A DNA stretch of 64,000 bases from Candidatus Sediminicultor quartus (GTDB taxonomy: Bacteria; Atribacterota; Phoenicimicrobiia; Phoenicimicrobiales; Phoenicimicrobiaceae). The stretch is from positions 7,699-71,698 of the forward strand of contig DSEL01000184.1 in NCBI GenBank assembly GCA_011056645.1, in the 5' to 3' direction. A model generated the notes under the pieces. That model did no database searches. It had not been told where the DNA came from and saw only the letters and a list, made by a program, of their open reading frames with translations. Below, piece by piece: positions 1 to 64,000 of this stretch (positions are counted from its first letter, which is position 1; the number at the start of each line of letters is the position of its first letter). The translations under genes were made by a program, and so were the position numbers.

Positions 1-1
1 C

Positions 2-1951
2 ATGATATCTTTGGCCACTGCTTATGGGATACATTTTGTCAGCCGTTATTATGAAGATAGATACCGCTTTGAACCGCTAACAGCAGTTAAATTGGCTTTT
101 CGACATACTTTTTTACCTATAATGATGAGTGCTTTGACCACGATGGCTGGTTTTTTATCTCTTTCCGCTGCCATCGTAAGGCCGATTACCGAATTTGGTA
201 TTTTTTCTACCCTGGGAATATTTTTTGCCTTTATACTGGCAACTTTCTTCCTGGGTGCTTTTTATAGACTTTTTCCTCCTCCCAAAATACATAAAAAATT
301 CTCTTCTGATTCTAACGATCTGATCAATAAATTATTGAACCTTATTTTTTATCTGGTTTCAGAAAAAAAGAAGACGGTTATCGTGATTTTATTAGTGGTG
401 GTTTTAGCAGGAATCGGCTTTGCTACCCGGATCATACCCGATTCTTCCATGGAATCAAGATTGGGAGAAAAGAACCAAGTGGTAAAAACCTTGAATTATT
501 TTAAAGAGAAATTTGGCGGGGTCGATACCCTTTATATTTACACGGAAGCTGATAATGTCAAGAACCCTTACGTCCTAAGACAGATAAAAAAAATTGAGGA
601 TTACTCGGAACGGCTCCCTTCACTAACGGAACCATCTTCGATCAGCGATTTTTTAATCGACCTTAATGATGCCATGGAAAATAAAAAGATCATCCCTGCC
701 AATTTGGGAAAGATCGATAATCTCTGGTTTTTTGCCCAGAATAATGAATACCTTACTTCTATGGTGGGAGATGGGGATAAAGAAACGCTGGTATCCCTTA
801 AGGCAAAAGAAATGACTTCTGATGCCCTTGATCTATCCATTGCTAAAATACGGGCATTTATAGAAACCATTCCCAAAAATGTAAAAGAGGTCGATCTTCA
901 ATCATTAGAAAAAGAAGAAGTCAAAAAATATTTCCCTTATATTGCAGAGGAAATTATTTCTTCCCTTCAGGCTAAAGGCATACAGATAAAAGATGTTGAC
1001 GGTTTCAAGAACGAACTGATTCAATTGGCTGCTCAACCAAATAGTGAATTTGAAAGAAAAGACCCGGCATTTATTGCTGAAATATTGTCTCTTTCTACTT
1101 TAGAAATTGAAGATTTAGGATTGACCAAGGAAGAGATTGCACCTTTACTTTCATCTTATATCCAAGATGAGCAAAGCGCAGACCTCTTTATAGATGAACT
1201 GATGAGTCAAATAGGCTTATCAGAAGATGATGCTCTTTATTTACAAGAAATATTGGAAGTTTCTCGGGATATGGCACAGGAAAGAGAAAAAGTAAAAGAG
1301 GCACAAATAAGAGCAGAAAAATATTTAGATGCGCCCCTAACCGATGAGGAAAAGGATATCTTGTGGTATTTGAATGATAAAGTGGTTTTTGTACCTGATG
1401 ATCATGAAGCTTCCAAACTCTCTTTTCGGCTGAGCGGAACACCGGTCATTATGGATCGGGTGAACCGCAGTGTGTTCAGGGGACAGATCAGGAGTATCAT
1501 CCTGGCCTTTTTGCTGGTGTTTACCATGTTGGTCATTCAATTTAAATCGGTTAAAATCGGATTATTTTCTATGGCCCCTCTTGTTTTAACTATTATCACT
1601 ACTGGTGGTGCTATGGGCTTCTTTAATATACCCTTGAATTTTTCTACCATGATGGTAGCAAGTATCGCCATAGGAGCAGGGATAGATTATACCATTCACT
1701 TTATTTCCCGCTATAAAAATGAAATAAAGCACAAGGATGCAAGAGAGGCACTAAAAATTACTCTGACCGGAACCGGAAGAGCGATCCTCTTTAATTCCAT
1801 TTCTATTGCAGCCGGGGTTCTTGTACTCAGCTTTTCCAACATTAAGATGATGGCCTCTTTCGGCCAATTGATCGGAAGTGTTATGCTGGTAAGTGTTATA
1901 TATACTCTATTGCTTCTTCCTATATTGTTGGCTAAAATCGATTTTAAATAA
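2..1951 (+). CDS. MMPL/RND-superfamily exporter, C-terminal portion (5' end truncated by the window edge)
   Basis: 649-aa ORF running off the window start. It has multiple transmembrane segments on either side of a large charged extracytoplasmic domain, the usual MMPL/HpnN-like RND layout. Followed by LolA-like and TetR genes. Confidence 0.65.
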   Translation: MISLATAYGIHFVSRYYEDRYRFEPLTAVKLAFRHTFLPIMMSALTTMAGFLSLSAAIVRPITEFGIFSTLGIFFAFILATFFLGAFYRLFPPPKIHKKFSSDSNDLINKLLNLIFYLVSEKKKTVIVILLVVVLAGIGFATRIIPDSSMESRLGEKNQVVKTLNYFKEKFGGVDTLYIYTEADNVKNPYVLRQIKKIEDYSERLPSLTEPSSISDFLIDLNDAMENKKIIPANLGKIDNLWFFAQNNEYLTSMVGDGDKETLVSLKAKEMTSDALDLSIAKIRAFIETIPKNVKEVDLQSLEKEEVKKYFPYIAEEIISSLQAKGIQIKDVDGFKNELIQLAAQPNSEFERKDPAFIAEILSLSTLEIEDLGLTKEEIAPLLSSYIQDEQSADLFIDELMSQIGLSEDDALYLQEILEVSRDMAQEREKVKEAQIRAEKYLDAPLTDEEKDILWYLNDKVVFVPDDHEASKLSFRLSGTPVIMDRVNRSVFRGQIRSIILAFLLVFTMLVIQFKSVKIGLFSMAPLVLTIITTGGAMGFFNIPLNFSTMMVASIAIGAGIDYTIHFISRYKNEIKHKDAREALKITLTGTGRAILFNSISIAAGVLVLSFSNIKMMASFGQLIGSVMLVSVIYTLLLLPILLAKIDFK

Positions 1952-1957
1952 AAAGGA

Positions 1958-1984
1958 GTGAAAATAGTGAAAATAGTGAAAATA
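1958..1984 (+). repeat. perfect tandem 9-bp repeat (GTGAAAATA)x3 spanning the RBS-proximal start region of the LolA-like gene
   Basis: gtgaaaata gtgaaaata gtgaaaata. Each unit contains an in-frame GTG. Confidence 0.7.
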
Positions 1985-2779
1985 AGAAAATATGGTTTGT
2001 TGGTGATTACTGTTTGCTTGCTTGTTTTTGCGTTAAGTATGGTATCTGTGTCCTATGCAGAAGGAGCGGAGGCAGCCCTTAGCCTTAGCGCGGATGAAAT
2101 TATAGATAAAGTGGAAGAGTACTCCCCTGATTATACTAATCAAAAAACTCTTTCCGAAATGATTCTCCTTGACCAGAAGGGAAATGAAGAAGTCAGAGAG
2201 ATGGTGATGTTTTCTCAAGAAGGGGAAGAGGGAAAAAGCAGTATACTTGTTAGGTTTCTCTCTCCTAAATCGGCAAAAGGAGTTACGCTTCTAAATATCA
2301 ATGATGGAGAAAGAATAGAGTTATATATGCCTGCCTTTGGCAAACCCAGGCGAATCGCCGGGGCTATAAAGGGCGAGGAATTTATGGGTACCGGCCTTTC
2401 CTATGAAGATATGAGTTTTGATTATAAAGATAAAGACTATGAAAAAACACTTTTGGAAGAAACAGAAGGAGAATACATTGTAGAAGTTTTACCGAGTGGA
2501 GAAGATGTGTCTTATGAAAAAATCATTATTCATGTAGATAAAGAAAAGTTTTATGCCAGAAAAGTAGAATTTTACAAAACAAGTAATGAGTTAACCAAAA
2601 CCTTGACCATCAATAAAATACAAATTGACGATAAAGGTAAGATCACGCCGATGGAGATAGAATTTACAGATATAGCAGAAGGAAATAAAACCAAAATAGT
2701 CATCAAAGAAATAGAGTACGATGTCGAATTGTCATCCGATTTCTTTAGTATCAGGACCCTGTCAAAGCCGACACTTTGA
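1958..2779 (+). CDS. LolA-like outer-membrane lipoprotein-sorting family protein (secreted)
   Basis: N-terminal signal peptide, then a motif of the LSADEIIDKVEE... type typical of LolA-like/DUF4367 proteins that accompany MMPL exporters. AAGGAG RBS at 1953-1958; the likely start is the GTG at 1967 (8-nt spacing) rather than 1958. Confidence 0.5.
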   Translation: MKIVKIVKIRKYGLLVITVCLLVFALSMVSVSYAEGAEAALSLSADEIIDKVEEYSPDYTNQKTLSEMILLDQKGNEEVREMVMFSQEGEEGKSSILVRFLSPKSAKGVTLLNINDGERIELYMPAFGKPRRIAGAIKGEEFMGTGLSYEDMSFDYKDKDYEKTLLEETEGEYIVEVLPSGEDVSYEKIIIHVDKEKFYARKVEFYKTSNELTKTLTINKIQIDDKGKITPMEIEFTDIAEGNKTKIVIKEIEYDVELSSDFFSIRTLSKPTL

Positions 2780-2783
2780 GTCA

Positions 2784-2811
2784 GTTGTTAGTGAATAGTA
2801 TTTGGCAAATA
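2784..2811. repeat. copy of the GTTGTTAGTGAATAGT repeat family followed by palindrome TATTTG-g-CAAATA
   Basis: gttgttagtgaatagt at 2784-2799 matches the repeat at 54014-54043. TATTTGGCAAATA at 2799-2811 is a perfect 6-1-6 palindrome. Confidence 0.45.
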
Positions 2812-3053
2812 TAGTAACAAGTAATGTGTAATGAGTAAAAAAGAAAAATTCAGGAAATGGAATAAAATAGTATTACCTATTGAGTATTGCGTTAGGGAAA
2901 TAGTTGCCAAGGTCAAAAATCGTATCTTGTAAAAAAGATAGAATTTAGAAGTTAGGAGTAGGGGTTCGATTCATCGCACCCGCCGCTGTGCTATACTCTA
3001 TAATATACCCGATATTCAATACGATTAAATAAGATTAAATAAGAGGAGGAAAT

Positions 3054-4298
3054 ATGATTCAACAAAATAGGATTTTTTTAACAATTTTAATCATTTTGTT
3101 GCTTTCTACTTCTGTATTAGCCGGAAGTTTTTCCGGTACTTTAACTTATTCCGGGCAATATAATTTTGCCCAAGATGAGCTGTCAAATACTCTAAATTTG
3201 GACCTTGACTATATTCATAGCCTCACCGACGATATCTTTGTAGAGGGAGATCTGCTCATTAGATATTCTGACAGTTCTTCTACCAATCCTCTGATGATTG
3301 TACCCAAGGAACTGTATATTGGCACTTATGACCTTATTATTCCTAATTTAGATTTAAACGCAGGCAGGCTGATTGTAAGCTGGGGTTCATCGGATATGTT
3401 TAGCCCTTTGGATAACTTTAATCCTTCGCCTCCCGGGATATCTTTTGCGGATAGATCCTCCAGAAAGAGCGGAGTCTGGGCGGTTGATGCAACTTATTAT
3501 CTCAATGATATCACCTATCTGCAGGGACTATATCTTCCTCATTTTACTCCCTCATTCATGCCTGCAGGGTATGAAGAACAATTATATCTTTCCATGTTTT
3601 CTCCGGGATTTCAGGCACAGGGAATAGAAATAGATTCTATTAATTTAGACCGTAGTCTTCCCAAAAAACCAGCATGGGGAGTGAAACTGGGAAGAAGTTT
3701 TTCTACTTTTGATGCAGCGATCAGTTATTATAACGGATATTATCCCTTTGCTTATCCTGCGTCGGTAGAGCTCACTCCCGGAACTTCCGGGACATCTTTG
3801 AATTTAGGGTTGGAGTATCCCAAGAGAGATATCTTTGGATTTGAATTCCAGGGAGATTTCCCGGGGATTGAAGGGGCTACTTTAAGAGGGGATTTAGCCT
3901 ATATCATCCCACAACCCTGGCAAGTACAGGGTGAAGATATGCTAAAAGATCCTTACCTGAAAGCAATAATTGGTGCGGATTATACTACTTCTTTTGACCT
4001 CTACCTGAATGTAGCTTTTATTTGGGGATTTATCCTTGAAGAAGGAAAGCAATGTTCCCCTTATATTTTACTAAATGCCGAAAAAGACTTGAAAGATTCC
4101 AAGCTCACTCCGAATTATGTAGGAGTAATAAACCTTCAAGACGGAAGCATGATAAATTCTCTCGGTGCCAGTTATGATTTCACCGATGATTTTTCAATGA
4201 CCCTCTCTTACGTTAAGATTTTTGGGGACCAGGATTCAAAGCTGGGGCAGGTAAAAAGCGCAGAGGGATTATATGTCTCAGCAGAGTGGTGTTTCTAA
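3054..4298 (+). CDS. secreted hypothetical protein, possibly outer-membrane beta-rich, associated with the MMPL exporter
   Basis: GAGGAGG RBS 6 nt upstream and a clear signal peptide (LLLSTSVLAGS). Rich in aromatic residues, Gly and Ser. No recognisable catalytic motif. Confidence 0.4.
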   Translation: MIQQNRIFLTILIILLLSTSVLAGSFSGTLTYSGQYNFAQDELSNTLNLDLDYIHSLTDDIFVEGDLLIRYSDSSSTNPLMIVPKELYIGTYDLIIPNLDLNAGRLIVSWGSSDMFSPLDNFNPSPPGISFADRSSRKSGVWAVDATYYLNDITYLQGLYLPHFTPSFMPAGYEEQLYLSMFSPGFQAQGIEIDSINLDRSLPKKPAWGVKLGRSFSTFDAAISYYNGYYPFAYPASVELTPGTSGTSLNLGLEYPKRDIFGFEFQGDFPGIEGATLRGDLAYIIPQPWQVQGEDMLKDPYLKAIIGADYTTSFDLYLNVAFIWGFILEEGKQCSPYILLNAEKDLKDSKLTPNYVGVINLQDGSMINSLGASYDFTDDFSMTLSYVKIFGDQDSKLGQVKSAEGLYVSAEWCF

Positions 4299-4885
4299 TG
4301 GATAGTGAAAAGATGAACAAAAAAGAAAAAATTTTAGAGGCTGCCCGGGATACGTTTTTTAGCAAGAGCTTCTACGAAGCCACCATGGATGATATCGCTC
4401 AGCTTTCCGGAATAAAAAAATCTACTATCTATTACTATTTTCCTTCTAAAATAGATTTGGCTTCAGAGCTTTTGGAGCAACATATAAAAAATATTTTTGA
4501 AAAGACCAGCGAAATAATTGATACCACCCATAATATTAAACTACGGATTAAAATGATCATAGACTTTTATCTAAAACTTTTAGCAGAAAATTCCAAAATA
4601 TTTATTATTCTGGAAAGAATTGCTTATGATTTTATGCAAAAAGACCACAGCAAAAAAAAGATAAATAAGCTCTTCGAAAAGTTAAGAGACAAACAGAAGA
4701 AATTGAGTGACCTCTTTGGAGACATCATCTTATCTTCCGGTAAAAAAGTAAGCGGAGATCTATTTTTATATTCCCTGGTTGCTGCCCTGGGAAGAGTTAT
4801 TTTTGAAAATGTGTCTCAAGGAAGAACTCCCAAGAAAGAGGATCTCCTGGCTATCGGCGATATTTTCATCGCCTCAGTAAATTGA
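4298..4885 (+). CDS. TetR/AcrR family transcriptional regulator
   Basis: N-terminal TetR HTH (ILEAARDTFFSKSFYEATMDDIAQLSGIKKSTIYYYFPSK). The start overlaps the preceding stop as TAATG. The TGA stop lies inside REP copy 4883-4909. Confidence 0.8.
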   Translation: MDSEKMNKKEKILEAARDTFFSKSFYEATMDDIAQLSGIKKSTIYYYFPSKIDLASELLEQHIKNIFEKTSEIIDTTHNIKLRIKMIIDFYLKLLAENSKIFIILERIAYDFMQKDHSKKKINKLFEKLRDKQKKLSDLFGDIILSSGKKVSGDLFLYSLVAALGRVIFENVSQGRTPKKEDLLAIGDIFIASVN

Positions 4886-4909
4886 TACAGAGAACCGTCC
4901 CCTGTATCA
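4883..4909 (+). repeat. REP-like 27-bp imperfect palindrome (TGATACAGAGAACCGTCCCCTGTATCA), copy 1
   Basis: 8-bp perfect inverted arms TGATACAG/CTGTATCA around an asymmetric 11-nt core. Identical to the copies at 9081 and 29397 and the reverse complement of 28476. Sits exactly between the convergent stops of the TetR and potC-like genes. Confidence 0.85.
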
Positions 4910-4912
4910 ATT

Positions 4913-5767
4913 CTATTCTTCTTTGCTTTTGAAATAAAAATTTCCGACGGCAATAATGGAAACAGTTACGATTAAAATAAAAGATATGGCATTGATAACC
5001 GGGGTAGACCCATCTCTTACCTGTTGATATAAAATGATAGGCAGGGTGGGTTGAGAGCTAATCAGGAATGTGGTGGTATTAAAATTCTCAAAGGACATCA
5101 GGAAGGCTATGGCTGCACCTCCTATAACCGAGGGCTTGAGATACTGAAGGGTAATAAACCAGATAACCGAAAATCGATTGGCGCCAAGATCGGACGCGGC
5201 TTCTTCAAGCGTTCTATCAAATTTTCTTAACCTTGCTGAAATAACCATGGTTACGATAGTGGTAATAAAGGAAAACTGACCAAGAACTATAAGCCAGAAA
5301 CCTGGCCTTAGTATTTTTATATCAATCCCAAAAACATTCTCAATAAATAATCCTACTGTAGTCGAGAATAAAAGTATGGATATACCGAGAATAACTCCCG
5401 GAATAACCAAGGGAGCGATCATTAAGAAATATAAAGCACCCTTAAATTTGAAATCTTCCTGTTCAAAGAGAAAAGCAGCCATCGTTCCGACAATAGTTGA
5501 AAAGATAGAAACTGAAATTGCTACTTTAAAGGAAGTAGCTATCGCCCTTAAATTCATTTTGTCATAAAATATACCAATTTTTTCAGGCCCTTTCCCAAAA
5601 AACCAATCAAAAGTAAACCCTTTCCAGGGCAAAGAGGGGAACATAGAATCATTAAAGGCCAGAATCATGGTGATAACCAGCGGAGCAAATAGAAAAATAA
5701 AATAGAAAAGTGCAAAAAGCCTGTAACCCGATAAATAACTTTTAGAATTTGGTAATGTTCTTATCAT
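4913..5767 (-). CDS. potC: ABC transporter permease, spermidine/putrescine PotC-like
   Basis: Six-TM permease with an EAA loop (EEAASDLGANRFSVIWFITLQYLKP). Last gene of a binding-protein/ATPase/permease/permease operon. Confidence 0.7.
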   Translation of the reverse strand: MIRTLPNSKSYLSGYRLFALFYFIFLFAPLVITMILAFNDSMFPSLPWKGFTFDWFFGKGPEKIGIFYDKMNLRAIATSFKVAISVSIFSTIVGTMAAFLFEQEDFKFKGALYFLMIAPLVIPGVILGISILLFSTTVGLFIENVFGIDIKILRPGFWLIVLGQFSFITTIVTMVISARLRKFDRTLEEAASDLGANRFSVIWFITLQYLKPSVIGGAAIAFLMSFENFNTTTFLISSQPTLPIILYQQVRDGSTPVINAISFILIVTVSIIAVGNFYFKSKEE

Positions 5768-6630
5768 CTAACTACCTTCCTGAAATCCTGTTTGGTTACT
5801 TTCAAGGCAATCCATATTATTAAAGAGGATAAGGCTAACAATAAAAACCCAAAGGCAGCTCCCTGATTCCAATTAAAATAAGTGATGATCTGATTGTATA
5901 TCTGTTCGGTAAACCATAGAGAGTTCTTGCCCCCCATGAGTTTCGGGGTCAAATAGCTGCCAAGAACCAGCATAAATACAATGATACTTCCGGACATGAT
6001 GCCAGGCATTGAATAGGGAATAATGATTTCACGCCAGATGGCTATTTTCTTTGCTCCCAGGTCATAGGCTGCTTCGATAAGAGAATCATCAAGACTTTCC
6101 ATAACCCCTATAATTGGTATAATCATAAAAAGCATGGAGGTATAAACCAGCCCCATTATCATGGTAATATCATTATAGAGCATCTCTGTGGGCTGTTTGA
6201 ATAAACCGATACCTACCAAAAAATGGTTAAGTACTCCGCTTTCCCGCAAAAGTATCATCCACCCGTAAACTCTGATTAATTCACTAACCCAAAAAGGAAC
6301 TAAAAGCAAAACCGATAATACTCCCTGTATTCTTAAATTAACAACTTTAGTAATAAAAAAGGCGATAGGAAGCGCAATAATCAGTACAATAAAGGTTACC
6401 ATTATAGAATACATTGCGGTCCGTACGAAGGTAAGCCAATAAATCGGTTCGGTAAAAAAAGCGCTATAATTTTTAAGGGTAAATCCTGACCTTCCCAAGA
6501 ATGACATTCTGAGCAACTCAAGATGCGGAAGTACGATCAATAAAAATAACCATAAAAAAACCGGGATAAAGAATATAACAAAACTCCATCTTATTTTAGA
6601 TATTTTAGAGCTCCTCATATATCTTACCAT
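5764..6630 (-). CDS. potB: ABC transporter permease, spermidine/putrescine PotB-like
   Basis: Permease with an EAA motif (IEAAYDLGAKKIAIWREIIIPYS). Overlaps its neighbours by 4 nt at both ends, consistent with translational coupling. Confidence 0.7.
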   Translation of the reverse strand: MVRYMRSSKISKIRWSFVIFFIPVFLWLFLLIVLPHLELLRMSFLGRSGFTLKNYSAFFTEPIYWLTFVRTAMYSIMVTFIVLIIALPIAFFITKVVNLRIQGVLSVLLLVPFWVSELIRVYGWMILLRESGVLNHFLVGIGLFKQPTEMLYNDITMIMGLVYTSMLFMIIPIIGVMESLDDSLIEAAYDLGAKKIAIWREIIIPYSMPGIMSGSIIVFMLVLGSYLTPKLMGGKNSLWFTEQIYNQIITYFNWNQGAAFGFLLLALSSLIIWIALKVTKQDFRKVVR

Positions 6631-7720
6631 CCGTTTTATTGAAGCATACCGCAGCTTCAGGATCCCAACCTATTTTTATCTTGTCCTTGGCTTTGATATA
6701 ATCAAATTGCTTGTTCTGCGGCAGAGAGACAATAAGCTCTTGTTCTGAATTTTCAGGTACGACCAGCAGCTTGCTGTTCGCGCCATCAAAGAGTATTGCC
6801 TTGACACTAACATTCAAGACGTTCAGATTACTTTGCCCCATCTTTGGATTAATAATTACCGCCTCCGGCCTGACGTACAATTCGATAAGATCATCATCCT
6901 TTTTCAAATCAATAGGCTTGCTTAATTTAAAGCTTTTACCGTCTACGGTATCAGCGAAAAAGTTGCCCTTTTCATCTTTTCTTTGTTTTACAATAAATTT
7001 ATTATTTTTTCCTACAAATTGAGCAACAAAAGCAGAAGAAGGATTGGCATAAAGGTGTTGAGGGGTATCAAGTTGTTCAAAATGTCCGGTATTCATGACC
7101 GCTACATAGTCGCTCATCACCATAGCCTCTGATTGGTCATGGGTTATATATACAAAGGTGGTACCTACTTCCACCTGAAGTTTTTTGAGCTCAATTTTCA
7201 TATGCTCTCTCAATTTGGCATCAAGAGCTCCCAGGGGTTCATCCAGAAGAAGAGCCGATGGTTCAAGAACCAAGCATCGCGCTATAGCCACTCTTTGTTT
7301 TTGTCCGCCGGAAAGTTGAGTAATTTTTTTTAATCCATAATCCGGAAGCCCTACCCTTCCCAACATTGAATTGACTTTTTTTTCGACACTTTTACCTTTT
7401 TCCCCTCTCCTTCGAAGGCCAAAAGCAATATTGTCATGAACATTCATCATGGGAAATAAAGCAAGGTTTTGAAAAATAAGGTTTACCGGTCTTTTATTGG
7501 CTTCAATTCCCAGCATATTCTTTCCGCCAATTTCGACTGTTCCGCTTGTTGGTTGAAGAAAACCGGCAATCATTCTTAATAAGGTAGTTTTTCCGCAACC
7601 AGAAGGTCCCAGTATTGAGAAAAATTTTCCGTCCTCAACATCGAAGGAAACCTTATCCACGGCCGTGAAATGACCAAATTTTTTAGAAATATTTTTTACA
7701 GATAGTGCAATCTTCTGCAT
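6605..7720 (-). CDS. potA: ABC transporter ATP-binding protein, PotA-like with a C-terminal TOBE domain
   Basis: Walker A GPSGCGKTT, ABC signature LSGGQKQRVAIARCL and Walker B LLLDEPLGALD, plus a transport-associated OB-fold C-terminal region. Confidence 0.85.
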   Translation of the reverse strand: MQKIALSVKNISKKFGHFTAVDKVSFDVEDGKFFSILGPSGCGKTTLLRMIAGFLQPTSGTVEIGGKNMLGIEANKRPVNLIFQNLALFPMMNVHDNIAFGLRRRGEKGKSVEKKVNSMLGRVGLPDYGLKKITQLSGGQKQRVAIARCLVLEPSALLLDEPLGALDAKLREHMKIELKKLQVEVGTTFVYITHDQSEAMVMSDYVAVMNTGHFEQLDTPQHLYANPSSAFVAQFVGKNNKFIVKQRKDEKGNFFADTVDGKSFKLSKPIDLKKDDDLIELYVRPEAVIINPKMGQSNLNVLNVSVKAILFDGANSKLLVVPENSEQELIVSLPQNKQFDYIKAKDKIKIGWDPEAAVCFNKTDGKIYEEL

Positions 7721-7759
7721 TGTAGCACCTTCCGTGCATCCATATTTATTATAAAAGAG

Positions 7760-7787
7760 AAGCAGGCAGTGTTTTCACTGCCTGCTT
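7760..7787 (-). promoter_or_regulatory. intra-operon stem-loop (12-bp stem) between the binding-protein gene and the ATPase gene
   Basis: AAGCAGGCAGTG-tttt-CACTGCCTGCTT, immediately after the potD-like stop. On the minus strand it is followed by the U-rich run CUCUUUUAUAAUAAAU. This is the classic attenuator/mRNA stabiliser found 3' of binding-protein genes. Confidence 0.55.
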
Positions 7788-7794
7788 AATTTAT

Positions 7795-8883
7795 TTATTT
7801 TGCAGCTTGAATTCTATCCATTACTTTACCTTCCATTTCTTCAAGTCCTGGAGGTACGGTGGGATACCAGTTTATATTCGCAAGAACTTCGGGAGGTAAT
7901 CCTCGGGCAAAGTTGTCGGCAATTTCCGGATCAAGATATTTTCCGGCATCTTTTGAGGCTGTGCCATAGGTTTCTACATTGGTAAACACTGCTGCATTTT
8001 CCGGTCTAAGTATAAAGTTTATCCATTTATAAGCGCCTTCAACATTTTCAGATTTTGCCGGAATGGCAAAGGTATCAACCCATGCCAATGCACCACTGGT
8101 CGGAGCAAGATAATCGATATTTGGATTTTCCTTATGAAGCTTCCATCCTGCTTGCTCCCATGCCATGGCTGCCCAAACTTCACCTGATCTCATTGATTCA
8201 AGCAATTGATCACCGTTGTCCCAATAATTTCTTAGAACAGCCTTCCCGGCAATAAGCTTTTTGGCAATTTCATCAAGAAATTTTTGATAACCTACCGGGT
8301 CATTGTATAGAGCAAAGGGATCGTATCCGAATGAAAATCCCATGGCAATAAGTGTAGGTCTTTTCATCCTGTAGGAAACTCTTCCGGTATATTTCGGGTC
8401 AAGTAAATCTTTGTAATCTTTTACATCCGGTGCTTTTTCAAAGTTAACCACCAGACCTGAGGTGCCATAAACATGGGGCACTGCATAAGATTTACCATCA
8501 ACAAGGGTATTCTTTTTAACGGCTTCAACCAAAGAAGGATCAAGCTGGTCAAGATTCACTTTGGAATAATCGATCGGTTGATAAATACCATACTCAGCCA
8601 CTACAGAAGAAATTCTATCCTGTGAAGGTTGTGCAAGATCAAAGCCGCCGCCTCTGGTAGCCCTTAATTTTGAGATCATCTCCTCGTTATTACTCAGAAT
8701 AACCTGAACTTCTATCCCTGTCTCTTCTTTAAACTTTGCTACAAGCTCTTCCGGTGCATAACCTGCCCAGGTAATAAGACGTAATACATTGGGAGCCGAT
8801 AGCGCTATGATCTGACTACCGACACCGAAAAGCACTAAAGATACCAGTAACAAAAACACTGTCAATTTAATGGTCTTTTTCAT
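7795..8883 (-). CDS. potD: polyamine-type ABC transporter periplasmic substrate-binding protein (PotD/PotF family)
   Basis: Signal peptide (MKKTIKLTVFLLLVSLVLF) and a family-1 solute-binding fold. The start was chosen at the ATG at 8883, preceded by a GGAGG RBS. The longer ORF reaching 8937 would run through a promoter-like palindrome. Confidence 0.7.
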   Translation of the reverse strand: MKKTIKLTVFLLLVSLVLFGVGSQIIALSAPNVLRLITWAGYAPEELVAKFKEETGIEVQVILSNNEEMISKLRATRGGGFDLAQPSQDRISSVVAEYGIYQPIDYSKVNLDQLDPSLVEAVKKNTLVDGKSYAVPHVYGTSGLVVNFEKAPDVKDYKDLLDPKYTGRVSYRMKRPTLIAMGFSFGYDPFALYNDPVGYQKFLDEIAKKLIAGKAVLRNYWDNGDQLLESMRSGEVWAAMAWEQAGWKLHKENPNIDYLAPTSGALAWVDTFAIPAKSENVEGAYKWINFILRPENAAVFTNVETYGTASKDAGKYLDPEIADNFARGLPPEVLANINWYPTVPPGLEEMEGKVMDRIQAAK

Positions 8884-8917
8884 TATTTTCCTCCATGTAA
8901 AATTTTTTTTAATTAAT

Positions 8918-8937
8918 TTGATGCTTGATGCCATCAA
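8918..8937. promoter_or_regulatory. direct-plus-inverted TTGATG repeat (TTGATGcTTGATGcCATCAA) in the potD-like promoter region
   Basis: Seen directly, 35-54 nt upstream of the 8883 start codon on the coding strand. The TTGATG-g-CATCAA 6-1-6 palindrome could be a -35 element plus an operator. Confidence 0.3.
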
Positions 8938-9080
8938 TTATGAGAGACACGATGTCTCCGAAAAATAAATTTTACTTGTTCTGCCTCCCCCCTCCTTTCT
9001 TTCTTGTTTTACGGTTTGTTTTCCCTCATCTACGGTACTATGATTGCTTTATATTACGGGTGGCAAGCCTCTCGTGGAAA

Positions 9081-9107
9081 TGATACAGAGAACCGTCCCC
9101 TGTATCA
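9081..9107 (+). repeat. REP-like 27-bp palindrome, copy 2
   Basis: Exact copy of TGATACAGAGAACCGTCCCCTGTATCA, ending 1 nt before the TAA stop of the kinase gene (9109-9111) and upstream of the potD-like promoter. Confidence 0.85.
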
Positions 9108-9108
9108 T

Positions 9109-10053
9109 TTATACACCATATTCTTCCTGAATAAATTTGATATTATTATGAGCATTTTCAAATTTCACTTTTCCGTAATTATAGAAATCGAATTTGATCT
9201 TGGAAATATTATTCTGGATCATGCTCCAAATGAACCAGAAAATGTCGGGAAAGGGTTTAAAAATATCAATCAGGTAGAGGGTTTTTTCGAACTCCTTGTC
9301 CTCACAGTAATGCCTTACTATACTTTTCTCTACATCTCGCGGAACTAAAATCTCCTGGAACATATCCGCCAGATCATAATAGCGAGGTGCCATCCCCGCA
9401 TACTCCCAGTCAATAAGATACATCGGTTCAGGATATCTTCCCCGATCAGCCTCATCTACCAGCACGAAATTATCCGCTAACAGATCATTATGGCTTGCCG
9501 TGTATTCACTCTCCGGAATATTGATCGTTTCGGCGATCTTTTCCAGGTTTTTAATTATACCATCAATATCAAACTCCGGACAACTAATCTCCAGATTGTT
9601 TAAGATCCTGTGCATCTCTTTCACTTTATTTAAAGGATTAAAGATTTGAGGGAACTCAACTCCACTTTGGTGAATTTTTCGTATTGGCCTGGCAATCTTT
9701 TCATGAAGCTCTTCCTTTAAGAAATCAGAGTTTTTTAATACATACCCCGGAATAAATTCTACAATGGTAACCCTATATTCAGGCATATATTTTACTAGTT
9801 TAGGTGAAATGCCTACCTTGGCTACTCTCCTCATGATTTCTGCTACGATGCTTCTACTAATGAAAGTCTCTGTTTTATCACCGTAGATTCTTATGGTAAG
9901 ATCCCCTTTTTCAGAACGCACCCGATACAATTTATTAGTAATACCACCACTTAATACACCTATCTTTATTGCTGTGTTCTTCCACTCTGGCATGAGTTTA
10001 AAAAATAGTTTTTCGGTAAACTCTACATCTAAAAGATTCGTGACTTCGCTCAT
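9109..10053 (-). CDS. choline/ethanolamine kinase family phosphotransferase (APH-fold)
   Basis: Brenner motif HNDLLADNFVL and the choline-kinase motif LIDWEYAGMAPRYYDLADMFQE. GGAGG RBS. Last gene of an ABC importer operon. Confidence 0.65.
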   Translation of the reverse strand: MSEVTNLLDVEFTEKLFFKLMPEWKNTAIKIGVLSGGITNKLYRVRSEKGDLTIRIYGDKTETFISRSIVAEIMRRVAKVGISPKLVKYMPEYRVTIVEFIPGYVLKNSDFLKEELHEKIARPIRKIHQSGVEFPQIFNPLNKVKEMHRILNNLEISCPEFDIDGIIKNLEKIAETINIPESEYTASHNDLLADNFVLVDEADRGRYPEPMYLIDWEYAGMAPRYYDLADMFQEILVPRDVEKSIVRHYCEDKEFEKTLYLIDIFKPFPDIFWFIWSMIQNNISKIKFDFYNYGKVKFENAHNNIKFIQEEYGV

Positions 10054-10156
10054 CTTGCCTCCATTTTTTATAAATTTTTTAAATTTAGATTTTTCAAAGA
10101 AAGTATGCTACTTCTACTTTGTCCTAATATAAATTATGAGGAATAGATCTTTTTTA

Positions 10157-11875
10157 TTAGGATAATTCACCTCCCGGCTGGTTAGTTTGTTCTCTATTTT
10201 TCTTACTGAAAAGGTTTAATACAAATATACTGACCATCACGACTAAAATGATCAAGAAAGACATAGCTGATGATGCCCCATCTTTGCCATCCTTTTCCAG
10301 GTTCACAACCGATATAGCAGCCAGATGAACATCCGGGGAAACTAAAAAAATAACAGCACTGATGGTGACCATGCTACGCATAAAATAGTAGTTAAGATTA
10401 CCAAAAAACGAAACCTTGTTTAGAGGAAAAACTACTTTGGAAAAGCTGGTGAGTACAGTAGCTCCCAGACTGGTAGCTGATTCATCCATTTCTTTATCGA
10501 TATTTTTCATATTGGTAATACTTGACAAGGTGCCCAGAGTAAAATTACAGATCACTACACTGATAATTACCAAAGCGGCTTTACCGTAGAGAAGGTCGCC
10601 AATATGGAGAAAACGAGTATTAAATATTAAGATATAACTTAATCCCATCACCAGTCCGGGTATAGCAGCCGGAATAACTGACAGCAAATAGAGAGGCTGG
10701 GCAAAAAATGGATTCTTCTTTTCAATAATATAACCATTTACCATAGTCAAAAAAGAAGCTGTAATGGCAACGATAATGGATATCCATAAACTGGTCCATA
10801 ATACCCCCATACCGCCCGGTATCCTGAAATTAAAATGCTTGAGAGTGGGAGTCCAATTGTACATCCAGAGACTTATAAACGATTTGCAGATTATCACCAA
10901 AATTACGGAAAGCAGTATGAGGGTGATAACCCAGCAGTAGCTTGTAAAAATCCTTTTTTTAAAAGCACCGGAGGGGGTCAGGGTGGGTTTGGCATGACCA
11001 CTGATCAAAGCAGTATTCCTTTTTGTAAAATAGTAATTTAAGAGAAAAGCAATGACCGAAGGAACCAGCAAGACTACCGCAATGGTGGCACCCATATCAA
11101 AGCGCTGCATGCCTATGACCTGAAGGTATATCTCGGTAGCCAGTACTTTGTAGTTCTGTCCAATAATAATGGGGTTACCGAAATCTGTAATAGCTAAATT
11201 AAAAACTAAAGCTGCTGCGGAAATGATACCATAGCGAGCTGTGGGAACAGTTATTTTGTAGAAAATTTTTACATCGGAAGCACCGAGGCTGGATGCGGCT
11301 TCATCAAGCCGGGAATCAACCGCCGAAAGAGTAGTATAAAGGATGATCATAGCATGAGGGAATGAATATAAAACCTCTGAAATAATGATGCCCGTTGCTC
11401 CGTAAATATTCCATTCTGTATGAAGTAGTCCGGTAATCAGACCATTTCTGCCAAATAGGGATACCAAGGCCATTGCCTGGAGAAGGGATGGGGCAACAAG
11501 AGGCGCCATAGCCAGAAAATAAAGTATCTTTTTCCCCGGTATGGTGGTCCTGGTCAGTCCATAAGCAAAGAAGAAAGCCAGAATGGTGGTGATCAAGGTG
11601 ACCCACAAGGAGACATTTAAGCTGTTATACAGAGACTGCACTATAGTAGGAGTAGAGAAGTAATGAATAAAATTATTAAGGGTTAATCCTTTGCCAAAAA
11701 AATGAGTTTCCGGATTGTAGGGGGTAATGCTCAGGCGTAGAATATTACTTACCGGAACCAACATAAAGAGAATAAGGAAGAGACCTATTAGTCCTCCCGC
11801 AATATATATTACTAATCTGTCATCAAGTATCTTCCGTTGGCTTAATTCAAGTTTTTCCACTTTTGTATTGGGCAT
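10157..11875 (-). CDS. fused two-domain ABC importer permease (FbpB/ThiP/AfuB-like)
   Basis: 572 aa, about 12 TM segments and two EAA loops (DEAASSLGASDVKIFYKITVP and DESATSLGATVLTSFSKVVFP). Confidence 0.75.
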   Translation of the reverse strand: MPNTKVEKLELSQRKILDDRLVIYIAGGLIGLFLILFMLVPVSNILRLSITPYNPETHFFGKGLTLNNFIHYFSTPTIVQSLYNSLNVSLWVTLITTILAFFFAYGLTRTTIPGKKILYFLAMAPLVAPSLLQAMALVSLFGRNGLITGLLHTEWNIYGATGIIISEVLYSFPHAMIILYTTLSAVDSRLDEAASSLGASDVKIFYKITVPTARYGIISAAALVFNLAITDFGNPIIIGQNYKVLATEIYLQVIGMQRFDMGATIAVVLLVPSVIAFLLNYYFTKRNTALISGHAKPTLTPSGAFKKRIFTSYCWVITLILLSVILVIICKSFISLWMYNWTPTLKHFNFRIPGGMGVLWTSLWISIIVAITASFLTMVNGYIIEKKNPFFAQPLYLLSVIPAAIPGLVMGLSYILIFNTRFLHIGDLLYGKAALVIISVVICNFTLGTLSSITNMKNIDKEMDESATSLGATVLTSFSKVVFPLNKVSFFGNLNYYFMRSMVTISAVIFLVSPDVHLAAISVVNLEKDGKDGASSAMSFLIILVVMVSIFVLNLFSKKNREQTNQPGGELS

Positions 11876-11888
11876 CTGCTTCTCCTAA

Positions 11889-12959
11889 TTATTCATCTTT
11901 AAAAACCATGAACTCTTCAGGGGGGAAGTAAAGGGTTAAGGTCTCGCCCCGTTTAATTTTCATCTCTTCAAAACCTCTTTCCAGGCAATCAATGACTATT
12001 TCCATCTCTCCGACTCTGAATAATAGTCGTACCATAAGTCCCAGATAGTTTACCACGATAAGTTTTCCTTCCAGTAGATTCTCTTTAGGCCGTTCTTTAT
12101 CAGGGCTGCCTACCATTATTTCAACTTTTTCCGGCCTGATGGCACCGTATACGCTATCAAAATTTGATTCTTTAGTTTTTGTTGTTTTTATTTTGAAGTT
12201 GTCCCCTACAATGTAGCCGTCTTTCAGTTTGCCTTTAAAAAAGTTACTGGTTCCTACAAAATTAGCTACATACTGGGATAAAGGTCTTTTATAGATAGAA
12301 ATGGGATCGCCAATCTGCTCTATACTTCCCTGCTTCATAATAACTATCCTGTCAGATATAGCTAAAGCTTCTTCCTGATCATGGGTAACATAAATGGTGG
12401 TAATGCCTAAATCTGCTTGAAGCTGTTTAATTTCGCCTCTTAGTTTTAGCCTGATCTTGGCATCCAGAGCGCTTAAAGGCTCATCAAGAAGAATTACCTC
12501 AGGATTAGGAGCCAGGGCTCTGACCAGGGCTACCCGCTGCTGCATGCCGCCGGAAAGCTGAGGAGGATATTTTTCTTTGTGCTCCAGCAGCCCGACCATA
12601 TTTAAAAGTGAATCAACCCGGTCTTTAATAATATTTTTAGGACGTTTATGCATTTCCAGACCGAAAGCCACATTTTCCTTTACTTTCATATGGGGAAAAA
12701 GCGCATAAGACTGAAAAACTATCCCAAAGTTCCTTCTCTGGGGAATGAGGTCATTAATGATTTTGTTATTATAGATTAATTTGCCTGCATCAGGTTTTTC
12801 GAATCCTGCAATCATTCTTAAAGTAGTAGTTTTACCGCAGCCAGAAGGACCGAGAAGGGTCAAAAGCTCCCCTTCTTTAATTTCTAAATCCATATCTTTT
12901 ACTGCATATTTATCGCCATACTTTTTTGCGATACCTTCAAGAACAAGATTTTTTGTCAT
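11889..12959 (-). CDS. ABC importer ATP-binding protein with a C-terminal TOBE domain (FbpC/AfuC-like)
   Basis: GPSGCGKTTTLRMIAGF, LSGGMQQRVALVRAL and ILLDEPLSALD. Confidence 0.85.
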   Translation of the reverse strand: MTKNLVLEGIAKKYGDKYAVKDMDLEIKEGELLTLLGPSGCGKTTTLRMIAGFEKPDAGKLIYNNKIINDLIPQRRNFGIVFQSYALFPHMKVKENVAFGLEMHKRPKNIIKDRVDSLLNMVGLLEHKEKYPPQLSGGMQQRVALVRALAPNPEVILLDEPLSALDAKIRLKLRGEIKQLQADLGITTIYVTHDQEEALAISDRIVIMKQGSIEQIGDPISIYKRPLSQYVANFVGTSNFFKGKLKDGYIVGDNFKIKTTKTKESNFDSVYGAIRPEKVEIMVGSPDKERPKENLLEGKLIVVNYLGLMVRLLFRVGEMEIVIDCLERGFEEMKIKRGETLTLYFPPEEFMVFKDE

Positions 12960-12987
12960 CTAAATTTCCTTCTAACTAATAAAATTT

Positions 12988-13016
12988 AGAGATAGGGCAA
13001 CAACCGCCCTATCTCT
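12988..13016 (-). promoter_or_regulatory. intra-operon stem-loop (11-bp stem) after the binding-protein gene
   Basis: AGAGATAGGGC-aacaacc-GCCCTATCTCT, between the binding-protein stop (13039) and the ATPase start (12959). Confidence 0.5.
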
Positions 13017-13038
13017 ATTTAGTTAATTATAATAATAC

Positions 13039-14073
13039 TTATTTGGGTTCTGTTTTGGCCACAAAGAGTGCATTCCATTTTTCCATAAGTTGTGTTTTAT
13101 TCATTGCACTCCAGTCAAAATCCATTTTAGCCAACTTTACCTCTTCAGGTTTAGGAAGGGGTAAGGTAGCTTGAGAAGTAATACCTTCTCTGGTAACCAT
13201 TATTTTATATTTGGAATAGGCTTTCATAGCGTTTTCGCTGATCGCCCAGTCAAGGAACATTTTTGCTGCTTCAGGGTTTTTCGTCCCTTTGAGCAGAGCA
13301 TTAGCTTCCAGTTCATAACCGGCTCCCTCTGCCGGGAAAACCATCTCAACGGGATAACCTTCGCTTTTCTGTCTGGCTACGCGATACCCGAATGATATGC
13401 CAATGGCAATTTCTCCTGTGGAAGCCAGCTTAGCAGGGGCTGAACCGGAATTGGTATATTCTACTATGTTATTATCCAGTTTTTTTAGATATTCCCAGCC
13501 GTCTTCTTTGCCTTCTTTAATTCCACCCATTAGGAGTAGAGAGGTAACCTGCAAGTACCCGGTTCCGGAACTTGCCGGATTAGGCATAATAATCTCGCCC
13601 TTGTATTCCGGCCTGGTTAGATCAGCCCAGCTTGTCGGCATAGTTAGATTCTTTTCGGATAACCGTTTAGTATTAACACAAAAAGCAGCTACATACATAT
13701 CAATTGCTGTCCAGTAACCATCAGGATCCTTATATTCCTTACCGATTTTATCGATATCTTTAGGTTTATAGGGTTCCAAAATATCCTTAACCCGTGCAAG
13801 TTCGGTAACTGCAGTGCCATATATAACATCAGCCTGAGGATTATTTTTTTCAGCAAGCACTTTAGCCATCAGCTCGCCGGTGGAATATCTTATCCATTTG
13901 ATATTTAGGTCGGGCAATTCTTTTGCTGCAAGTTCAAAATAATCAGCACTCTCATCTTCCTCCAGCGCTGTGTAAACAACTACTTCATTTGCGGCAGTCC
14001 ATCCGCTGTTAAAGACAAATAGAATACTAAATACAACGAGTATCAACATTAAGGTTAATCTTTTAGTTTTCAT
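13039..14073 (-). CDS. ABC importer periplasmic substrate-binding protein (FbpA/AfuA/ThiB cluster)
   Basis: Signal peptide (MKTKRLTLMLILVVFSILFVF), an approximately 340-aa binding-protein fold, and an AGGAGG RBS. Confidence 0.7.
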   Translation of the reverse strand: MKTKRLTLMLILVVFSILFVFNSGWTAANEVVVYTALEEDESADYFELAAKELPDLNIKWIRYSTGELMAKVLAEKNNPQADVIYGTAVTELARVKDILEPYKPKDIDKIGKEYKDPDGYWTAIDMYVAAFCVNTKRLSEKNLTMPTSWADLTRPEYKGEIIMPNPASSGTGYLQVTSLLLMGGIKEGKEDGWEYLKKLDNNIVEYTNSGSAPAKLASTGEIAIGISFGYRVARQKSEGYPVEMVFPAEGAGYELEANALLKGTKNPEAAKMFLDWAISENAMKAYSKYKIMVTREGITSQATLPLPKPEEVKLAKMDFDWSAMNKTQLMEKWNALFVAKTEPK

Positions 14074-14495
14074 TTTTTCCTCCTTTTATAATTTCGAATT
14101 TATCGGCAGACACATTCTCTGCCCGAGCCAAAAAATGATTCACCACCTCCATTCATAATTACATAGCATGTCCGAAAACTTCGAGAACAGATAACTTCAG
14201 AAACAACCTAATTTAATCTTGAGCTTAGATTGTTGAGTATAAGAAATTATAAATCTTATATAGATTCTTAAATATTTCTAATCTTTCTTATCTTATATAT
14301 AGATGGTTTTTAAAATGCAGGCCCTTGGCTTTTAACCTAACCTTAATTCAGTTAGCTTTATTTTCTTTAGAGAAAGTGGGTATCTTTTCTGTATATATCT
14401 TGTTTAATTTTAACATAAATTCCAGTAGTAATAAAGGGGATTTTAGTCTTATAGCACTTTTTTTATCATTTAAAGTCATTCTCGGCTCAGATTAT

Positions 14496-14537
14496 AAGAA
14501 TAGATGCCCACGGTCATACCCGGGGGCATCTATTCTT
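14496..14537 (-). terminator. hairpin with 14-bp stem downstream of the transaldolase gene (possibly bidirectional)
   Basis: AAGAATAGATGCCC-14-nt loop-GGGCATCTATTCTT, just 3' of the stop at 14545. U/A-rich flanks on both strands. Confidence 0.45.
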
Positions 14538-14544
14538 ATTGATT

Positions 14545-15750
14545 CTATCTCTTTTTCTCCAACCGAGCAGAAACAAAGTTTAGCATGCCAAAAGTTCTGT
14601 TGGAAAATTCTTTCGCTGTGGCAATAAGAGCAGGATGATTAATGAATTCATCTGCAGAAAGTCCGTCTTCCGAGTAAGCCTGTTCAAAATAAGGGATCTT
14701 GAGTAATTTATCTAAGACTTCTTTGGGCGGTTCTTCCTCAATTTGATGGCTAAATTCTAATTCATCACATTTTAGGATTAAGGCTTTGATAAATTTTGGT
14801 GGACAGGTATAAACAAAATTTCCACCGGCTATCTTTTCCAGGTGCCAGACTGCAACTTTTTTATCCTCAACTGGGGGAGAAACTCTCATAGAGCAGGCCA
14901 ACATCTTGCTGGGATGCTTTTGTTCTTTTAGTATTTGATGCGCTTTTTTAATGATAGCCACTTCTGCCCATCTAACATCGGCTTCAGAAAGTTCGATTCC
15001 ACTTTCACGTCCCTTTCCCGGAAGATCTCCTAAATCTCCGTATCGGGCCATCATATCGGTTATGACGGATCTCCATTTACTTAAGTCTACTTTATTTTTC
15101 TTGGCAATTTCCAGACCCTCTTTAACCGCATTGGCACAGACTATGAATTGAGGAAGAATAAAAGATAAAGTATTATTGGTTGCTATTCCTTTAGAAGTTA
15201 ATATTTTGATTACCTCATAGCCTTCTTTCGTCCCGGGAACTTTGATCATTACGTTGGGAGAAAGCTTCGCCAGATCATAGGCTTGTTCCAACATTTTTTC
15301 TCGATCCTCGATATATCGGGGATCTACCTGAGCAGATATATATCCATTCTTATAATTGGATTTTTCAAAGAGAGGCATATACATCTGTGCTCCCCGTTTC
15401 ACTATTTCCTTATAAGTCATCCAAAATAGCCTTTCTTGGTCTATGTGCGGATTTTTATCTATCAGGCTGTCTACGAATTTTTCCCAGTAGGCTTTTTGTA
15501 TCTCAAAAACAGCCATGGACAAAGAAGGATTGGTGGTAACACCCCTGAAAACCATACTTTGTGGATCTTCTGGATTATAAAATCTTTTCAGCTGTTTCTG
15601 AACAATCTCTTTATCTTCTGCCGGTATTTCTTTTAAAACTTCTTGTTTCCAATCATCATAAATGATCGGTGAGGAATCCCACCATATTTCTGCTTCAGGA
15701 TTTATTGCTATTAATCTTTCTAATACGCTTTTTTCTTTTCGATTAGTCAC
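14545..15750 (-). CDS. tal: transaldolase (long-form transaldolase family)
   Basis: GVTTNPSLSMAV (the TTNPSL motif) and MIKVPGTKEG (Schiff-base lysine region). Adjacent to rpiB and the split tkt genes. Confidence 0.65.
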   Translation of the reverse strand: MTNRKEKSVLERLIAINPEAEIWWDSSPIIYDDWKQEVLKEIPAEDKEIVQKQLKRFYNPEDPQSMVFRGVTTNPSLSMAVFEIQKAYWEKFVDSLIDKNPHIDQERLFWMTYKEIVKRGAQMYMPLFEKSNYKNGYISAQVDPRYIEDREKMLEQAYDLAKLSPNVMIKVPGTKEGYEVIKILTSKGIATNNTLSFILPQFIVCANAVKEGLEIAKKNKVDLSKWRSVITDMMARYGDLGDLPGKGRESGIELSEADVRWAEVAIIKKAHQILKEQKHPSKMLACSMRVSPPVEDKKVAVWHLEKIAGGNFVYTCPPKFIKALILKCDELEFSHQIEEEPPKEVLDKLLKIPYFEQAYSEDGLSADEFINHPALIATAKEFSNRTFGMLNFVSARLEKKR

Positions 15751-15775
15751 TTCTTAAAACCTCCAATATTAATAT

Positions 15776-16225
15776 TTAATTGAAATTCTCTTTCTCTATC
15801 TCCATGATCTTTTGTACTTTTCTTTCTGATCTGCCACCTTGAAATTCTGAATTCAACCAGGCATTCACTAACATTTTAGCCAATTCTATGCCAGTAACTA
15901 GAGCTCCCAGGGTTATTATTTGAGCATTGTTGCTTTTTATGGCTCTTTCCGCCTGATAAACATTACAACAGGTAGCTGCCCTGATCCCTTTTACTTTATC
16001 AGCAGCCATCGCCATCCCCAAACCCGTTCCGCAGATAAGGATACCTCTTTCGAATTTTCCTTCAGCAATGGCATAAGCTACTTTTTTTGCTATATCGGGA
16101 TAATCAATCGGATCTCTGGTAAAAGTACCAAAATCTTTATACTCTACTTTTCTTTCTTTTAATAAATCAATGATTGCATTCTTTAAATCTAACGCATTAA
16201 AGTCACATCCAACAGCTATCTTCAT
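15776..16225 (-). CDS. rpiB: ribose-5-phosphate isomerase B (RpiB/LacAB family)
   Basis: 149 aa; MKIAVGCDFNALDLKNAIIDLL... and ...ICGTGLGMAMAADKVKGIRAA, typical of RpiB. Confidence 0.8.
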   Translation of the reverse strand: MKIAVGCDFNALDLKNAIIDLLKERKVEYKDFGTFTRDPIDYPDIAKKVAYAIAEGKFERGILICGTGLGMAMAADKVKGIRAATCCNVYQAERAIKSNNAQIITLGALVTGIELAKMLVNAWLNSEFQGGRSERKVQKIMEIEKENFN

Positions 16226-16242
16226 TACATTTCCTCCTTAGG

Positions 16243-17199
16243 TTAATTTGAATAAGAAGATTTCTTTTTCTTAACAAGGTTGATCACATAATCTACAATG
16301 CCGCTCTTGGAAAGATGATATTTTTCCAAAAGGTCCCCATAGCTACCCGTAGTACTAAATACATCGGGAACTCCTAATCTGACCACTCTTATAGGATTTT
16401 CCTGGGAAAGGAATTCGCTGACTGCACCGCCTAAGCCACCTACAATACTATGGTCTTCGATAGTGAGAATTATATCTGTCTCTTTGGAAACTTGAAGAAG
16501 AAGCTCGTAATCCAGCGGTTTTATGGAAGGCATGCTGATCACTCCGACTTCAATTCCCAATTTAACCAGTTCCTCTGCAGCTTCCATGGTTCTCCATACC
16601 ATCCCTCCCATGGTAATTAAGGTAATATCCTTTCCTTTTTGAAGTGCTTCCCCTTTTCCGAAGGAAAAATGGTAATCTGATTGATGAAAAGTAGGTAATT
16701 TTTCACTGCCAATTCTGATATAAACCGGTCCGGTGTATTTAGCCGCTTCATTTACGCAGGCTCTTATTTCAATGGCATCAGAAGGCACAAGCACTTTCAT
16801 ATTAGACAAGCTCCTCATTACTGCTATATCTTCCAAAGATTGATGGGTATATCCCAGGTAAGAATAATCAAGTCCGGAGTTACGCCCGGCAATTTTGACA
16901 TTGGCAAAAGTATAAACTAAATCATCTCTAACCTGCTCAAAACAACGCATGGTAATAAAAGGAGTTATGGCACAAAAGAAAGGTATCTTCCCGCTCAAAG
17001 CAAGCCCTGCACAAAAACCAATCGCTGATTGTTCTGTTAAACCAAATTCTAAATGCCTTTCCGGGAAACACTCTTTAAAAGGGCCGAATCCTGAACTGCC
17101 TGAAGAATCAGTCGATACGGCTAAAATTCGCGGGTCTTGTTTGGCCAGTTCTAAAACTTGGTTACCGAATACTTTTCGTGGATCGTTTAATTCTTTCAT
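16243..17199 (-). CDS. transketolase, C-terminal (pyrimidine-binding/transketolase-C) subunit
   Basis: Split tkt: TGPVYIRIGSE, C-terminal domain. Overlaps the N-terminal subunit gene by 4 nt. Confidence 0.85.
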   Translation of the reverse strand: MKELNDPRKVFGNQVLELAKQDPRILAVSTDSSGSSGFGPFKECFPERHLEFGLTEQSAIGFCAGLALSGKIPFFCAITPFITMRCFEQVRDDLVYTFANVKIAGRNSGLDYSYLGYTHQSLEDIAVMRSLSNMKVLVPSDAIEIRACVNEAAKYTGPVYIRIGSEKLPTFHQSDYHFSFGKGEALQKGKDITLITMGGMVWRTMEAAEELVKLGIEVGVISMPSIKPLDYELLLQVSKETDIILTIEDHSIVGGLGGAVSEFLSQENPIRVVRLGVPDVFSTTGSYGDLLEKYHLSKSGIVDYVINLVKKKKSSYSN

Positions 17200-18032
17200 A
17201 AATAATTCATCCCCAATTCAATAAAAGCTTTTTTCATTTCTTCATCTGTTGGTTTCCAATAATGATATTTGTAATTATTCTCTGCAAAAGAAAGCCCTTT
17301 CCCTTTTATGGTATTAGCTATGATACAGGTAGGACACTCTTTTTTAAGGGGTAAATTTTTCAGTGCTCCAAATATATCTACAAAATCATGTCCGTCAATC
17401 TCAAGGGTTTGCCACCCAAAGGAACTCCATTTCGCTGTCAACGATTCTGTGTTTAAAACATCTTTGGTATTTCCATGTATTTGAAGTCTGTTTCTATCAA
17501 TGATAGCTATCAGATTATCTAATCTGTAATGACTGGCTATTTCAGCTGCTTCCCAAACAGAGCCTTCGGCAATTTCACCATCACCCATAAGGACATAAAC
17601 TTTGTAATCTTTCTGATCTATTTTCCCGGCAAGAGCCATTCCACCCCCTATGGCAAGGCCATGCCCTAAAGAACCGGTATTGGCCTCCACTCCGGGTAGT
17701 TTGTGACGATCGGGATGGCCAGGCAGTTTACTATTTAAAGAGTCGTAGGTAGTAAGTAGTTTTTTATCGAAATATCCTTTTTCTGCCAAAACAGAATATA
17801 AGGCAAGACACTTATGCCCTGCGCTTAGAATAAATCGATCCCTATCTTCCCATTGAGGTTCTTGCGGGTTACATCGTAATAGGGAAAAATACAATGCGGT
17901 AATCACTTCTATACACGAAAGACTACCGCCGACATGGCCACCCTGTCCGGATTGAATCATTGTGATAATATTTCTTCGTAAATTTAGAGCTGTTTGCTTT
18001 AAATTGTTAATTTGTGTATCCGAAATTTCCAC
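17196..18032 (-). CDS. transketolase, N-terminal (thiamine-diphosphate-binding) subunit
   Basis: GHVGGSLSCIEVITALYF and the GDGEIAEG thiamine-diphosphate-binding motif. Confidence 0.85.
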   Translation of the reverse strand: MEISDTQINNLKQTALNLRRNIITMIQSGQGGHVGGSLSCIEVITALYFSLLRCNPQEPQWEDRDRFILSAGHKCLALYSVLAEKGYFDKKLLTTYDSLNSKLPGHPDRHKLPGVEANTGSLGHGLAIGGGMALAGKIDQKDYKVYVLMGDGEIAEGSVWEAAEIASHYRLDNLIAIIDRNRLQIHGNTKDVLNTESLTAKWSSFGWQTLEIDGHDFVDIFGALKNLPLKKECPTCIIANTIKGKGLSFAENNYKYHYWKPTDEEMKKAFIELGMNYL

Positions 18033-18079
18033 TTAAATCCTCCTTCCACTCGAACTAAAAAACCAAACGACTTGTAGGA

Positions 18080-19180
18080 TTATTTTGCGCAAAACTCTTT
18101 TACCGCCTCGACCATCATCCTATTCTCTTCTGCCGTCCCGATAGTAATTCTAAAGAAACCATCATTATCGTACATTTTAGCTTGCGGTCTCAAAATCATA
18201 CCCTTTTCCTGGGCATAGGCCACTATCGCATCACCGGTTTTTCCGGTTCCTCTGGCATCGAGAAGTATATAATTACCATAAGTGTGGAAAACGACCATGC
18301 CGGGAATAGCGCCGAGCTCTTGCTCGATATACTTGACCTGCTCATTATTAAATTTTACTCGACTTTCTAATGCTTTGGTATCCTCCAAGGCAGCCAAGGC
18401 AGCCCACATCGGTATAGTACCGACATTCCAGGGGATAAGCGTAGCAGAAATCTGGGCTATGACCTCTTTATCTCCCATGGCATAACCAAATCTCAAACCG
18501 GCAAGACCATAAGCCTTTGAAAGGGTTCGGGTGACCAAAACATTCTTGAATTCTGCGATCAGCTTTGTCATCGATTTTTCATAGCCGGCATATTCTACAT
18601 AGGCTTCATCTACAATAAAAGGTATGCCCAGAGCAGCAATTTTCCTAAAGTCCTTTTCATCCATGAAGTTACCGGTCGGATTATTAGGATTAGCAACGAT
18701 AATAGCTTTGGTCTTGGGTGTTACCGCTTTAATAATTGCATCCGCGTCAAAGAGTATTTCATTATTTCGGTAAATCATGGGCACCGATATTAACTTCCCT
18801 CCTATGATAGCACAACGTAATTTATAAATACCAAAACAAGGCGTATGTTGAATTAATTCTTCTCCGGGCTGCAAGAAGCTTCGTAATAGCATATCGTAAA
18901 TCTCACTGGTTCCATTGCCAACCATTACATTCTCCGGACCGGGCAGATTATTTATCTCAGCGATCTTGCTTCGAACTACCATCCCCTGATCAGGATATCG
19001 GTTGGCCATCTTTGCATATTTATTGATGGCCTCTAATACCTTCTCAGAAGGATTATGAGGATTTTCATTAGACATCATCCGGTGTAGCTTCGGTTCCTTC
19101 CAGGCTAATTCGATATGGGGAGAAATATACATCTTAATATCTTTAATCCAGGGCACAAAGTAATCTTCAACTTTCTTCAT
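18080..19180 (-). CDS. class I/II pyridoxal-phosphate aminotransferase (histidinol-phosphate aminotransferase family)
   Basis: MSNENPHNPSEKV... and LSKAYGLAGLRFGYAMG (pyridoxal-phosphate lysine region). Confidence 0.65.
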   Translation of the reverse strand: MKKVEDYFVPWIKDIKMYISPHIELAWKEPKLHRMMSNENPHNPSEKVLEAINKYAKMANRYPDQGMVVRSKIAEINNLPGPENVMVGNGTSEIYDMLLRSFLQPGEELIQHTPCFGIYKLRCAIIGGKLISVPMIYRNNEILFDADAIIKAVTPKTKAIIVANPNNPTGNFMDEKDFRKIAALGIPFIVDEAYVEYAGYEKSMTKLIAEFKNVLVTRTLSKAYGLAGLRFGYAMGDKEVIAQISATLIPWNVGTIPMWAALAALEDTKALESRVKFNNEQVKYIEQELGAIPGMVVFHTYGNYILLDARGTGKTGDAIVAYAQEKGMILRPQAKMYDNDGFFRITIGTAEENRMMVEAVKEFCAK

Positions 19181-19271
19181 TCTAAATACTCCTTTTCATT
19201 TTTAGTTTTATTATATATTCAGGTTTTTCCTGAACAACTTAACAGTTCAATACTATTTCATTTATTTTCTG

Positions 19272-20036
19272 TCAACTTAAGCTATTTACTATTTGGTACT
19301 GTCCGGTCTCAACTTTAAACAGGTACCTGTCACCACGATAAAAAGACTGAAGCACTTCAATACAGATGTTTTGCGAGTTATAGGCTAAACTCTCTAAGAA
19401 AAGACAGGGGGTGTTCGGATTTATTTTCAGCACCCGGGTGATTTCTTTTACCTGATTTACTGCGCGCAGGGTTTGGATGGAGTAATTAAGATCGGCAGCA
19501 AAATGTTTGGTTAAAATTTGGTACATGGAACCTTTTATTTCCATTTCAAGAAGCTCTCCAAAATCCCTGAAGGAATAGAACTGCCTTTCAAATATCAGCG
19601 GAGTTTTATCCGCAATCCTCACCCGATCTATTTGTACCACCTCATCTTCGGGTTTGATATCCAGCTTTCCGGCCAGTTCATCTCCCGCTGTAATCTTCTT
19701 TTTTAGAATAACGTTATCCTCTATCACTATATTATCAAGGTTAAAGTCATCAATAAAACTTGCCATTCTGCCGAACTTATGAATAGGTAACAAGGGAGAT
19801 TTCCTCTTAACAAAGGTACCTACCCCTTTCTGTTTCTCAACAAAACCTTTTTGTACAAGCATTGAAATAGCCTGACGAATGGTGTTTCTATTAAGCTGAA
19901 ATTTCTGAGCCAGATCACCTTCAGAAGGAATTTTGGTATTAATCTGATACCTTTCCTCTTTAATCATGCTCTCAAGCCAATCGGCAACTTGAACATAAAG
20001 AGGTAAGGGGTTAGTCTTATCAAGGATATGCTGCAT
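19272..20036 (-). CDS. GntR/HutC family transcriptional regulator with UTRA effector domain
   Basis: N-terminal winged HTH (LNRNTIRQAISMLVQKGFVEKQKGVGTFV) with a C-terminal UTRA-like region. Confidence 0.75.
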   Translation of the reverse strand: MQHILDKTNPLPLYVQVADWLESMIKEERYQINTKIPSEGDLAQKFQLNRNTIRQAISMLVQKGFVEKQKGVGTFVKRKSPLLPIHKFGRMASFIDDFNLDNIVIEDNVILKKKITAGDELAGKLDIKPEDEVVQIDRVRIADKTPLIFERQFYSFRDFGELLEMEIKGSMYQILTKHFAADLNYSIQTLRAVNQVKEITRVLKINPNTPCLFLESLAYNSQNICIEVLQSFYRGDRYLFKVETGQYQIVNSLS

Positions 20037-20063
20037 AATGTGTTCACCTCTCTATTTTATCTG

Positions 20064-20091
20064 TCTACCTATCTACCTGTCTACCTATCTA
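20064..20091. repeat. tandem 8-bp repeat (TCTACCTR) x3.5
   Basis: tctaccta tctacctg tctaccta tcta, immediately upstream of the gntR start codon (5' leader/promoter region), in the region shared with the TRAP operon 3' end. Confidence 0.6.
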
Positions 20092-20343
20092 TTTAAAGAT
20101 TATAACAAAATTTCTCTTTTGTCAAATAAAAAATGAAGAAAAATTAAAAAAAGATGACCTTCCTTGCTGTCTATCGACTTAAACCTCGAGCAGCTTTTTT
20201 CAAGGCAACGAATAAGGAACCACGATACCGAAAGTATTGATCAAATCTTCTGAAATATAAATTTTATCCCCTTTTATCTTCCGTAAAAGTTATTCAATTA
20301 TTGAGTTAAATCAATGGTTCCCCGTATCATTATTTTCTTTATT

Positions 20344-21666
20344 TTATTTCCCAAAATATAAATTGGGCAAAAATAAAGCTATTTGAGGGAAGACCATTAT
20401 AAGGCCTAAACCAAGAATCATAAGCAGTACAAAAGGTATTACCGAACGGTAGATATCTCCCAGTGTTATCTCTTTGGGAGCCATTGCTCTCATAAGAAAG
20501 AGGTTATATCCAAAGGGAGGCGTCAGGTAAGCTATCTGGCAGGTTATAGTATAGAGAATGCCATACCAAATCGGATTAAAGCCCAGCTTAATTATCAGGG
20601 GAACATAAAGAGGGGCAACAATGATAAGCATGGCTGTATCGTCCAAAAACATCCCCATTAAGAGGTAGGAAAGCTGCATCATGACCATGATTCCCCATCT
20701 ACCGAACCCGTATCTGAGAAATAGCTCTTCTATTGCATGTACAGCGCCAAGACCATCAAAGATAGCACCAAAGGAAAGTGCTGCCAGAATAATCCACATA
20801 AACATGCAACTTACGCTAAGGGTTTCACGCAGTACTTCATTCATTATCTCCCAGGTCAAGCGCCGTTTAATAATAGCGGCAAGAGTAATGACTGTTGCCC
20901 CTACGGCGGCACTCTCGACTAAACTGGTTATCCCCAAGAAGAACAGTCCGGACATCATAAAAATAATTAATATAGGAACTACCCCGGCTTGGAGCAGCCT
21001 TACTTTCTCTATGAAAGGAATATTACGCTCTTCCTTGGATAACGCCGGACCCATCTCCGGCTGAATCAAGCATCTGATAAAAATATAGATGATAAACAAG
21101 CCTGCCAGCAAGAAGCCCGGTAAAAAACCGGCCATCCAAAGCTGTCCGACCGGCTGCCTGGCGATCATTCCGTAAAGAACCAGGACAACACTGGGCGGTA
21201 TCATGATACCTAATGAACTCCCCGCCTGAATTACACCGGTTATCATTTGTTTGTCATATTTTCGTTTGAGCATTTCCGGTAAAGCGATAGTACTTCCAAC
21301 CGCCATACCTGCTACACTTAATCCGTTGATAGCAGATATTATGGACATTAAGAGAATGGTTCCGATAGCTAAACCTCCTCTGACCGGCCCCATCCAGACA
21401 TGTATCATTTCGTATAGATCATCCGCTATCCCTGATTTAGAAAACATATACCCGATGTAGATGAATATAGGAAGAGTTAGGAGGGGATACCAAACCAACA
21501 GCTGAAAGCTTGCATGGTAAGACATCCCTACACCGCCCTTCCCCCACAGGAGAAGAGAAAAAATAGCGGAAACACCACCGATAACGGCAAAGATATGCCG
21601 CCCGGTAAGAAGCATAACAATCATCGAAGCAAACATAAGAATAGCCATAATCGCGAAATTACTCAT
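20344..21666 (-). CDS. dctM: TRAP transporter large permease (DctM family)
   Basis: 440-aa polytopic membrane protein with typical DctM length and composition. Overlaps dctQ by 8 nt. Confidence 0.8.
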   Translation of the reverse strand: MSNFAIMAILMFASMIVMLLTGRHIFAVIGGVSAIFSLLLWGKGGVGMSYHASFQLLVWYPLLTLPIFIYIGYMFSKSGIADDLYEMIHVWMGPVRGGLAIGTILLMSIISAINGLSVAGMAVGSTIALPEMLKRKYDKQMITGVIQAGSSLGIMIPPSVVLVLYGMIARQPVGQLWMAGFLPGFLLAGLFIIYIFIRCLIQPEMGPALSKEERNIPFIEKVRLLQAGVVPILIIFMMSGLFFLGITSLVESAAVGATVITLAAIIKRRLTWEIMNEVLRETLSVSCMFMWIILAALSFGAIFDGLGAVHAIEELFLRYGFGRWGIMVMMQLSYLLMGMFLDDTAMLIIVAPLYVPLIIKLGFNPIWYGILYTITCQIAYLTPPFGYNLFLMRAMAPKEITLGDIYRSVIPFVLLMILGLGLIMVFPQIALFLPNLYFGK

Positions 21667-22174
21667 ATATATTCTCCCCTCTCAGCACTGCCAGATCTTT
21701 GATAAATTCGGCTATTAATTGTAAAAGCATCATAACGATCCCTATCTGCATAATAATCTTGATGGGAGCTACCTGGGGTGCCCATGCAGAATAAGTCACC
21801 TGTTTATATTTAAGGGCATATTGAATACCCTGCCATCCACCGTAGGTAAGTACCACAAGGTATAGAAGAGCGATAAAAAAGGTAATTACATCGGCAAGAG
21901 CTTTTTTCTTCACCGACCAATTATTATATAAAAGGTCCATTCTAACATGGCTCCCGATAAGCAAAGAATATCCGCCTCCAAGTAAATAATAGCCCGCCAT
22001 AATAAACTGTGCGCTCTCCACTGACCAGATATGCGGCTGGTTAAAAAGGGTCCTAGACACAGTTTCATAAAGCAAAATGGCTATCATTCCAAAAATTAAA
22101 AACTTCACAACCCCACCTACTGCCCGGCTGGTTGCGTCCATGTAACGGACGTAGATTTTTACCGTTTTATTCAT
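21659..22174 (-). CDS. dctQ: TRAP transporter small permease (DctQ family)
   Basis: 171 aa, 4 TM, immediately upstream of dctM. Confidence 0.65.
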   Translation of the reverse strand: MNKTVKIYVRYMDATSRAVGGVVKFLIFGMIAILLYETVSRTLFNQPHIWSVESAQFIMAGYYLLGGGYSLLIGSHVRMDLLYNNWSVKKKALADVITFFIALLYLVVLTYGGWQGIQYALKYKQVTYSAWAPQVAPIKIIMQIGIVMMLLQLIAEFIKDLAVLRGENIYE

Positions 22175-22205
22175 TATAATTTCTCCTATCTTTCAAGCAA
22201 ATTTT

Positions 22206-22273
22206 TAGAGGTTTCCCTTTCCTAACTTCCCCCTAGTCTTGACATAGAGCCAGATATAAAAGGGAAACCTCTA
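22206..22273 (-). promoter_or_regulatory. long stem-loop (15-bp perfect stem, 38-nt loop) between dctP and dctQ
   Basis: TAGAGGTTTCCCTTT ... AAAGGGAAACCTCTA, in the dctP-dctQ intergenic region. Confidence 0.5.
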
Positions 22274-22308
22274 TATTAATCTAAATTATAACAATATTAC
22301 CCAATTAA

Positions 22309-23325
22309 TTAGTATCGGTAGGGAGCACCGGCTGCTTTCATGGTCTTTTCGTATTCTTTAAGTATCTCTACCACTTTGGCACATCTGGGGCTTCTTTTAG
22401 CAACCTCGTCCCAGTATTTTAAGGCTGCCTCTTCCACTACTTTCCACTCCTCTTCGGGGATGGTAGTAAGCTGCATCTTTTTCCCCTGTGTTCGGTAACG
22501 AGCTTCGCCAGCCCAGTACCAATGTAGTCGATAGTAATGGGATTTGTCTATTGCCAGCAGGAACAATTGCTGCAGGTGAGGAGGCACTTTCTCCCAGGCT
22601 TCGGTATTAACAAACCAACCGCCTGACCAGCCTCCGGATATAGGATTGGTCAGATAATAATCGCAAACATCAGCCCATCCCACGGTATAATCCTCGGTGA
22701 TACCGGACCAACAAACTCCGTCTAACATACCCGTTTGAATGGCCATTTCAACGTCCTCATAGGGCATAACCGTTGGGACAACACCGAATTGTGTCATGAA
22801 ATCGCCCCCGGTGGGGAACATGTACATTCTCAGTCCCTTAAGATCTTCCATGTGACGGATGGGTCTGGTAGTTGCAAAATTGCAGGGATCCCAGCTCCCC
22901 TGGCTTAACCAGGTGACACCTTCTATCTCATCATAGGCTTCCTTCCAAATTTCGTTCAGCCCCCACCAATTCCACAGCGCATTAACATCTATTCCGTATC
23001 GTACAGCCATAGGGAAATAAGCGGCAAATACAGATACGTCTACAGGAGCAGCCATGGAGTCATCGTCACTAACCACTGCATCAACCGTTCCTTCCTGTAA
23101 TGCTCGGAATAGCTCACCATGAGGCACCAGCTGATCAGCGGTGTATACTTCGATGAACATCTCTCCGTTGGCAGCTTTATTAAACTCATCTATGGCATTT
23201 TTACAGACATGTTCATTCAGGGCAGGGCCGGCGTAGGATTGAAGTCTCCACCTGATGGTTTCGGCAGCTACTGAAGTACTTAAAATAATAAGCAATAAAA
23301 GTGTAACAAAAATTATTTTTTTCAT
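22309..23325 (-). CDS. dctP: TRAP transporter substrate-binding protein (DctP family)
   Basis: Signal peptide plus a DctP-type fold. Visibly more GC-rich than its neighbours. The ATG at 23325 is preferred over the GTG at 23331. Confidence 0.7.
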   Translation of the reverse strand: MKKIIFVTLLLLIILSTSVAAETIRWRLQSYAGPALNEHVCKNAIDEFNKAANGEMFIEVYTADQLVPHGELFRALQEGTVDAVVSDDDSMAAPVDVSVFAAYFPMAVRYGIDVNALWNWWGLNEIWKEAYDEIEGVTWLSQGSWDPCNFATTRPIRHMEDLKGLRMYMFPTGGDFMTQFGVVPTVMPYEDVEMAIQTGMLDGVCWSGITEDYTVGWADVCDYYLTNPISGGWSGGWFVNTEAWEKVPPHLQQLFLLAIDKSHYYRLHWYWAGEARYRTQGKKMQLTTIPEEEWKVVEEAALKYWDEVAKRSPRCAKVVEILKEYEKTMKAAGAPYRY

Positions 23326-23737
23326 TTTCACTCTCTAAGGCATATTAAAACAGAGAGGAGTAAAAGAAGTAATAAATAATAGTAGTAGTGATCTTCTCTT
23401 TCTTTGTCTCTTTCTTCGTTACTATCCGCAGAAAATTATGGATAACCTACCGGATAGAAAAGAAAACTCTCTATCTACTATACCTTGGTTACCCTCCTTT
23501 TAGATTTTTTGGTTCTTTGATAATTTCCTGAAATTAGATCACATTAGACAAATAAGCAAATTTTGCAGGTCTGTACAGGTTCAAAAAACATTTCAAGCTA
23601 AAAATCTACCCTTTTCTCTTATATTTCCAGATACATCACCTCCTTAAAAGACCTTTTTTAGCTAACTATTCTATATAATGATAATGTCCGCTCAAAAAAA
23701 TGTCAAGATTTTTTATAGATTTTTATATCCTATCATT

Positions 23738-25078
23738 TCAAAAACTTGTTTTACTGGAAAAAGTGAAATGGGTGGTTCGAAGATAGGGGGCTACCACCGG
23801 ACCGACAAATCCTGGCTTGGTCTGTCTTTCTTGAGAGATCATATCCACTGCCTTTAACATATCTATTACGCTGGTGTTAAATCTCATATTTTTAATGGCC
23901 TTTACCATCCTTCCCTCTTCTATCAGAAAAGTCCCGTCCCTGGTCATTCCGGTTAATTGAACACTCATCGGGTTGACTATATTGACATAATGAAAACGTG
24001 AAATATAAATTCCTTTTTTAGTAGAGGATATTATCTCTTCGAGAGAATTGCTCCCTTCCTGCATCACCAGGTTAAAAGGGAGGGCTCCGAAAGAAGCCTG
24101 CTCCGGTGATAAAGTATTCCCGGTACATTTTTTATTATATTTCAAGGCAGTCAGGTGATCATAAACACCATCTTTTACTACCCCGTTTTGAATAAGGGCA
24201 GTCTTTTCCCGGGGATATCCCACCAGATCAAAGGGAATAGGCAAGGTCAATTCATCAAAAGGATCATCAGAAACCGTTATCATTTCCGGAAAGATCTTCT
24301 TGCCTTGATTATGGTCCACGAAACTCTTACCCTCCATAATCGTTTTACCGTTAAAAGCAGTATAACCGGTATAGTTTAAAATTTCTGCAAGGGCTTCCGG
24401 AGATAGAATAACCGTATAGATTCCCGGGTCAATCTCGATCTGTTCGTCATTTTTTAAGGCAGCGGCTAATAATTCATCGATGTTTTTATTTAAGTTAAAA
24501 TGATTAATATCGCTATCGATAAAGGCGATGTGGGCAGTGGAATTATCTCGAGTAATAACACAATTGAAATCTACTTTAGTTCCCCGGTCAAAAGCAAAAA
24601 CTCCTTCCGAGTTGGCTACTAAAAGAGTCGATTCTTCTGTTTTAAAGGCTCCCGCCGCACTATATTCTTTTTTATTTACCTCTTTTATCAATTGGCTTAT
24701 CCATTGGGCTCGATTTAAAGGGGTAAAATCGGCTGTATCTTTAGAATATTTGCTTTTTATTTTGTACGACTGGGGTTTTAATAATTGATAATGATAATCC
24801 AGTTTAGGGGTGATCTTGGTTGCTTCCATTGCTTTTTCTATATTTTTTGCCATGGTGTGGTGGTCCATACTGTTCATTTCGACCGTACTGATCCTATCAT
24901 CATTTATTATCTTTACAATCAAACTTAGATTGGTTTCCGCCACATTTTGGTGGATGTAAGATTCGGCAAATCGGGTCAGTTCACTTTTCACTTCTGAGGC
25001 AATTATTTCGAATCCGGTATTTTGTATTAAGCTTTTTATCTTATGAGTAAGCTCTTTCGCTGAATTTATATCTTTCAT
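23738..25078 (-). CDS. pmbA: PmbA/TldE-family metalloprotease partner
   Basis: TldD/PmbA fold. The start ATG at 25078 overlaps the tldD TGA stop (ATGA). The longer ORF reaching 25192 is out of context. Confidence 0.7.
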   Translation of the reverse strand: MKDINSAKELTHKIKSLIQNTGFEIIASEVKSELTRFAESYIHQNVAETNLSLIVKIINDDRISTVEMNSMDHHTMAKNIEKAMEATKITPKLDYHYQLLKPQSYKIKSKYSKDTADFTPLNRAQWISQLIKEVNKKEYSAAGAFKTEESTLLVANSEGVFAFDRGTKVDFNCVITRDNSTAHIAFIDSDINHFNLNKNIDELLAAALKNDEQIEIDPGIYTVILSPEALAEILNYTGYTAFNGKTIMEGKSFVDHNQGKKIFPEMITVSDDPFDELTLPIPFDLVGYPREKTALIQNGVVKDGVYDHLTALKYNKKCTGNTLSPEQASFGALPFNLVMQEGSNSLEEIISSTKKGIYISRFHYVNIVNPMSVQLTGMTRDGTFLIEEGRMVKAIKNMRFNTSVIDMLKAVDMISQERQTKPGFVGPVVAPYLRTTHFTFSSKTSF

Positions 25079-26511
25079 TTGGAAGCACCTACCTTTACCT
25101 TTCTGAATCTTGCCGGGGAGGTGCCGTGTGCTACATGCATTTCCTGATCCGGTTGTCCTTTGCCACAATTTGGCAATCCCCAGACCTGCCAATATTTTTC
25201 AGAGCTTATCCCATCGCAAGATTTCCAAAACTCCGGTGTTATTCCTTGATAGACCGCGTTTTTATAAATTTTTCCTAATTTCCCATTTTTTATTTCTCGG
25301 GCAATCTCGGTACCAAATTGGAAGTTTATCCTTTTATCATCAATACTCCAACTCCTATTATAATCTAAATATAAACCTTCTTTGATGTCTCCGATAAGCT
25401 CGTCCAGCTCTAAATTTCCTGCTAATAGATTGATATTGGTCATCCTGACCAGGGGAATTCTATTCCAATTTTCTGCCCGGGCTGCACCATTACTCTTTAA
25501 TCCTAATTGGCCGGCATCTTCTCTGGACATCAGATAACCCACAAATTTTCCTTTGTCTACCAGGTAACTTTTAGAGGCAGGGACCCCTTCATCATCATAA
25601 GCGAAAGTCCCTAATCCACCCGGAACCGTTGCATCAGCCACGATGCTCACCTCCGGACTTCCATAGCTAAAATTATTTAATTTATCCAGAGTTAAGAAAC
25701 TCCCTCCGGCGTAGCTAATTTCTTTTCCCAATACCCGGTCTAATTCTACTGGGTGTCCACAGGATTCATGGACCTGAAGCGCAAGTTGAGACCCTCCCAA
25801 TACAATATCCCTTATCCCTTCCGGAGCAGGGGGAGCAGTTAATAACTGATTGGCTTCCTCGCTTATCCTTTCGGCGTGGTCTAATAAATTCATCTCTTCG
25901 ATAAATTCATATCCCCGTGTAGCATGATCCCCTTCAAAACTGGAAGGATAAGAACGTTTTTGGAAATCTTCGTAACCGATAGCATAAGCAGCGATTCCGC
26001 CGCCTGATTCCAAGATAGTCTGTTCTATTTCCGAGCCTTCACTGGATAAAAATATTTTATGCGTCTTGTAAAAATTGAATGAACCCTCGCTTCTCTTTAC
26101 TTTATCTTTTAGCATCATCCTGGTAGCCTTTACCAAAAGGTCTATCTTTTCTGCGGGATTTACGCCAAAGGGATCTTTGATGATCGGTGTAACATAAACA
26201 TCGATGTATTTATCTACGGGGGCAAGTCTGATTGCTTCTTTTTTAGTTAGAGCAGAGGCTCGGGCAATATCCAATGCCTTGGCAGCTGTTTTCTGCAAAG
26301 ACGCCAGACCTAAATCATGGGAAGCCGCGAATCCCCAGGCACCGTCCGCCAATACCCGTATCCCTACTCCTCTATCGGTAGAGACATTATAGGAAGAGAG
26401 GATGCCATTTTCTACTTTAATAGACTCCTTTTCGGTCTGAACAAACCTTAGATCAGCATAGCTTATCTTCGGTTCCAACCAATTTAGAATATTTTTTAGT
26501 ACTTCTTTCAT
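25075..26511 (-). CDS. tldD: TldD-family zinc metalloprotease
   Basis: HESCGHPVELD (HExxxH) and the conserved TldD N-terminus (DLRFVQTEKESIKVENG). Confidence 0.8.
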   Translation of the reverse strand: MKEVLKNILNWLEPKISYADLRFVQTEKESIKVENGILSSYNVSTDRGVGIRVLADGAWGFAASHDLGLASLQKTAAKALDIARASALTKKEAIRLAPVDKYIDVYVTPIIKDPFGVNPAEKIDLLVKATRMMLKDKVKRSEGSFNFYKTHKIFLSSEGSEIEQTILESGGGIAAYAIGYEDFQKRSYPSSFEGDHATRGYEFIEEMNLLDHAERISEEANQLLTAPPAPEGIRDIVLGGSQLALQVHESCGHPVELDRVLGKEISYAGGSFLTLDKLNNFSYGSPEVSIVADATVPGGLGTFAYDDEGVPASKSYLVDKGKFVGYLMSREDAGQLGLKSNGAARAENWNRIPLVRMTNINLLAGNLELDELIGDIKEGLYLDYNRSWSIDDKRINFQFGTEIAREIKNGKLGKIYKNAVYQGITPEFWKSCDGISSEKYWQVWGLPNCGKGQPDQEMHVAHGTSPARFRKVKVGASK

Positions 26512-26575
26512 CGTTTCTTAATCACCACCTATTTATTACCTGTATTATAATATATCTTCTACTCACTTATATATT

Positions 26576-26610
26576 AAAGAGCCTTTCTTCTTTAGAAAGG
26601 CTCTTTTTCT
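26576..26610 (-). terminator. rho-independent terminator downstream of the DAK2/FakA-like gene (hairpin usable on both strands)
   Basis: AAAGAGCCTTTC-ttcttta-GAAAGGCTCTTT, flanked by T-runs. Confidence 0.55.
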
Positions 26611-26647
26611 GTAAAAACGATAGAGGACAAATACCTTTTATCACTTT

Positions 26648-28453
26648 TTAAGAATCCCCCAGGACGGCAATGGCCGCTCCGCCAATACCTATATGGATAC
26701 TCAAGGCAGGCGATGCTTCGGCGATCATTATTTTTGAAGTATTAAAGATGGCTCGAATTTTATTACTATACCATCCAGCCAATTCCGGTGCTGCTACATG
26801 AGCAATTGCAAAACGGGGATTTTTAACTCTTGTAGCAAACTGAATCGCCAAATCTACGGTCTTAAGAATTACTCTTTTTTGCCCTATCACTTTAGCTGCT
26901 TCGACAATGTTACCGTCAGAATTTAGCGTTAAAATGGGTTTCAGGTTAAGAAGCGTACCCAGAATTCCTTTGGCGATATTCAAGCGCCCGCTACGCATCA
27001 AATATTTTAAGGTAGGTATGCTGATAAAGATTTTAACATTTTCGGTAGCATCTTTTATCCGATCAATGATTTCTTCAAGGTTAAGTCTTTCTTGAATTAA
27101 TTGAGCTGCCTCGGCCACTAATAATCCCAAAGCAACCGAACTTGTTTTGCTATTTACAATGTGAATTCTATTGCTGTAATGCTTATCCTGGCAGCCCATA
27201 CGCGCACCCTGGATCGTTCCGCTTAATTTTTCAGAGATATGTAAAGAAATTATCGATTGATATTTTTGGACAATTTCCTTATAAGCTTCGGCAAAAAAAG
27301 CGGGAGGAGGCTGGGAAGTGGACAGCTTTTCCTGCGAGGTCTCTAAAATATGAATAAAATCTTTTGGTTTAATTTCTACCTGGTCCAAATAACTCTTTTC
27401 CCCAACCTGAATCACGACGGGTACAACTTTAATATTATATTTTTTAATGATCTCCAGCGGTAAATCACAAGTTGAATCGGTAACCAATCCTATACTTTCT
27501 CCGTGAGCATCCGCTTTAATCTTGGTATGTTGTTTACGCATATCATCAACTTTGGTTTTCACGATAGTTCCGCATTCAGACAATTCAGTAAATACATCCT
27601 CGGGGTTATCGGTGTGAATATGGATATGGGCTTTGTGTTCAGAGCCGGCAATAATCAGTGAATCTCCTAGGGAGGAAAGTTTTTGCCTCACTGTTCCCAG
27701 ATCTAAGTTAATTCCTTCCAGCAAGCATTCAGCACAGAACCGGAAATTAATTCCGGAATCAATTTTATCTAAATTAAAACTCCTTATTCTCTCGCCGGTA
27801 GAGCTAAGTACCTCTAATGATCTTACTTTACCGTATTCAATAAAATTAACGATCCCTTCCAAGATATTAACGAAACCCTGAGCTCCGGCATCAACTACCC
27901 CTGCTCTTTTTAATAGCAGCAGTTTATCGGGCGTTTTAGCCAGGGATTCCTTTGCTTTCGATAATGATTTTTTAAAAAGTTCCACAAAATCAGGGGTATA
28001 GGGAGCATTTTTTACCAGATGCTCCGCCCAGTCTTTCATTACCGTAATAATTGTTCCTTCTTGAGGCTGAGAAATGGCTTTCCGGGCTTGTTCCGCAGCC
28101 TTGATAGCTGCTTGAGCAAAGGATTCTGTGCTAAGACGTACTTTATCCTGGGTTGCTTCTGCCAGGCCTTGAAAAAATTGAGCCAAGATTGCTCCAGAGT
28201 TACCACGTGCTCCCATTAAAGCCGAATCGGCAATCACGCTGCTAACCCTGGCAAAAGAAGCATCTTTACATTTTTTTACCTCTTTTACAATATTGCTCAT
28301 GGTTGCTGCCAGATTCGTACCGGTGTCTCCATCAGCTACCGGAAAAACATTAATATCATTCAGATACTGCTCCATCTGATTGATACGTTGGGCGGAAGTG
28401 ATAATAAAACGCTTGAAGCGGATACCATTTATATATTTGATTTGAATTTTCAT
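26648..28453 (-). CDS. DAK2-domain protein with a C-terminal DegV-like domain (YloV/FakA-like fatty-acid kinase component)
   Basis: N-terminal Dak2 motif (VADGDTGTNLAAT...GARGNSGAILAQF). The C-terminal half resembles DegV (LVTDSTCDLPLEIIKKYNIKVVPV...). Confidence 0.65.
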   Translation of the reverse strand: MKIQIKYINGIRFKRFIITSAQRINQMEQYLNDINVFPVADGDTGTNLAATMSNIVKEVKKCKDASFARVSSVIADSALMGARGNSGAILAQFFQGLAEATQDKVRLSTESFAQAAIKAAEQARKAISQPQEGTIITVMKDWAEHLVKNAPYTPDFVELFKKSLSKAKESLAKTPDKLLLLKRAGVVDAGAQGFVNILEGIVNFIEYGKVRSLEVLSSTGERIRSFNLDKIDSGINFRFCAECLLEGINLDLGTVRQKLSSLGDSLIIAGSEHKAHIHIHTDNPEDVFTELSECGTIVKTKVDDMRKQHTKIKADAHGESIGLVTDSTCDLPLEIIKKYNIKVVPVVIQVGEKSYLDQVEIKPKDFIHILETSQEKLSTSQPPPAFFAEAYKEIVQKYQSIISLHISEKLSGTIQGARMGCQDKHYSNRIHIVNSKTSSVALGLLVAEAAQLIQERLNLEEIIDRIKDATENVKIFISIPTLKYLMRSGRLNIAKGILGTLLNLKPILTLNSDGNIVEAAKVIGQKRVILKTVDLAIQFATRVKNPRFAIAHVAAPELAGWYSNKIRAIFNTSKIMIAEASPALSIHIGIGGAAIAVLGDS

Positions 28454-28475
28454 TTAAAGCATCATCACCCCATTC

Positions 28476-28502
28476 TGATACAGGGGACGGTTCTCTGTAT
28501 CA
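28476..28502 (-). repeat. REP-like 27-bp palindrome, copy 3 (reverse-complement orientation: TGATACAGGGGACGGTTCTCTGTATCA)
   Basis: Exact reverse complement of the other three copies. 6 nt beyond the 3' end of the transposase gene. Confidence 0.85.
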
Positions 28503-28507
28503 TTTTA

Positions 28508-29317
28508 TTATTTTATTATTTGAACTGTTACCGGGCTAACTCTCAAAATATTTGCTATCTCTCGAATGGATAAATTAGAATTCAATTTCAAATAACTTAT
28601 CAGTTTGTTTCTATGAAATTGATACTTTCTTTCTTTTAAATTAGATAAACCAAAGTTATATTCTTTAAAATAATTTTGGATATATTGCTTTGCTCCTTTC
28701 TCATTAATCAAACTGTGGCTATATTTCTTGTCTTCTTCTGGTAATTCAATAATATTGCTTTTTTCTAGTCTATTCTGATGATGGTATCGAACAAATAAAT
28801 CAATCGCTTTGTCTTTATCCGGAGAAAATAAAGATAATATATGTTCAAGCTCAATTAAAAAGTTTTTCTGCGGTAATTTTGCAATATACAAACAGTAACT
28901 GCTCCAAGTATATTCTTCTAAATTATTAACCATAAAGGCATTTAATGGATTGTTATGAATATAACTCAGTACTGCCAATAAATAATTCTCATTTTCAATT
29001 GGTTCACTTTTAAAACGATCTTGAAAAAGATGACCAATCTGCTGATATTTCTTATTGAAGTAATTCACGTAGCTCACATTTATTCTTTTCATTGTCTGGG
29101 AAAGCTGTTCATCTTTTTCTTTAATTAACAGATGGACATGATTATTCATTAAACAATAAGCATAAATTATATATTCCCTTTTTTGTTTTACTTTTTTCAG
29201 TACTTTTATGAACTTGAATCTATCCTCATCTTCTAAAAATATATCTTGTTTCCGATTGCCGCGAATCATAACATGATAAATATTTGTTGAACTTAATTTT
29301 CGAGCTTTTCTTGGCAT
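28508..29317 (-). CDS. REP-associated tyrosine transposase (RAYT; IS200-like Y1/HUH transposase) with C-terminal HTH extension
   Basis: HUH motif (NNHVHLLIKE), a catalytic-Tyr region (LSYIHNNP), WSSY after the core domain, then an extra segment of about 110 aa ending in an HTH (LSIREIANILRVSPVTVQIIK). Confidence 0.7.
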   Translation of the reverse strand: MPRKARKLSSTNIYHVMIRGNRKQDIFLEDEDRFKFIKVLKKVKQKREYIIYAYCLMNNHVHLLIKEKDEQLSQTMKRINVSYVNYFNKKYQQIGHLFQDRFKSEPIENENYLLAVLSYIHNNPLNAFMVNNLEEYTWSSYCLYIAKLPQKNFLIELEHILSLFSPDKDKAIDLFVRYHHQNRLEKSNIIELPEEDKKYSHSLINEKGAKQYIQNYFKEYNFGLSNLKERKYQFHRNKLISYLKLNSNLSIREIANILRVSPVTVQIIK

Positions 29318-29396
29318 AATAATCTTCGTGCTACCTTTAATTGATTTTATTATTTAACATTATATCATAATATCATATTAATATATTTTTATCTTT

Positions 29397-29423
29397 TGAT
29401 ACAGAGAACCGTCCCCTGTATCA
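29397..29423 (+). repeat. REP-like 27-bp palindrome, copy 4
   Basis: Exact copy. Its last 3 nt (TCA) are the TGA stop codon of addA on the minus strand. Confidence 0.85.
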
Positions 29424-32400
29424 TTTTCCTACAAAATATATGCTGGTTTGTTTCACGGGCTCTCCGGAGATTTCCTGCCATACCCGGTGGTAAAGAGTGA
29501 TCTGCTTTTGATAGACCTCGACTAATTTAGGGTAATCCTTCTCCTGTTCGGGCCGATCAGTTTTGTAATCGATCACTACCCAGCCATCGGCTTCCTTAAA
29601 GACCAGGTCGATCGTCCCAGACAGGATTATAGGGCAGGAATCATGACCCTCTAATTGGCTAAAAAGAGGATGAGCGGGTCCGATATGGAGTGTAAAGGGG
29701 ACTTCGCTATATTTAAACTCTGCTTTTTTTAGACGCTTAAATAAATCACTCACTTTAAATTTTTTGACCAGCTCTTCTAATTCTGCTTTTCTCCGGGGAG
29801 ATATTCCCTGATTTTCCAGAACTTTTTCTATCTGTAAAGACAATAACTGTTCATCAGGCTCTTTCTTCACTAAATAATCAAAGATTTTATGAACGGCAGT
29901 CCCCCAGGCAGTCCCGCCAACATCAATGGTAGTAATCTTTAGGTGTTTTTCTTCATCCTTAAAATCCGTCGGGGTCTTCTCATCATAACTAATTTTAGAT
30001 AGATCCTTCAGCCATTGCCCGCATTCCTTTTGCATTTTTGCATAATCTTCAAGCAAAGATTCTTTTTCTTTGGCTTTTTCTTTTCCTTTTCCTTCTATTT
30101 CCCCCATTTCCCCCGGAGACAACAATTCCGCTTCCGGGACAGCGATATTCATCTCATCTCTCATATTTTTCAATAAAGGCTGCCAGGGATTATGCTTATT
30201 GCCCTTATGATTTAAACTGCTGATAACCAAAAGATTCTTAGCCCGGGTGGCCGCTACATAGAGCAGTCGGATATCCTCTGCTTCATGGTAAGAGGTCTCA
30301 AGCTGACCATAATCATCCCAATTTTTAGGTTGAGCTAATCTTTTCCCTTTATGGTAAGCATTGGAACGGCATACCAAAAAATGGCCGTACGGTTGCTCTC
30401 CCGTTCTTTCCACATGATAAGTTGGTTCATGGACAGCAGTATTATAAGGAATAGCTAAAAATACTACCGGAGATTCCAGGCCTTTAGCTTTATGTAAATT
30501 CATAATCCGGACAGTATTTTCTTCGGTTAGTATATCCAATTCCTCTTCGATCCCGGCTTCTAACATCTTCTCCAATTGGTCTACCATGGCAGCAAATCCT
30601 ATCATTTCTTCTGTCTCTGCTTTTCTTAATTTCTCCAGAATAAAATAGAGCTCCCCGCATCGGTTTAGGTTATAACCTTCTAAACAGGAGTGAGGAAGTA
30701 AGCCTGAATCAATCATGATCTTTTCCATTGTTGTAACCGGTGGCAGTTCTTGAGACCAGAGATGGAATTGTCTCAGCCGGCCAAAAACTCTCCTAAAATT
30801 CTCTTTTAGTTTTGGACTTAGCTTTTCCGGTATCTTTTCATAAAAATCAAATTCTCCGCCTGATTCTTTAAAATGATATAAGTCATCATCAGAAAATCCA
30901 AAGAATATCCCGCGCAGAACGGCGATGATCAGCACCTGATTTTCTATATCCCTCAGTAAGCGAAATAACTTTAATAATTCTTTTACCTGTGGGGATGCAT
31001 TTAAAGAGGCGTATCCTGAGATCGTAAAGGGTATTCCCTGCTCTGCCAGCGTGCGGGCATAGATATCCATCCCTCCTTTATAGCGTAGAAGGATCATAAA
31101 GTCCTTATAAGTGGCTTGCAGTGAAGTACCTGCTTTTATCTCTTCTTCGGTCCGCCCTAATTGAAATCCCTTATCGACCATAAGACGAATAACCCGGGCA
31201 ATCAATTGGGCATCCTGCCGGATCGTATCATTCTTGTTGGATTCTTTTGAAATAATGAGCTGCCTTACCCCGGAAAGATAATGGTTTGGGTCATCTTCCC
31301 GAATGGTCTGCATCGGTGAATATACCGCCTGAAATTTTTCCTGACCACCGGAAAATAATTCTTCAAATAGAGGGTTGAGATAAGAACCGATAGAATGCAG
31401 CGAGCGAAAATTAGCCTGCAATTTTAAAACCTTTCCTCCGCTTCTTTCAATCAACTCCCTTACCCGATTATAGATGGCAATATCTGCCCGACGAAAGCGA
31501 TAGATAGACTGCTGGGGATCCCCTACCACAAATAAGGAACCGGGATGCGGTATCAATTTAGTCCAGTTCTTTTCCTTAAAATCCGAACCGGTAAGATAGA
31601 AGATTATTTCTGCCTGAATAGGGTCGGTATCTTGAAATTCATCTACCAGCAGGCATTTATATTTTTGCTGAAAATATTGGCGTACTTCAGGATGTTCCCT
31701 TAATAGCTGAGAGGTCTTTAAGAGCAAATCCTGAAAATTAAGCATCGAGATCTTCTGGCGCAATTGGTGATAATATTCCACTGCGGGCAGAAGGAATTTG
31801 ATGGTATCGGCATAACAATATTCCCGCCATTGCTGCAAGGTCGGATTAATCACTTTTTCCTGAAGTTCTAAAACAAGGGAATCTCTATACTCTTTGGCCT
31901 TTTCTTTGGAAGTCCAGCGGTTTAAAGTAATATGGTTCGATTTAGGGCTAAAATCACCTGCAAAATTTTCCAGTAATTTTATCTGATTAAAATCTTCTCT
32001 CATATAATCATAAAACCCCTTCATCCTTTTAACGCTTAAAACGGCTTCTTGTAATTGATCATAACCCATTTTCGGTTCTTCCTCCGGGATATATGGGCTG
32101 GCTTCATCACTAAAAGATATGATCTCTTTGACCGCTTTTTTTATATCCGGTTTTGGTAAAACGGGGAAAGAAGGATTAACTTCCGGATAAGCGCACAGCG
32201 TTTTATAACAATCGGTCAGTTCGGAGGGCTTTATGCCTAATTCTTCCAGATGGAGGAGAGAAGGAGATTCTTCTATCTTAAGATTAAGCAGATACCTTTT
32301 CCAGGCTTCTTCTTTCAATAAAATATCATCAAGGTCATCCAGCTCGGCAAATTCCGGGTCGAGCCCGGCTTCGATCGGCCTTTCCCTTAATAGGCGGGCG

Positions 32401-32741
32401 CAAAAAGAATGAATAGTCCCCAGGTAACAGTGCTCAATATTGGAAAGGGCTTCCCGCAAATAAGCCTTTTCCTTTTGGTTTTCTGTTTCACGAAAACTCT
32501 CTTCAATTTTTTTTTGAAACCTTTCTTTTAATTCGATTGCTGCTTTTCTGGTGAAGGTAATAGCGGCCACTTCATCCACTTTAAATTTTCCCGACTTAAT
32601 TAAAGCAGTCATACGCTGGATCAAGCTGGAAGTCTTCCCCGAGCCGGCACTTGCCTCGACTAAAATATTAGTGTTTAATTCTTGTACAATTTTTTCCCGA
32701 GCTTCCTGATCAATTAATTTTTGGGGGGAATGATCATTCAT
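29421..32741 (-). CDS. addA: ATP-dependent helicase/nuclease subunit A (AddA; UvrD-like helicase with C-terminal PD-(D/E)xK nuclease)
   Basis: Walker A (EASAGSGKTSSL), UvrD-type helicase motifs, and a C-terminal RecB-nuclease motif (GTIDLVFKEADGWVVIDYKTD). Confidence 0.8.
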   Translation of the reverse strand: MNDHSPQKLIDQEAREKIVQELNTNILVEASAGSGKTSSLIQRMTALIKSGKFKVDEVAAITFTRKAAIELKERFQKKIEESFRETENQKEKAYLREALSNIEHCYLGTIHSFCARLLRERPIEAGLDPEFAELDDLDDILLKEEAWKRYLLNLKIEESPSLLHLEELGIKPSELTDCYKTLCAYPEVNPSFPVLPKPDIKKAVKEIISFSDEASPYIPEEEPKMGYDQLQEAVLSVKRMKGFYDYMREDFNQIKLLENFAGDFSPKSNHITLNRWTSKEKAKEYRDSLVLELQEKVINPTLQQWREYCYADTIKFLLPAVEYYHQLRQKISMLNFQDLLLKTSQLLREHPEVRQYFQQKYKCLLVDEFQDTDPIQAEIIFYLTGSDFKEKNWTKLIPHPGSLFVVGDPQQSIYRFRRADIAIYNRVRELIERSGGKVLKLQANFRSLHSIGSYLNPLFEELFSGGQEKFQAVYSPMQTIREDDPNHYLSGVRQLIISKESNKNDTIRQDAQLIARVIRLMVDKGFQLGRTEEEIKAGTSLQATYKDFMILLRYKGGMDIYARTLAEQGIPFTISGYASLNASPQVKELLKLFRLLRDIENQVLIIAVLRGIFFGFSDDDLYHFKESGGEFDFYEKIPEKLSPKLKENFRRVFGRLRQFHLWSQELPPVTTMEKIMIDSGLLPHSCLEGYNLNRCGELYFILEKLRKAETEEMIGFAAMVDQLEKMLEAGIEEELDILTEENTVRIMNLHKAKGLESPVVFLAIPYNTAVHEPTYHVERTGEQPYGHFLVCRSNAYHKGKRLAQPKNWDDYGQLETSYHEAEDIRLLYVAATRAKNLLVISSLNHKGNKHNPWQPLLKNMRDEMNIAVPEAELLSPGEMGEIEGKGKEKAKEKESLLEDYAKMQKECGQWLKDLSKISYDEKTPTDFKDEEKHLKITTIDVGGTAWGTAVHKIFDYLVKKEPDEQLLSLQIEKVLENQGISPRRKAELEELVKKFKVSDLFKRLKKAEFKYSEVPFTLHIGPAHPLFSQLEGHDSCPIILSGTIDLVFKEADGWVVIDYKTDRPEQEKDYPKLVEVYQKQITLYHRVWQEISGEPVKQTSIYFVGK

Positions 32742-35700
32742 ATTCTTCTTGCAGCCTCCTTAAATTATCCAGAGCGGGTTCTTGGCTATATTTTTCTCCT
32801 TTTTTCCCGCCTACTTTCATCACTTGATTTTGTTCCAGGATATCCCGGTAATCGGCACACTTCAGATCATCTGCTTTTTGAGTCATGGCAAAATCTCCTT
32901 GAGCAACACTATCCAGCAACAAATCAATGATCTCCAATACTTGATCTCTTTTTTCTTCATCGTAAAAATATTGCCTTCCCTGGCCAGATAATGTAGGGAA
33001 ATAATAACCTGCTTTTGGGATCTTAGGACAGGCAGATATTCCCGCTTTAACCAAGATCTTTTTTAGGGACAAGGCATAGAGGGCATGTTGAATCTGTCTT
33101 CCGTTTTGAAAATATTTACTTCGACTAAATTCATAAGGGGTACCGGTCTTGTAATCAATGATGCGATAGGTATCCTCGCCTATTTTATCTATTCGGTCAA
33201 TCTTTCCCTGAAAACTGATCGATTTTCCACTGGGCAGAGATAGCTCCACTGCTTTTATCTTGCCTAACTCCCGGTTCTTGCTATCCCGGGTGCCAAAAGC
33301 AAGTTCCAAATAAACTGGTATTTCTCCTTTGTATTTCTTTTCTTCGCAATGGAGAAAGAAGCGGCAGGAATTTAATATTTCTTTGCACTCGTGCTGATAG
33401 ATCAGATTGCTGGGAGGGGCTAACCTCTTCTTGGTTTGTTTCAGCCGGGAAAGAGTAAGGGCTTCTAAAATAGGCCAATGATCGGTATAAGATGGCAAGA
33501 CAAAGGTTCCGGTTGGTGAGCGCTCTTTTAACTTTTTATAAAACTGCTCAAAAATTTGATGGAATACAATACCTTTTTCAGAGGGGTTCAGCCATACCCC
33601 CGGGTCTTCGATCATCTCTTGCGGCGGCGTTATTTTTAAGATAAATTTTAAAAAATACAGATAGGGGCAAAAGGCAATCAATTCTAATCTGGAACTGGAA
33701 ACCACCAGCCCCCGGTTGAGGCGGGGGTCTACCCATTTCGGGTCACTGTTTACTTTTCCGTTGAAGCAATTGAGTTCTTCTTTTCCTCTCTGTCGAGCGG
33801 CATAAAAACCTTCGGATAGAGCGGGATAAAGATCTTCAAAAAGGGAAGTAAGATCTGAAGAATTATATCTGATAGAATATAAGAACCAGTCTGCGGCATC
33901 AAGAATTTCCTGAGGCTTTCCCGAAATAAACCCGGAGGTCTCATGAAAACTTCGATAAAAATCAGAATAATCCTTTTCCTTATCTCCGGATATCAAACGG
34001 TACAGCTGCAGCATTAATCCGGAGGGGGATAATTCCCGATTATCCCGGGTATCGTAACGGGAATAGGAAAGAATAATTTTGCCTTTAAGAGAAGTAAGCA
34101 ATTGAAGCATTTTATATCGGCTTTCTTGATCTTTCCCTTTATCCTGATTCATGCGGCCGGTATTTTTTTTCTCGCTATCTAGCAAGATAGATCCGTCATG
34201 CACTGAAGATGAATCAGGAAATTTAGTCGCATCCATTCCTATAATAAAATTAGTGGGACGATCAAGCCAAATTCCTTTTTTGTAGCTGGCCGTATGCAGA
34301 AAACCCCCTCTTGGTTCCGAGCAATTAATCCTTTCATTCTTGATGAGATCTGCTATCAGAGTAAGGGCTTCATTTAAGGGCATATCGGGAAAAGGAGCTT
34401 CACTTTCTATAAAAACAGTCAACCGTTCTTTTATTTTTGTCAGCGCTTCCTGGTCTAAATTACACGCCTCATCTATCCTGCTGTAATGGGTCACACTACT
34501 TATAAGCCCCCGGGCAATCTGTTTTGCTGAGACAGTATAATCAAAATTTTCTTGAGGTATTTCATGAAAAATGTGGGAAATAAATTCCTTGATCCGAATC
34601 AGGTCTTTTATCTTTTTATCCACCTTCTCTTTCCTGCTTTCGGACACCTGCTTGATCTCTTTTTTTAACTGTTTAATGCTAAAATTCAAGCCCTTAATAT
34701 ATCGATCCCTTTTATGCCCAATAGGGGAATTTCGCAGTAAAGAAGCCGCTTCTTGGGGAGTGGGCATATCCGCATCCAACTGCTGATTTTTAAACTCAAA
34801 ATTACCTCCGGTAAGCAAAAAATATAATTTTGCGATACTATAATTATCTCTTATCCAATCAATCAAAGCAAAAAACAGTTTCGCCGGAGAAGCGTTTTTA
34901 ATGCTGATACCACTGCCCAAAGTGATAGGAAAAGAGTATTGTCTGGACAGCTGATAAAGATATTGGGAATAGGGTTCTTGCACTGTATAAAAGATACTTA
35001 CCTCATCCCAGGGAATATTTTGGGATTTGATCTTTCGGATAATTGTTTTTACTTCATTAAATTCTCCCTGGGATTGGATCAACTCTATTTCCGGTTTTCG
35101 GGGCAGTTGAGGCAGACTTTCCTGATAATTTTCTTCTTCCTTAACCGGCTGGAAAAAATAAAAAGAAGCCGGTTTCTTTAAGTTTTTCGGGGCAGGTAAG
35201 GTAATCACCTTTGCTCCCGGTAATATCATCTTCCGGAAAAAGATTTGCTCCAGATAATTTAATTCGATATTAGAAGGGACGATGAAGATCTCTTTTTTCT
35301 GCTGATCCTTTTTCTGGGATTTAATGGCCAGAAGATAGACATCCGCTTCATCAATATAATTTTGCTCTTTTAATATTTTCTCATACTCCTCTATTATCTT
35401 CCGCAGGTCTTCACTCTTGTGGGAATTAATCATAGCCGAGTGGGGAAAATTTTGAGAAGAGAATCCGGCTGCCTTCAATTCTTTTATTGCCAGATACACC
35501 GAGCGGCTGATTCCGGGCGAAAAGGCAGGCAGTTGAAAATACTTCAGTTCTTTTTTCCGGGATAATTTTTTCAATATCTGAAAAAGAAATATCTGGCCTA
35601 AGGCATGATCTAAAATTTTTAATTTATTTTTCAAGAGTTGATCATTACAGTGATCTCTGGCCAGGTCAAAAAGTGTAGTGATATTAAAGTTCAAGGCAAA

Positions 35701-35826
35701 AAAACCTTCTCGGGATAAGCTTTTTTTAAGGGTATTGCCATCCAGGTAAGAAGGCATAATTAAATTTTTACTACCGGTGAGATTCTCCCGGCAGATCTCC
35801 TTTAGGGGAGCTAAAAATGGATGCAT
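32734..35826 (-). CDS. addB: helicase/nuclease subunit B (AddB-like; inactivated-helicase scaffold with C-terminal RecB-family nuclease)
   Basis: 1030 aa. C-terminal nuclease motif (RIDKIGEDTYRIIDYKTG). Overlaps addA by 8 nt. No recognisable Walker A at the N-terminus. Confidence 0.65.
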   Translation of the reverse strand: MHPFLAPLKEICRENLTGSKNLIMPSYLDGNTLKKSLSREGFFALNFNITTLFDLARDHCNDQLLKNKLKILDHALGQIFLFQILKKLSRKKELKYFQLPAFSPGISRSVYLAIKELKAAGFSSQNFPHSAMINSHKSEDLRKIIEEYEKILKEQNYIDEADVYLLAIKSQKKDQQKKEIFIVPSNIELNYLEQIFFRKMILPGAKVITLPAPKNLKKPASFYFFQPVKEEENYQESLPQLPRKPEIELIQSQGEFNEVKTIIRKIKSQNIPWDEVSIFYTVQEPYSQYLYQLSRQYSFPITLGSGISIKNASPAKLFFALIDWIRDNYSIAKLYFLLTGGNFEFKNQQLDADMPTPQEAASLLRNSPIGHKRDRYIKGLNFSIKQLKKEIKQVSESRKEKVDKKIKDLIRIKEFISHIFHEIPQENFDYTVSAKQIARGLISSVTHYSRIDEACNLDQEALTKIKERLTVFIESEAPFPDMPLNEALTLIADLIKNERINCSEPRGGFLHTASYKKGIWLDRPTNFIIGMDATKFPDSSSVHDGSILLDSEKKNTGRMNQDKGKDQESRYKMLQLLTSLKGKIILSYSRYDTRDNRELSPSGLMLQLYRLISGDKEKDYSDFYRSFHETSGFISGKPQEILDAADWFLYSIRYNSSDLTSLFEDLYPALSEGFYAARQRGKEELNCFNGKVNSDPKWVDPRLNRGLVVSSSRLELIAFCPYLYFLKFILKITPPQEMIEDPGVWLNPSEKGIVFHQIFEQFYKKLKERSPTGTFVLPSYTDHWPILEALTLSRLKQTKKRLAPPSNLIYQHECKEILNSCRFFLHCEEKKYKGEIPVYLELAFGTRDSKNRELGKIKAVELSLPSGKSISFQGKIDRIDKIGEDTYRIIDYKTGTPYEFSRSKYFQNGRQIQHALYALSLKKILVKAGISACPKIPKAGYYFPTLSGQGRQYFYDEEKRDQVLEIIDLLLDSVAQGDFAMTQKADDLKCADYRDILEQNQVMKVGGKKGEKYSQEPALDNLRRLQEEYE

Positions 35827-35875
35827 AAATTTTACTCTCTTCCGGTAATAGGGGATGACCCTTGAGGGATAAACA

Positions 35876-36349
35876 TTATTTCACAGCTAATTTGCCAGAA
35901 ATTAATTGCAATGCTTTTAATAAATGATTAGGATCAACTTTTAATTGTAAACCCCTAACTCCCGCACTGAATATGATAAAAGGAAATTGGAAGGCACTTT
36001 CATCAAAATAAGTAGGGTAATTTTTTTTCAATGCTAAAGGAGAAACGCCTCCTCGAACATAACCGGTTAATGATTTTACCTCTTTTAAGTGTACCATTTC
36101 CACCTTTTTGTTTCCACTTATAGAAGCAAGGGCTTTCAGATTAAGTTCCGCTCCTCCGGGGATACAGGCCACTAAAATTCCGGTCTTATCCCCTCGAATT
36201 ACCAGTGTTTTAAATACCTGTTTTAAGGGCTGCCCCATTTTCTGAGCGGCATTTTCTGCACTGAGGTTCTGTTCGTCCACTTCATATTTTAAAATTTCAT
36301 AGGGAATTTTTAATTTATCTAAAATTCTGGAGGCATTAGTCTTTTTCAT
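35876..36349 (-). CDS. ybaK: YbaK/ProX-family Cys-tRNA(Pro)/aa-tRNA deacylase
   Basis: 157 aa; ...GYVRGGVSPLAL... with typical YbaK length and motifs. Confidence 0.7.
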   Translation of the reverse strand: MKKTNASRILDKLKIPYEILKYEVDEQNLSAENAAQKMGQPLKQVFKTLVIRGDKTGILVACIPGGAELNLKALASISGNKKVEMVHLKEVKSLTGYVRGGVSPLALKKNYPTYFDESAFQFPFIIFSAGVRGLQLKVDPNHLLKALQLISGKLAVK

Positions 36350-36351
36350 TT

Positions 36352-36960
36352 CTATAACTCATAACTATTATAACTTCTGATCTGATTTATTTCTTTGCGT
36401 TCTTTAGGTTGTATTTCGTCAGACATCGGATAGCCTATAGTTATAATAAGTTCAACTCTTATTTGTGGGGGAATATTAACCAGTTTTTTGACCCCCTTTT
36501 CATTAAACCATCCCAGCATACAAGTTCCCAAGCCTTCTTCTGTGGCCTGAAGACAAAGGTGCTCGGCAGTAATTCCGATATCGATTAAACTAAATTGCTT
36601 ATCCTTAAGTATGCTCCCAATTCTACTAAAAAAACTTGGTCTTTCTGAAAGTAAAAGAATTAAAGCAGGTGCTTGCAAAGAAAATCGATTGAAAGATATC
36701 ACTCTATTAAACGTTTTTCTTGCTACTGCTTCTTTTAGTTTCAGGTCATCTATTACAATAAAGCTCCAGGGTTGAGAGTTATTAGCTGAAGGAGCAAGCC
36801 GCGCTGCCTCCAGACAGCTCTCAATCTTCTCCCGCTCAACAGCTTTATCCAAATATTCTCTTACACTTTGTCTTTTTTTTACTAAATCTAAAAATTTCAC
36901 TAAATCCCTCCGGGAACAGAAAACCGTCTTCTGTTCTTTTTTCTTTTTTTGTATTTTCAC
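36352..36960 (-). CDS. nitroreductase family protein
   Basis: RQSVREYL and ARLAPSANNSQPWSFIVI (FMN-nitroreductase motifs). The start overlaps the upstream stop as ATGA. Confidence 0.7.
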   Translation of the reverse strand: MKIQKKKKEQKTVFCSRRDLVKFLDLVKKRQSVREYLDKAVEREKIESCLEAARLAPSANNSQPWSFIVIDDLKLKEAVARKTFNRVISFNRFSLQAPALILLLSERPSFFSRIGSILKDKQFSLIDIGITAEHLCLQATEEGLGTCMLGWFNEKGVKKLVNIPPQIRVELIITIGYPMSDEIQPKERKEINQIRSYNSYEL

Positions 36961-38972
36961 GCTCTTTGAATTTCAACTAAACAATTATGGAAAGCAGTCC
37001 CATAACCTATATCACTGATATATTCTCCGGTGAGTTTATTGAGGTTGGCTTGGTGTACTCCATCCCACCAGCCAAAATAAGCATGCACTATTCCCGGTGC
37101 GACTTTTGAGGTAATAAAAACCTTTAAAGTTATATTCCCCCTATGATTATAGACTTGTACCCTATCATTTTCATTAATTCCTCTTTTAGCTGCATCCTGA
37201 GGATTGATCCAGACAAAAGGTTCTTCTTTCAGAGTAGATAGATTTGAAAATTGAGAATTCATTTTATCACAGGCATGGCTGGTGATCAAAGATAAAGGAT
37301 ATTTACTAAAGATATCGGGAGAGCTATTCCTATTTTCTGCCGGTTCCCTATAGGCTGGCAGGGGGTCTTTGCCCCATTTATCTTTCATTCTCTGGCTGAT
37401 AAATTCTATTTTTCGGGTAGGAGTATTAAATTTGTGGTCACTAAAAGCCCTCTCTTGATATCCGGGGTAAAGATAGGGCGTATCTTTTAGTTTATCGATA
37501 TCCATATCTAAATGAGAGCTGTTAATTATTTTTTCAATGGTACTCAAATCATTTACCGGTAAATAATCTAAGTTGAAATCAAACTTTTTAGCTAAAAGCC
37601 GATAGATCTCACTTTCATGTTTGGCTTCACCTGGCGGTTCGATTATTTTTTGCTGTAATTGAAGGTAAGAATGACCGTACCCGATAATCAAGTCATAGTA
37701 TTCAAACATCGAAGCTGCCGGCAAGATAATGTCTGCCATCCTGGCGGTATCGGTTAAAAAAAGATCGGCCACCACAATGAAATCCAGTTGATTCATCGCC
37801 AGGGCAAGGAGATTGGTGTTGGGGTTGCTGGTCATAGGATTAGCCTGTTCAACCCACAAAGCTTTTATCGGAGGATCGGCTTGCCGATCCAATTTACTGG
37901 CAAGTGTTGCAACCGCTATAGAATGACGGATCCTCTGGGGTTTGGGCGGGGAAAAAGGCCAATTTAATTCGGGTACCTGCCTGTCGCTGAAGTAAAAACC
38001 GCAGCCCTTTTTACCGATACTTCCGGTCAACGCCGGCAAAAGAGCAATGGCTCTGGTAGTCTGACCCCCATTGGTATATCTTTGAATCCCTATTCCGCAG
38101 ATAAGAGCATATCGGGGATTTTCTTTTAGCTCATTGATCAAACGATTAATCTTAGCGATAGGGACTCCAGTTATAGCCGACACTTTTTCCAAGGAATAAT
38201 CCTGAACCAATTCCTTAAATTCAGTAAAGCCAAAAGTATGTTGCTCAATAAAATAGTCATCAATGATATTATTTTTAATAAGCTGGTTGGCTATCCCCAG
38301 GGCAAGGCAGCCATCGGTTCCCGGCCGAGGATTTAAATAAAGGCTGCTTTTGGCTCCTGATTCATTTTCCCGAATATCTATGGTTATTAATTTCGCTCCC
38401 TTATCTACTGCCTGGTTCAGGTGATGCATTAAATGAACATTGGTATGGGCTGGATTTGAACCCCATAAGATGATTAATTTTGAGTTTTCCAGGTCAGAAA
38501 TCTTATTATGTTTTACTTCTCCATAAGTTAAAATGATGGCCTCCTGGCCTGCAGTATCACATAGTCCGCCATATGTGCTGGTAAAGCCGCCAAATTGATA
38601 CCAGAAACCATAAGCACAATTTTTCATCACTCCCAAATTAGCAAATCTATTAAAATATAAAACCGATTCCGGTCCATATTGCTCTTTAAAATTTCTCAGC
38701 TTTCGGTATAGGATATCTAAAGCCTGTTCCAAGTTTATTCTTTTAAACTCGCCGCTGCCGCGCTTGCCAACTCTTTGTAAGGGATATAATAATCTTTCCG
38801 AACTATAGAGCAAATTGGGATAGTGGTTCCCTTTAGAACATATTCTTCCTTTATTCACCGGACTATTACGATTTCCCCTTACCTTTGTTATCCTTCCTTT
38901 TTCTACCTCAACTTCCAATGAACAGGACCCAAAGCAATCCTTGGGACAAACAGAGTTGATGGTTTTGAACAT
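36957..38972 (-). CDS. molybdopterin (bis-MGD) oxidoreductase family protein, cytoplasmic type
   Basis: N-terminal 4Fe-4S motif (CPKDCFGSCSLEV...C) and molybdopterin-dinucleotide-binding regions. No Tat signal. Confidence 0.75.
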   Translation of the reverse strand: MFKTINSVCPKDCFGSCSLEVEVEKGRITKVRGNRNSPVNKGRICSKGNHYPNLLYSSERLLYPLQRVGKRGSGEFKRINLEQALDILYRKLRNFKEQYGPESVLYFNRFANLGVMKNCAYGFWYQFGGFTSTYGGLCDTAGQEAIILTYGEVKHNKISDLENSKLIILWGSNPAHTNVHLMHHLNQAVDKGAKLITIDIRENESGAKSSLYLNPRPGTDGCLALGIANQLIKNNIIDDYFIEQHTFGFTEFKELVQDYSLEKVSAITGVPIAKINRLINELKENPRYALICGIGIQRYTNGGQTTRAIALLPALTGSIGKKGCGFYFSDRQVPELNWPFSPPKPQRIRHSIAVATLASKLDRQADPPIKALWVEQANPMTSNPNTNLLALAMNQLDFIVVADLFLTDTARMADIILPAASMFEYYDLIIGYGHSYLQLQQKIIEPPGEAKHESEIYRLLAKKFDFNLDYLPVNDLSTIEKIINSSHLDMDIDKLKDTPYLYPGYQERAFSDHKFNTPTRKIEFISQRMKDKWGKDPLPAYREPAENRNSSPDIFSKYPLSLITSHACDKMNSQFSNLSTLKEEPFVWINPQDAAKRGINENDRVQVYNHRGNITLKVFITSKVAPGIVHAYFGWWDGVHQANLNKLTGEYISDIGYGTAFHNCLVEIQRA

Positions 38973-38997
38973 ATTTTGCTCCTTTATTTAAATAAAG

Positions 38998-39702
38998 CTA
39001 TTTTTTACTTTTTTCCCCTAAAAGGATGGGACCAAGCTGGGATTGGATCAGTTTTGAATCAGTAAAATCTATGGCAACTTTTTCTGCTCCAAAATTTTTA
39101 CTTAGAGCCTCTAGGGTTTGCCGAGCAGAATTCTCTACTTCCGAACGCATTTTCCGTACTAAATGATCAGCCATTTGGGTGGCCTGATATTTAGCCTCTT
39201 CCAGAAGCAAATTTTTATCGCTTTCATTGAATCCTGAACCGAAAGCCCGATTGAGGAGGTCAGGAAGTAACCAGGGAAGAAACTTTGCATTTTGTTCGTC
39301 ATAAAAACTGATATCTCTGATATGAACTTCGTAAAAGCACTGGGGCATTTTTAATCGGAAATTCTTTTCCCCTTGTTCCTCAATAACAAAGTCCGAACTA
39401 CGAAGATTATATCTGAAATCTATATCAAATTCGAAAATCATAGCCATCTTTTTAGTGGAAATTAACCATTGGAAATATTTTTTCCCTTTCTCTCCCAACC
39501 AGTGCATTGAAGTAGTAACAATCTCTTTGGTAACCACTTTAAATACCACCAATTCTCCTACCGAGCGAAGTTCTTCAAGAGAAGTATGGATATTTATTGT
39601 TCTGCCCGGTGCACTGTATTTTAATTTAAAAATCCAAAAAATAATAAATATAATGACCGCTGTACCGAACCCGATCAGTCCGGAAATAAATATTATTTGC
39701 AT
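38998..39702 (-). CDS. hypothetical membrane-anchored protein (DUF4230-like)
   Basis: Single N-terminal TM segment followed by a soluble domain of about 200 aa. No catalytic motif recognised. Confidence 0.3.
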   Translation of the reverse strand: MQIIFISGLIGFGTAVIIFIIFWIFKLKYSAPGRTINIHTSLEELRSVGELVVFKVVTKEIVTTSMHWLGEKGKKYFQWLISTKKMAMIFEFDIDFRYNLRSSDFVIEEQGEKNFRLKMPQCFYEVHIRDISFYDEQNAKFLPWLLPDLLNRAFGSGFNESDKNLLLEEAKYQATQMADHLVRKMRSEVENSARQTLEALSKNFGAEKVAIDFTDSKLIQSQLGPILLGEKSKK

Positions 39703-39762
39703 TGGTTTATTCTCCTTATTTATTAAATTACTATCATCATAACAGAAAACGGCTATCGTCTG

Positions 39763-41820
39763 CTATGTTTTTAGGTATTGGTATTTGTACAGCTCGTTGT
39801 AATAACCTCGTTTGGCAATTAACTGCGAATGATTTCCCATTTCTACGATTTTACCTTTATGCATAACATATATTCTATCAACATCCTGAATGGTAGATAA
39901 TCGATGGGCGATGGCGATACTACTTCTGCCTTTCATAATTTTTTTTATGGCATCCTGAATAAGATATTCGGTTTCGCTGTCTATACTGCTGGTAGCCTCA
40001 TCAAGGATGAGTATTCTGGGTTCTTTGGCCAGTGCCCGGGTAAAGGCAATGAGCTGCCTTTGGCCGGTGGAAAGATTTGACCCTCCTTCGGAAACTATGT
40101 TCTCATATTTTTTCTTCAATTTACTGATAAATTGGTGGGCATTAACATATTTTGCATATTCGATCATCTTATTATCCTCTATTTCATTATTAAGGATAAT
40201 ATTATATTTAATGTCCCCGGCAAACATAAAAACGTCCTGCAAGACTAATCCGAAATAGTTCCTTAAAAATTTTAAATCCATATCTTTCAGGTTAATTCCA
40301 TCAATAAGAATTTCCCCCTCGGTAGGTTCATAGAATCTTAAAAGAAGGTTAATGAGGGTTGTTTTCCCTGCCCCGGTCGCCCCCACAAAAGCAACCGATT
40401 CATTTGGTTCAACTATAAAAGAGACCCGGTCAATAACCTTTTCCCCTTCTTTATATTCAAAAGATACTCCTCGAAACTCTATCCTCCCTTCTATCTTGCC
40501 AGGATGCTCAGGCACTTCAGGAGAAGGTATCTTGTCATCCTCCTCAAAAAGTAAAAATATTCGCTCCGATGAAGCCATAGCGGATTGTAATATATTATAT
40601 CTTTCCGAAAAATCAAAAATCGGCCTAAAAAACATATGGATATAAGATATAAAAGCAATAAGCACTCCCAGGGAAATTTCCTCTCCCAGTACTCCCTTAC
40701 CCCCAAAATATATCAAGGCACCTAGGGCAAAATAAGATAACACATCAATTAATGGCCTGAATATGGCAAATATCAACAGTTGATACATATTGGCACGATA
40801 ATAATTCATCCCGGTTTTATTAAAATTATCTTCAGACCTACCCTCTTGATTGAAAGTCTGAATCAGTAAGACTCCCGAAATTGCCTCTGATAGAAAACTA
40901 TTTACTTTAGCCAGGGCAATTCTTACTTTTCCGTAAGCCTCCCGAGCATATCTCTGAAAAAAGTAGAGTATCATCATCATGACCGGAATAAGAATAAATA
41001 TGATCAAACTTAATCGGCGTGATAGTTTGAATATTACCACCAGTATGCCTATTACCATAATAAGATCTTTGGCAGAATAAACAAAGACATCGGTAAACAT
41101 TTCTCTTAAAGCATCAACATCATTGGTTAGCCTGGTTACCAATCTACCGATAGGATTATTATTAAAAAAGTTCAGAGAAAGAGACATCAGATGTCTTATC
41201 AGATTGCCCCTTAGGTCATACATGACCTTTTCACTGACCACTGCCATCATTACTACCTGAAGATAATTAAAAACAAAAGATACCAGTAGGAGCCCTACAT
41301 ATAATAGGGCAAATAATTTAACCATTTTTAAATCATCAACTCTTAAGATTTTAAGATTATCCGAGGGAATATTTTGCATTTCTCTATAAGGGACAAAATA
41401 GCCTTTATCCGTTTTGACCAGGTTAAGTTGATATTGCTTCAATTTATTTAGCTCTTCTTCCTCCCTGATCATAAAATATTTTTCCGGCAGGATGAGCGAA
41501 TCTTTCTGCAGCTCCAGGTATTCATCCTTGCTTAACAAGTTCGAGGGAATGAAAATAAAGCTATTAGACCTCACCCGGTAGGCTATATAGCGGTCGGTAA
41601 CTTCCACCGTTCTATCATTAAGAATTAACTTTAAATAACTTTTTTCAATATAATTATCGACCACATTTTTGGTAATTAAGGGAAGGGTAATCTCTATACC
41701 ACTTATGGCAAGAATAAGAAGGAAGATGATGATAATCTTCCCGGCGTAAGGTTTTCCATATTGCCATAGTCTGGAAAATATCTTTCTGTCCAGACCAGAA
41801 TATAATTTTTCTTCTTTCAT
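39763..41820 (-). CDS. ABC exporter, fused permease-ATPase (heterodimer partner) with a large extracytoplasmic insertion
   Basis: TM domain plus Walker A (GATGAGKTT), LSTGQRQLIAFTRAL and ILILDEATS. An insert of about 110 aa lies between TM1 and TM2. Confidence 0.85.
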   Translation of the reverse strand: MKEEKLYSGLDRKIFSRLWQYGKPYAGKIIIIFLLILAISGIEITLPLITKNVVDNYIEKSYLKLILNDRTVEVTDRYIAYRVRSNSFIFIPSNLLSKDEYLELQKDSLILPEKYFMIREEEELNKLKQYQLNLVKTDKGYFVPYREMQNIPSDNLKILRVDDLKMVKLFALLYVGLLLVSFVFNYLQVVMMAVVSEKVMYDLRGNLIRHLMSLSLNFFNNNPIGRLVTRLTNDVDALREMFTDVFVYSAKDLIMVIGILVVIFKLSRRLSLIIFILIPVMMMILYFFQRYAREAYGKVRIALAKVNSFLSEAISGVLLIQTFNQEGRSEDNFNKTGMNYYRANMYQLLIFAIFRPLIDVLSYFALGALIYFGGKGVLGEEISLGVLIAFISYIHMFFRPIFDFSERYNILQSAMASSERIFLLFEEDDKIPSPEVPEHPGKIEGRIEFRGVSFEYKEGEKVIDRVSFIVEPNESVAFVGATGAGKTTLINLLLRFYEPTEGEILIDGINLKDMDLKFLRNYFGLVLQDVFMFAGDIKYNIILNNEIEDNKMIEYAKYVNAHQFISKLKKKYENIVSEGGSNLSTGQRQLIAFTRALAKEPRILILDEATSSIDSETEYLIQDAIKKIMKGRSSIAIAHRLSTIQDVDRIYVMHKGKIVEMGNHSQLIAKRGYYNELYKYQYLKT

Positions 41821-41822
41821 CT

Positions 41823-43592
41823 TTATTCTTCCAATTTTTGAATTTTATAAATACTTTTATAGATATCAGATTTTTTGATCAGTTCCCGATGAGTGCCGCT
41901 GCTTTCAATTCTTCCCTTATCCAGGACAAATATCTTATCCGCCTTGATAAAGGAAGATATACGGTGGGATATGACAATGGTAGTAATGCCTTGAGAATAG
42001 TGTTCTAAATTTCGGATGATCTCCTTTTCGGTGTTAGTATCCACTGCACTTAGAGCGTCATCAAGAATAAGTATTTGAGGTCTCCTGATAATCGCCCGGG
42101 CAATACACAGCCTCTGTTTTTGACCCCCGGATAGGGTAACCCCTTTTTCTCCCACTGGTGTTTTATATTGCTGCTTTAATTCCCTGATATTTTTATCTAT
42201 CGAGGCCACCCGGCAAGCTTGAACTATCTCTTCTAAAGTTGCTTCGGGCTTGCCAAACCGAACGTTATCCTCTATGGTGTCCGAGAAAAGAAAAGAATCC
42301 TGGGGAACATATCCTATGCTATCCCTTACCGCAGCTATCCTGATCTTTCTATAATCGATGGAATCGTAAAATATTCTTCCCTGCTGAGGCTGGATAATCC
42401 TCAAAATCAATCTGGCTATGATACTTTTTCCGGAGCCTATCTTCCCGCATATGCCGATAAACTGCCCTTGTTGTATATCAATATTGACATCGCTGAGAAC
42501 AGCTTGTTCCCTATAAGAAAAATGGATGTTCTCCAATTTTATATTGCCTTTCAGCGTATGATACTCCGCACCGGGGGCATCATAAAGTACCACTTTTTCT
42601 TCCAGAAGTTCAAGAATACGCTTATAAGAAGCATTGCCTCGCTGATATACATTGATCACCATTCCCACGGCCATCATCGGCCAGACAATAATCCCCATAT
42701 AGGAAAGAAAGGCAACTAATTCACCGATGGTAAGCTCATTAAGGATCACTTGCTGACCTCCGACCCAGAGTAAAATAGCTATTCCGACCTCGGCAAATAA
42801 AAATATCAACGGGTACATGGTTCCCCAAATTTTAATCAGGGAAATATTTTTCTCCAGATACTCCCGGCTTAATTGGTCAAAGTTCTTAGATTCCGGCTCT
42901 TCTTGCTGAAAGGCCTGTATAATCTTTATGCCGGATATCATTTCCCGCACTTTTTCGGTCAGAAGAGAAAACAATTCCTGAACATTTTTGAACTTTCTGA
43001 ATAATAGCTTGACAAAGAATAAGGATATCAGGGCAATAATAGGAAGAGGGATCAGGGCATAAAAAGTAAGTCGTGCATTAATAGTTAACATAAATACCAG
43101 GGTGGCTAAAAAAAGAAAGACGGCATCAAAGCCGGCAATTACGCCGAAGGCACAAGCTCTTCTTACTGCGGTCATATCATTGGTCATGTGAGCCATAATA
43201 TCCCCAATCTTTGTTCTGGTGAAAAAAGAGTTGGAGAGCAAAAGCAGATGATTAAATAGCCTGTTCTTAAAGTCCATCTCCATAAAATGGGACATTCCAA
43301 TAATGATCATTCTCCAGAAAAATCTAAAAATCCCGATGGCTATAGCCAGGGCAAAGATTAAGAGGGTAAATTTCCCCAGATATTCATAACTGTCCCCGGG
43401 GGTGCTGTAAATACTAATAATATAATCTATCGCTCGTTGGACTATGCGGGGCGAGATAAGCTGGGCAATGTCTACCGCCACCAGCATAAGAAATCCAAAT
43501 AACATTTTTAAGGGGGCTTTTTGATAGTAAGAAAAAATAAATTTAATTAACATGATTTTATTATAATAACCTTTGGCTGATATCCTTGTCAA
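41823..43592 (-). CDS. ABC exporter, fused permease-ATPase (heterodimer partner)
   Basis: GKIGSGKSI, LSGGQKQRLCIARAI and LILDDALSAVD. Immediately adjacent to its partner. Confidence 0.85.
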   Translation of the reverse strand: MTRISAKGYYNKIMLIKFIFSYYQKAPLKMLFGFLMLVAVDIAQLISPRIVQRAIDYIISIYSTPGDSYEYLGKFTLLIFALAIAIGIFRFFWRMIIIGMSHFMEMDFKNRLFNHLLLLSNSFFTRTKIGDIMAHMTNDMTAVRRACAFGVIAGFDAVFLFLATLVFMLTINARLTFYALIPLPIIALISLFFVKLLFRKFKNVQELFSLLTEKVREMISGIKIIQAFQQEEPESKNFDQLSREYLEKNISLIKIWGTMYPLIFLFAEVGIAILLWVGGQQVILNELTIGELVAFLSYMGIIVWPMMAVGMVINVYQRGNASYKRILELLEEKVVLYDAPGAEYHTLKGNIKLENIHFSYREQAVLSDVNIDIQQGQFIGICGKIGSGKSIIARLILRIIQPQQGRIFYDSIDYRKIRIAAVRDSIGYVPQDSFLFSDTIEDNVRFGKPEATLEEIVQACRVASIDKNIRELKQQYKTPVGEKGVTLSGGQKQRLCIARAIIRRPQILILDDALSAVDTNTEKEIIRNLEHYSQGITTIVISHRISSFIKADKIFVLDKGRIESSGTHRELIKKSDIYKSIYKIQKLEE

Positions 43593-43620
43593 TCAAAAGG
43601 GTAGCGGAAGGAAGAGAGTA

Positions 43621-43650
43621 AGAAGGGGGATGATTCCCCCTTCTTTTTTA
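43621..43650. terminator. GC-rich hairpin with T-run (AGAAGGGGGA-tgat-TCCCCCTTCT TTTTTT) just 3' of the TPR gene
   Basis: Seen directly. The T-run is on the plus strand, so terminator efficiency for the minus-strand gene is uncertain. Confidence 0.35.
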
Positions 43651-43663
43651 TTCTTTTTCCAAA

Positions 43664-44392
43664 TTACAAATCTTCTAATAATCTTTTTGCCCAATTACTG
43701 TAGTAGGGTTCATCACCGGCAATTGCCATCTCTAAGATAGGTCTTGCTTCCTTCTTTTTCCCTCTATCTATCAGCAATTCTGCGTAATAAACCAAACCTT
43801 CGGGATCGTCAGGAAAGTATTGATGATGTTCTTCAAGAAATTTTTCAGCTCTTTTTTTATTTCTAAAAGGGATGGGGAGTTGATGCCAGAAACGTCCTAT
43901 AGCTAACATTGGGCCTCCTATATCATACATTTTGTCTATATCATAGGCTTTATAAAAGGCATCTTGAGTACTTCCTTTTAATCCTTCTTTTAGGGCTCTA
44001 AGGATACTAACCCCGTCAGAGTAAGTAGCTGCACTCAATCCATAATAATATTGTCCCTCTACTTTATCAGGTTCAAGCTCTATGGCTTTTTCTGCATACC
44101 CCATAGCAATTTTTCCATAATCTTTACAAAGGTCTTTCCACCCTTCTAATTCATGCTCAAGGTTATAATCCGCATATTCCCGGTAAGCCCGAGCACATTT
44201 CCAGTTGGCCTCATAACTGTCCGGATTGGCTTCCACTGCCTTAACATAAAGAGGAATGGAAGCAAACATGCTATCTACAGTCTTCTGATCAAAAAGTGCA
44301 TCGGCTTCCGTCAGAGGGTCTTGAGCCAGGGAAATAAAGTGGAAGGAAAAAAGGAATAAACAAACCAGTAAACACAACAAATATCTCTTCAT
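43664..44392 (-). CDS. secreted TPR-repeat protein
   Basis: Start at 44392 with a strong GGAGG RBS; signal peptide (MKRYLLCLLVCLFLFSFHFISLA). TPR-like helical repeats. Confidence 0.5.
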   Translation of the reverse strand: MKRYLLCLLVCLFLFSFHFISLAQDPLTEADALFDQKTVDSMFASIPLYVKAVEANPDSYEANWKCARAYREYADYNLEHELEGWKDLCKDYGKIAMGYAEKAIELEPDKVEGQYYYGLSAATYSDGVSILRALKEGLKGSTQDAFYKAYDIDKMYDIGGPMLAIGRFWHQLPIPFRNKKRAEKFLEEHHQYFPDDPEGLVYYAELLIDRGKKKEARPILEMAIAGDEPYYSNWAKRLLEDL

Positions 44393-44558
44393 AGTAACTC
44401 CTCCTAAATATAATATAGAAAATAGAAAATAATTTTCATCCATTATAAACCATTTTACTAAAAAAGAAAAGAATTAATAGGTAATCTAACTTGTAAAAAA
44501 AATATTCGAGTATTCCTAAACTGTATTGAACTTCTGAAATTTCCCCAGCCTCAAATGT

Positions 44559-44822
44559 TTATACTTCTACAACATCCTTCACTTCCGGAACTTCCTTTTT
44601 TAAGGACCTGCCGATGCCCATCTTTAAAGTCATCTGGCTCATTGGGCAGCCGTAGCAGGCACCGGTTAATTTAACTTTTACTATTCCCTCCGGGGTAACT
44701 TCCACCAGATCCACATTCCCTCCGTCGGCCTGAAGGGCTGGTTTTATCTTTTCTAAAGCAATTTCAACTCTTTCTTTTAAAGTTTTTTTTTCTTGGACCA
44801 TATTAACCTTTATCCTCCCCAA
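44559..44822 (-). CDS. NifU-like (Nfu-type) Fe-S cluster assembly domain protein
   Basis: VKLTGACYGCPMSQMTL (CxxC Nfu motif). Confidence 0.7.
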   Translation of the reverse strand: MGRIKVNMVQEKKTLKERVEIALEKIKPALQADGGNVDLVEVTPEGIVKVKLTGACYGCPMSQMTLKMGIGRSLKKEVPEVKDVVEV

Positions 44823-44862
44823 ATAGTAAAATATTTTTACCTATTTTTGATGACGGTTTAAT

Positions 44863-45399
44863 TTAATAATTTTCAAGTTTTACTTCAAAATATGCTCGAG
44901 GATGCTTGCATACCGGGCAGATCTCGGGTGCTTCCTCCCCCTCATAGATATTGCCGCAATTCCGGCATTTCCAAAATATTTTTCCTTCTTTTTTAAATAC
45001 CTTTTCCTGCTCTATATTCTTTAACAGCTTCCGATAACGTTCTTCATGTCCTTTTTCAATTTTAGCAATTCCCTCGAACATTTTAGCAATCTTTTCAAAT
45101 CCTTCTTCTTTTGCTTCTTTGGCCATACGAGCATACATATCGGTCCATTCGTAATTTTCACCGGCTGCTGCTGCTTTTAAGTTCTCAACCGTATTTCCTA
45201 TCCCGGATAATTCTTTAAAGTGCAGCTTGGCATGTTCCTTTTCATTTTCAGCTGTTTCCAAAAAAATAGAAGCAATCTGCTCATATCCTTCTTTCTTGGC
45301 AGCGGAAGCAAAGTAAGTATATTTATTGCGGGCTTGGGATTCTCCAGCAAAGGCTTCCATTAAATTTTTCTCGGTCTTTGTTCCTTTTAGATCTTTCAT
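44863..45399 (-). CDS. rbr: rubrerythrin
   Basis: Diiron four-helix-bundle ExxH motifs plus a C-terminal rubredoxin-like CxxC...CxxC ([12 protein letters not shown]...CPVCKHP). Confidence 0.85.
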
Positions 45400-45485
45400 T
45401 TTCTATCCTCCTAAAATATTTTTTTAAAAGGTGTTTTTAAACCCATTAGCTTTAGTTTAATTATAGAGCAGAGTCACTATCATTC

Positions 45486-45494
45486 ATTATACCA
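45486..45494 (-). promoter_or_regulatory. extended -10 promoter element (TGgTATAAT) upstream of rubrerythrin
   Basis: The reverse complement of ATTATACCA gives TGGTATAAT, about 90 nt upstream of the rbr start. Confidence 0.4.
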
Positions 45495-45540
45495 CATACC
45501 ACTGCCTTATAATTTTGTGGCGCTTTAGGGATTGCCAACC

Positions 45541-46716
45541 TTATAAATTTTTATGTTTTTCTGCTATTTCTCCGGCTAATTTTATTAAAGAATTATAATC
45601 TTCTTCTTTGGGATAGCCTTTTATGATCACCGGAGAAAGAATCTCTACTTTTAAATTTCCTATCATTGCACTAATGTTTTCCAGCATCTTTCCTCCCCAC
45701 CCGTAAGAGCCGATAACCGAGGCAAATCTTAATTTTGGCCTTAAGGCGTTAGCCAGATAAACTGCTGAGATCATCTGGGGATGTGCACCGGCTAAAACCG
45801 TAGGGGAGGCAATGACAATAGTGGCGGCATCTACCAGGGCAATAGCCAAAGCGCCTATATCAGTCCTGGAAAGATTAAATAGTTTCACCGTTATCCCTTT
45901 TTTCATTAATTCTTCACTTAAGATATACACCATCTCCTCGACACTGCCATGCATAGAGACATAAGGAATGATTACTTCATTCTCCACCTCATCGGAAATC
46001 CAATCTTGGTAAGCTGACAAAATGAATTCCGGATGAGAATAGATCTGGCCGTGACTGGGTGCAATAGTTTTAATCTCCAATTCGTTTAATCTCTCTAAAT
46101 GCTTTTTGATATTGTTACGGAAAGGCATCATGATCTCTGCATAATAACGTTTGGCAGAAAAATAAACTCTGGGTTCATCATCCACCCATAAATTACTCTC
46201 GGCAAGATGTGCTCCGAATAAGTCACAGCTGAACAAAATTTTATCTTCTTCCAAATAAGTTAACATGGTTTCCGGCCAATGTACCCAGGGAGCAATGATA
46301 AATCTCAGCGTTTTTTCCCCTAAATCGAGAGTGTCATTATCTTTTACGGTTATTACCCGATCTTCCGTCACAAAAAGATGATCTTTTAACATGTTTTTGC
46401 ATTTCTCATTGGTTACCACTTTTGCTTCTGGATACATTTCCAATAATAGAGGAGCAGCCCCGGAATGGTCTTGTTCAGCATGATTTACCACGATATAGTC
46501 CAGATGCTCTATCTCCAGATCATCCAAATTGTCTAATAAATCATCTTCTTTGGTCGGGTCTACCGTATCGATTAAAGCTGTTTTCTCTTGCCCTTTTATT
46601 AGATAAGCATTATAACTGGTACCCTCGGGAAGGGGAATGAGTTCATCAAATAGCCTTCTATCCCAATCAATTGCTCCTACCCAGTAAATATCTTTTTTTA
46701 TCTTTTTTACCGCCAT
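45541..46716 (-). CDS. fprA: flavodiiron protein (FprA / rubredoxin:oxygen oxidoreductase type; metallo-beta-lactamase plus flavodoxin domains)
   Basis: N-terminal beta-lactamase-like diiron domain (HAEQDHSGA) and a C-terminal flavodoxin-like domain. Confidence 0.85.
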   Translation of the reverse strand: MAVKKIKKDIYWVGAIDWDRRLFDELIPLPEGTSYNAYLIKGQEKTALIDTVDPTKEDDLLDNLDDLEIEHLDYIVVNHAEQDHSGAAPLLLEMYPEAKVVTNEKCKNMLKDHLFVTEDRVITVKDNDTLDLGEKTLRFIIAPWVHWPETMLTYLEEDKILFSCDLFGAHLAESNLWVDDEPRVYFSAKRYYAEIMMPFRNNIKKHLERLNELEIKTIAPSHGQIYSHPEFILSAYQDWISDEVENEVIIPYVSMHGSVEEMVYILSEELMKKGITVKLFNLSRTDIGALAIALVDAATIVIASPTVLAGAHPQMISAVYLANALRPKLRFASVIGSYGWGGKMLENISAMIGNLKVEILSPVIIKGYPKEEDYNSLIKLAGEIAEKHKNL

Positions 46717-46718
46717 TT

Positions 46719-47435
46719 CTAATTCACCTCTTCAAATTCATCTTTACTGGCACCACATACCGGGCATACCCAATCATCAGGCAGGTCTTCAAAGGGAGTT
46801 CCTGGATTTACTCCTGATTCAGGATCTCCTTTTTCAGATTCATAAATATATCCACAAACGGTACATTTAAATTTAGACATTTTTTTAAACTCCTTTCTTT
46901 CTGTATTTATTTTTTCCCTCGATTTTTCCTCTTTAGGAATATAAGTAGGTGCATTCTTGGGAGAAACGCCTTTCTGCACCTGATGGTAATAATCATAAGT
47001 CAATGGTTTCCCTGGTTTAATATTCTCTGCTTCCACCACTTTCCCGATAAACAGGGTATGAGTTCCCGCATCCATTTCCCCTATTACCTCTGTCTCGATA
47101 TAAGCCAAGGTATTTTCCATAACTATGGGCGAACCGCTTCTCCCTATCTTATAGTCTACTCCCTTAAATTTGTCTTCATCTCTTCCTGATTTAAAACCAA
47201 ATCTTCCGATAAATTTCATATCAGTGTCCTGTTCTAATACCGAAACGGCAAAGACCCTACTTTTGGTAATAAATTCATGGGTTAAATTTTTTTTATTAAT
47301 GCAAACTGCTATAGTAGCCGGTTCGGAAGTAGTCTGAAAAACTGTATTGGCAATCTGTCCATTGATACGATTCTCTTTTTTTGAACTGACTATATAAATA
47401 CCATAACTAATATTGTAAAGTGCTTTTAAATCCAT
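46719..47435 (-). CDS. hrb: high-molecular-weight rubredoxin (flavin-reductase-like domain fused to rubredoxin)
   Basis: N-terminal flavin-reductase fold. C-terminal rubredoxin ([12 protein letters not shown]...[14 protein letters not shown]). Confidence 0.75.
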
Positions 47436-47485
47436 TTTCTTGTTCCCTCTTTAAAAAATTAAAATTTTAAATGAAAAAAGGTGTA

Positions 47486-47513
47486 GTAGGGACGTATCGC
47501 GATACGTCCCTAC
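47486..47513 (-). terminator. 28-bp perfect palindrome (GTAGGGACGTATCG|CGATACGTCCCTAC) between dfx and hrb; likely partial terminator/attenuator
   Basis: Perfect 14-bp arms. On the coding strand it is followed by ...ACACCUUUUUU. Confidence 0.5.
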
Positions 47514-47523
47514 AATCCCCGTA

Positions 47524-47910
47524 TTATTTGCCTTCTGTATGTTCCCATAAACCATGGACATTGCAATATTCTCTAATCTTTTTCAATCCTTCCACATCTT
47601 TAAAGAAGGATTCCGGTTTATCCCCGGGTTTCAAATATTTTCGGGAAGTACCTTTCTCAGTAACCACCTGGATCCATTCGATATAATGTTTCTCTTCCAT
47701 AGGATGTAGAGTTGAGCCGATTATCGCCTTAATCCCGGAAGGAATTTTCTCCATCACCGGTACATGTTTTTCGGTCGTCTGATCAGCAGTCTGTTCTTTC
47801 ATCAACTTCATTTCCTGTCCGCAACAGACTAAAGCTCCTTTCCCCTCATGCAGCACCTCAACAATGTTTCCGCAAACCTCACACTTATAGATCTCTAATT
47901 TCTTAGTCAT
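47524..47910 (-). CDS. dfx: desulfoferrodoxin (2Fe superoxide reductase)
   Basis: N-terminal desulforedoxin CxxC...CC motif (CEVCGN...LVCCGQ). Centre II His/Cys ligands (HPMEEKHYIEW, CNVHGLW). Confidence 0.85.
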   Translation of the reverse strand: MTKKLEIYKCEVCGNIVEVLHEGKGALVCCGQEMKLMKEQTADQTTEKHVPVMEKIPSGIKAIIGSTLHPMEEKHYIEWIQVVTEKGTSRKYLKPGDKPESFFKDVEGLKKIREYCNVHGLWEHTEGK

Positions 47911-48322
47911 TTACCTTTACCTCCTTTTTTGTTATAGACGCTATGGTTATGGATTTTAATTTTTCCTTAACCTCCTGTTCTATCTCGTCTATCTTTTTCT
48001 TTAAAAGACAATCGTTGATAAAAGGACAATCGTTTTTTTTAAATTTATGTTCATTTAATCTTATCGATCCCTGAAATATTTTCATGATATCAAATAGGGT
48101 TATTTTCTCGGGAGACGCAGCCAAAGCAAAACCTCCGCCCTTGCCCTTAGATGAATTAAGTAACCCTTCTTTGTTTAAAGTTTGTAGTATTTTTCTCAAA
48201 AAGGGGCGGGGCATCTCCAATGATGCCACTAATTGGTCACCGGAGATGACTTCTTGTTTTTGTTCGGTAATATAACAAAGCGCCCTTACCGCGTAATCGG
48301 TGTTTCTGGTAATAAACTTCAC
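47903..48322 (-). CDS. Rrf2 family transcriptional regulator
   Basis: MKFITRNTDYAVRALCYIT... is a typical Rrf2 HTH. The C-terminal region carries Cys residues. Confidence 0.8.
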   Translation of the reverse strand: MKFITRNTDYAVRALCYITEQKQEVISGDQLVASLEMPRPFLRKILQTLNKEGLLNSSKGKGGGFALAASPEKITLFDIMKIFQGSIRLNEHKFKKNDCPFINDCLLKKKIDEIEQEVKEKLKSITIASITKKEVKVND

Positions 48323-48381
48323 TTATCCATCACCCTTTGCTTGTTTGATAAAAACGCCTCTTATTATAACTCTCTCTTTCA

Positions 48382-48410
48382 CTTTTATTATGATACTATA
48401 ATTGTATCTT
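48382..48410 (-). promoter_or_regulatory. sigma-70-like promoter of the rrf2-dfx operon (-35 TTGACA, 17-nt spacer, -10 TATCAT)
   Basis: Reverse complement of 48405-48410 gives TTGACA and of 48382-48387 gives TATCAT, with a 17-bp spacer. Lies about 50 nt upstream of the rrf2 start. Confidence 0.5.
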
Positions 48411-48418
48411 TTTGTCAA

Positions 48419-48435
48419 TCTGTGGTTTGAAAATG
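48419..48435. promoter_or_regulatory. perfect palindrome TTGAAAAT-g-ATTTTCAA immediately upstream of the rrf2 promoter -35 element (candidate operator)
   Basis: 8-bp perfect arms, seen directly. Confidence 0.4.
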
Positions 48436-48442
48436 ATTTTCA

Positions 48443-48478
48443 ACCAAAAAAGCCCCCTTACTCTTATCAGTAAGGGAG
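48443..48478 (-). terminator. rho-independent terminator (bidirectional form) after the secreted-protein gene at 48526-49107
   Basis: AGCCCCCTTACT-cttatc-AGTAAGGGAGCT, flanked by A6 and T6. Confidence 0.6.
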
Positions 48479-48525
48479 CTTTTTTCATTCATTAAAATTA
48501 ATTATTTTTTTGATAGTTTAAAAAT

Positions 48526-49107
48526 TTATTCGGCTGATAATGTTTTTACTCTTTCTACAATCTCCATTATCTGGTAAGGCGAAAAACGATATTCTCCCCT
48601 TAAATCATCTATAGTATTGTTAAGAGTATAGGTTTTAGTAAGTTTAAATTCATTCTTAATTCCCTCTAATAATTGATTGGCATCTACCCCCCAAAGATTA
48701 GCAATCTTGGCAATGGTCATAGTCTTCATTTCCATTCCACTTATATGAACTTGTAATCCAGAAATATTATCTGTAGAATTTCTTCTCCAACCATTCCCCT
48801 GGGGTACACCCTCACAGGTACCATCACATTCTTCCTCACAATTATGCAGTACATAATCCGTATCCTGTCCGTTGGGGATACCATCTCCATCCTCATCGGG
48901 TGCATTTTTATTATTCCCCATTTTAGCATTAATTCCATTATTTGGGCTCCCTATACAGTCTGCACAATTTTGGTTTTGCCCCTGGAAAGAGTTCCCCTTT
49001 CCTTTTAATCCATTACCGTCCGCTAAAACCAAAGCGGCGAAAATTCCTACTGCCAGCGCGATGATCAGCAAGATAGTTCCTGTTTTTAAAATTCTTCTAC
49101 TTATCAT
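48526..49107 (-). CDS. secreted/membrane-anchored hypothetical protein with Cys-rich and Asp-rich (calcium-binding-like) segment
   Basis: Signal/anchor sequence (ILLIIALAVGIFAALVLA) and DEDGDGIPNGQDTD (a thrombospondin type-3-like motif). Multiple Cys residues. Confidence 0.4.
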   Translation of the reverse strand: MISRRILKTGTILLIIALAVGIFAALVLADGNGLKGKGNSFQGQNQNCADCIGSPNNGINAKMGNNKNAPDEDGDGIPNGQDTDYVLHNCEEECDGTCEGVPQGNGWRRNSTDNISGLQVHISGMEMKTMTIAKIANLWGVDANQLLEGIKNEFKLTKTYTLNNTIDDLRGEYRFSPYQIMEIVERVKTLSAE

Positions 49108-49240
49108 TCTGTTCGTTCCTCCTTAAAATTTTTGTTGACAATTTTTTTGTCATTCACTTATTTATACGTGAAAGGGAGGAACTTTCTTTCATTGCCGAAA
49201 AAATATTTTTTAAAAAATCAGTCTCTTACTTTCGGGCTGA

Positions 49241-49705
49241 TTATATAGTTTCCTTCCAAACCTGCTCTATTCTATTATAATGTTCCCCGGTAGCCACGGC
49301 TAAATCAAGTAAAACTTGTTTAATTTCTCGGCAATCAGGCTCAAAGACTTCGAAAAATTTCTTCTCTATCAAGCCACTTTCGATGTCTCGAGCCACTGAT
49401 AAAGCATATTTATTTGATATTTTATTGTTTTGCGCTTCAGCTATTTGATTTTTAATGTATTCCAGTGATGTTCTTATCGCTTCCACTTTAAATCTTCCTT
49501 GTTTAAAAAACAACGACCCTTCCTTTGCTTTAGAGTGAAGCTTGAAGATCCATCTAGCGTGTTCTAATTCTTCTCTTGCTATTTTAGACCAAAAATCCTT
49601 TTGTTCGGAAAATTGATGAGCATATTCTCTATAGAGGCGGCCAATCTCTTTCTCATGTTCCGCCAATAGTTCTATTATTTCAATTTGTTTCTTTTCTAAA
49701 TCCAT
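49241..49705 (-). CDS. hypothetical protein, possibly ferritin-like diiron four-helix bundle
   Basis: Two ExxH-like motifs (REELEHARW, ATGEHYNR). A weak call. Confidence 0.3.
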   Translation of the reverse strand: MDLEKKQIEIIELLAEHEKEIGRLYREYAHQFSEQKDFWSKIAREELEHARWIFKLHSKAKEGSLFFKQGRFKVEAIRTSLEYIKNQIAEAQNNKISNKYALSVARDIESGLIEKKFFEVFEPDCREIKQVLLDLAVATGEHYNRIEQVWKETI

Positions 49706-49807
49706 GAACTATTCCTCTTGACTACTTTTCTATCTCTACTTGCTGCCCTTACCTTTATCGGATAACCTCCGGAAAATATTTTTATTCCCAAGCCGCATCT
49801 TTTCAAA

Positions 49808-50707
49808 TTATTTCATCTTACTCCCATCGAAAAGATCATCAGAAAGACCGGTATTAACTTTTACATCAAGCGTATCTATGCTGAAAGAGCCCATTCCCGA
49901 CATCATGGACTTCATCATCTGCATTGCCTGCTCTTGTTCCTTTTTTTCTTGCTCGCTTAAACCGGAGGTATCTATTTCCATTTTCATATTCATAACCAGC
50001 TGATAGGGATGAAGCATGGTGCCAACTTGCCGATAGTCTTTTAAATCTGTAGTTATTTCCGTATTCATAGCCATTCCTTCTGCTCCTGCCCCTGGTTTTG
50101 CTTTCATTACCATAAGCATACGAACAGGCATCCAGGTCTTACTGCTAATCCATAGCTTCCCTGAAGATTCCGCAGATCCTCCCGATTGTTCCCCTTGTGG
50201 AGAAAAATTCTGAGTATTTCCCATCACCTGCAGAGCATTATCAATTTGTAAGATATAAGTTTTCTCTCCGTCAATCTCTTCCTCTCCTAAATATTTACTC
50301 TTGTTCAAATCTATATTTTTCCAGATCTGTCCTGGATTATATTCAGATATTTTCTTCTCAATTTCCCCGGTCATCGGATTTTTTGTCCAATTATAATTTC
50401 CATCATAAATAGTAACTATAGCCATACCCATTACTTCTGATTCAGTACGGGTTTTGTAGATGACTTCCCCTTTTATTTCCGCTTTCTTATAATAGATAGT
50501 AGTTTCTCCTGCCATAGCAGCCACCCCTCCGCTGCCCTTTTGAACGATAGTATAATCATTAATTCCCTTCATCTGTTTTTCATAAGTTTTTTGCATATTG
50601 TTAATCACTTCTTGTAAGCTCATTCCGGCCACACAGGTACTGCCAAGGAATAATATTATGCAGACAATAACAATCCCAAAGGATATATTTTTATTTACTT
50701 TTAACAT
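49808..50707 (-). CDS. secreted LolA-like/DUF4412-like hypothetical protein
   Basis: Signal peptide, then SLQEVINNMQKTYEKQMKGINDYTIVQ, resembling the N-terminus of the LolA-like protein at 1958-2779. Confidence 0.4.
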   Translation of the reverse strand: MLKVNKNISFGIVIVCIILFLGSTCVAGMSLQEVINNMQKTYEKQMKGINDYTIVQKGSGGVAAMAGETTIYYKKAEIKGEVIYKTRTESEVMGMAIVTIYDGNYNWTKNPMTGEIEKKISEYNPGQIWKNIDLNKSKYLGEEEIDGEKTYILQIDNALQVMGNTQNFSPQGEQSGGSAESSGKLWISSKTWMPVRMLMVMKAKPGAGAEGMAMNTEITTDLKDYRQVGTMLHPYQLVMNMKMEIDTSGLSEQEKKEQEQAMQMMKSMMSGMGSFSIDTLDVKVNTGLSDDLFDGSKMK

Positions 50708-50792
50708 TTGATTCCTCCTTAGACTTCTTTTTTATTTTAATGCACACACTGGGTTCTATCCAGAATAAATTTATTTACTTTATCGCCTCCCT

Positions 50793-52454
50793 CTAAAGGC
50801 CTTCTACCTGCATATCCCGGGGATGTTCAATGGTAAAGGTATAAAATATTTCCTGCTTTTGCCGGGATTCTAATTCCAGTTCCCATAACCAGATCCCCTT
50901 CCGGTCTTCCCAGTCTTTTACTCCCGGTTCAAGACTTATCTCTTCTATCTTTATTTTAATTCGGTCGTCCTCGGAGACCGGCATAGCTTCGAATAGTTTT
51001 ACTTTGATCTTCTTAGATTTGTAGTTCTCTACGCTAAGTTTATATTTATAAGTAGTGCGTTTGGTCCGCGAAGGAATCCCGGCAATCAGCGTTTCATCGA
51101 CTTTCTTCTCCAGGCATTCCCTTTTTACTTTGACATTTTCATCGACCCCCAAATACAGATCAAACTCCTCGCTGGGTGCAATATTGCCCATGCCGGAAAA
51201 TCCCACAAAATCACCCTCTAAAAATATATTGACCCGGCCAGCGAGCAATTGAAGATCTTCACTGTTGGTAACCCGTGAACCAAGGTAGGCAAAGGGGCTA
51301 ACCCGGGGATAGCTTGAATATTCAAATTCGGCTGATAAGATTTGCGAAGATATAGGAAATTTATGTTCCGACTTATCAGATTTTACACTTACTTTGGAAG
51401 GGAGATTGTAGATTATTGCAATACCTTTTTCTTCGGCAGTGGCATATTTCATCTCTGACTCGGCCACCTCTTCCAAGGTTTCTGCTCCTTTTTTAAATGC
51501 TTCCGTTTGATATGCGGGTGCCGGTACCATAGATACTTTATCCCTAATTATTTCAGGCTGATAGGGTCTTAAAAACCAGGAATCAACATAAGGCATATTT
51601 CCTCCGGTTCTTGGCTTAGCGGTTGACAAGGCACAAGCTACCTCTACCCAATCTTCGCCGGTAACCTGTCTAATTACTCCGTAAGAAACCAATTCTACTT
51701 CGGATTTTTCGAAATTTGCGCGGGCATCGTATATGGGGTCCCAGGAAGCCCCTCCTACCAGGTAAGAAATTTTCAGGTCTATAGTCCCTTCTTTCAAAGC
51801 TTCCAATTCTACCATAATTGATCTTTGTATTTTCCTTTGTATCCCGGATATCTGAGACAATTCTCTCTTCAAAGTATCCAGTTTATTATTCAAATCCCTT
51901 ATCTCAAATTCACAATCCAAAGACTGGTTGTAAATATCCTTTAATTCTGTATCTAAAAACCCAAGAATATTCTCCAAATCGCTTATTTGCGGCATATTGG
52001 TTATCAAATCTTGAGGGATTTGCGTATTGGAAAATAAAGTTATAGAGTTTAGAAACTTCTTCTTCTCAGCGAGAACGGTTTTCAGGTTTTGCAATCGGGT
52101 CATCTCGTCTTCTAATTTCTGGATCTCCTCTTTTAATTGCCTTATCCTTTCAGAAGGCACTTCTTCTAAATACTCTCTTTTAACCTGTGCTCCAAATAGT
52201 TTGATGAGCGCTGTTCCTTCCGCAGAAACCCTTAAAGAACTCTCGTCAACCTCAGGAATAATATTGGAAAAAACTACCGTATAAGTTCCCTGGTTAAGTT
52301 CAAGATGGGTAACCCGGTTGATCAAAGCAGAATCAGTATAGACACAAATCTCGCTAATCTCAGATTGCGCTTCAATCTCGGCAGCATAACCATTAACAGC
52401 CGCAAATAAAATCAATCCTAAACATAGAATCCATTTTGTTGGTTTATTCATCAT
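50793..52454 (-). CDS. secreted DUF4139/DUF4140-like protein (mucoidy-inhibitor MuiA-like family)
   Basis: Signal peptide, an N-terminal beta-rich region, a central coiled coil (LKEEIQKLEDEMTRLQNLK) and a long C-terminal beta-rich domain. Confidence 0.4.
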   Translation of the reverse strand: MMNKPTKWILCLGLILFAAVNGYAAEIEAQSEISEICVYTDSALINRVTHLELNQGTYTVVFSNIIPEVDESSLRVSAEGTALIKLFGAQVKREYLEEVPSERIRQLKEEIQKLEDEMTRLQNLKTVLAEKKKFLNSITLFSNTQIPQDLITNMPQISDLENILGFLDTELKDIYNQSLDCEFEIRDLNNKLDTLKRELSQISGIQRKIQRSIMVELEALKEGTIDLKISYLVGGASWDPIYDARANFEKSEVELVSYGVIRQVTGEDWVEVACALSTAKPRTGGNMPYVDSWFLRPYQPEIIRDKVSMVPAPAYQTEAFKKGAETLEEVAESEMKYATAEEKGIAIIYNLPSKVSVKSDKSEHKFPISSQILSAEFEYSSYPRVSPFAYLGSRVTNSEDLQLLAGRVNIFLEGDFVGFSGMGNIAPSEEFDLYLGVDENVKVKRECLEKKVDETLIAGIPSRTKRTTYKYKLSVENYKSKKIKVKLFEAMPVSEDDRIKIKIEEISLEPGVKDWEDRKGIWLWELELESRQKQEIFYTFTIEHPRDMQVEGL

Positions 52455-52466
52455 TTCTAACTTCCT

Positions 52467-52910
52467 TTATTCTTTATTTTTCGCTCTCTGGTATCGGCCA
52501 ATTAATTCTGCTGTAGCTAAAATATGTCCCTCCATGGCCTCCTCCAATTCCTTCTTCTTACAACCCTCTTCCAGATGAAGCTTTTCATCGAGAGCATACA
52601 ATTTAAAGAAATAACGGTGAATACCGGAAGGAGGGCAAGGACCTCCATATTCTAATTTCCTGAAATCATTGGTTCCTTGGGTACCGGGAACGGTATTTTC
52701 TTCTATCACATCAATTACGTGTATATTAAATAACACCCAGTGTACCCAGGTTCCCATCGGCGCATCAGGGTCCTCCATAATGAGGGCTAATCTTTTTGTT
52801 TCTTCAGGTATATCTTCAATAATCAAACCAGGATTGATGTCTGCACCATCGCAGGTAAATTTTTCCGGAATAAATCCGTTGTTCTCAAATTCAAGACTTT
52901 CTAATTTCAT
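52467..52910 (-). CDS. YbhB/YbcL-family phosphatidylethanolamine-binding protein (PEBP/Raf kinase inhibitor-like)
   Basis: GGPCPPSGIHRYFFKLYALD, the PEBP signature. Confidence 0.75.
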   Translation of the reverse strand: MKLESLEFENNGFIPEKFTCDGADINPGLIIEDIPEETKRLALIMEDPDAPMGTWVHWVLFNIHVIDVIEENTVPGTQGTNDFRKLEYGGPCPPSGIHRYFFKLYALDEKLHLEEGCKKKELEEAMEGHILATAELIGRYQRAKNKE

Positions 52911-52964
52911 TATTTTGTCCTCCCTTTTTTACGACAGGAACTCGTGTTCTACTAATTCGTCCTG

Positions 52965-53894
52965 TCATTTTTTTATTTTATTTTTTAAATTTTCTATCTC
53001 TTTTTCCAGCCATTTGGGATATTTTGGTACCGCACCGGATTGGGATACCACAAAATTACCTACCATTTCTGCAAATTCTGCCGCCTCATACATACTGGTT
53101 CCGCATAAATAAGAAAATAGAAAACCTGCACTATAACTGTCTCCGCCTCCTACAGTATCGGCTACCGGCCCATTTATTCCCGGTACCTTTTCCATCTTGC
53201 CATTACGATAAACAGATGAGCCATTCTTCCCGTGAGTGATACAGACAATAGAAGGGTGGTATTCCCGACAAATAAGCTCCGCAAGGTTTTCTTGTTTTAA
53301 TGTTTGTCCGAAGAGGAGTTCAGAAATAGTAAGAGCCTCTCTATCGTTTAATTTTACTATTGAGCACTGGCATAGAGATTTTTCAATCCAATCCTTATGG
53401 TAGTAATTTTGCCTTAAATTGATATCATAGAATATGTAATTAGGGTGCGCCCAAGAAATAATTTGGCTGAGCACTTCCCGGTTTTCTTTGGTCCTTTGAG
53501 CGAGAGTTCCAAAACAGAAAATTTCCCATTCGTTTTCGCTTAAATGGTCGATCAGATCTTGATCTAAAATAATATTGTCCCAGGCAACATTTTCTTTTAT
53601 TAGATAGGTAGGATGACCCCTTTCGTCCAGGCTCACCTCTACAATTCCGGTAGGCAGATAGGGGTGGATCCGGATAGAAGAAGAACGAATACCTCTTTTT
53701 TCTGCTTCTTTGATTGCTTTCCGTCCTAAAGCATCTCTGCCTACAGAAGAAATAAGTGTCGATTCAAATCCCATTTTTGACATATGGGCAGCGAGGTTAA
53801 AGGGGGCACCGCCAATATATGGTTTGTTCTCTATGATGTCCCAGAGAATTTCTCCAAAAAATAAAGCTTTCACTCTTGCCTCTCCTTTCTTCAA
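52965..53894 (-). CDS. PfkB-family carbohydrate kinase (fructokinase-like)
   Basis: N-terminal GG motif (IGGAPFNLA) and C-terminal DTVGGGDSYSAGFL anion-hole motif. Confidence 0.75.
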   Translation of the reverse strand: MKKGEARVKALFFGEILWDIIENKPYIGGAPFNLAAHMSKMGFESTLISSVGRDALGRKAIKEAEKRGIRSSSIRIHPYLPTGIVEVSLDERGHPTYLIKENVAWDNIILDQDLIDHLSENEWEIFCFGTLAQRTKENREVLSQIISWAHPNYIFYDINLRQNYYHKDWIEKSLCQCSIVKLNDREALTISELLFGQTLKQENLAELICREYHPSIVCITHGKNGSSVYRNGKMEKVPGINGPVADTVGGGDSYSAGFLFSYLCGTSMYEAAEFAEMVGNFVVSQSGAVPKYPKWLEKEIENLKNKIKK

Positions 53895-54010
53895 GTTTAA
53901 ATTAATCAGGTGTTTTATTTATATATAAATATTCTACAAGTTTTTCAAAAATCCTCTTTTTTTTATAAAATTAGATAAAATTTTTGTTTTTTATTGAAAC
54001 ACTTTATTAT

Positions 54011-54273
54011 TAGTCGTTAGTGAATGGTGAATAGTTGTTAGTTTTAAATACAATTTATGAAGTGCGAGTTTATTCATTCTGCCGATCTACCAGTTTTCCT
54101 GTCGACCAGTCAATTTGGTTGTTAGTTTAAAAGGTTTTCAGTTACAAGAGGTCGATTCATCAAACCCATCTGTTTTTTTCTGTCATTGCGAAATGACCAA
54201 AGTGATCTCATTTTGTATCTTAAATTTATTCTCCGTATTTCCTTCACCAAATACTAACGACTAACGACTATTC
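54011..54273. repeat. approximately 260-bp intergenic element bounded by inverted GAATAGTYGTTAGT-type repeats (MITE-like or structured sRNA candidate)
   Basis: Left end is tagtcgttagtgaatggtgaatagttgttagtt (54011-54043). Right end is actaacgactaacgactattc (54253-54273), the reverse complement of gaatagtcgttagtcgttagt. An internal copy gttgttagtt sits at 54118-54127. Confidence 0.45.
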
Positions 54274-54340
54274 GGGCTTGCGAAAAATATAAAAAGGAAT
54301 ATAATGAAATAAAATTACCCATCAAAGAGGGGGGATAAAC

Positions 54341-54781
54341 TTGAAAATAAAAGAAGTTATGATCCCAGACCTAACTTCCGTATCGGCTAATACCCCGATA
54401 AAAGAAGCCGTAAAGATCATGAGCCAACAGCGTATGGTAGGGCTACCCGTTGTAGATAACGATCAAAATGTCATTGGAATAATTACGGAAAGCGATATTG
54501 CCAAAGCCTGTTTACCCGGCTATTATAAAGAATTGCAAAATCCGTCTTTTATCCCTGATTTTGATCAATTTTCCCGGCAAGCTAAAAAAATTGCTCATTT
54601 AGCGGTAAAAGAATTTATGACTACTATAGTCTATTCGGTAGAAGAAGATACCAGCAGGACGCAGGCAGCAGATCTGTTATTCAGAAAAGATCTGAGAATC
54701 GTCCCGGTAGTAAGAGCGGGAAAATTAGTAGGAATACTCACTCCCTCTTGTCTATGTAAATATGCTATGGAAGAAGGTTAG
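54341..54781 (+). CDS. CBS-domain pair protein
   Basis: Two CBS motifs (GLPVVDNDQNVIGIITESDI and RIVPVVRAGKLVGILT). Confidence 0.7.
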   Translation: MKIKEVMIPDLTSVSANTPIKEAVKIMSQQRMVGLPVVDNDQNVIGIITESDIAKACLPGYYKELQNPSFIPDFDQFSRQAKKIAHLAVKEFMTTIVYSVEEDTSRTQAADLLFRKDLRIVPVVRAGKLVGILTPSCLCKYAMEEG

Positions 54782-54800
54782 GTTGGGGAAGGAATAATAA

Positions 54801-56075
54801 ATGAATCAACCGCTTATAGCTTTAATAATATTCATATCTACGCTTATATTTGTTAGCCTGGAAAAGATTCAACGCACGGTAATTGCCCTAAGCGGAGCCC
54901 TTCTGTTTATACTATTAAAGATACTGACCCAAGAGGAGGCTTTTTTAGCAATAGATTTTAATACCATCGGCTTACTGACCGGTATGATGGTTATGGTCTC
55001 AATCATCAAAAGAACCGGGCTATTCCAATATCTGGCCATTAAAATATCTAAACTGGCTCACGGAAATATATTTTATCTCTTGTTTTTTCTAAGCATTATT
55101 ACCGGCGCTCTATCTTCCATACTGGATAATGTCACCACCATCATACTCATCGTCCCCATCACTTTGGCTATCTGTGAAAACTTAGAAATATCTCCCATGC
55201 CTTTGGTGATATCTGAAATATTTGCCTCTAATATAGGAGGAACTGCCACACTTATCGGGGACCCCCCTAATATAATAATAGGAAGTGCAGCCCATCTCTC
55301 CTTTATGGATTTTATTATAAATCTTGCTCCTTTTGTCGTGATGTTGTTAATTCTCCTGCCTTTCTTTGTCAGGCTATTTTACAAAAAGGAAATGTCACAA
55401 GATGTTAAGGAAGCCTGGGAAAAAGTAGAGAAATTCGATGAAAAGAAGGCAATTGAAGACCCCGTGTTATTAAAAAAATCTCTCCTGGTCTTTTTATTAA
55501 CGATATCGGTCTTTATCTTCCATCATAATCTGGGCTTAGAAGCTGCTACGGTAGCTTTGGCCGGAGCAACTCTCTTGCTTTTGGTCAGCAATATAGATCC
55601 GGCGGAAACTTTCCTGGAAGTAGAGTGGTCTACTCTCTTCTTTTTTATCGGACTTTTCATCGTAATAGCGGGTGTGGAAAAAGTGGGAATTATTCGCGAG
55701 TTGAGCAATATCATTGTCACTTTAACCAAAGGAAATCTTACTTTTACCACTTTGGCGGTTTTGTGGATTTCGGGAATCACCTGTTCTTTGGTTAATAATA
55801 TCTCTTATACTATCTCCATGGTTCCGGTCATTCATCATATCGGAACAGTTACTACCTTTAATCTCAACCCGGTCTGGTGGGCTTTATCCTTGGGTGCCTG
55901 CCTGGGAGGAAATGGAACCTTTATAGCAGCTGCCGCTAATTTAGTGGGAGTAAATATACTAAAAAGGCAAGGTCAGATAATAACCTTCAAAGACTTTTTT
56001 CAAATCGGCCTTCCGATTATGCTAATATCTATTATTCTATCTTCGGCCTATCTTTTTTTAAGGTATTTATGGTAA
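54801..56075 (+). CDS. ArsB/NhaD-superfamily anion permease (citrate/arsenite transporter-like)
   Basis: 424-aa polytopic membrane protein with an internal repeat, typical of the ArsB/NhaD fold. The ATGGTAA at 56068-56074 includes the TAA stop. Confidence 0.65.
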   Translation: MNQPLIALIIFISTLIFVSLEKIQRTVIALSGALLFILLKILTQEEAFLAIDFNTIGLLTGMMVMVSIIKRTGLFQYLAIKISKLAHGNIFYLLFFLSIITGALSSILDNVTTIILIVPITLAICENLEISPMPLVISEIFASNIGGTATLIGDPPNIIIGSAAHLSFMDFIINLAPFVVMLLILLPFFVRLFYKKEMSQDVKEAWEKVEKFDEKKAIEDPVLLKKSLLVFLLTISVFIFHHNLGLEAATVALAGATLLLLVSNIDPAETFLEVEWSTLFFFIGLFIVIAGVEKVGIIRELSNIIVTLTKGNLTFTTLAVLWISGITCSLVNNISYTISMVPVIHHIGTVTTFNLNPVWWALSLGACLGGNGTFIAAAANLVGVNILKRQGQIITFKDFFQIGLPIMLISIILSSAYLFLRYLW

Positions 56076-56712
56076 TCTCTTTTAATGAGCTGATAACCTC
56101 AACGCCTGCCTGGTCGGCAAGCCTCTCATAGTTTTGATGTCCGTTGGCAACCAGCAGACAATCACAGCCCATACATCTGGCAACATCGTAATCGTGGATA
56201 GTATCCCCTATCAAAAGTACCTCTTGAGGATGTAAATTTAGCTGGTCTATCCACTTTTTCCCTTTTTCGATTTTACTTTCGGCATAGTGGTTTTCTAAGC
56301 CTATTATCCTATCAAAATACTTATCTATGCCATAATGTTTAATTTTTTCTTTCAGGACGTCTTCTTTTGAAGCAGATAAAATTGATTGAGATATTCCTCT
56401 CTCCTTTATCTTTTTCAGCACCTCTTCTACTTCATCAAACAGTTCACACTTATTAAAACACCGGTAATATTCACTGATAAATTCATCACTAAGCCGCTCA
56501 AATGATTCCTGGGAAAAATCATAACCGAGCTTTAAATAATACTTTGTTACCGGGAAATCAAATATCTCCCTATATTTTTTTGAATCAATCCTGGGCAAAT
56601 GGCGTTTTTTTAACATCTTGTTCATTACTTCTACCGCTAACCATGCATCATTGATTAAGGTCCCGTTCCAGTCCCAGATAATATGTTTATAATTGCCTAT
56701 TTTTTTTATCAT
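56032..56712 (-). CDS. HAD-superfamily hydrolase (phosphoglycolate phosphatase/beta-phosphoglucomutase-like)
   Basis: Motif I (IIWDWNGTLIND), motif II (S/T) and motif IV (GDTIHDYDVARCMGCD). Start at 56712 with a GAGGGA RBS. The 3' end overlaps the convergent permease gene by 44 bp. Confidence 0.65.
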   Translation of the reverse strand: MIKKIGNYKHIIWDWNGTLINDAWLAVEVMNKMLKKRHLPRIDSKKYREIFDFPVTKYYLKLGYDFSQESFERLSDEFISEYYRCFNKCELFDEVEEVLKKIKERGISQSILSASKEDVLKEKIKHYGIDKYFDRIIGLENHYAESKIEKGKKWIDQLNLHPQEVLLIGDTIHDYDVARCMGCDCLLVANGHQNYERLADQAGVEVISSLKEITINTLKKDRPKIE

Positions 56713-56743
56713 CCATTCCCTCACTCAACAAATATTGTAGTAA

Positions 56744-57709
56744 TTAACACCTTAATGTCCCGTCTGGCATATATTTTAACCTTCTGGGTCTGTCTAAACA
56801 TCCGGCAAAACCATCAAATCCCTCTACTTTTATTTTCCATGTAAGAACTACATTATCCCCCTGCCTATCTTGAATAACCCTCGCAGTATAGGTTTGTGTT
56901 TTGGTATCAAGTAAAACTTCTGCGTGATCCAAGGGCCTAAATTTACTAAGAAGCGTCTTTGATTGATAATACAATGTTCCAGTCTGGGGAGTGAAAGGCA
57001 ATATTTCTTTTTTGTGTTTCTCAGAATAGGCAGCGGAATTTGTAGCGAATAAAAGATACCACCTTCCGTTTTTAAAGTGAAGGTCGGGTACTTCCATTTC
57101 GTAAAAATTACCGGTATCTGTTGCCGGACTCATTACCTCCCAAACCAACAAATCTTTAGATCTTGCTCTCGCAATACATCCTCTTCCATTATAATCCCCG
57201 TAATTAACTCTTGCACAGATAAAGGCATAATAGAATTTATCCTTTTTATTATAGACGATAAATGGATCCCTCCAATGTTCTATCCCTTTCTCTGACATAT
57301 CGGCTTTTTCATACCAATTTGGATGTGCTTCTATTACCGGATTATTCTCATATTTTTCCCAAACATACAGGTCCTCTGACATTGCAATTCCGATCCTCTG
57401 GATTTTTCCCGCCTCTCTTTTAGAACGAGAGGTATAAAACATATAATATTTATCGTCTTTTTTGATTACTGATCCCGTCCAGATTGAAGTGTCATCCCAA
57501 CTTCCCTCCGGACCTGCCTCAAGCACAATTCTATCTTCCTTCCACATTTCAAGGTCTTTTGAAACTGCATGACCAACAAAAGCAACCGAATGTCTGCTAT
57601 CCGGATTTTGTATGTTTCTTGGTGCCTGCAAATAATAGATATGATAAAGGTCTTTTTTTTTCACTAACCAAAAATCCCACATATAACTATTCGCTGGTGA
57701 ATAATTCAT
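56744..57709 (-). CDS. glycoside hydrolase family 32-like five-bladed beta-propeller (catalytic module only)
   Basis: N-terminal ...YMWDFW...YHIYYLQAP (GH32 block A-like with Asp), WRDP (the RDP motif) and EMEVPD (an EC-like acid/base motif). 321 aa, lacking the usual C-terminal beta-sandwich. Confidence 0.55.
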   Translation of the reverse strand: MNYSPANSYMWDFWLVKKKDLYHIYYLQAPRNIQNPDSRHSVAFVGHAVSKDLEMWKEDRIVLEAGPEGSWDDTSIWTGSVIKKDDKYYMFYTSRSKREAGKIQRIGIAMSEDLYVWEKYENNPVIEAHPNWYEKADMSEKGIEHWRDPFIVYNKKDKFYYAFICARVNYGDYNGRGCIARARSKDLLVWEVMSPATDTGNFYEMEVPDLHFKNGRWYLLFATNSAAYSEKHKKEILPFTPQTGTLYYQSKTLLSKFRPLDHAEVLLDTKTQTYTARVIQDRQGDNVVLTWKIKVEGFDGFAGCLDRPRRLKYMPDGTLRC

Positions 57710-57912
57710 TTTAATACTCCGTTCATCTCAAGTCTTCAGCTGATTTATCAGCTTCTTATATATTTTATAATATCTATTATACTAACAGATTATCCCCTAT
57801 ATTTTAAGACTTAAAATATAAATAATAAGAAAATCTGAGAAATTATTGGTATTAGATAAAAATTGTCATGAGATGTTTCTTCTTATATAGCAGTGGCAAA
57901 TACTGCTTACTG

Positions 57913-58800
57913 CTATCCTTTGATACCGCTGGAGGCTACCGAATGTATGAACCATTTTTGGAACAATAAGAAGATAATCAGTGAAGGAATAGTTACCATG
58001 GAGGCAAAAGCAAAGATGTCTCCCCATACTTTTGGATCCTGGCTAAAGAATTGCTGAATTGCTACAGGCAATGGTCGATATTCATAGCCACGAGTTACCA
58101 TAAGAGGCCAGAGAAAATCACCCCAGCGAAAAAGAAATTGTAAAGTGGCAACTGTAGCAAAAACCGGTTTTGACAAAGGAACAATAATTTTCCAATAAAC
58201 TTGAAAAGGACTGGCTCCATCTATTTTTGCTGCTTCGTCCAGACTTTTAGGCAAACCAACAAAAAATTGATAAAAAAGAAAAATGGAAAAAGCGTCAACA
58301 ATAAAAGGTACGATTTGAACCTGATAACTATCTAACCAACCGATTCGATTTACCATTAACAATAAAGGTATTACCACAGCTTCGGTGGGAATAATTATCA
58401 GGGCAATTATAAAAGAGAGGATAAATCCCCTGCCTCTAAAACGCAGCCGAGCAAGAGCGTAAGCAATCATGCTATTCAATATAAGTCCGGTAAGCACTGT
58501 ACTGCCCACAATAAAAACTGAATTAAACATAAAACGACCAAAAGGCATTTGTTTGAATACATCAAAGTAGTTTTTGAGTCCTAATTCTCCATAAGGAATA
58601 AAGGCTGATATACTGCTCATATCTCTTATAATCTGGGTCTCATTGTTTTTAATAGAACTCACGAACATAAAAACTATGGGGAATAAGAAGAATAAAGCAA
58701 TTAAAATCAATAATGCATAATTGAGGATTATAGAAAGGTTTTTACGGAATTTAAATGAAAATCTTTGAGACCTTTTTCCCCTAACCTCAACGCTTGCCAC
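57913..58800 (-). CDS. carbohydrate ABC transporter permease (MalG-like)
   Basis: EAA-loop region (LDEAAKIDGASPFQVYWKIIVP), six TM segments. Confidence 0.85.
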   Translation of the reverse strand: MASVEVRGKRSQRFSFKFRKNLSIILNYALLILIALFFLFPIVFMFVSSIKNNETQIIRDMSSISAFIPYGELGLKNYFDVFKQMPFGRFMFNSVFIVGSTVLTGLILNSMIAYALARLRFRGRGFILSFIIALIIIPTEAVVIPLLLMVNRIGWLDSYQVQIVPFIVDAFSIFLFYQFFVGLPKSLDEAAKIDGASPFQVYWKIIVPLSKPVFATVATLQFLFRWGDFLWPLMVTRGYEYRPLPVAIQQFFSQDPKVWGDIFAFASMVTIPSLIIFLLFQKWFIHSVASSGIKG

Positions 58801-58801
58801 T

Positions 58802-59749
58802 TTATGTCACCGCCCTTTCTTCCTTTAAATAAATTCTTTGTATCAATGAAACAGCCAGCACAATTAGAAAAAATAGTACTCCTATCGCTGAAGCATAACC
58901 AACGCGAAGCATTTTAAAGCCTTCCTCATATAAAAGCAAAATGATAGTTTTAGTAGCTCCCTGGGGACCTCCCATAGTCATGACCCAAACTTGAGTAAAT
59001 AACTTGAACGCCAAAATAGTAGTAGAAATGATTACAAAAATTGTAGTGTTACGTAATTGCGGGATGGTAATCTGCCAGAATTGTTGCCAGGTATTAGCTC
59101 CATCAACTCGTCCTGCTTCGTATAATTCATTAGGGATACCCTGTAAACCTGCCAAATAAATTACCATTTGAAAACCGACTCCCTGCCAAATAGATAATAT
59201 CATAATAGACGGTAGAGCCAAGGTAGTATCTTTTAACCAACTATAGGGTCCTAATTTTCCAAAACTAATAAAACTAATCATATGGTTAATCAAACCTTCT
59301 CCCGGATTATAGAAAAAATACCAAATAATAGACACTACCACCATAGTGGTAACTACCGGACTAAAATAAATAGTACGAAATAGATTGATAAAGCGAAGCT
59401 TTTGATTAACTAAAACAGCTAACACCAGGGCAAGGAAAGTTTGCAAAGGGACTACAAAAACAGCGAAAATAAAAGTATTAAGTAATGCCTGATGAAAGCT
59501 TGGACTATTAAATAATCTTAAAAAATTTCGAAACGCAATAAATTGAGTAGGTAAATTAGGATTAGTTATTAATCTTTGGTCTGTAAAGGATATTACAAAG
59601 GCTATAATAAAAGGAGTTACTAGAAAAAGAAGCAAAAAAGATAAGGGGAGAGCACAAAAAGACCAGGCTGCAAATGTTTCTCTTTTTTCTAATGAAGGTC
59701 TATTCATTTTAAATGCTTTTGTATTTGAATTGGCAGATTCACCTATCAT
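58802..59749 (-). CDS. carbohydrate ABC transporter permease (MalF-like)
   Basis: EAA loop (YEAGRVDGANTWQQFWQITIPQL). Confidence 0.85.
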   Translation of the reverse strand: MIGESANSNTKAFKMNRPSLEKRETFAAWSFCALPLSFLLLFLVTPFIIAFVISFTDQRLITNPNLPTQFIAFRNFLRLFNSPSFHQALLNTFIFAVFVVPLQTFLALVLAVLVNQKLRFINLFRTIYFSPVVTTMVVVSIIWYFFYNPGEGLINHMISFISFGKLGPYSWLKDTTLALPSIMILSIWQGVGFQMVIYLAGLQGIPNELYEAGRVDGANTWQQFWQITIPQLRNTTIFVIISTTILAFKLFTQVWVMTMGGPQGATKTIILLLYEEGFKMLRVGYASAIGVLFFLIVLAVSLIQRIYLKEERAVT

Positions 59750-59789
59750 TATTTTTATAACCCTTATAAAATAGAAGTCTAAAAGTTCT

Positions 59790-59827
59790 GTGTCTGCACT
59801 TTTTAATTACTTGAAAAGTGCAGACAC
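59790..59827 (-). promoter_or_regulatory. intra-operon stem-loop (14-bp perfect stem) after the sugar-binding-protein gene
   Basis: GTGTCTGCACTTTT-taattacttg-AAAAGTGCAGACAC, between the binding-protein stop (59838) and the permease start (59749). Confidence 0.55.
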
Positions 59828-59837
59828 ATGAGAACAT

Positions 59838-61127
59838 CTAATTTGTAATCGGATAGCCCCGATTATCTTTAATGTCTTGATCAATTTTTTGGACTGCTTT
59901 ATCTAACTCCGTCTTAACATCTGCACCATTAACTATATTTTGTACAGCCTCTGCAAATGCAGTAGTTATCGTCGGATAAGCCGGGGTTTCGGGTCTGGTA
60001 ATCCCAACTCCCCTATCCAGCTGTTCAACAAAAATTCTAAGTGGGCCATTTATTCCAAATAATTCTGACATAGCAAGGGCAGATTTACGAGCAGGAACAG
60101 CGCCATTAGCATTGGTCATGCGCAATATCTGTTCGGGCTCAATGAGATATTCCAGGAATTTCCAGGCAGCATCCGGGTTTTTGGCCTGAGAGGTTATCCC
60201 CCAATTCCAAGAACCTACACCGGTAGCAGCCCTATCACCAAGTTTAGGCACCGGAATAAGTACTAAATCATCGCCCAATCCTTCATGGTGGGGAGTCCAC
60301 ATCCAATGGCCAACAAAAGATAGAGCAGCAATTTTACTACCGTAGAAGTCGTCATCACCTGCAGGCTGAACTTTAGCATATCCTTTGTTGAATAAGCCTT
60401 GGAACCAAGTCATTGCTTCTACTGCTTTAGGGCTATTAAGGACACCATCTGCTGATTGGAAATCACTACGGTCAATTAAATCAGCACCCCAACTCTGAAT
60501 AATGGGCGAAAAACCATAAGTATACCATTCGCCTTGACCATAATTCATCTTAAAATCAATAGCATATTCCACCTCTTTTAGAGCCTGTAATTTTTCTAAA
60601 GCTTCATTAAATTCTTTCAAAGTCCAGGCATCTTTAATGCTTGTAGGAATACGTACTCCTGCCTTCTTTAAATAAGCTTTATTCCCCCAGATAGCTAAAC
60701 CGGAATCAAAAGTCCCTAGAGAATATAACTTTCCGCCAAAAGTGCCCTGCGCAATAATAGTAGGCAAGAAATCAGCTTTTAATTTGTTAGATACATAATT
60801 ATCTAAAGGAATGAGATGGCCAGCCCAGGCATAATTATAGAGAAAAGGACCATCAAAGTCCAGTAAGTCAGGAAGGTCGCCAGCTAAAGCGGCAGCGCTT
60901 ACCTGCTCATTAAAAGACCCTTCAGGAAGCCTAACAGCTTTTACTATTACTTGATTCTGCATAGCATTAAAATCTTCTACCTGGGCATCAAGGACTTCTC
61001 GTTCCTCTCCCTTACCAGAATGAAACCAAACTTCAATGGTTACTGGTTCAGCTAAGGCTGTTAGCGCAAAACTGGTTAAAAGCAATACGGTTAATAAAAT
61101 TAAAGTAAAGAACGATAATTTTTTCAT
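59838..61127 (-). CDS. carbohydrate ABC transporter substrate-binding protein (family 1)
   Basis: Signal peptide (LTVLLLTSFALTALA) and a binding-protein fold of about 400 aa. GGAGG RBS. Confidence 0.8.
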   Translation of the reverse strand: MKKLSFFTLILLTVLLLTSFALTALAEPVTIEVWFHSGKGEEREVLDAQVEDFNAMQNQVIVKAVRLPEGSFNEQVSAAALAGDLPDLLDFDGPFLYNYAWAGHLIPLDNYVSNKLKADFLPTIIAQGTFGGKLYSLGTFDSGLAIWGNKAYLKKAGVRIPTSIKDAWTLKEFNEALEKLQALKEVEYAIDFKMNYGQGEWYTYGFSPIIQSWGADLIDRSDFQSADGVLNSPKAVEAMTWFQGLFNKGYAKVQPAGDDDFYGSKIAALSFVGHWMWTPHHEGLGDDLVLIPVPKLGDRAATGVGSWNWGITSQAKNPDAAWKFLEYLIEPEQILRMTNANGAVPARKSALAMSELFGINGPLRIFVEQLDRGVGITRPETPAYPTITTAFAEAVQNIVNGADVKTELDKAVQKIDQDIKDNRGYPITN

Positions 61128-61241
61128 TTTTAAATTTCCTCCTTTTAATTAATTTACCTTATTTTGACTCTGAATAACTCGCTTTGTTTATCACCTCCTT
61201 TCGATGTGAATAATTAGCCTTTCGTAAAATTTTAGAAGCCT

Positions 61242-62276
61242 TTATTCACCATTTTCTCGACAAGATTTTCTTATGATTAATTCCGCATTTAGAATATGAT
61301 TTTCTTTTCGAGAATAATTTTTTATTTTATTTTGCATCTCTGCAATGAGTAATTCGGTGGCAAGTCTACCTATCTGCTTTGTTGGTTGTCTGATAGCAGT
61401 GATTGGAGGAGTATATAGTTTAAACCATTTAGAATCATCGAAGGATAAAATACCTATATTTTTTGGTACTTCATAGTGTAATTCTTTAATCGCTCTAAGA
61501 ACTTGATAACCTATATTATCATTCCCACATAAAATAGAATCTATTTCTTTGTTTTGGTATAGCCAACTCTTAATAATTTCCTTATTATCGCTGCCATTAT
61601 ATTGAATAAATTTTACATTAATCTTTTTTGAGGAATTATGCAGTTGAACAGCCAGTTTATAGCCCAATAGTCTTTGTTCCATGGTATATACATTTGCCTG
61701 ATAGGAAACAAAACCTACATTCATAAAACCATGAGAAAACAGATGGTTCATCGCTTTTTTGGTAATTTCTACATTATCTATGCCGACAAAATCTATGGGA
61801 AGTGAATCTATCTTCCTGTCTATTTGAATGGCCTGAATTTTATGGGGAATTATTGAATTATAAGCATTGGTAGAATTGTTGACAGGTGCAAATATTACAC
61901 CTTCAATTCCGTTTTGAAGAAGTATATTAATATATAATTGCTCTTTTAATGGGTCATCCTCTGAATCACATAATATTAGGCTATAACCTTCACCATAAGC
62001 AGTTAATTCAATTGCTTTGACTACCTCTGAGAAAAAGCTTTCTCTTATGTCCGAAATTATAACACCAATTACCCGTATCTTTTTTCCTCTTAATCCACGA
62101 GCAAATATATTAGGAGTATAGTTAAGTTTTTCAATTGCTTCCAGAACCCGATCGTTTGTCTCTTTATTAACGTTTCGGGTTTTATTGATAACGTGGGAAA
62201 CAGTGGATATCGAAACATGGGCACATTCCGCAACCGCTTTCATGTTTGATTTTTTTGAATCTTTAGGTAAAACCAT
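61242..62276 (-). CDS. LacI family transcriptional regulator
   Basis: HTH (MKAVAECAHVSISTVSHVINKTRNV) plus a periplasmic-binding-protein-like effector domain. The start is probably 62276 (AAGAG 8 nt upstream) or 62243, not the longest-ORF start at 62309. Confidence 0.75.
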   Translation of the reverse strand: MVLPKDSKKSNMKAVAECAHVSISTVSHVINKTRNVNKETNDRVLEAIEKLNYTPNIFARGLRGKKIRVIGVIISDIRESFFSEVVKAIELTAYGEGYSLILCDSEDDPLKEQLYINILLQNGIEGVIFAPVNNSTNAYNSIIPHKIQAIQIDRKIDSLPIDFVGIDNVEITKKAMNHLFSHGFMNVGFVSYQANVYTMEQRLLGYKLAVQLHNSSKKINVKFIQYNGSDNKEIIKSWLYQNKEIDSILCGNDNIGYQVLRAIKELHYEVPKNIGILSFDDSKWFKLYTPPITAIRQPTKQIGRLATELLIAEMQNKIKNYSRKENHILNAELIIRKSCRENGE

Positions 62277-62295
62277 GGTAAAACTCTTTTTTATA

Positions 62296-62307
62296 AATAT
62301 ATTGCGC
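62296..62307. promoter_or_regulatory. LacI-family operator-like half-palindrome (gcAAACGTTTtt) upstream of the lacI-like gene
   Basis: AAACGTTT core with a central CG, a signature of LacI/CcpA-type operators. About 25 nt upstream of the 62276 start. Confidence 0.3.
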
Positions 62308-62473
62308 AAACGTTTTTATATATTTCATTTTACCATTTTCAAAATTTGTTTGTCAAATGAAAACCAATAAACATTGATAAAACTAAAAAAGTTAATTAAT
62401 CCTCGTCGAAAGCAAGAGCTGGCATACATCGGAATAATAACCTTATGCACTATTGTACTGTCTCCTGGTGCAT

Positions 62474-63730
62474 TTATTTATAAATCATATCAAACAATCG
62501 GTCTGCTGTCTCCTGATCTAAATCTTTAAGAATTTTATATTCGTCCAGGGCAGCATTTTTGTCCCCTTGAACCAGATAAATCATCCCCAGACTATAGTGG
62601 GCGAAAGTATAATCCGGCTGAATCCGTATCACCTGTTTAAAGGATTCAATAGCTTTTTCATAATCCTCTAATTGGCTGTACGCCCATCCCAGGCCATAAT
62701 GAGCATCGACATCTTCCGGATTTTGTAATACTGCCTGCTTAAAAGTATCAACCGCTTCCTGATACTTTTCCAGCTCTCCGTAAGCCCAGCCTAAGTTGTA
62801 ATAAATATAAGTGTAATCAGGATTAATGCGAATAACTTCCTGATAAGCCTCGATGGTTTTTTCATAATTCCCTTTTTTATTATAGAGCCACCCCAGATAG
62901 AAAAAGGCATCGGCGTATTGGGGGTTCATTTGAGTTGCTTTTTTAAAACTTTCTATGGCGGCATCTTCATGATCTTCCATTTTCCGATAAATCATGCCCA
63001 CCTTGTAATAAATTTCATTGGCAGAATCGAGGAGAAAATTTGCAGCCTTTTCCAGATTTTCGACCGCTTCCGGATATTTTTCCAAGGCCTGATAATTTAT
63101 TCCCAAATGATAAAATGCTTTACCATAGTCTGTTTGAAAGTGTATAGCTTTTGTAAAACTATCAATTGACTTCTGGTATTCACCGATCTGTTCAAAGCTG
63201 ATCCCTAAACCATAATAAGTTTGAGCATCCTCGGGGTCAAGCAGTAAAGCCTGTTGAAAGGCATCAATCGCCTCATTATATCTTTCTAATTCATGGTATG
63301 CCAATCCCAGGCCATAATGAGCGCTGGCAAAATCAGGCTTGCTGCGAACCGCTTCTTTAAACGCTTCCAATGCCTCTTTATTTTTTTTAAGCTCCAGATA
63401 GGATAGCCCCAAGCCGTAATATGCTGAACTATAATCGGGTTTCAAACGGACAGCATTTTGATAATGGGTTATTGCTTTTTCGAACTGGCCAGTGGTTTGA
63501 AATATTTTTCCCATTTGGAAATAAGCTTCCGCTTGCCCCGGGTCTAACTCGATAATCTGCTGGAAATAAGTAAGTGCTTCTTGGACCTGTTTTTTATTTT
63601 CTAATAAATCAACACCCTGAAAATACAATTCTTCAATTGACTTTTCCTGACCAAAACCGCTGCTACTACCCAAAACTACAAAGATAATGATCAAGATCAA
63701 CGATACAAAAAATGCCCGTGAGTTCTTCAT
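62474..63730 (-). CDS. secreted TPR-repeat protein (at least 10 TPR units)
   Basis: Signal peptide followed by repeated 34-aa units (AxxYYxLGxxYxxxxxYxxAxxxFxxAL). Confidence 0.6.
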   Translation of the reverse strand: MKNSRAFFVSLILIIIFVVLGSSSGFGQEKSIEELYFQGVDLLENKKQVQEALTYFQQIIELDPGQAEAYFQMGKIFQTTGQFEKAITHYQNAVRLKPDYSSAYYGLGLSYLELKKNKEALEAFKEAVRSKPDFASAHYGLGLAYHELERYNEAIDAFQQALLLDPEDAQTYYGLGISFEQIGEYQKSIDSFTKAIHFQTDYGKAFYHLGINYQALEKYPEAVENLEKAANFLLDSANEIYYKVGMIYRKMEDHEDAAIESFKKATQMNPQYADAFFYLGWLYNKKGNYEKTIEAYQEVIRINPDYTYIYYNLGWAYGELEKYQEAVDTFKQAVLQNPEDVDAHYGLGWAYSQLEDYEKAIESFKQVIRIQPDYTFAHYSLGMIYLVQGDKNAALDEYKILKDLDQETADRLFDMIYK

Positions 63731-64000
63731 ACCCTACCTCCTGCCTGTATTATCTAATATTTTATTATATAAGACAGATCATCAACAACCGGTGTATTTT
63801 AATTGGCATTATTCTTTTAGGCCTTTTTTATTATAATATACTTTTACAATTTATTCATTATTTTAATTTCTTCCATGCTTTTATTAACATACTCAATTCT
63901 TTACTTTTTATTTTTCTCCTATTCATCAGTTTTTTTTGGCAAACTCGCTTTTTTCGGAAAGTCCCTTCAGCTCTCTCTTTTGCTTTAAATAACTTTCTAA

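Follow-up and report, generated by a model that had tools for sequence, protein, structure and literature searches.

The window analysed here is a 64-kb stretch of DNA from a genome of Atribacterota (Caldatribacteriota). It includes a gene for a TetR/AcrR-family regulator (tetR) and a convergent gene for a PotC/PotI-like ABC permease, and a hairpin element lies between them (Table 1). The tetR reading frame is open from a GTG codon at 4286, and the ATG at 4298 (MDSEK...) is the putative start, as it fits best to the N-termini of the orthologues. The best NCBIfam models for the permease are PotI and PotC, both under their cut-offs, and its C-terminus (..FKSKEE) is one residue shorter than those of the orthologues (..FKSKEK[D/A/N]).

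The element is 27 bp long and reads directly as TGATACAGAGAACCGTCCCCTGTATCA. It has a stem of 8 bp and a loop of 11 nt, and at this site the local flanks AAT/ATT lengthen the stem to 11 bp (4880-4912). The tetR reading frame ends at 4885 including its stop, and this TGA is the first three bases of the element. The TAG stop of the permease gene (CTA at 4913-4915, minus strand) lies 3 nt past the 27-mer and flush against the extended stem. The spacer between the two stops is therefore 27 nt (4886-4912), composed of 24 nt of the element and ATT. A sequence-only reading of this DNA had described the element as beginning with the tetR stop, ending 3 nt before the stop of the permease gene, and filling the convergent spacer with its hairpin; the sequence and the ORF coordinates bear out all of this. 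The window genome thus has one forward singlet copy at the site, flush against both convergent genes. As the termini are TGA...TCA, a stop codon is available to genes approaching from either side. The element is a short, imperfect, stem-loop-forming palindrome in the 20-40 bp range of REPs. As single-stranded DNA, it folds with -8.7 kcal/mol (z = -7.0); the four copies in the window span -5.7 to -9.1 kcal/mol.

Table 1. Features of the window that are discussed in the text.
Feature	Position	Strand	Remarks
TetR/AcrR-family regulator gene	4298..4885	+	Pfam TetR_N; C-terminus ...IFIASVN, followed by the TGA of the repeat
REP-type hairpin repeat, copy 1	4883..4909	+	Stem TGATACAG/CTGTATCA, loop AGAACCGTCCC; TGA 4883-4885 is the tetR stop
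PotC/PotI-like ABC permease gene	4913..5767	-	Pfam BPD_transp_1; last gene of a potDABC-like operon (4913-8937)
Repeat copy 2	9081..9107	+	Between the choline-kinase gene and the region upstream of potD
Repeat copy 3	28476..28502	-	Follows the transposase stop by 5 nt and precedes the fakA-like start by 22 nt
RAYT/TIRYT-like Y1 (HUH) transposase gene	28508..29317	-	269 aa; between inverted copies 3 and 4
Repeat copy 4	29397..29423	+	Precedes the transposase start codon by 73 nt
AddA/UvrD-like helicase-nuclease gene	29421-32741	-	Stop TGA supplied by copy 4
Diverged repeat variant GGGAACAGAAAACCGTCTTCTGTTCT	36911..36936	+	Resembles the variant at the tetR/potC junction of loci L015 and L016

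Copies of the repeat and the transposase gene

Four exact copies of the element are present in the window, while none was found in 100 dinucleotide-preserving shuffles. All four are intergenic and abut gene 3' ends, touching stop codons only. The TAA stop of the choline-kinase gene (9109-9111) is 1 nt from copy 2, and the choline kinase of the window is 2 residues shorter than that of locus L054. The orthologous choK-potD spacers of L050 and L054 are without about 34 nt that contain copy 2, and so copy 2 is, on this comparison, an insertion polymorphism. The terminal TCA of copy 4 (29421-29423) is the stop of the addA-like gene.

The exact 25-mer core was found in 10 stretches from species-representative genomes and 68 metagenome stretches. 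The fetched loci contain 99 copies, 80 of them with distinct flanks, and positions 1 and 27 are T and A in 72 of these 80. The four exact copies are those of a 64-kb window, and fragmented metagenome-assembled genomes (MAGs) of Atribacterota contain only one or two exact copies each. Doublets, partial copies and clusters occur, such as 9 copies within 1.7 kb in L006, a Clostridia MAG. Solo hairpins are more numerous than the transposase gene, and the element is also present in genomes that do not have this tetR. Identical repeats are found in distant phyla, among them in Clostridia, which suggests some horizontal transfer. Rfam (E <= 1, positions 4600-5200) contained no family for the element; the one match was a chance SAM-II match inside tetR, scoring 18.7 bits where the gathering score is 44.

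The single transposase gene of the window is located 24 kb from copy 1. The protein has the HUH motif (H60 and H62) and a catalytic Tyr119 in YIHNNP, and these three residues are invariant across 25 homologues. It matches Pfam Y1_Tnp with E = 7.6e-16 and scores 74.6 bits against NCBIfam REP_Tyr_transpos, just under the cut-off of 80, and 17.9 bits against the IS200 model, whose cut-off is 55. Phmmer revealed nothing at E <= 0.01 among the PDB sequences. Foldseek with the AlphaFold model of the protein (pLDDT 83.5) reached 4ER8, the Escherichia coli TnpAREP bound to a REP hairpin, as the best match (E = 8.6e-9, target TM-score 0.75), and TnpA of IS608 and ISDra2 at about 1e-5. The C-terminal 138 aa show sub-threshold HTH matches only (HTH_24, E = 0.006; HTH_23, E = 0.23) and no match to Bac_DnaA_C, and AlphaFold predicts confident helices for residues 206-267.

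This arrangement, a Y1 protein with HUH and Tyr motifs closer to TnpAREP than to IS200 TnpA, flanked by inverted repeat copies (28476, minus; 29397, plus), agrees in these two features with a REPtron. The sequence-only reading had called the element a REP, and the identification as a REP-type repeat holds, given its multiple copies and the inverted pair of them around the RAYT-like Y1 transposase gene of the window. The inverted layout also occurs in L006, L089, L090 and L091. The order addA-transposase-fakA is kept in nine Atribacterota loci (82-90% identity), each with the downstream copy, and in the eight such loci examined for it the upstream copy is an arm variant. A second type of transposase paralogue (41% identity) is accompanied by the same repeat in other Atribacterota contigs. 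Transposases from Sporomusa, Formimonas and Thermotalea (47-49% identity) are flanked by inverted hairpins with the common loop AGAACCGTCCC; their stems differ yet stay paired. In a set of 10 hand-picked sequences, changes on both sides are seen at 5 of 8 stem pairs and 90% of cells are paired, compared with 22-36% in slid controls. A hairpin with this conserved loop, as single-stranded DNA, would be the substrate recognised by the transposase. Such a hairpin, conserved in its loop and covarying in its stem, would be a good substrate for the biochemistry of DNA recognition by a non-GTAG Y1 transposase.

Several other identities were considered for the element. A TetR operator, a CRISPR repeat, an integron attC site and a DNA-uptake sequence are ruled out by the association with the transposase, by the lack of arrays with unique spacers, and by the presence of the element in genomes without this tetR.

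The 3' end of tetR among relatives

Seventeen TetR sequences were aligned, 16 of which are orthologues at 78-84% identity. The proteins terminate at one common position, ...IFIASV(K/N), with a single exception, which reads 11 codons into a repeat. The nucleotides that follow this position differ. L017 has ...SVN followed by a TAA of its own, with no repeat present. In L012, L015, L016 and L028, a TAA belonging to the gene itself precedes a repeat by 2-8 nt, and in some relatives the TAG of tetR overlaps the repeat by one base. In the window, the last codon is AAT (Asn), where AAA or AAG (Lys) is usual, and the stop belongs to the repeat. The sequence-only reading had proposed that the 3' end of the regulator gene was set by the insertion. 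This part is not borne out: the same C-terminus in 16 of 17 proteins, and in L017 with no repeat, is what that reading had itself named as counting against it, and indicates that the stop position was not made by the repeat. On the evidence of the alignment, the TGA of the repeat took the place of the native stop and left the length of TetR unchanged. Together, the relatives form a comparative series of protein-neutral stop takeover: no repeat, own stop with a downstream repeat, overlap by one base, full takeover, and read-through.

Repeats of the same family are present at the tetR 3' end in L011-L016, L018, L028, L034, L050, L054 and L061, and the gene that lies downstream is one of four among these loci. 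Those of L011, L028, L034, L050, L054 and L061 are inverted doublets with the copies 7-25 nt apart, while those of L012, L015 and L016, the closest relatives for tetR/potC, are singlets of a different variant. L020, a short read-assembly contig, matches the tetR of the window without a difference and breaks off within the repeat. Orthologous loci taken from different samples cannot be counted as independent, and these counts overstate the number of events; among the loci fetched from species-representative genomes, none is syntenic with the window. Because family repeats are at the junction in many lineages and with varied downstream genes, the site appears to have been occupied before these lineages split. 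Judged from these loci, the tetR 3' end is an old repeat site that was repeatedly remodelled, mostly with inverted doublets.

The singlet in the window may be what is left of an ancestral doublet that collapsed by a deletion between its two 5' arms, which share ACAG; this origin is a reconstruction from present-day states, and the singlets of a different variant in L012, L015 and L016 speak against it. Takeover of the stop would require a small indel only, as L028 and L034 differ by one AAAAT unit. The addA gene offers a parallel. Its stop is the TGA of the repeat in the window and the TAA of a variant arm, TAACACAG, in L043, L044 and L079, and addA has its own stop in L024, L084, L028 and L029. 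As side observations on the neighbourhood, pmbA adjoins tetR in L018, L028 and L034, and no repeat was present at the 3' end of the pmbA gene of the window, where one was looked for.

Stop codons and RNA hairpins at the repeat termini

ORFs of at least 100 codons end near 61 distinct element sides. The stop is exactly the terminal TGA in 11 of them, which makes this the modal stop position. Among the ORFs that reach the element, 11 of 16 are in the frame of the TGA, against one third expected (p = 0.004). The adjoining ORFs include those for pyruvate kinase-like, HD-like and Mut7-C-like proteins, judged by eye from the sequence with no domain scan.

The sequence-only reading had noted that REPs between convergent genes commonly serve as bidirectional terminators or mRNA stabilisers, which would be a candidate role here. 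As RNA, the element would fold into a hairpin at the 3' end of each of the two convergent transcripts, a weak one for tetR and a strong one for potC. The predicted energies are -9.6 kcal/mol (centroid) and -12.6 kcal/mol (minimum free energy) for the tetR-sense RNA, and -18.5 kcal/mol for the potC-sense RNA. A consensus terminator scan of positions 4200-5400 did not flag the hairpin, whose 11-nt loop exceeds the limit of 8 nt in that scan. The stem is rich in A+T, the loop is long for an intrinsic terminator, the tail in the tetR sense is CUAUUCUUCUUU, and the potC sense is without a U-tract. The RNA hairpin probably serves as a 3'-exonuclease barrier or a weak attenuator and not as a canonical intrinsic terminator. 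Since each of the two stop codons is located in the stem or directly beside it, translation termination may also be slowed. REPs at most 15 nt from a stop codon reportedly lower translation. At copy 3, the CCCC of the loop is able to pair with the Shine-Dalgarno GGGG of fakA. The orientation with the more stable RNA, GGGGACGGUUCUC, is not preferred beside gene ends (19 versus 20 sides within 30 nt), which argues against strong selection for the stabler RNA form.

Alternative explanations and known repeat systems

It is likely that the 27-bp element is a copy of a REP-like repeat family that belongs to a RAYT/TIRYT-class Y1 (HUH) transposase, and that its TGA serves as the stop of tetR with the protein end unchanged. 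A different history would be a single REP freshly inserted at the end of tetR, with its own TGA setting the end of the regulator. The stop codon itself is suggestive of this, as it is the first triplet of the element, TGA, where most relatives have TAA or TAG, and so are the unusual Asn codon before it and copy 2, which points to recent insertions into gene 3' ends in this genome, with the shortened choline kinase beside it. Nevertheless, the terminus of TetR is identical in 16 of the 17 aligned sequences, L017 has both the Asn variant and the end point but no repeat, and same-family repeats are at the junction in the loci listed above. As related repeats are found there in nearly all relatives, a fresh insertion at the tetR/potC junction is unlikely, and the orthologue comparison largely refutes it.

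The mobility of the repeat could also be doubted, with the element seen as a non-mobile regulatory palindrome under selection, such as a protein operator or a dedicated bidirectional terminator, whose association with the transposase is incidental. The loop is perfectly conserved across phyla, the four copies in the window all abut gene 3' ends, one of the two RNA senses gives a stable hairpin (-18.5 kcal/mol), and the pairing with the fakA Shine-Dalgarno at copy 3 would fit such a role. This is quite improbable, given that homologous Y1 transposases of Atribacterota, Clostridia, Negativicutes and Peptococcaceae-like genomes have inverted copies on their two sides, that presence or absence is polymorphic at choK-potD, and that doublets, partial copies and clusters such as that of L006 occur; moreover, there is no terminator flag, no Rfam family, and no orientation bias relative to the adjacent genes. 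It is very improbable, on the other hand, that the copies are the ends or solo ends of an autonomous IS200/IS605 element, or PATE-like derivatives, instead of a domesticated REP/RAYT system. The protein does share the Y1_Tnp fold and the HUH/Y motifs with the transposases of IS608 and ISDra2, the hairpins at both ends of the gene are presumably single-stranded substrates as in those elements, and the identical sequences in distant phyla suggest horizontal spread. However, the flanking hairpins are inverted, unlike the same-orientation left and right ends of the IS608 type, there is no tnpB, the score against the IS200 model is weak compared with that against REP_Tyr_transpos, and the best structural match is TnpAREP. 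The window has one gene copy in 64 kb, in a synteny kept in nine loci, rather than multiple identical full-length copies, and the solo hairpins outnumber the gene.

The REP-like repeat resembles the REP/BIME repeats and RAYT (TnpAREP) genes in the REPtrons of Escherichia, Pseudomonas and Stenotrophomonas (PMC8266576; PDB 4ER8) in being a short, imperfect, multicopy palindrome at gene 3' ends, in the single Y1/HUH transposase gene between inverted copies, in the predicted structure of the transposase, and in the doublets of the relatives. Classical REPs are defined by a GTAG (or CGTC) tag, which E. coli TnpAREP requires (PMC8266576). The palindrome of the window has no such tag on its 5' side: its arms are TGATACAG...CTGTATCA, T-A-A-A-A is favoured in the 5' flank, where GTAG is absent, and CGTC is inside the loop only. 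The family is characterized by an 11-nt loop of conserved sequence, whereas classical REPs have a conserved tag and stem irregularities. Its transposase is about 100 residues longer (269 aa against about 165 for E. coli TnpAREP), with a helical, putatively HTH-type region at the C-terminus, the host phylum is Atribacterota, and the core sequence is common to several phyla, whereas classical REPs are species-specific.

A RAYT-like protein with a putative HTH-type C-terminal extension, here seen as sub-threshold matches, recalls TIRtrons/TIRYTs (Di Nocera et al. 2013, PMC3733652) and the Y1 subclass 2.1.2 (Quentin et al. 2018, PMC6006769). TIRtron repeats carry GGGGWSAS, and some TIR families are self-complementary and dispersed as single, doublet or clustered copies (PMC3733652). 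The flanking inverted repeats of the window contain, on the coding strand of the transposase, the loop GGGGACGG, which matches this motif at 7 of 8 positions, with G instead of A at position 7. REP-like repeats were not found near subclass 2.1 genes (PMC6006769), whereas the hairpin described here, whose transposase is a candidate member of subclass 2.1.2, has clearly spread, with 4 copies in the 64 kb of the window and 9 within 1.7 kb of L006. The inverted doublets at the tetR junctions of L028, L034, L050, L054, L061 and L011 resemble REPINs, two inverted REPs with a short spacer (Bertels and Rainey 2011, PMC3116915), while the window copy is a singlet.

A REP-type repeat that lies flush between convergent genes and lends its stop triplet is already documented REP behaviour. 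Di Nocera et al. (2013, PMC3733652) described GTAG-REPs whose termini provide TAG stops, as well as repeats no more than 20 bp away from either of two convergent ORFs. As in the window, a repeat terminus doubles as the stop of an ORF and the repeat fills the convergent spacer. The stop of the present family is TGA (TAA in arm variants) and is found at both ends of the palindrome, whereas GTAG-REPs offer TAG at the tagged end only.

A tentative and rather doubtful extension of these comparisons is that they describe an uncharacterised REP system across phyla. An HTH-bearing RAYT subclass would recognise the hairpin with the 11-nt loop AGAACCGTCCC, in a TGA..CAG/CTG..TCA frame kept from Atribacterota to Firmicutes, and the hairpin would have proliferated as REP/REPIN-like copies in Atribacterota and some rumen Clostridia, where its stop-codon ends let copies settle flush against genes or take over native stops. 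If this is true, the stop codons at both ends (TGA, or TAA in arm variants) would be an adaptation for the tight packing of convergent genes. The analysis documents a REP/RAYT-like system in Atribacterota, and a literature search combining Atribacter and repetitive extragenic palindromes found no paper naming both. For annotation, gene ends and stop codons beside these repeats can be trusted, and contig breaks at the repeats, as in L020, are assembly artefacts of the repeat.

The tetR/potC junction in the window and in relatives

The exact 27-mer repeat is present in four copies in the window and in none of 100 dinucleotide-preserving shuffles. Copy 1 has 8-nt ends that are mutually reverse-complementary around an 11-nt loop, and its local flanks AAT and ATT extend the stem to 11 bp. 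Pfam and NCBIfam identified the adjacent genes as those of a TetR_N regulator (tetR) and a PotC/PotI-like permease (potC). The TetR-family ORF ends at 4885, and thus the TGA at 4883-4885 is the tetR stop codon; the permease ORF is convergent (minus strand), and its TAG stop corresponds to CTA at 4913-4915. The stops are 27 nt apart, a spacing composed of 24 nt of the element and ATT. The sequence-only reading, in which the element starts with the tetR stop, ends 3 nt before the potC stop and makes up the spacer, was confirmed in these respects.

Positions of repeat copies, associated genes and compared loci (L handles, DNA loci fetched from other genomes or metagenomes, Atribacterota relatives among them; positions without a handle are window positions)
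Feature	Position (strand)	Arrangement
Copy 1	4883-4909 (+)	TGATACAGAGAACCGTCCCCTGTATCA; stem with flanks, 4880-4912
potC ORF	4913-5767 (-)	
Copy 2	9081-9107 (+)	End 1 nt from choline-kinase (choK) TAA
fakA-like ORF	26648-28453	
Copy 3	28476-28502 (-)	5 nt from transposase TAA; 22 nt upstream of fakA-like start codon
Transposase ORF	28508-29317 (-)	269 aa; bracketed by copies 3 and 4, inverted
Copy 4	29397-29423 (+)	TCA at its end (29421-29423) provides the addA-like ORF with its TGA stop
addA-like ORF	29421-32741 (-)	
Diverged variant GGGAACAGAAAACCGTCTTCTGTTCT	36911-36936	About 20 nt beyond the stop codon of ORF 36957-38972 (-)
tetR end, L017		...GTA AAT TAA, no repeat; stop overlaps that of a different convergent gene
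tetR end, L012, L015, L016		Own TAA (then TAG); variant singlet GGAACAGAGAACCGTTCTCTGTTCC after a further 6-8 nt; potC beyond it
tetR end, L013, L014, L019		Own stop, then decayed half-repeat
tetR end, L018		Own TAA; repeat adjoins convergent pmbA instead
tetR end, L028		AAA TAA, 2 nt, inverted doublet
tetR end, L050, L054		AAA TAG, whose G starts the 25-mer core; followed by a doublet and potC
tetR end, L034, L061	L034:230-300	AAA TGA, the first triplet of the doublet's first repeat, in orientation opposite to copy 1; doublet flush with both convergent genes; last triplet TTA is the pmbA TAA; both stops repeat-supplied
tetR end, L011		First repeat without the TGATA arm; TetR extends 11 codons into the repeat (..KEQGTVLCVNMG)
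tetR end, window and identical L020		AAT TGA, then one forward repeat
choK-potD spacer	L050:141-430; L054:6301-6590	About 34 nt including copy 2 missing
tetR to choline kinase	L019:3583-4525	
25-mer cluster	L006:3212-4930	
Firmicutes hairpins	L089:10799-10826; L090:10799-10826; L091:10805-10835	With upstream partners

A protein search found hundreds of Atribacterota TetR orthologues with 76-84% identity, and tetR junction DNA from relatives was fetched for comparison. The tetR 3' junctions form a graded series across these relatives (Table). Sixteen of 17 aligned TetR sequences share the final residue, ...GDIFIASV(K/N), and length differences are confined to the N-terminus. The same C-terminus is found at L017, which has no repeat; the sequence-only reading had named such a finding as counting against it. 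The repeat supplies the tetR stop physically, as its TGA is the stop codon, but the proposal that its insertion defined the tetR 3' end is not supported, since the native stop of relatives lies there. The loci L028 and L034 differ by one tandem AAAAT copy (GTAAAATAAAATGATACAG versus GTAAAATGATACAG); read from these sequences, a 5-nt slip would be enough to pass the stop from TAA to the repeat TGA in the same frame.

Where potC is the neighbor, relatives have a doublet at L050 and L054 and a symmetric variant singlet at L012, L015, and L016. A deletion between the 5' arms of the first (..ATACAG) and second (..ACACAG) repeats of a doublet would leave exactly TGATACAG plus AGAACCGTCCCCTGTATCA, the forward singlet with its left arm still against tetR, and would reduce a spacer of about 90 nt to 27 nt. 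In four relatives, PotC has one residue more than in the window (..FKSKEK[D/A/N]* versus ..FKSKEE*), which is consistent with trimming on the potC side of the window junction too. This collapse of a doublet is proposed tentatively, at somewhat less than even chances, as the origin of the window singlet, and the main alternative is gene conversion that replaced an older singlet.

Stop codons supplied by the repeat family

The addA gene shows a similar range of arrangements. In the window, its product, a 1106-aa AddA/UvrD-like helicase-nuclease, ends at the TGA provided by copy 4. L043, L044, and L079 use the TAA of an arm variant, TAACACAG, as the stop, with the C-terminus ..FVGK unchanged, and L021 uses the TAA within a partial repeat arm. 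In L024, L084, L028, and L029, addA has its own stop and the repeat starts 1-20 nt beyond.

Of the 80 distinct copies among all fetched copies, 72 have T at position 1 and A at position 27 (62/63 and 59/63, respectively, in A+T-rich loci), and therefore TGA...TCA is part of the element. There were 61 distinct element sides with a nearby ORF end (ORFs of at least 100 codons), and the stop coincided exactly with the terminal TGA, the modal position, in 11. Only five ORFs read through in other frames, so that TGA-frame ORFs account for 11/16 against an expected one third (p = 0.004), or 9/14 when collapsed to gene families (p = 0.017). The TGA-stopped proteins include, as judged by eye, pyruvate kinase-, HD-domain- and Mut7-C-like proteins, a second RAYT paralogue and TetR; one counted ORF, from L052, is probably spurious. 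Stop takeover is general for this repeat family, and it is a phenomenon already described for REPs; the behavior matches the description by Di Nocera et al. (2013, PMC3733652).

The diverged variant lies inside the 5' end assigned mechanically to ORF 36352-36960; the true start of this ORF is probably further downstream.

The transposase and the class of the repeat

The transposase matches Pfam Y1_Tnp (E = 7.6e-16). Against NCBIfam, it scored 74.6 bits with REP_Tyr_transpos, below the cut-off of 80, and only 17.9 bits with the IS200 model. The HUH histidines H60 and H62 and Tyr119 (in YIHNNP) are invariant across 25 homologues. The AlphaFold model (mean pLDDT 83.5) is structurally most similar to 4ER8, a REP hairpin complex of the E. 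coli REP-associated tyrosine transposase (E = 8.6e-9, target TM-score 0.75), and the TnpA proteins of ISDra2 and IS608 rank behind it at about 1e-5. A lone Y1 gene, inverted flanking hairpins and solo copies at gene ends constitute the REPtron layout, and the initial label of a REP copy is thereby justified functionally and strengthened. The protein exceeds E. coli TnpAREP by about 100 residues, and its helical C-terminus shows only weak HTH matches. These features make Y1 subclass 2.1.2 a candidate placement, and this subclass was reported without nearby REP-like repeats (Quentin et al. 2018, PMC6006769).

A second transposase paralogue type, with about 41% identity, equal length and the same C-terminal HTH-like tail, was seen in A+T-rich contigs (L025, L030, L077, L078) beside the same exact 25-mer, and the TGA of the repeat is its own stop.

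Classical REPs have a conserved GTAG tag, which is indispensable to E. coli TnpAREP (PMC8266576), whereas this tag is absent from the window element and the conserved information is in the loop. Inverted hairpins flank homologous transposases (47-49% identity) from Sporomusa rhizae, Formimonas warabiya, and Thermotalea metallivorans. In these Firmicutes hairpins (L089, L090, L091), the loop AGAACCGTCCC is unchanged and the stems are different yet complementary, as in TGAGTCAG-AGAACCGTCCC-CTGACTCA and GCGTGACAG-AGAACCGTCCC-CTGTCACGC. In a small hand-made alignment, five of the eight stem pairs changed on both sides and 90% of cells were paired, against 22-36% in controls in which the partner was shifted by 1-3 columns. 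The loop on the transposase strand, GGGGACGG, matches at 7/8 positions GGGGWSAS, the motif in inverted repeats flanking TIRYT transposases (Di Nocera et al. 2013, PMC3733652). The repeat family represents a new member of the REP/TIRtron kind that lacks GTAG; it occurs in a phylum that has received little study, and its loop is unusually conserved and shared across phyla. For the Sporomusa and Formimonas transposases, the TGA stop doubles as the opening triplet of the hairpin downstream.

The exact 25-nt core was found in 10 stretches of species-representative genomes, including those of Atribacterota MAGs and of rumen Clostridia, Eubacterium, and Lachnospiraceae MAGs (G+C 32 to 58%), and in 68 metagenome stretches. 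A Clostridia MAG locus of 48% G+C (L006) contains nine exact 25-mer copies in 1.7 kb. Most of them form inverted pairs spaced by about 62 nt, and the copies surround a homologue of the transposase that shares 54% identity across 145 aa. The identity of this 25-mer to the Atribacterota element, despite the other phylum and base composition, suggests horizontal transfer or extreme constraint. The sole public contig found with an identical tetR, the read assembly L020 (identical to window 3100-4905), terminates within the repeat. This is a typical repeat-caused assembly break, and such breaks may explain low copy counts in MAGs.

Mobility and candidate functions

Copy 2 is an insertion polymorphism. 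It is missing from the orthologous spacer in L050 and L054, where choline kinase is two residues longer (..EEYSLKI versus ..EEYGV in the window), and this filled-versus-empty comparison shows turnover within the clade. The downstream neighbor of tetR varies among relatives (potC, pmbA, an EamA-family gene, thiS, or another gene, as a C-terminal fragment), and the gene-order break on this side is always at the repeat; thus, the repeat site marks a rearrangement hotspot. Copies 1 and 2 (4883-9107) bracket the whole potDABC-like operon in direct orientation. Between tetR and choline kinase, L019 has a decayed half-repeat, what is left of the 3' part of an EamA-family gene, and a transposase pseudogene (IS3-like by eye), a layout that reads as further evidence of repeated rearrangement at the tetR site.

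By analogy with TnpAREP and IS608 and from established knowledge of the HUH Y1 family, the single-stranded DNA hairpin with the conserved loop is presumably the transposase substrate. In RNA, the tetR transcript is predicted to form an 11-13-bp A+U-rich hairpin containing the stop codon (centroid -9.6, minimum free energy -12.6 kcal/mol), and the potC transcript a 16-bp hairpin with stabilizing G-U pairs, starting directly after the stop (-18.5 kcal/mol). Neither predicted hairpin resembles a canonical intrinsic terminator, and the repeat shows no orientation preference beside gene ends. E. coli REPs no more than 15 nt from a stop codon reportedly stall ribosomes and reduce translation, a result ascribed to Liang, Rudd and Deutscher in 2015; the tetR and potC stops are both within this range of the repeat. 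Classical REP biology (cited within PMC8266576) makes it plausible that the repeat serves as a barrier to 3'-exonucleases or a weak attenuator. In the RNA fold of 28455-28502 (-), the C-rich loop of copy 3 (CCGUCCCC) pairs with the GGGGUGA Shine-Dalgarno region of the fakA-like gene, replacing the repeat's own stem, and thus copy 3 could occlude this ribosome-binding site. The GGGG box upstream of the fakA-like gene is conserved in orthologous loci.

Follow-up and report, generated by a model that had tools for sequence, protein, structure and literature searches.

A domesticated-looking RAYT gene between inverted copies of a dispersed hairpin repeat in Candidatus Sediminicultor quartus

In a 64,000-nucleotide stretch of DNA from Candidatus Sediminicultor quartus, which was analysed over its whole length and is called the window below, the gene of a RAYT-type Y1 HUH enzyme lies between two inverted copies of a 27-bp hairpin repeat. 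The locus most probably represents a domesticated, chromosomally fixed RAYT-type ssDNA endonuclease/ligase together with its cognate dispersed hairpins, in the REPtron/TIRtron layout; we put the probability of this reading at roughly 0.8. REP/RAYT systems are the standard example of a transposase that has been domesticated and keeps a population of short repeats going. To our knowledge, all REP/RAYT biochemistry so far comes from the GTAG-type REPs of Proteobacteria. The kind of system described here is already known (REP/RAYT, TIRtron branch), and its 19-nt hairpin core is common to several phyla and not private to the host. The names TIRtron/TIRYT (PMC3733652), TnpA-Y1 subclass 2.1 (PMC6006769), and Group 1 RAYT (PMC5581495) are equated throughout. 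Subclass 2.1 is the largest RAYT class and is biochemically uncharacterised, and in the literature it stands without REP-like partners.

The RAYT protein and its class

The enzyme of 269 amino acids is encoded at 28508..29317 on the minus strand and is recognised by Pfam and NCBIfam profiles, an AF2 model, Foldseek, invariant residues, and HTH profiles. The Y1_Tnp profile (PF01797), which the preliminary description had proposed as a check, matches residues 13-123 with 58.8 bits, well above the cutoff of 23, and is matched by all 32 aligned relatives. The HUH and catalytic tyrosine motifs read from the ORF at the outset are borne out by the 32-sequence family alignment. H60-V61-H62 (29132-29140, within NNHVHLL) and Tyr119 (28961-28963, within YIHNNP) are invariant there, as is N123, and P124 is nearly so. 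The AF2 model (pLDDT 84.7) has the E. coli TnpA-REP structure 4ER8 as its top Foldseek match (E 6e-8, TMt 0.75), followed by ISDra2, IS608, and IS200 TnpA. H60-V61-H62 and Y119 align with the HmH and Y of 4ER8. The NCBIfam model REP_Tyr_transpos gives 74.6 bits, just under its cutoff of 80, a near miss of the kind expected outside the E. coli-type branch. The transpos_IS200 model gives 17.9 bits against a cutoff of 55.

The C-terminal tail has predicted helices at residues 206-267 and contains an HTH at approximately residues 236-266 (28520-28612). Among the 32 relatives, the tail gives weak matches to HTH_23 (7), HTH_28 (4), HTH_11 (14), and HTH_24 (13), all of which fall below the Pfam cutoffs. 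An AT-rich leader of 79 nt (29318..29396, minus strand) precedes the gene and is presumed to contain its promoter and ribosome-binding region. The promoter match in this leader is only weakly sigma-70-like (ATGATA-16-AATAAT, 29376-29349).

On these sequence features, that is, by its motifs, its tail, and its relatives, the protein is most probably a member of TnpA-Y1 subclass 2.1 (Group 1 RAYT, TIRYT). Y---NP defines class 2 and Y---Q defines class 1 (Quentin et al. 2018, PMC6006769), and YIHNNP is of the class 2 type, not class 1. According to the same study, subclass 2.1 proteins carry NHVH (or NH[YF]H), W[EQ] or FQ, and YIELNP or Y[IV]HLNP, and their C-terminal extension has HTH similarity (Bac_DnaA_C, HTH_23, or HTH_28). 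The window RAYT matches at NHVH and FQ, and its YIHNNP has N for L; a RAYT paralogue in the same lineage has YIHLNP. A P. aeruginosa relative with 38% identity (E 5e-32) carries the exact 2.1 signature of NHVH, WE, and YIELNP. It is flanked by 38-nt TIRs with GGGGACAG, which fits in 8/8 positions the GGGGWSAS motif shared by the flanking inverted repeats of TIRtrons (Di Nocera et al. 2013, PMC3733652). The window repeat fits this motif in 7/8 positions (GGGGACGG), and the P. aeruginosa 12-mer GGGGACAGATCT differs from the window's GGGGACGGTTCT at two positions. Quentin et al. reported no REP-like sequences for subclass 2.1; the supplements of that paper hold no Clostridia entries, and their subclass 2.1 hairpins are limited to one Acidobacteria case.

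The hairpin repeat in the window and in other genomes

The 27-mer TGATACAGGGGACGGTTCTCTGTATCA occurs in four exact copies in the window. The four are found at the positions first given for them; the count is unchanged when up to three mismatches are allowed, and the chance expectation from dinucleotide shuffles is 0.00. The copy 5' of the RAYT gene (29397..29423, minus strand; 48.0 bits with the covariance model) lies 79 nt upstream of the ATG, and its GGGG-form has the same sense as the gene. Its first three bases (TGA, 29421-29423, minus strand) form the stop codon of the upstream helicase ORF. The copy on the 3' side (28476..28502, plus strand), seen both as an exact match and with the covariance model, is the exact reverse complement of the 5' copy, so the inverted bracketing of the ORF stands as first described. 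The gap to the gene needs a small correction: the hairpin lies 5 nt, not 6, past the stop codon (28503-28507). A T-run follows this copy on the plus strand, and a terminator scan of 28300-29600 finds it to be the sole terminator-like site there. At the orthologous site of about ten related contigs the 27-mer is 100% identical, while its flanks are approximately 86% identical.

The two solo copies, both exact and both on the minus strand, also match the covariance model. The copy at 9081..9107 lies 1 nt past the stop codon of an ORF (9109-10053, minus strand) that resembles choline/ethanolamine kinases, with its GGGG-form in the gene sense. The copy at 4883..4909 fills the gap between two convergent genes. 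It lies 3 nt past the stop of an ABC-permease ORF (4913-5767, minus strand), whose sense it shares, and on the plus strand its TGA (4883-4885) serves as the stop of a TetR-family ORF (4286-4885, plus strand). A degenerate family member, GAACAGAAGACGGTTTTCTGTTC, is found by the covariance model at 36914..36936 on the minus strand (20.3 bits, E 3e-4), just 3' of the ORF at 36957-38972 (minus strand). The consensus GGG/TCT is changed there to AAG/TTT with pairing kept, and the RNA fold is -9.0 kcal/mol. A decayed relic at 26618..26643 (plus strand; TGATAAAAGGTATTTGTCCTCTATCG as read on the minus strand) lies 4 nt past the FakA/DegV stop codon and was recognised by eye in comparison with orthologous contigs. 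Six of these (L121, L124, L128, L129, L142, and L178) have a recognisable copy at its position, such as TGACAGAGGACCGTCCCCTG, and in two others (L143 and L173) the copy has decayed as in the window. The window thus holds five recognisable copies and one relic per 64 kb, and its dispersed copies are all singlets. The flanks of the window copies read ccattc, ggaaaa, tataaa, and tagaat. A further covariance-search match at 12981-13022 is an unrelated palindrome. An Rfam search of 28000-30000 (E up to 10) yielded nothing beyond chance matches to snoRNA and U6, and a full-text literature search for the hairpin motif returned only unrelated C. elegans primers.

Folding of the repeat as ssDNA, another check suggested beforehand, shows that both strands form hairpins far better than shuffled sequences (-5.7 and -5.3 kcal/mol; z -4.7 and -5.5). 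As RNA, the GGGG sense strand folds at -13.3 kcal/mol and the other strand at -8.3 kcal/mol. The hairpin consists of an invariant asymmetric core, CAGGGG-ACGGT-TCTCTG, and an outer stem of 4 bp that varies between genomes yet remains complementary. Each of the four outer pairs occurs as 5-6 pair types, and their covariation score is 0.27, compared with 0.10 in shuffles (0/500 reach 0.27) and at most 0.09 in slid controls. Since the outer-stem pairs covary above both controls, the hairpin is a structure and not merely a site. Changes in the inner stem keep the structure only in part, with 27 to T/C and 24 to G/A at one position. Half of the variants at this position break the pair, so inner-stem covariation gives no clear sign that the G-rich strand is the one that folds.

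More than 120 genome stretches share the 19-nt core ACAGGGGACGGTTCTCTGT without a single change; they span several phyla and come from Bacillota, Atribacterota, a Desulfovibrio MAG, and a Flexilinea MAG. The TGAT/ATCA outer stem appears in none of the at least 120 core matches listed. The preliminary description had considered the repeat family specific to this organism or lineage, which is true of the outer 4 bp of the stem only and not of the core. It had also expected copies beyond the pair around the RAYT gene, and these exist in the window as well as in related metagenome contigs; the exact 27-mer is present in 61 metagenome stretches, mostly at sites that do not match the window. In 500 kb of such contigs, the covariance model (E up to 0.01) gives 178 matches, a number that includes re-hits of the palindrome on the opposite strand. 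Scattered copies occur singly or in pairs, for the most part directly at the 3' ends of genes, and other core-bearing genomes often have inverted doublets 20-60 bp apart. Where a copy lies within 5 nt of a stop codon, 43 are in the gene sense and 10 antisense. In viral sequences the core was found in only five stretches.

In 117 distinct hairpins, the six flanking positions at each foot contain no conserved tetranucleotide and have a mild bias only (A-rich 5' and T-rich 3'). A canonical REP with a GT[AG]G or CGTC tag at the foot of the stem was therefore rejected, as no flanking base is conserved in these 117 hairpins; CGTC is present only inside the hairpin loop, on the C-rich strand. From 4 to 64 kb of the window, the plus strand has a negative GC skew, which makes the minus strand the putative lagging-strand template. 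The GGGG-form lies on this strand in three of the four exact copies and in the degenerate copy, a strand argument that rests on 4-5 copies and is confounded with gene orientation.

Gene layout, synteny, and alternative readings

In 13 homologues with 35-86% identity from Atribacterota and Bacillota, one hairpin lies upstream in the gene sense and an inverted one lies just past the stop. An upstream GGGG-form in the gene sense with an inverted copy 0-5 nt beyond the stop is seen in the window and in L182, L187-L190, L192, L011, L088, L099, L120, L130, and L193. The gap from the upstream hairpin to the gene is roughly 40-160 nt in homologues. This layout and the TnpA-REP-like fold uphold the REPtron named in the preliminary description, but not one of the canonical type, as the GTAG/CGTC tag is missing and the enzyme is most probably an HTH-tailed member of subclass 2.1. 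The RAYT gene, present once in the window, stands between genes for a UvrD/AddA-like helicase-nuclease and a FakA/DegV protein, with no tnpB near it in the window. The order helicase, RAYT, FakA/DegV is kept in at least ten related contigs. Among them, identity is 82-90% for RAYT, 68-81% for the helicase, and 70-83% for FakA/DegV. The gene occupies one fixed locus under purifying selection, and this synteny, the high conservation, and the lack of a nearby tnpB make it look domesticated rather than mobile. Two RAYT paralogues with 41% identity share the same hairpin. RAYT homologues are found on 21 of 72,556 plasmids, every one with less than 40% identity. Spread by plasmids or phages was rejected as a route, as such carriage is essentially absent (21/72,556 plasmids; five viral stretches with the core).

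A conventional IS200/IS605 element with a tnpB partner had been named as the finding that would overturn the REPtron. What surrounds the gene instead is the helicase and FakA/DegV pair, in conserved order in at least ten contigs, and no other observation listed beforehand as contrary was made. An IS200/IS605 identity of the unit was rejected on the lack of tnpB, the transpos_IS200 score below cutoff, YIHNNP in place of Y---Q, the identical inverted ends, and synteny. A broader possibility is that the whole of 28476-29423, a unit of 948 bp, acts as an autonomous element of IS-like kind (an active TIRtron) that moves as a block via its 27-bp terminal inverted repeats, with the solo hairpins as its footprints or miniature derivatives. 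Its ends are indeed identical and inverted, and homologues of different genera lie in unrelated gene contexts. The family is patchy across phyla, which implies a degree of horizontal transfer. Of the RAYT groups, Group 1 also resembles an IS most closely: duplicates make up 6.3%, and 1.2% are on plasmids (Bertels 2017, PMC5581495). However, the gene stays at the same locus in at least ten related contigs and is conserved above its housekeeping neighbours, so it behaves unlike an IS, and it is single-copy in the window. Solo hairpins far exceed genes, with a homologue at 4/120 hairpin loci among the matches listed; plasmids seldom carry a homologue, and viral contigs seldom carry the core. IS200/IS605 enzymes excise a single strand. 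Because the ends here are inverted, the strand to be recognised at one end is the opposite of that at the other, which does not suit IS200/IS605 excision. We consider an autonomous element quite improbable. No fresh insertion, seen as a filled against an empty site, was caught; the orthologous site that was examined shows old copies persisting or decaying.

The remaining readings concern the hairpins themselves. They could be mainly RNA-level elements (terminators, 3' stabilisers, or attenuators) under selection for expression, with a link to RAYT that is only historical. The position of copies against stop codons (43 sense, 10 antisense within 5 nt), the much better RNA fold of the GGGG sense strand, the terminator-like score of the copy at 28476, and the FakA/DegV-side copy, which is kept at the same site in relatives and is followed by a T-run, all speak in this direction. 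Sense orientation is, however, equally predicted by a lagging-strand-template preference for co-directional genes. A T-run follows the GGGG-form 3' in 25/178 copies, and an equal number is found on the other strand, so there is no general or oriented terminator signature. The intrinsic terminator was rejected as a general reading, since besides these 25/178 T-runs only 1/4 window copies qualifies, and it faces no upstream gene. Moreover, a terminator needs no invariant asymmetric 19-nt core common to phyla, and the constant inverted pair around every homologue is left unexplained. This explanation thus appears unlikely. Alternatively, the repeat could be a double-stranded operator, TGATACAG-N11-CTGTATCA, bound by a dimer of the HTH tail, with the protein as an exapted regulator of a dispersed regulon. 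The sites are palindromic, the C-terminal HTH is conserved, and the 5' copy lies upstream of the RAYT gene's own leader. Nevertheless, the palindromic arms vary and covary while the conserved part is asymmetric, which is a signature of intramolecular pairing and not of a dimeric operator. The sites are at gene 3' ends and not at promoters, and the family shows no change in the catalytic HUH and Tyr residues. An operator role is accordingly given very little credence.

Relation to known systems, proposed mechanism, and meaning

Like TIRtrons and subclass 2.1, the RAYT locus encodes a RAYT-like protein of greater length whose motifs are NHVH, FQ/W[EQ], and Y..NP and whose C-terminal tail has an HTH. 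The inverted flanks come close to the GGGGWSAS type of TIRtrons (7/8 positions), with the upstream copy in the gene sense and the downstream copy abutting or overlapping the gene end; dispersed copies are moderately abundant and sometimes dimers, and Clostridia are among the hosts. The repeat here differs in being a compact 27-nt hairpin with covarying arms instead of a long non-palindromic TIR (38 nt in P. aeruginosa), and in a 19-nt core identical across phyla. Compared with subclass 2.1, the protein has YIHNNP in place of Y[IV]HLNP or YIELNP, and a hairpin is present where Quentin et al. reported none.

The E. coli REPtron (TnpA-REP, also called RayT or YafM, 4ER8, with its REP/BIME) provides the closest solved fold. 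In both systems, a single-copy, vertically inherited HUH/Tyr enzyme lies between inverted copies of a dispersed extragenic palindrome, an imperfect hairpin whose G-T pairs make its two strands unequal. However, identity to E. coli TnpA-REP is only 18% in the structural alignment (sequence E 0.014), and the protein here has an extra HTH tail of approximately 100 amino acids. The repeat lacks a 5' GTAG guide or another conserved flanking tag, and its conserved determinant is inside the loop and inner stem. Canonical RAYT REPs are species-specific, while the core here is not. The Pseudomonas REPIN-RAYT system (Bertels and Rainey) is similar in its inverted doublets, 20-60 bp apart in other core-bearing genomes here, and in a single-copy, syntenic RAYT with housekeeping-like conservation. 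It differs in that the window's dispersed copies are singlets, the RAYT here is of Group 1 and not of Groups 2 or 3, and two 41%-identity paralogues go with one hairpin instead of one REPIN family per RAYT. With IS200/IS605 (IS608, ISDra2), the enzyme shares the catalytic superfamily and the fold, and IS200/IS605 enzymes also recognise ssDNA hairpins. Here, in contrast, there is no tnpB, the motif is Y..NP and not Y...Q, the ends are identical and inverted instead of distinct left and right hairpins on one strand, and the RAYT gene is immobile in its lineage.

By analogy with E. coli TnpA-REP and IS608 (PMC8266576), we infer how binding, the cleavage site, and strand transfer by RAYT would proceed. 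The G-rich hairpin strand would fold whenever DNA is exposed as a single strand, be it in repair or as the lagging-strand template of a replication fork. The Y1 domain would recognise the conserved loop and inner stem and cut the hairpin via a 5'-phosphotyrosine intermediate at Tyr119. Re-ligation of the cut hairpin to another end could then copy, move, or homogenise singlets or inverted doublets. The hairpins would be mobilised and the RAYT gene would not, presumably because its two ends lie on different strands. Additional DNA binding, in targeting or in autoregulation at the 5' copy, is the probable role of the HTH tail, and the hairpins are likely to affect mRNA 3' ends secondarily. That the RAYT enzyme disseminates the hairpins in this manner is, on balance, the account we favour.

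More tentatively, and with somewhat less than even confidence, we suggest that subclass 2.1 has a cognate REP-type hairpin in Bacillota and Atribacterota, with a recognition core that hardly varies across phyla and with drift and covariation confined to the outer stem. If this is true, the repeat would be a 'universal REP', in contrast to canonical RAYTs, whose REPs are particular to each species. The TIR motif GGGGWSAS in proteobacterial TIRtrons would in that case represent this recognition element stripped of its hairpin, and one defined 27-nt substrate would serve in vitro work on the whole of subclass 2.1. The hairpins overlap with stop codons, interrupt the assembly of metagenomes (contigs L183-L186 end there), and go unannotated; a simple pattern or a covariance model would bring out hundreds in each genome. 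The locus supplies a clean, minimal, putative enzyme-substrate pair for the HTH-tailed subclass 2.1 and extends the REP/RAYT system to Atribacterota and many Clostridia. It also suggests that a putative recognition core can stay fixed over phylum-scale divergence.

The RAYT protein and hairpin copies in the window

The ORF at 28508-29317 (minus strand), here called the RAYT gene, encodes a protein of 269 aa. Its assignment to the Y1/HUH transposases in the preliminary description was borne out by the Pfam Y1_Tnp profile (58.8 bits, cutoff 23), and the NCBIfam profile REP_Tyr_transpos scored 74.6 bits, slightly below its cutoff of 80. The motifs H60-V-H62, G95-H-L-F-Q-D-R, and Y119-I-H-N-N-P show no or almost no variation among 32 relatives with 44-86% identity. 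In a Foldseek search, the AlphaFold model (pLDDT 84.7) was closest to the E. coli REP-associated transposase 4ER8 (E 6e-8, TM 0.75 on the target), followed by ISDra2, IS608, and IS200 TnpA. 4ER8 was also the sole meaningful match in a PDB sequence search (E 0.014). Residues ~206-267 form an additional helical domain at the C-terminus, and weak helix-turn-helix (HTH) profile matches recur in the family (HTH_11, HTH_24, HTH_23, and HTH_28). Extra DNA binding and autoregulation at the 5' hairpin copy are the obvious options for the role of this tail. The family is large, comprising 1,023 clusters at E ≤1e-30 (50% identity) and 33,326 at E ≤1e-3.

The 27-mer TGATACAGGGGACGGTTCTCTGTATCA is present in four exact copies, as previously described, at 4883-4909 (-), 9081-9107 (-), 28476-28502 (+), and 29397-29423 (-). 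Dinucleotide-preserving shuffles of the window contained none, with up to three mismatches permitted. The last two copies lie 3' and 5' of the RAYT gene and are indeed mutually inverted around it. The stop codon is separated from the 3' copy by 5 nt rather than the 6 nt first stated, and the 5' copy is 79 nt upstream of the ATG. Each strand of the 27-mer forms a hairpin far better than shuffled controls. The G-rich strand (GGGG-form) can gain G-T or G-U pairs, and its fold is stabler than that of the opposite strand (AGAG-form). The difference is clearest as RNA (-13.3 vs. -8.3 kcal/mol).

A covariance model of the hairpin, trained on 46 examples, recovered the four copies and a degenerate fifth, GAACAGAAGACGGTTTTCTGTTC, at 36914-36936 (-), just past the stop codon of the ORF at 36957-38972 (-). 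In this copy, the consensus GGG/TCT is replaced by AAG/TTT, both sides being changed with the pairing kept, and the outer stem GAAC/GTTC is that of another subfamily, as in the 75% homologue locus L192. Comparison with orthologous contigs revealed a decayed sixth copy at 26618-26643, 4 nt after the FakA/DegV stop codon. This site holds a recognisable copy in six relatives (L121, L124, L128, L129, L142, and L178), where a T-run comes next, and is decayed in two others. On the timescale of ~20% protein divergence, copies can thus either survive or decay. Beyond the relic, the window has a separate terminator-like hairpin, GAGCCTTTCT...AGAAAGGCTC. A perfect palindrome at 12981-13022, TAGAGATAGGGC-N7-GCCCTATCTCTA, lies in AT-rich surroundings. 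It matches both strands of the model weakly, is unrelated to the family, and is probably a bidirectional terminator.

A selected hairpin structure with a conserved core and a covarying outer stem

The inner 19 nt of the 27-mer, ACAGGGGACGGTTCTCTGT, form a core found in more than 120 stretches among the matches listed, with one genome searched per species. These include Lachnospiraceae, Oscillospiraceae, Syntrophomonadaceae, Peptococcaceae, Atribacterota, a Desulfovibrio MAG, and a Flexilinea MAG. The repeat had been thought specific to this organism or lineage, which does not hold for the core, as it spans several phyla. The bases directly outside the core depend on the genome yet are complementary. 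The outer stem, usually 4 bp long, is tgat/atca in the window and ggag/ctcc, taag/ctta, ccac/gtgg, tcaa/ttga, or gtg/cac elsewhere. Among 72 distinct examples, each of the four outer pairs occurs as 5-6 standard pair types, and the covariation score is 0.27 vs. 0.10 in shuffles (0 of 500 reach 0.27) and ≤0.09 in slid controls. Core-internal variants are rare and preserve pairing only partly. From these sequence patterns, we read the core as sequence for recognition by a protein, whereas the outer stem would be purely structural. No conserved tag (GTAG, CGTC, or other) was found outside the stem. Neither an Rfam family nor a paper in open-access text matched the motif.

Several rearranged forms were observed. 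In stutter arrays, truncated left arms are stacked immediately 5' of a full hairpin. The unit is the outer stem plus ACAG, at times reaching GGGGACGG or beyond. Such arrays occur in metagenome contigs carrying the exact 27-mer (L124, L131, L138, L145, L156, L165, and L178) and in other stretches (L034, L044, L074, L077, L078, L080, L086, L100, and others). A truncated left arm lies within 50 nt upstream of 39 of 291 hairpins vs. 7 in a mirrored control, and truncated right arms lie downstream in 15 vs. 1. Replication slippage at the hairpin and aborted strand transfer are possible origins. In the alignment of the 27-mer contigs (L121-L181), chimeric hairpins join left and right outer arms of different subfamilies, for example TAACACAG...CTGTATCA (n=7) and TGATACAG...CTGTTCCA (n=5), as expected if exchange occurs within the conserved core. 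In L134 and L157, a TetR-family gene has an inverted doublet at its 3' end, with the GGGG-form first and the AGAG-form after a 12-nt spacer. At the corresponding end in the window, the AGAG-form singlet at 4883-4909 alone is retained; by eye, ~25 of 30 nt of the C-terminal sequence are alike, the gene being an orthologue or a paralogue. Since the palindromic arms put direct repeats in the doublet, it could collapse to either singlet.

A fixed gene and dispersed hairpins

Homologues with flanks were compared from a Caldatribacteriota MAG (86% identity, L182), the L192 MAG (75%), Sporomusa rhizae, Thermotalea metallivorans, Maledivibacter halophilus, and Formimonas warabiya (47-49%), four Clostridia MAGs (38-51%), and Acetoanaerobium noterae (35%). 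In all of them, a hairpin precedes the ATG by ~40-160 nt, its GGGG-form being in the gene sense, and an inverted copy or doublet lies 0-5 nt past the stop codon. Core drift is slight, e.g., CAGGGGACGGTTCCTTG and AGGGACGGTTCT. The arrangement of hairpin, gene, and inverted hairpin is a family property. A Pseudomonas aeruginosa plasmid relative (38% identity across the catalytic core; motifs NHVH, WE, and YIELNP) is bracketed by 38-nt non-palindromic inverted repeats rather than hairpins. These contain GGGGACAGATCT, which differs at 2 positions from GGGGACGGTTCT of the window. REP/RAYT systems usually have one REP family per RAYT. Here, however, a second paralogue (L125, L130, L171, and L172; NHIHLL, FQDRY, and YIHLNP) with 41% identity to the window protein has members of the same 27-mer family on both sides, so that two divergent enzymes share one hairpin.

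The RAYT gene is fixed in place, and the hairpins are dispersed. Its window neighbours are ordinary: a UvrD/PD-(D/E)XK helicase-nuclease and a Dak2-DegV fusion. At least 10 of the 27-mer contigs keep the gene order of the window (helicase, RAYT, FakA/DegV, then TldD), with identities of 82-90% for RAYT, 68-81% for the helicase, 70-83% for FakA/DegV, and 82-88% for TldD. The exact 27-mer was found in 61 metagenome stretches. About 10 of these cover the orthologous position at the 3' end of RAYT, where the flanks are ~86% and the 27-mer 100% identical; most of the rest are at sites without a match to the window. The 27-mer contigs hold several outer-stem subfamilies, and the model gave 178 matches (E ≤0.01) in their 500 kb, some of which hit one palindrome a second time on its other strand. 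Plasmids hold almost no homologues (21 of 72,556 records, every one below 40% identity), and viral contigs almost no core (5 stretches). Four short contigs (L183-L186) stop inside the 3' hairpin or directly behind it, with model matches cut at the contig end; the repeat thus apparently disrupts assembly. Upstream of the RAYT leader in L183, a DDE_Tnp_1 transposase gene takes the place of the helicase and 5' hairpin.

Placement, mechanism, and relation to known systems

Every window copy is at the 3' end of a gene. The TGA that opens the 27-mer is the stop codon of the TetR-family ORF (4883-4885) and, on the minus strand of the 5' copy, of the upstream 1106-aa helicase ORF (29421-29423). The L182 helicase likewise ends at a TGA immediately 5' of the hairpin core. 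Counted over all loci, 43 hairpins with a stop codon no more than 5 nt away are in the gene sense and 10 are antisense. By analogy with E. coli REPs near stop codons, such a hairpin could lower expression of the helicase and TetR-family genes. A general terminator role was rejected, since a T-run follows the GGGG-form in 25 of 178 copies and equally often on the other strand.

GC skew is negative on the plus strand over 4001-64000, and all but one of the ORFs examined near repeats are on the minus strand, which places the window within a single replichore. The minus strand is probably the leading one and carries the lagging-strand-template sequence. The GGGG-form is on this strand in the degenerate copy and in three of the four exact ones. 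IS200/IS605 enzymes prefer the lagging-strand template, and the bias fits such a preference, with few copies and confounding by gene orientation.

By extension from E. coli TnpA-REP, IS608, and ISDra2, we infer that the G-rich strand would fold while single-stranded and that the Y1 domain would read the invariant loop and inner stem. Tyr119 could then cut and rejoin DNA, so that hairpins are copied or homogenised, while the gene would stay put because its two ends are on opposite strands. E. coli TnpA-REP binds, cleaves, and rejoins folded single-stranded REPs (PMC8266576).

An IS200/IS605 identity is rejected: the IS200 equivalog profile gave 17.9 bits (cutoff 55), and no tnpB was found among the window neighbours adjoining the RAYT gene. 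The element also differs from the canonical GTAG REPtron, its hairpin being without the GTAG tag. Instead, it fits the TIRtron/TIRYT branch. Subclass 2.1 of TnpA-Y1 has NHVH, W[EQ] or FQ, and YIELNP or Y[IV]HLNP motifs, a median length of 238 aa, and a C-terminal HTH tail, and corresponds to Group 1 of Bertels plus most of the TIRYTs of Di Nocera (Quentin et al. 2018, PMC6006769). Members of Group 1 are spread over 21 classes, Clostridia among them, and their flanking 16-mers show modest repetition (Bertels et al. 2017, PMC5581495). The inverted repeats of TIRtrons have GGGGWSAS in common; some are self-complementary, and their families are of moderate abundance (Di Nocera et al. 2013, PMC3733652). 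Quentin et al. explicitly state that they found no REP-like sequence for subclass 2.1 (PMC6006769), and such a hairpin for this subclass appears undescribed in open-access text, as does the identity of the core across phyla. The original observation is confirmed and its REPtron interpretation supported, with two corrections: the core extends beyond this lineage, and the branch is probably TIRYT/subclass 2.1. The 'TIR' of Bacillota and Atribacterota takes the shape of a compact hairpin whose arms covary, a form that likewise appears new to the open-access text.

Follow-up and report, generated by a model that had tools for sequence, protein, structure and literature searches.

The gene at 28508..29317 on the minus strand of the window, i.e., the whole 64-kb stretch of DNA that was analysed, probably encodes a REP-associated Y1 (HUH) nuclease of the class that carries a C-terminal helix-turn-helix (HTH). 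It appears to be a single-copy, vertically inherited gene that forms a REPtron with a cognate hairpin repeat, and the HTH would add reading of the core of this repeat. The identity of the parts, i.e., a Y1 nuclease of the HTH-bearing class, a DnaA-domain-IV-like fold and a cognate hairpin repeat, can be given with high confidence; the role assigned to the HTH is finely balanced, with the doubts slightly heavier than the support. The domain architecture, in which a C-terminal HTH follows a RAYT, is already present in the literature and, on its own, changes nothing. Its context matters more: the class was reported to be without REPs, yet this gene and most of its relatives lie between hairpins that are inverted, dispersed, arranged in oriented doublets and covarying.

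Domain organization of the RAYT-like protein

The RAYT-like gene was recognized as encoding a TnpA-REP-like Y1/HUH nuclease with a C-terminal HTH domain from its ORF, Pfam and NCBIfam matches and homologues. It starts with ATG, and the 269-aa product ends in LSIREIANILRVSPVTVQIIK. Pfam Y1_Tnp matches residues 13-123 (E 7.6e-16), and the NCBIfam model NF047646 (REP_Tyr_transpos) matches residues 6-139 with 74.6 bits, just below its curated cutoff of 80. The score with NF033573 (transpos_IS200) was 17.9 bits versus a cutoff of 55, which leaves the protein outside the IS200/IS605 transposases as defined by that model. In an alignment of 75 sequences, the catalytic residues are invariant, i.e., H60 and H62 of the HUH motif H60-V-H62 (29132-29140) and the catalytic Tyr119 (28961-28963). 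Also W138 and S140 of the WSSY motif at residues 138-141 (W138-S-S-Y141) are invariant in this alignment, while S139 and Y141 are found in at least 90% of the sequences.

The full-length AF2 model (pLDDT 85) shows a β-α core, followed by helices up to residue 181. The top match in Foldseek was 4ER8, the structure of E. coli TnpA-REP with REP bound (E 7e-8; TM 0.73 on the target), and the next matches were TnpA of ISDra2 and IS608, with E about 1e-4. Since 160 columns were aligned to the 165-aa chain of 4ER8, residues 142-181 are structured and part of the TnpA-REP-like domain. On the evidence of this structural match and of the invariant residues, residues 1-181 (28775..29317) constitute a complete TnpA-REP-like catalytic domain with intact HUH motif and Tyr, and the true add-on therefore measures ~88 aa, i.e., a linker plus a domain of 67 aa. 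The preliminary description had proposed an extension of about 110 aa, located at 28508-28870 (residues about 150-269). It correctly noticed that the ORF continues past WSSY to a tail ending in an HTH, and the extension is real, but its size was overestimated, as residues 142-181 belong to the core.

The catalytic domain is followed by a flexible linker rich in K/E/N (residues 182-202; 28712..28774), which has low pLDDT values (60 and 37 in blocks over residues 181-200, and below 50 at 191-201) and is poorly conserved, with indels in the alignment of homologues. The remainder, residues 203-269 (28511..28711), is a short helical domain with a DnaA-domain-IV-like fold. In the AF2 model, it forms a helical bundle at residues 206-267, in which residues 251-258 and 262-267 (28517-28567) are the HTH helices, so that the HTH suspected from the sequence is also found by structure prediction. 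R236, L249 and S250 in the tail are conserved in at least 90% of the 75 aligned sequences, and R252 and L258 in all of them. Thus, the tail is a truncated HTH of DnaA-domain-IV-like fold, tethered by a flexible linker. Compared with domain IV of DnaA itself (PF08299), it lacks about 30 residues and stops inside the recognition helix, eight residues after the start of this helix, which is thus very short; moreover, its likely target is not a DnaA box.

The link to DnaA is by fold only, as no significant sequence similarity was found. Pfam and NCBIfam scans of the single sequence gave only sub-threshold, generic HTH matches at residues 236-266, and Bac_DnaA_C (PF08299) matched the tail neither in the query protein nor in the set of homologues. 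Weak matches to HTH_23 and HTH_28 were found in 23 and 10, respectively, of 75 homologues. A profile of the tail searched against the PDB retrieved GntR-, MarR-, AsnC- and HipB-type HTHs only, with E 0.0025 or worse, and no DnaA. The same profile gave 335 matches among 1.84 billion representatives; in the best 150 of these 335, the domain forms the C-terminal end of proteins of ~250-275 aa or is found on fragments, and proteins of DnaA length (about 400-500 aa) are absent. Comparison by hhalign with domain IV of E. coli DnaA, for which an approximate sequence was used, was not significant (probability 0.7%). Sequence homology of the tail to DnaA is, therefore, not claimed; the earlier guess of a DnaA-C-type HTH was right as to the fold, while the proposed search for HTH families yielded generic HTHs and no match to Bac_DnaA_C. 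Judged from these sequence searches, the extension is a conserved feature that is restricted to the RAYT-like family.

A trivial explanation for the long ORF would be the fusion of a RAYT with a small HTH gene next to it through a frameshift or an error in sequencing, an eventuality that had been named beforehand as capable of refuting the extension. It can be dismissed almost with certainty. A search of 5.8 billion proteins yielded 3,723 homologues, and nearly all of the best 120 are 264-284 aa long, with at least 97% of the query covered, in many independent assemblies and phyla. Furthermore, the alignment runs without interruption and has conserved columns over its whole length, and the identical protein is found on seven contigs. 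Homologues in Caldatribacteriota MAGs are up to 87% identical; those of Sporomusa, Methylomusa, Formimonas, Thermotalea and Maledivibacter are about 47-49% identical.

The extension is not unusual either, contrary to what had been supposed. In the classification of TnpA-Y1 proteins by Quentin, Siguier, Chandler & Fichant (2018; PMC6006769), HTH-bearing relatives of TnpA-REP constitute subclass 2.1, the second largest, which is present in 14.9% of the strains. Members carry a C-terminal extension resembling Bac_DnaA_C, HTH_23 or HTH_28, read by these authors as "long and short versions of an ancestral HTH", and a short, conserved, Ser-containing motif after the core, and they were equated with the TIRYTs of Di Nocera et al. 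(2013) (PMC6006769). The protein described here has both an extension of this kind and a Ser motif after the core, and the weak matches of its homologues to HTH_23 and HTH_28 fit the short version of the ancestral HTH. On shared features, i.e., the TnpA-REP-type Y1/HUH core, the Ser motif (here WSSY), the HTH tail, a length well above that of canonical RAYTs and a patchy distribution across phyla, its most likely place is in subclass 2.1.2 of the 2018 classification. The protein differs in one respect: REP-like sequences were found near subclass 2.1 genes neither by automatic nor by manual search (PMC6006769), whereas a hairpin that is dispersed and covaries flanks the gene described here, as it does most of its relatives.

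The hairpin repeat and its association with the gene

Two exact copies of a 27-nt imperfect palindrome, TGATACAGAGAACCGTCCCCTGTATCA, inverted with respect to each other and 100% complementary, lie on either side of the gene. The upstream copy (29397..29423, plus strand) is located 79 nt before the ATG, and its last three bases form the TGA stop codon of the helicase gene at 29421..32741 on the minus strand. The downstream, inverted copy (28476..28502, minus strand) lies 5 nt past the stop codon, and the REP-gene-REP unit measures 948 bp. Two solo copies lie on the plus strand elsewhere in the window. One (4883..4909) fills the gap between two convergent ORFs and provides, with its first three bases, the TGA stop of the ORF at 4286..4885 on the plus strand; the other (9081..9107) lies 1 nt from the stop of the ORF at 9109..10053 on the minus strand. 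Altogether, the window contains four exact copies of this 27-mer, against a chance expectation of zero; each of them lies at the end of a gene, and in two cases the copy provides the stop codon of the adjoining gene. Inverted flanking palindromes and dispersed copies, the two features that characterize a REPtron, are thus both present.

The hairpins formed by the two strands differ: on its G-rich strand, the repeat folds into an uninterrupted stem that includes G·T pairs, whereas the C-rich strand has internal mismatches. The canonical 5' GT[AG]G foot is absent: the four copies read (A/T)(A/T)(A/T)TGATACAG..., with neither GTAG nor GTGG at the foot of the hairpin. In Rfam, neither the REPs nor the gene matched any family, which means that the hairpin does not correspond to an RNA element described so far, and a literature search with the repeat sequence itself gave a single match, an unrelated paper on C. 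elegans. A function as a terminator was considered for the downstream REP and rejected, as it is terminator-like on the plus strand only and the genes there are on the minus strand.

The repeat is not confined to this lineage. Its exact 19-nt core, ACAGAGAACCGTCCCCTGT, is present on at least 120 stretches in GTDB species genomes; among the matches listed, the sources are Lachnospiraceae, Oscillospiraceae, Acutalibacteraceae, Syntrophomonadaceae and Atribacterota, besides single Desulfovibrio and Flexilinea MAGs. The scan was for exact 19-mers, so the invariance of these 19 positions is partly imposed by the search, and in the independently collected flanks of homologues only ~11-12 nt are constant. 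Outside the core, the three to four positions that follow on either side are paired in 87-89% of 175 instances (67% for the fourth pair), with many types of pairs. Covariation in this outer stem amounted to 88 double-change cells versus 30.6 ± 6.3 in shuffles, none of 500 of which reached 88, and the covariation score was 0.289 versus at most 0.073 for slid partners. This pairing and covariation indicate that the repeat is selected as a hairpin. Across phyla, the apical 11-19 nt are invariant in sequence, and of the lower stem only the base pairing is kept.

The copies are also arranged non-randomly. When copies are at most 300 nt apart, 26 pairs are in the -+ orientation, which is that of the REPs bracketing the gene, and none in the +- orientation, with five ++ and five -- pairs. 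The close inverted pairs are REPIN-like doublets or gene-less REPtrons.

The association with the gene extends to distant homologues. Those of Formimonas warabiya, Methylomusa anaerophila and Maledivibacter halophilus, with 47-48% identity, are flanked by REPs in the same arrangement; their hairpins have GGGACGGTTC in common, and their lower stems differ, each being self-complementary. Of the metagenomic homologue loci, 63 had a complete ORF and sufficient flanking sequence; 39 of these have GGGAC[GC]GTT upstream and/or AAC[GC]GTCCC just downstream, and 29 have both. The motif in the control orientation gave 3 and 5 matches, and about 0.02 per flank would be expected by chance.

The type of tail varies with the presence of REPs. 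Inspection of the C-termini revealed that nearly all REP-positive genes have the short HTH tail. Among the metagenomic loci, REP-core flanks were found neither for relatives of 309-344 aa, ending for example in '...REIAxYLRKDPSVVTRYL...', nor for those of 279-284 aa with 'HFGVHYTTVSRLV', and the class with the 'HFGVHYTTVSR' tail has no REP cores. When tail type was scored with the narrow A2 profile, the contingency with REPs was 20/3 versus 19/21 (p 0.003), which underestimates the link, because this profile misses divergent 'LSIRQLSRLTGIS' tails. The co-variation of extension and repeat that the preliminary description had suggested looking for is thus found, be it coarsely, but it is confounded with whole-protein phylogeny. 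The modestly new part of these observations is that a class reported to be REP-less is associated with REPs, together with the constancy of the core across phyla.

Several known systems resemble this one. The automatic search of Quentin et al. was based on canonical REPs with a 5' GT[AG]G foot (PMC6006769), which the repeat described here does not have. TIRYTs are RAYT-like genes that are longer than RAYTs and are flanked by inverted repeats (TIRs) without the GTAG tag; some TIRs are self-complementary and repeated in the genome, as dimers or clusters, and many share GGGGWSAS, according to the main text of Di Nocera, De Gregorio & Rocco (2013; PMC3733652). The gene and repeat described here correspond in the length of the RAYT-like gene and in the inverted repeats without GTAG. 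The repeat contains GGGGACGG, with seven of the eight positions of GGGGWSAS. They differ in that the examples named in that text are Proteobacteria and Acidobacteria ("Firmicutes" and "Clostridi-" are absent from it), that a C-terminal HTH is not discussed there, and that the 27-nt repeat is, in this case, a compact hairpin whose core is constant across phyla. E. coli TnpA-REP with its REPs, BIMEs and REPINs is similar in that it is the best structural match to residues 1-181, that its single-copy gene lies between inverted REPs, and that it shows REPs at the 3' ends of genes, a fixed orientation of doublets and vertical inheritance. However, it has 165 aa without an HTH and reads the 5' GT[AG]G foot of its REP, a tag that is absent here. 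Furthermore, canonical REP sequences are lineage-specific and drift with their RAYT, whereas the core described here is common to several phyla.

Inheritance of the locus

The RAYT-like gene is located between the gene for a UvrD/PD-(D/E)XK helicase-nuclease (29421..32741, minus strand) and that for a Dak2-DegV protein. In two related Atribacterota contigs, it is found between the same two genes; the RAYT is 90% and 82% identical, respectively, and the neighbours are 73%/80% and 69%/77% identical. A fixed locus and a RAYT that is better conserved than its neighbours suggest vertical inheritance, under a constraint stronger than that on the adjacent housekeeping genes. The 64-kb window contains one copy, the complete Formimonas genome has the gene at one place, and merely 21 of 72,556 plasmid records gave any match, which was full-length in one only. 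Together, these sequence comparisons point to single-copy, vertical inheritance at a fixed locus, and a plasmid-borne or IS-like lifestyle is rejected for this lineage on account of the single Formimonas site, the plasmid records and the kept synteny. Single copy number, vertical inheritance and rarity on plasmids are also the traits of RAYTs described by Bertels et al. (2017), whose "Group 1" RAYTs are found in Proteobacteria and Clostridia, with flanking 16-mers that are moderately repeated.

The perfect inverted repeats that bound the gene could nevertheless be taken to mean that the whole 948-bp REP-gene-REP unit is an active IS-like mobile element, a TIRtron, in which the HTH is the usual domain that binds terminal inverted repeats and serves to move its own gene. 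A patchy distribution over several phyla would fit, and so would the existence of assembled contigs of 949-950 bp that span exactly from REP to REP. The simplest explanation for these contigs, however, is that assembly graphs break at a repeat of 27-32 nt, which accounts for them equally well. An active element is also difficult to reconcile with a gene that is present once in the window and at a single site in the complete Formimonas genome, with near absence from plasmids, and with the same locus in relatives whose neighbouring genes have diverged to 69-80% identity. We consider it very improbable. Likewise, the TnpA proteins of the IS200/IS605 family (IS608, ISDra2) share the HUH/Y1 fold and the use of imperfect hairpins in single-stranded DNA, established for IS608, but the gene described here has no tnpB partner beside it, is single-copy and syntenic, and encodes an extra C-terminal domain.

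Possible roles of the C-terminal domain

In the layout of the proposed REPtron, a REP is followed by the promoter, the gene and an inverted REP. By analogy with E. coli TnpA-REP and IS608 TnpA, the Y1 domain would bind the folded, single-stranded hairpin and cut and rejoin the DNA beside it, thus possibly generating and maintaining the solo REPs and the REPIN-like doublets. The tethered HTH may add base-specific reading of the conserved GGGGAC/GTTCT duplex of the stem, be it within the hairpin or in double-stranded DNA. Such reading of the core would explain why the core is frozen between proteins that are only 35-50% identical. The preliminary description had regarded the HTH as a DNA-binding add-on that recognizes the REP or its flanks, or as a sign of a domesticated, regulatory RAYT, and this interpretation is partly supported. 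Against a role of the HTH in reading the core, the residues of the recognition helix differ between clades that have the same apical core (S-x-V-T-V-Q in the Atribacterota clade versus R-N-I-V-Q-R in the Firmicutes clade), so the helix may not read it. The shortness of this helix also argues against such a role. Moreover, the asymmetry of the repeat and the covariation of its stem argue for recognition of a single-stranded hairpin, which, to judge from E. coli TnpA-REP, would be within reach of the Y1 domain alone.

The upstream REP abuts or overlaps the promoter of the gene, and the same binding would, therefore, probably repress the gene, as the position of the promoter sequences suggests. 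In two Firmicutes homologues (L124 and L128), the best putative promoter places its -35 hexamer TTGACT inside the arm of the upstream REP, with an extended -10 at 17-18 nt. Against this, in the window, a weak promoter-like site (29349..29376, minus strand), which is a consensus match only (9/12), lies between the upstream REP and the gene without overlapping the REP.

Carried further, the HTH might be a pure autorepressor or regulator that acts, as a dimer, on the double-stranded palindrome at its own promoter as on a classical 9+1+9 operator, while the Y1 domain alone handles the hairpin and the HTH is not involved in REP processing. Transposases are often self-repressing. Indeed, the half-sites of the 19-bp core are spaced 10 bp apart in an imperfect inverted repeat, the gene evolves slowly and is present in one copy, and the promoter elements in L124 and L128 are where such a regulator would need them. 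However, neither the window nor another homologue, L129, has a good promoter overlapping the REP, and binding would not be promoter-specific, since the downstream REP and hundreds of solo copies have the same core. A double-stranded operator also does not need strand asymmetry or stem covariation. Pure autorepression is, therefore, rather unlikely.

For the DnaA-like domain found in subclass 2.1, Quentin et al. suggested a role in directing the nuclease to replication forks or origins (PMC6006769). If so, the domain would not read the REP at all and would direct the protein to forks, origin-like DNA or a host protein. The match of the fold to DnaA domain IV and the variation of the recognition helix between clades with one REP core are consistent with this proposal. 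But the domain has no sequence-level similarity to DnaA, is truncated, and does not demonstrably keep the DnaA signature residues; the REP core, by comparison of sequences, is unlike a DnaA box; and the specific link between tail type and REP core would go unexplained. Such targeting seems improbable to us.

Returning to a nuclease whose HTH helps to read the repeat, a more general proposal can be formulated, which we offer tentatively and with more doubt than conviction. The HTH-bearing RAYT class would maintain a REPIN-like hairpin family of its own in Clostridia, Atribacterota and other anaerobes, and the DnaA-IV-like tail would read the apical stem GGGGAC-G-GTTCT, a mode of recognition unlike the reading of a GTAG foot that could explain a core common to several phyla. 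If the HTH does read the core, the gene and its repeat would constitute a compact, testable system to study how a domesticated Y1 nuclease chooses its repeat. They would also bear on the question why REP cores usually diverge but stay frozen here, and on whether the same contact regulates the gene. If the REPIN-RAYT model is true, many GGGGACGGTTC hairpins should be found only where an intact gene is, or was recently, present. Irrespective of its function, the repeat affects annotation and assembly, as adjacent genes take their stop codons from it and assemblies of short reads break where its copies lie.

Conservation of the locus and repeats at gene ends

When the region 26648-32741 was compared with the syntenic loci of two Atribacterota relatives (L130 and L131), the RAYT-like gene was more conserved than both genes flanking it. 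Its product shares 90% and 82% amino-acid identity with the respective counterparts, against 73% and 69% for the helicase-nuclease and 80% and 77% for the Dak2-DegV protein.

The REP palindrome opens with TGA on either strand, and copies of the repeat supply stop codons to neighboring genes. The TGA at 4883-4885 on the forward strand ends the ORF 4286..4885(+), and the one at 29421-29423 on the reverse strand ends the helicase gene 29421..32741(-). The first of these copies (4883-4909) fills the 27-nt gap separating ORF 4286..4885(+) from the convergent ORF 4913..5767(-), and a third copy, at 9081-9107, lies 1 nt from the stop of the ORF 9109..10053(-). Two unrelated structures were also noticed in the window, i.e., an inverted repeat with 22-nt arms (54010-54031 and 54243-54264; 86% complementary, 211 nt between the arms) and a tight hairpin with 20-nt arms that are 95% complementary (14494-14539).

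Promoters of homologous genes and the upstream REP

In the homologues of Formimonas (L124) and Methylomusa (L128), the best sigma-70-like promoter of the RAYT-like gene is located at 1949-1977 and 1941-1970, respectively. Both promoters have a TG-extended -10 hexamer, with 10/12 and 11/12 matches, and their -35 hexamer, TTGACT, falls inside the upstream REP, in its 3' arm. This arrangement suggests that these homologues are autoregulated through the repeat.

Repeat arrays and assembly breaks

Besides inverted doublets, some Lachnospiraceae MAGs contain head-to-tail REP arrays (L015, 2197-2239; L060, 853-1073; L116, 1332-1399; L089, 2550-2734). These arrays comprise up to three copies with a spacing down to 24 nt, and partial copies are found between some of them.

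Short-read contigs that span precisely from the upstream to the downstream REP of the RAYT-like gene were repeatedly obtained, and contigs of ~1 kb are the sole source for many close homologues. Examples of short contigs with the gene are L002 (950 bp) and L003 (949 bp), both from Logan, and L127 (912 bp). It seems that assembly graphs break at the repeat.

Other C-terminal classes and distant similarities

The C-termini of other Y1 relatives define separate classes: proteins of 309-344 aa have a longer tail resembling DnaA_C, whereas those of 279-284 aa have 'HFGVHYTTVSRLV'. The GGGACGGTT hairpin is absent from the flanks of all listed loci of these two classes (L167, L183, L184, L186, L194, L196, L202-L205, L209; L197, L200, L201, L207, L208). 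The profile of the 67-aa tail also matched six separate segments of one representative protein, P0197 (719 aa), which therefore appears to contain multiple HTHs and to bear no relation in length to the RAYT class.

Searching the PDB with the RAYT-like family profile yielded two Cas12X structures with E-values of 0.006-0.007, i.e., Cas12X (chain 9ix6_A, residues 130-217) and Cas12X2 (chain 8zqc_A, residues 352-439). The matching profile positions, 102-188, cover the helix with the catalytic Tyr, the WSSY motif and the helices following it, and the aligned Cas12X motif ends in '...VWS'. The nuclease may retain a vestige of a Y1 TnpA-like segment, or the similarity could be due to chance.
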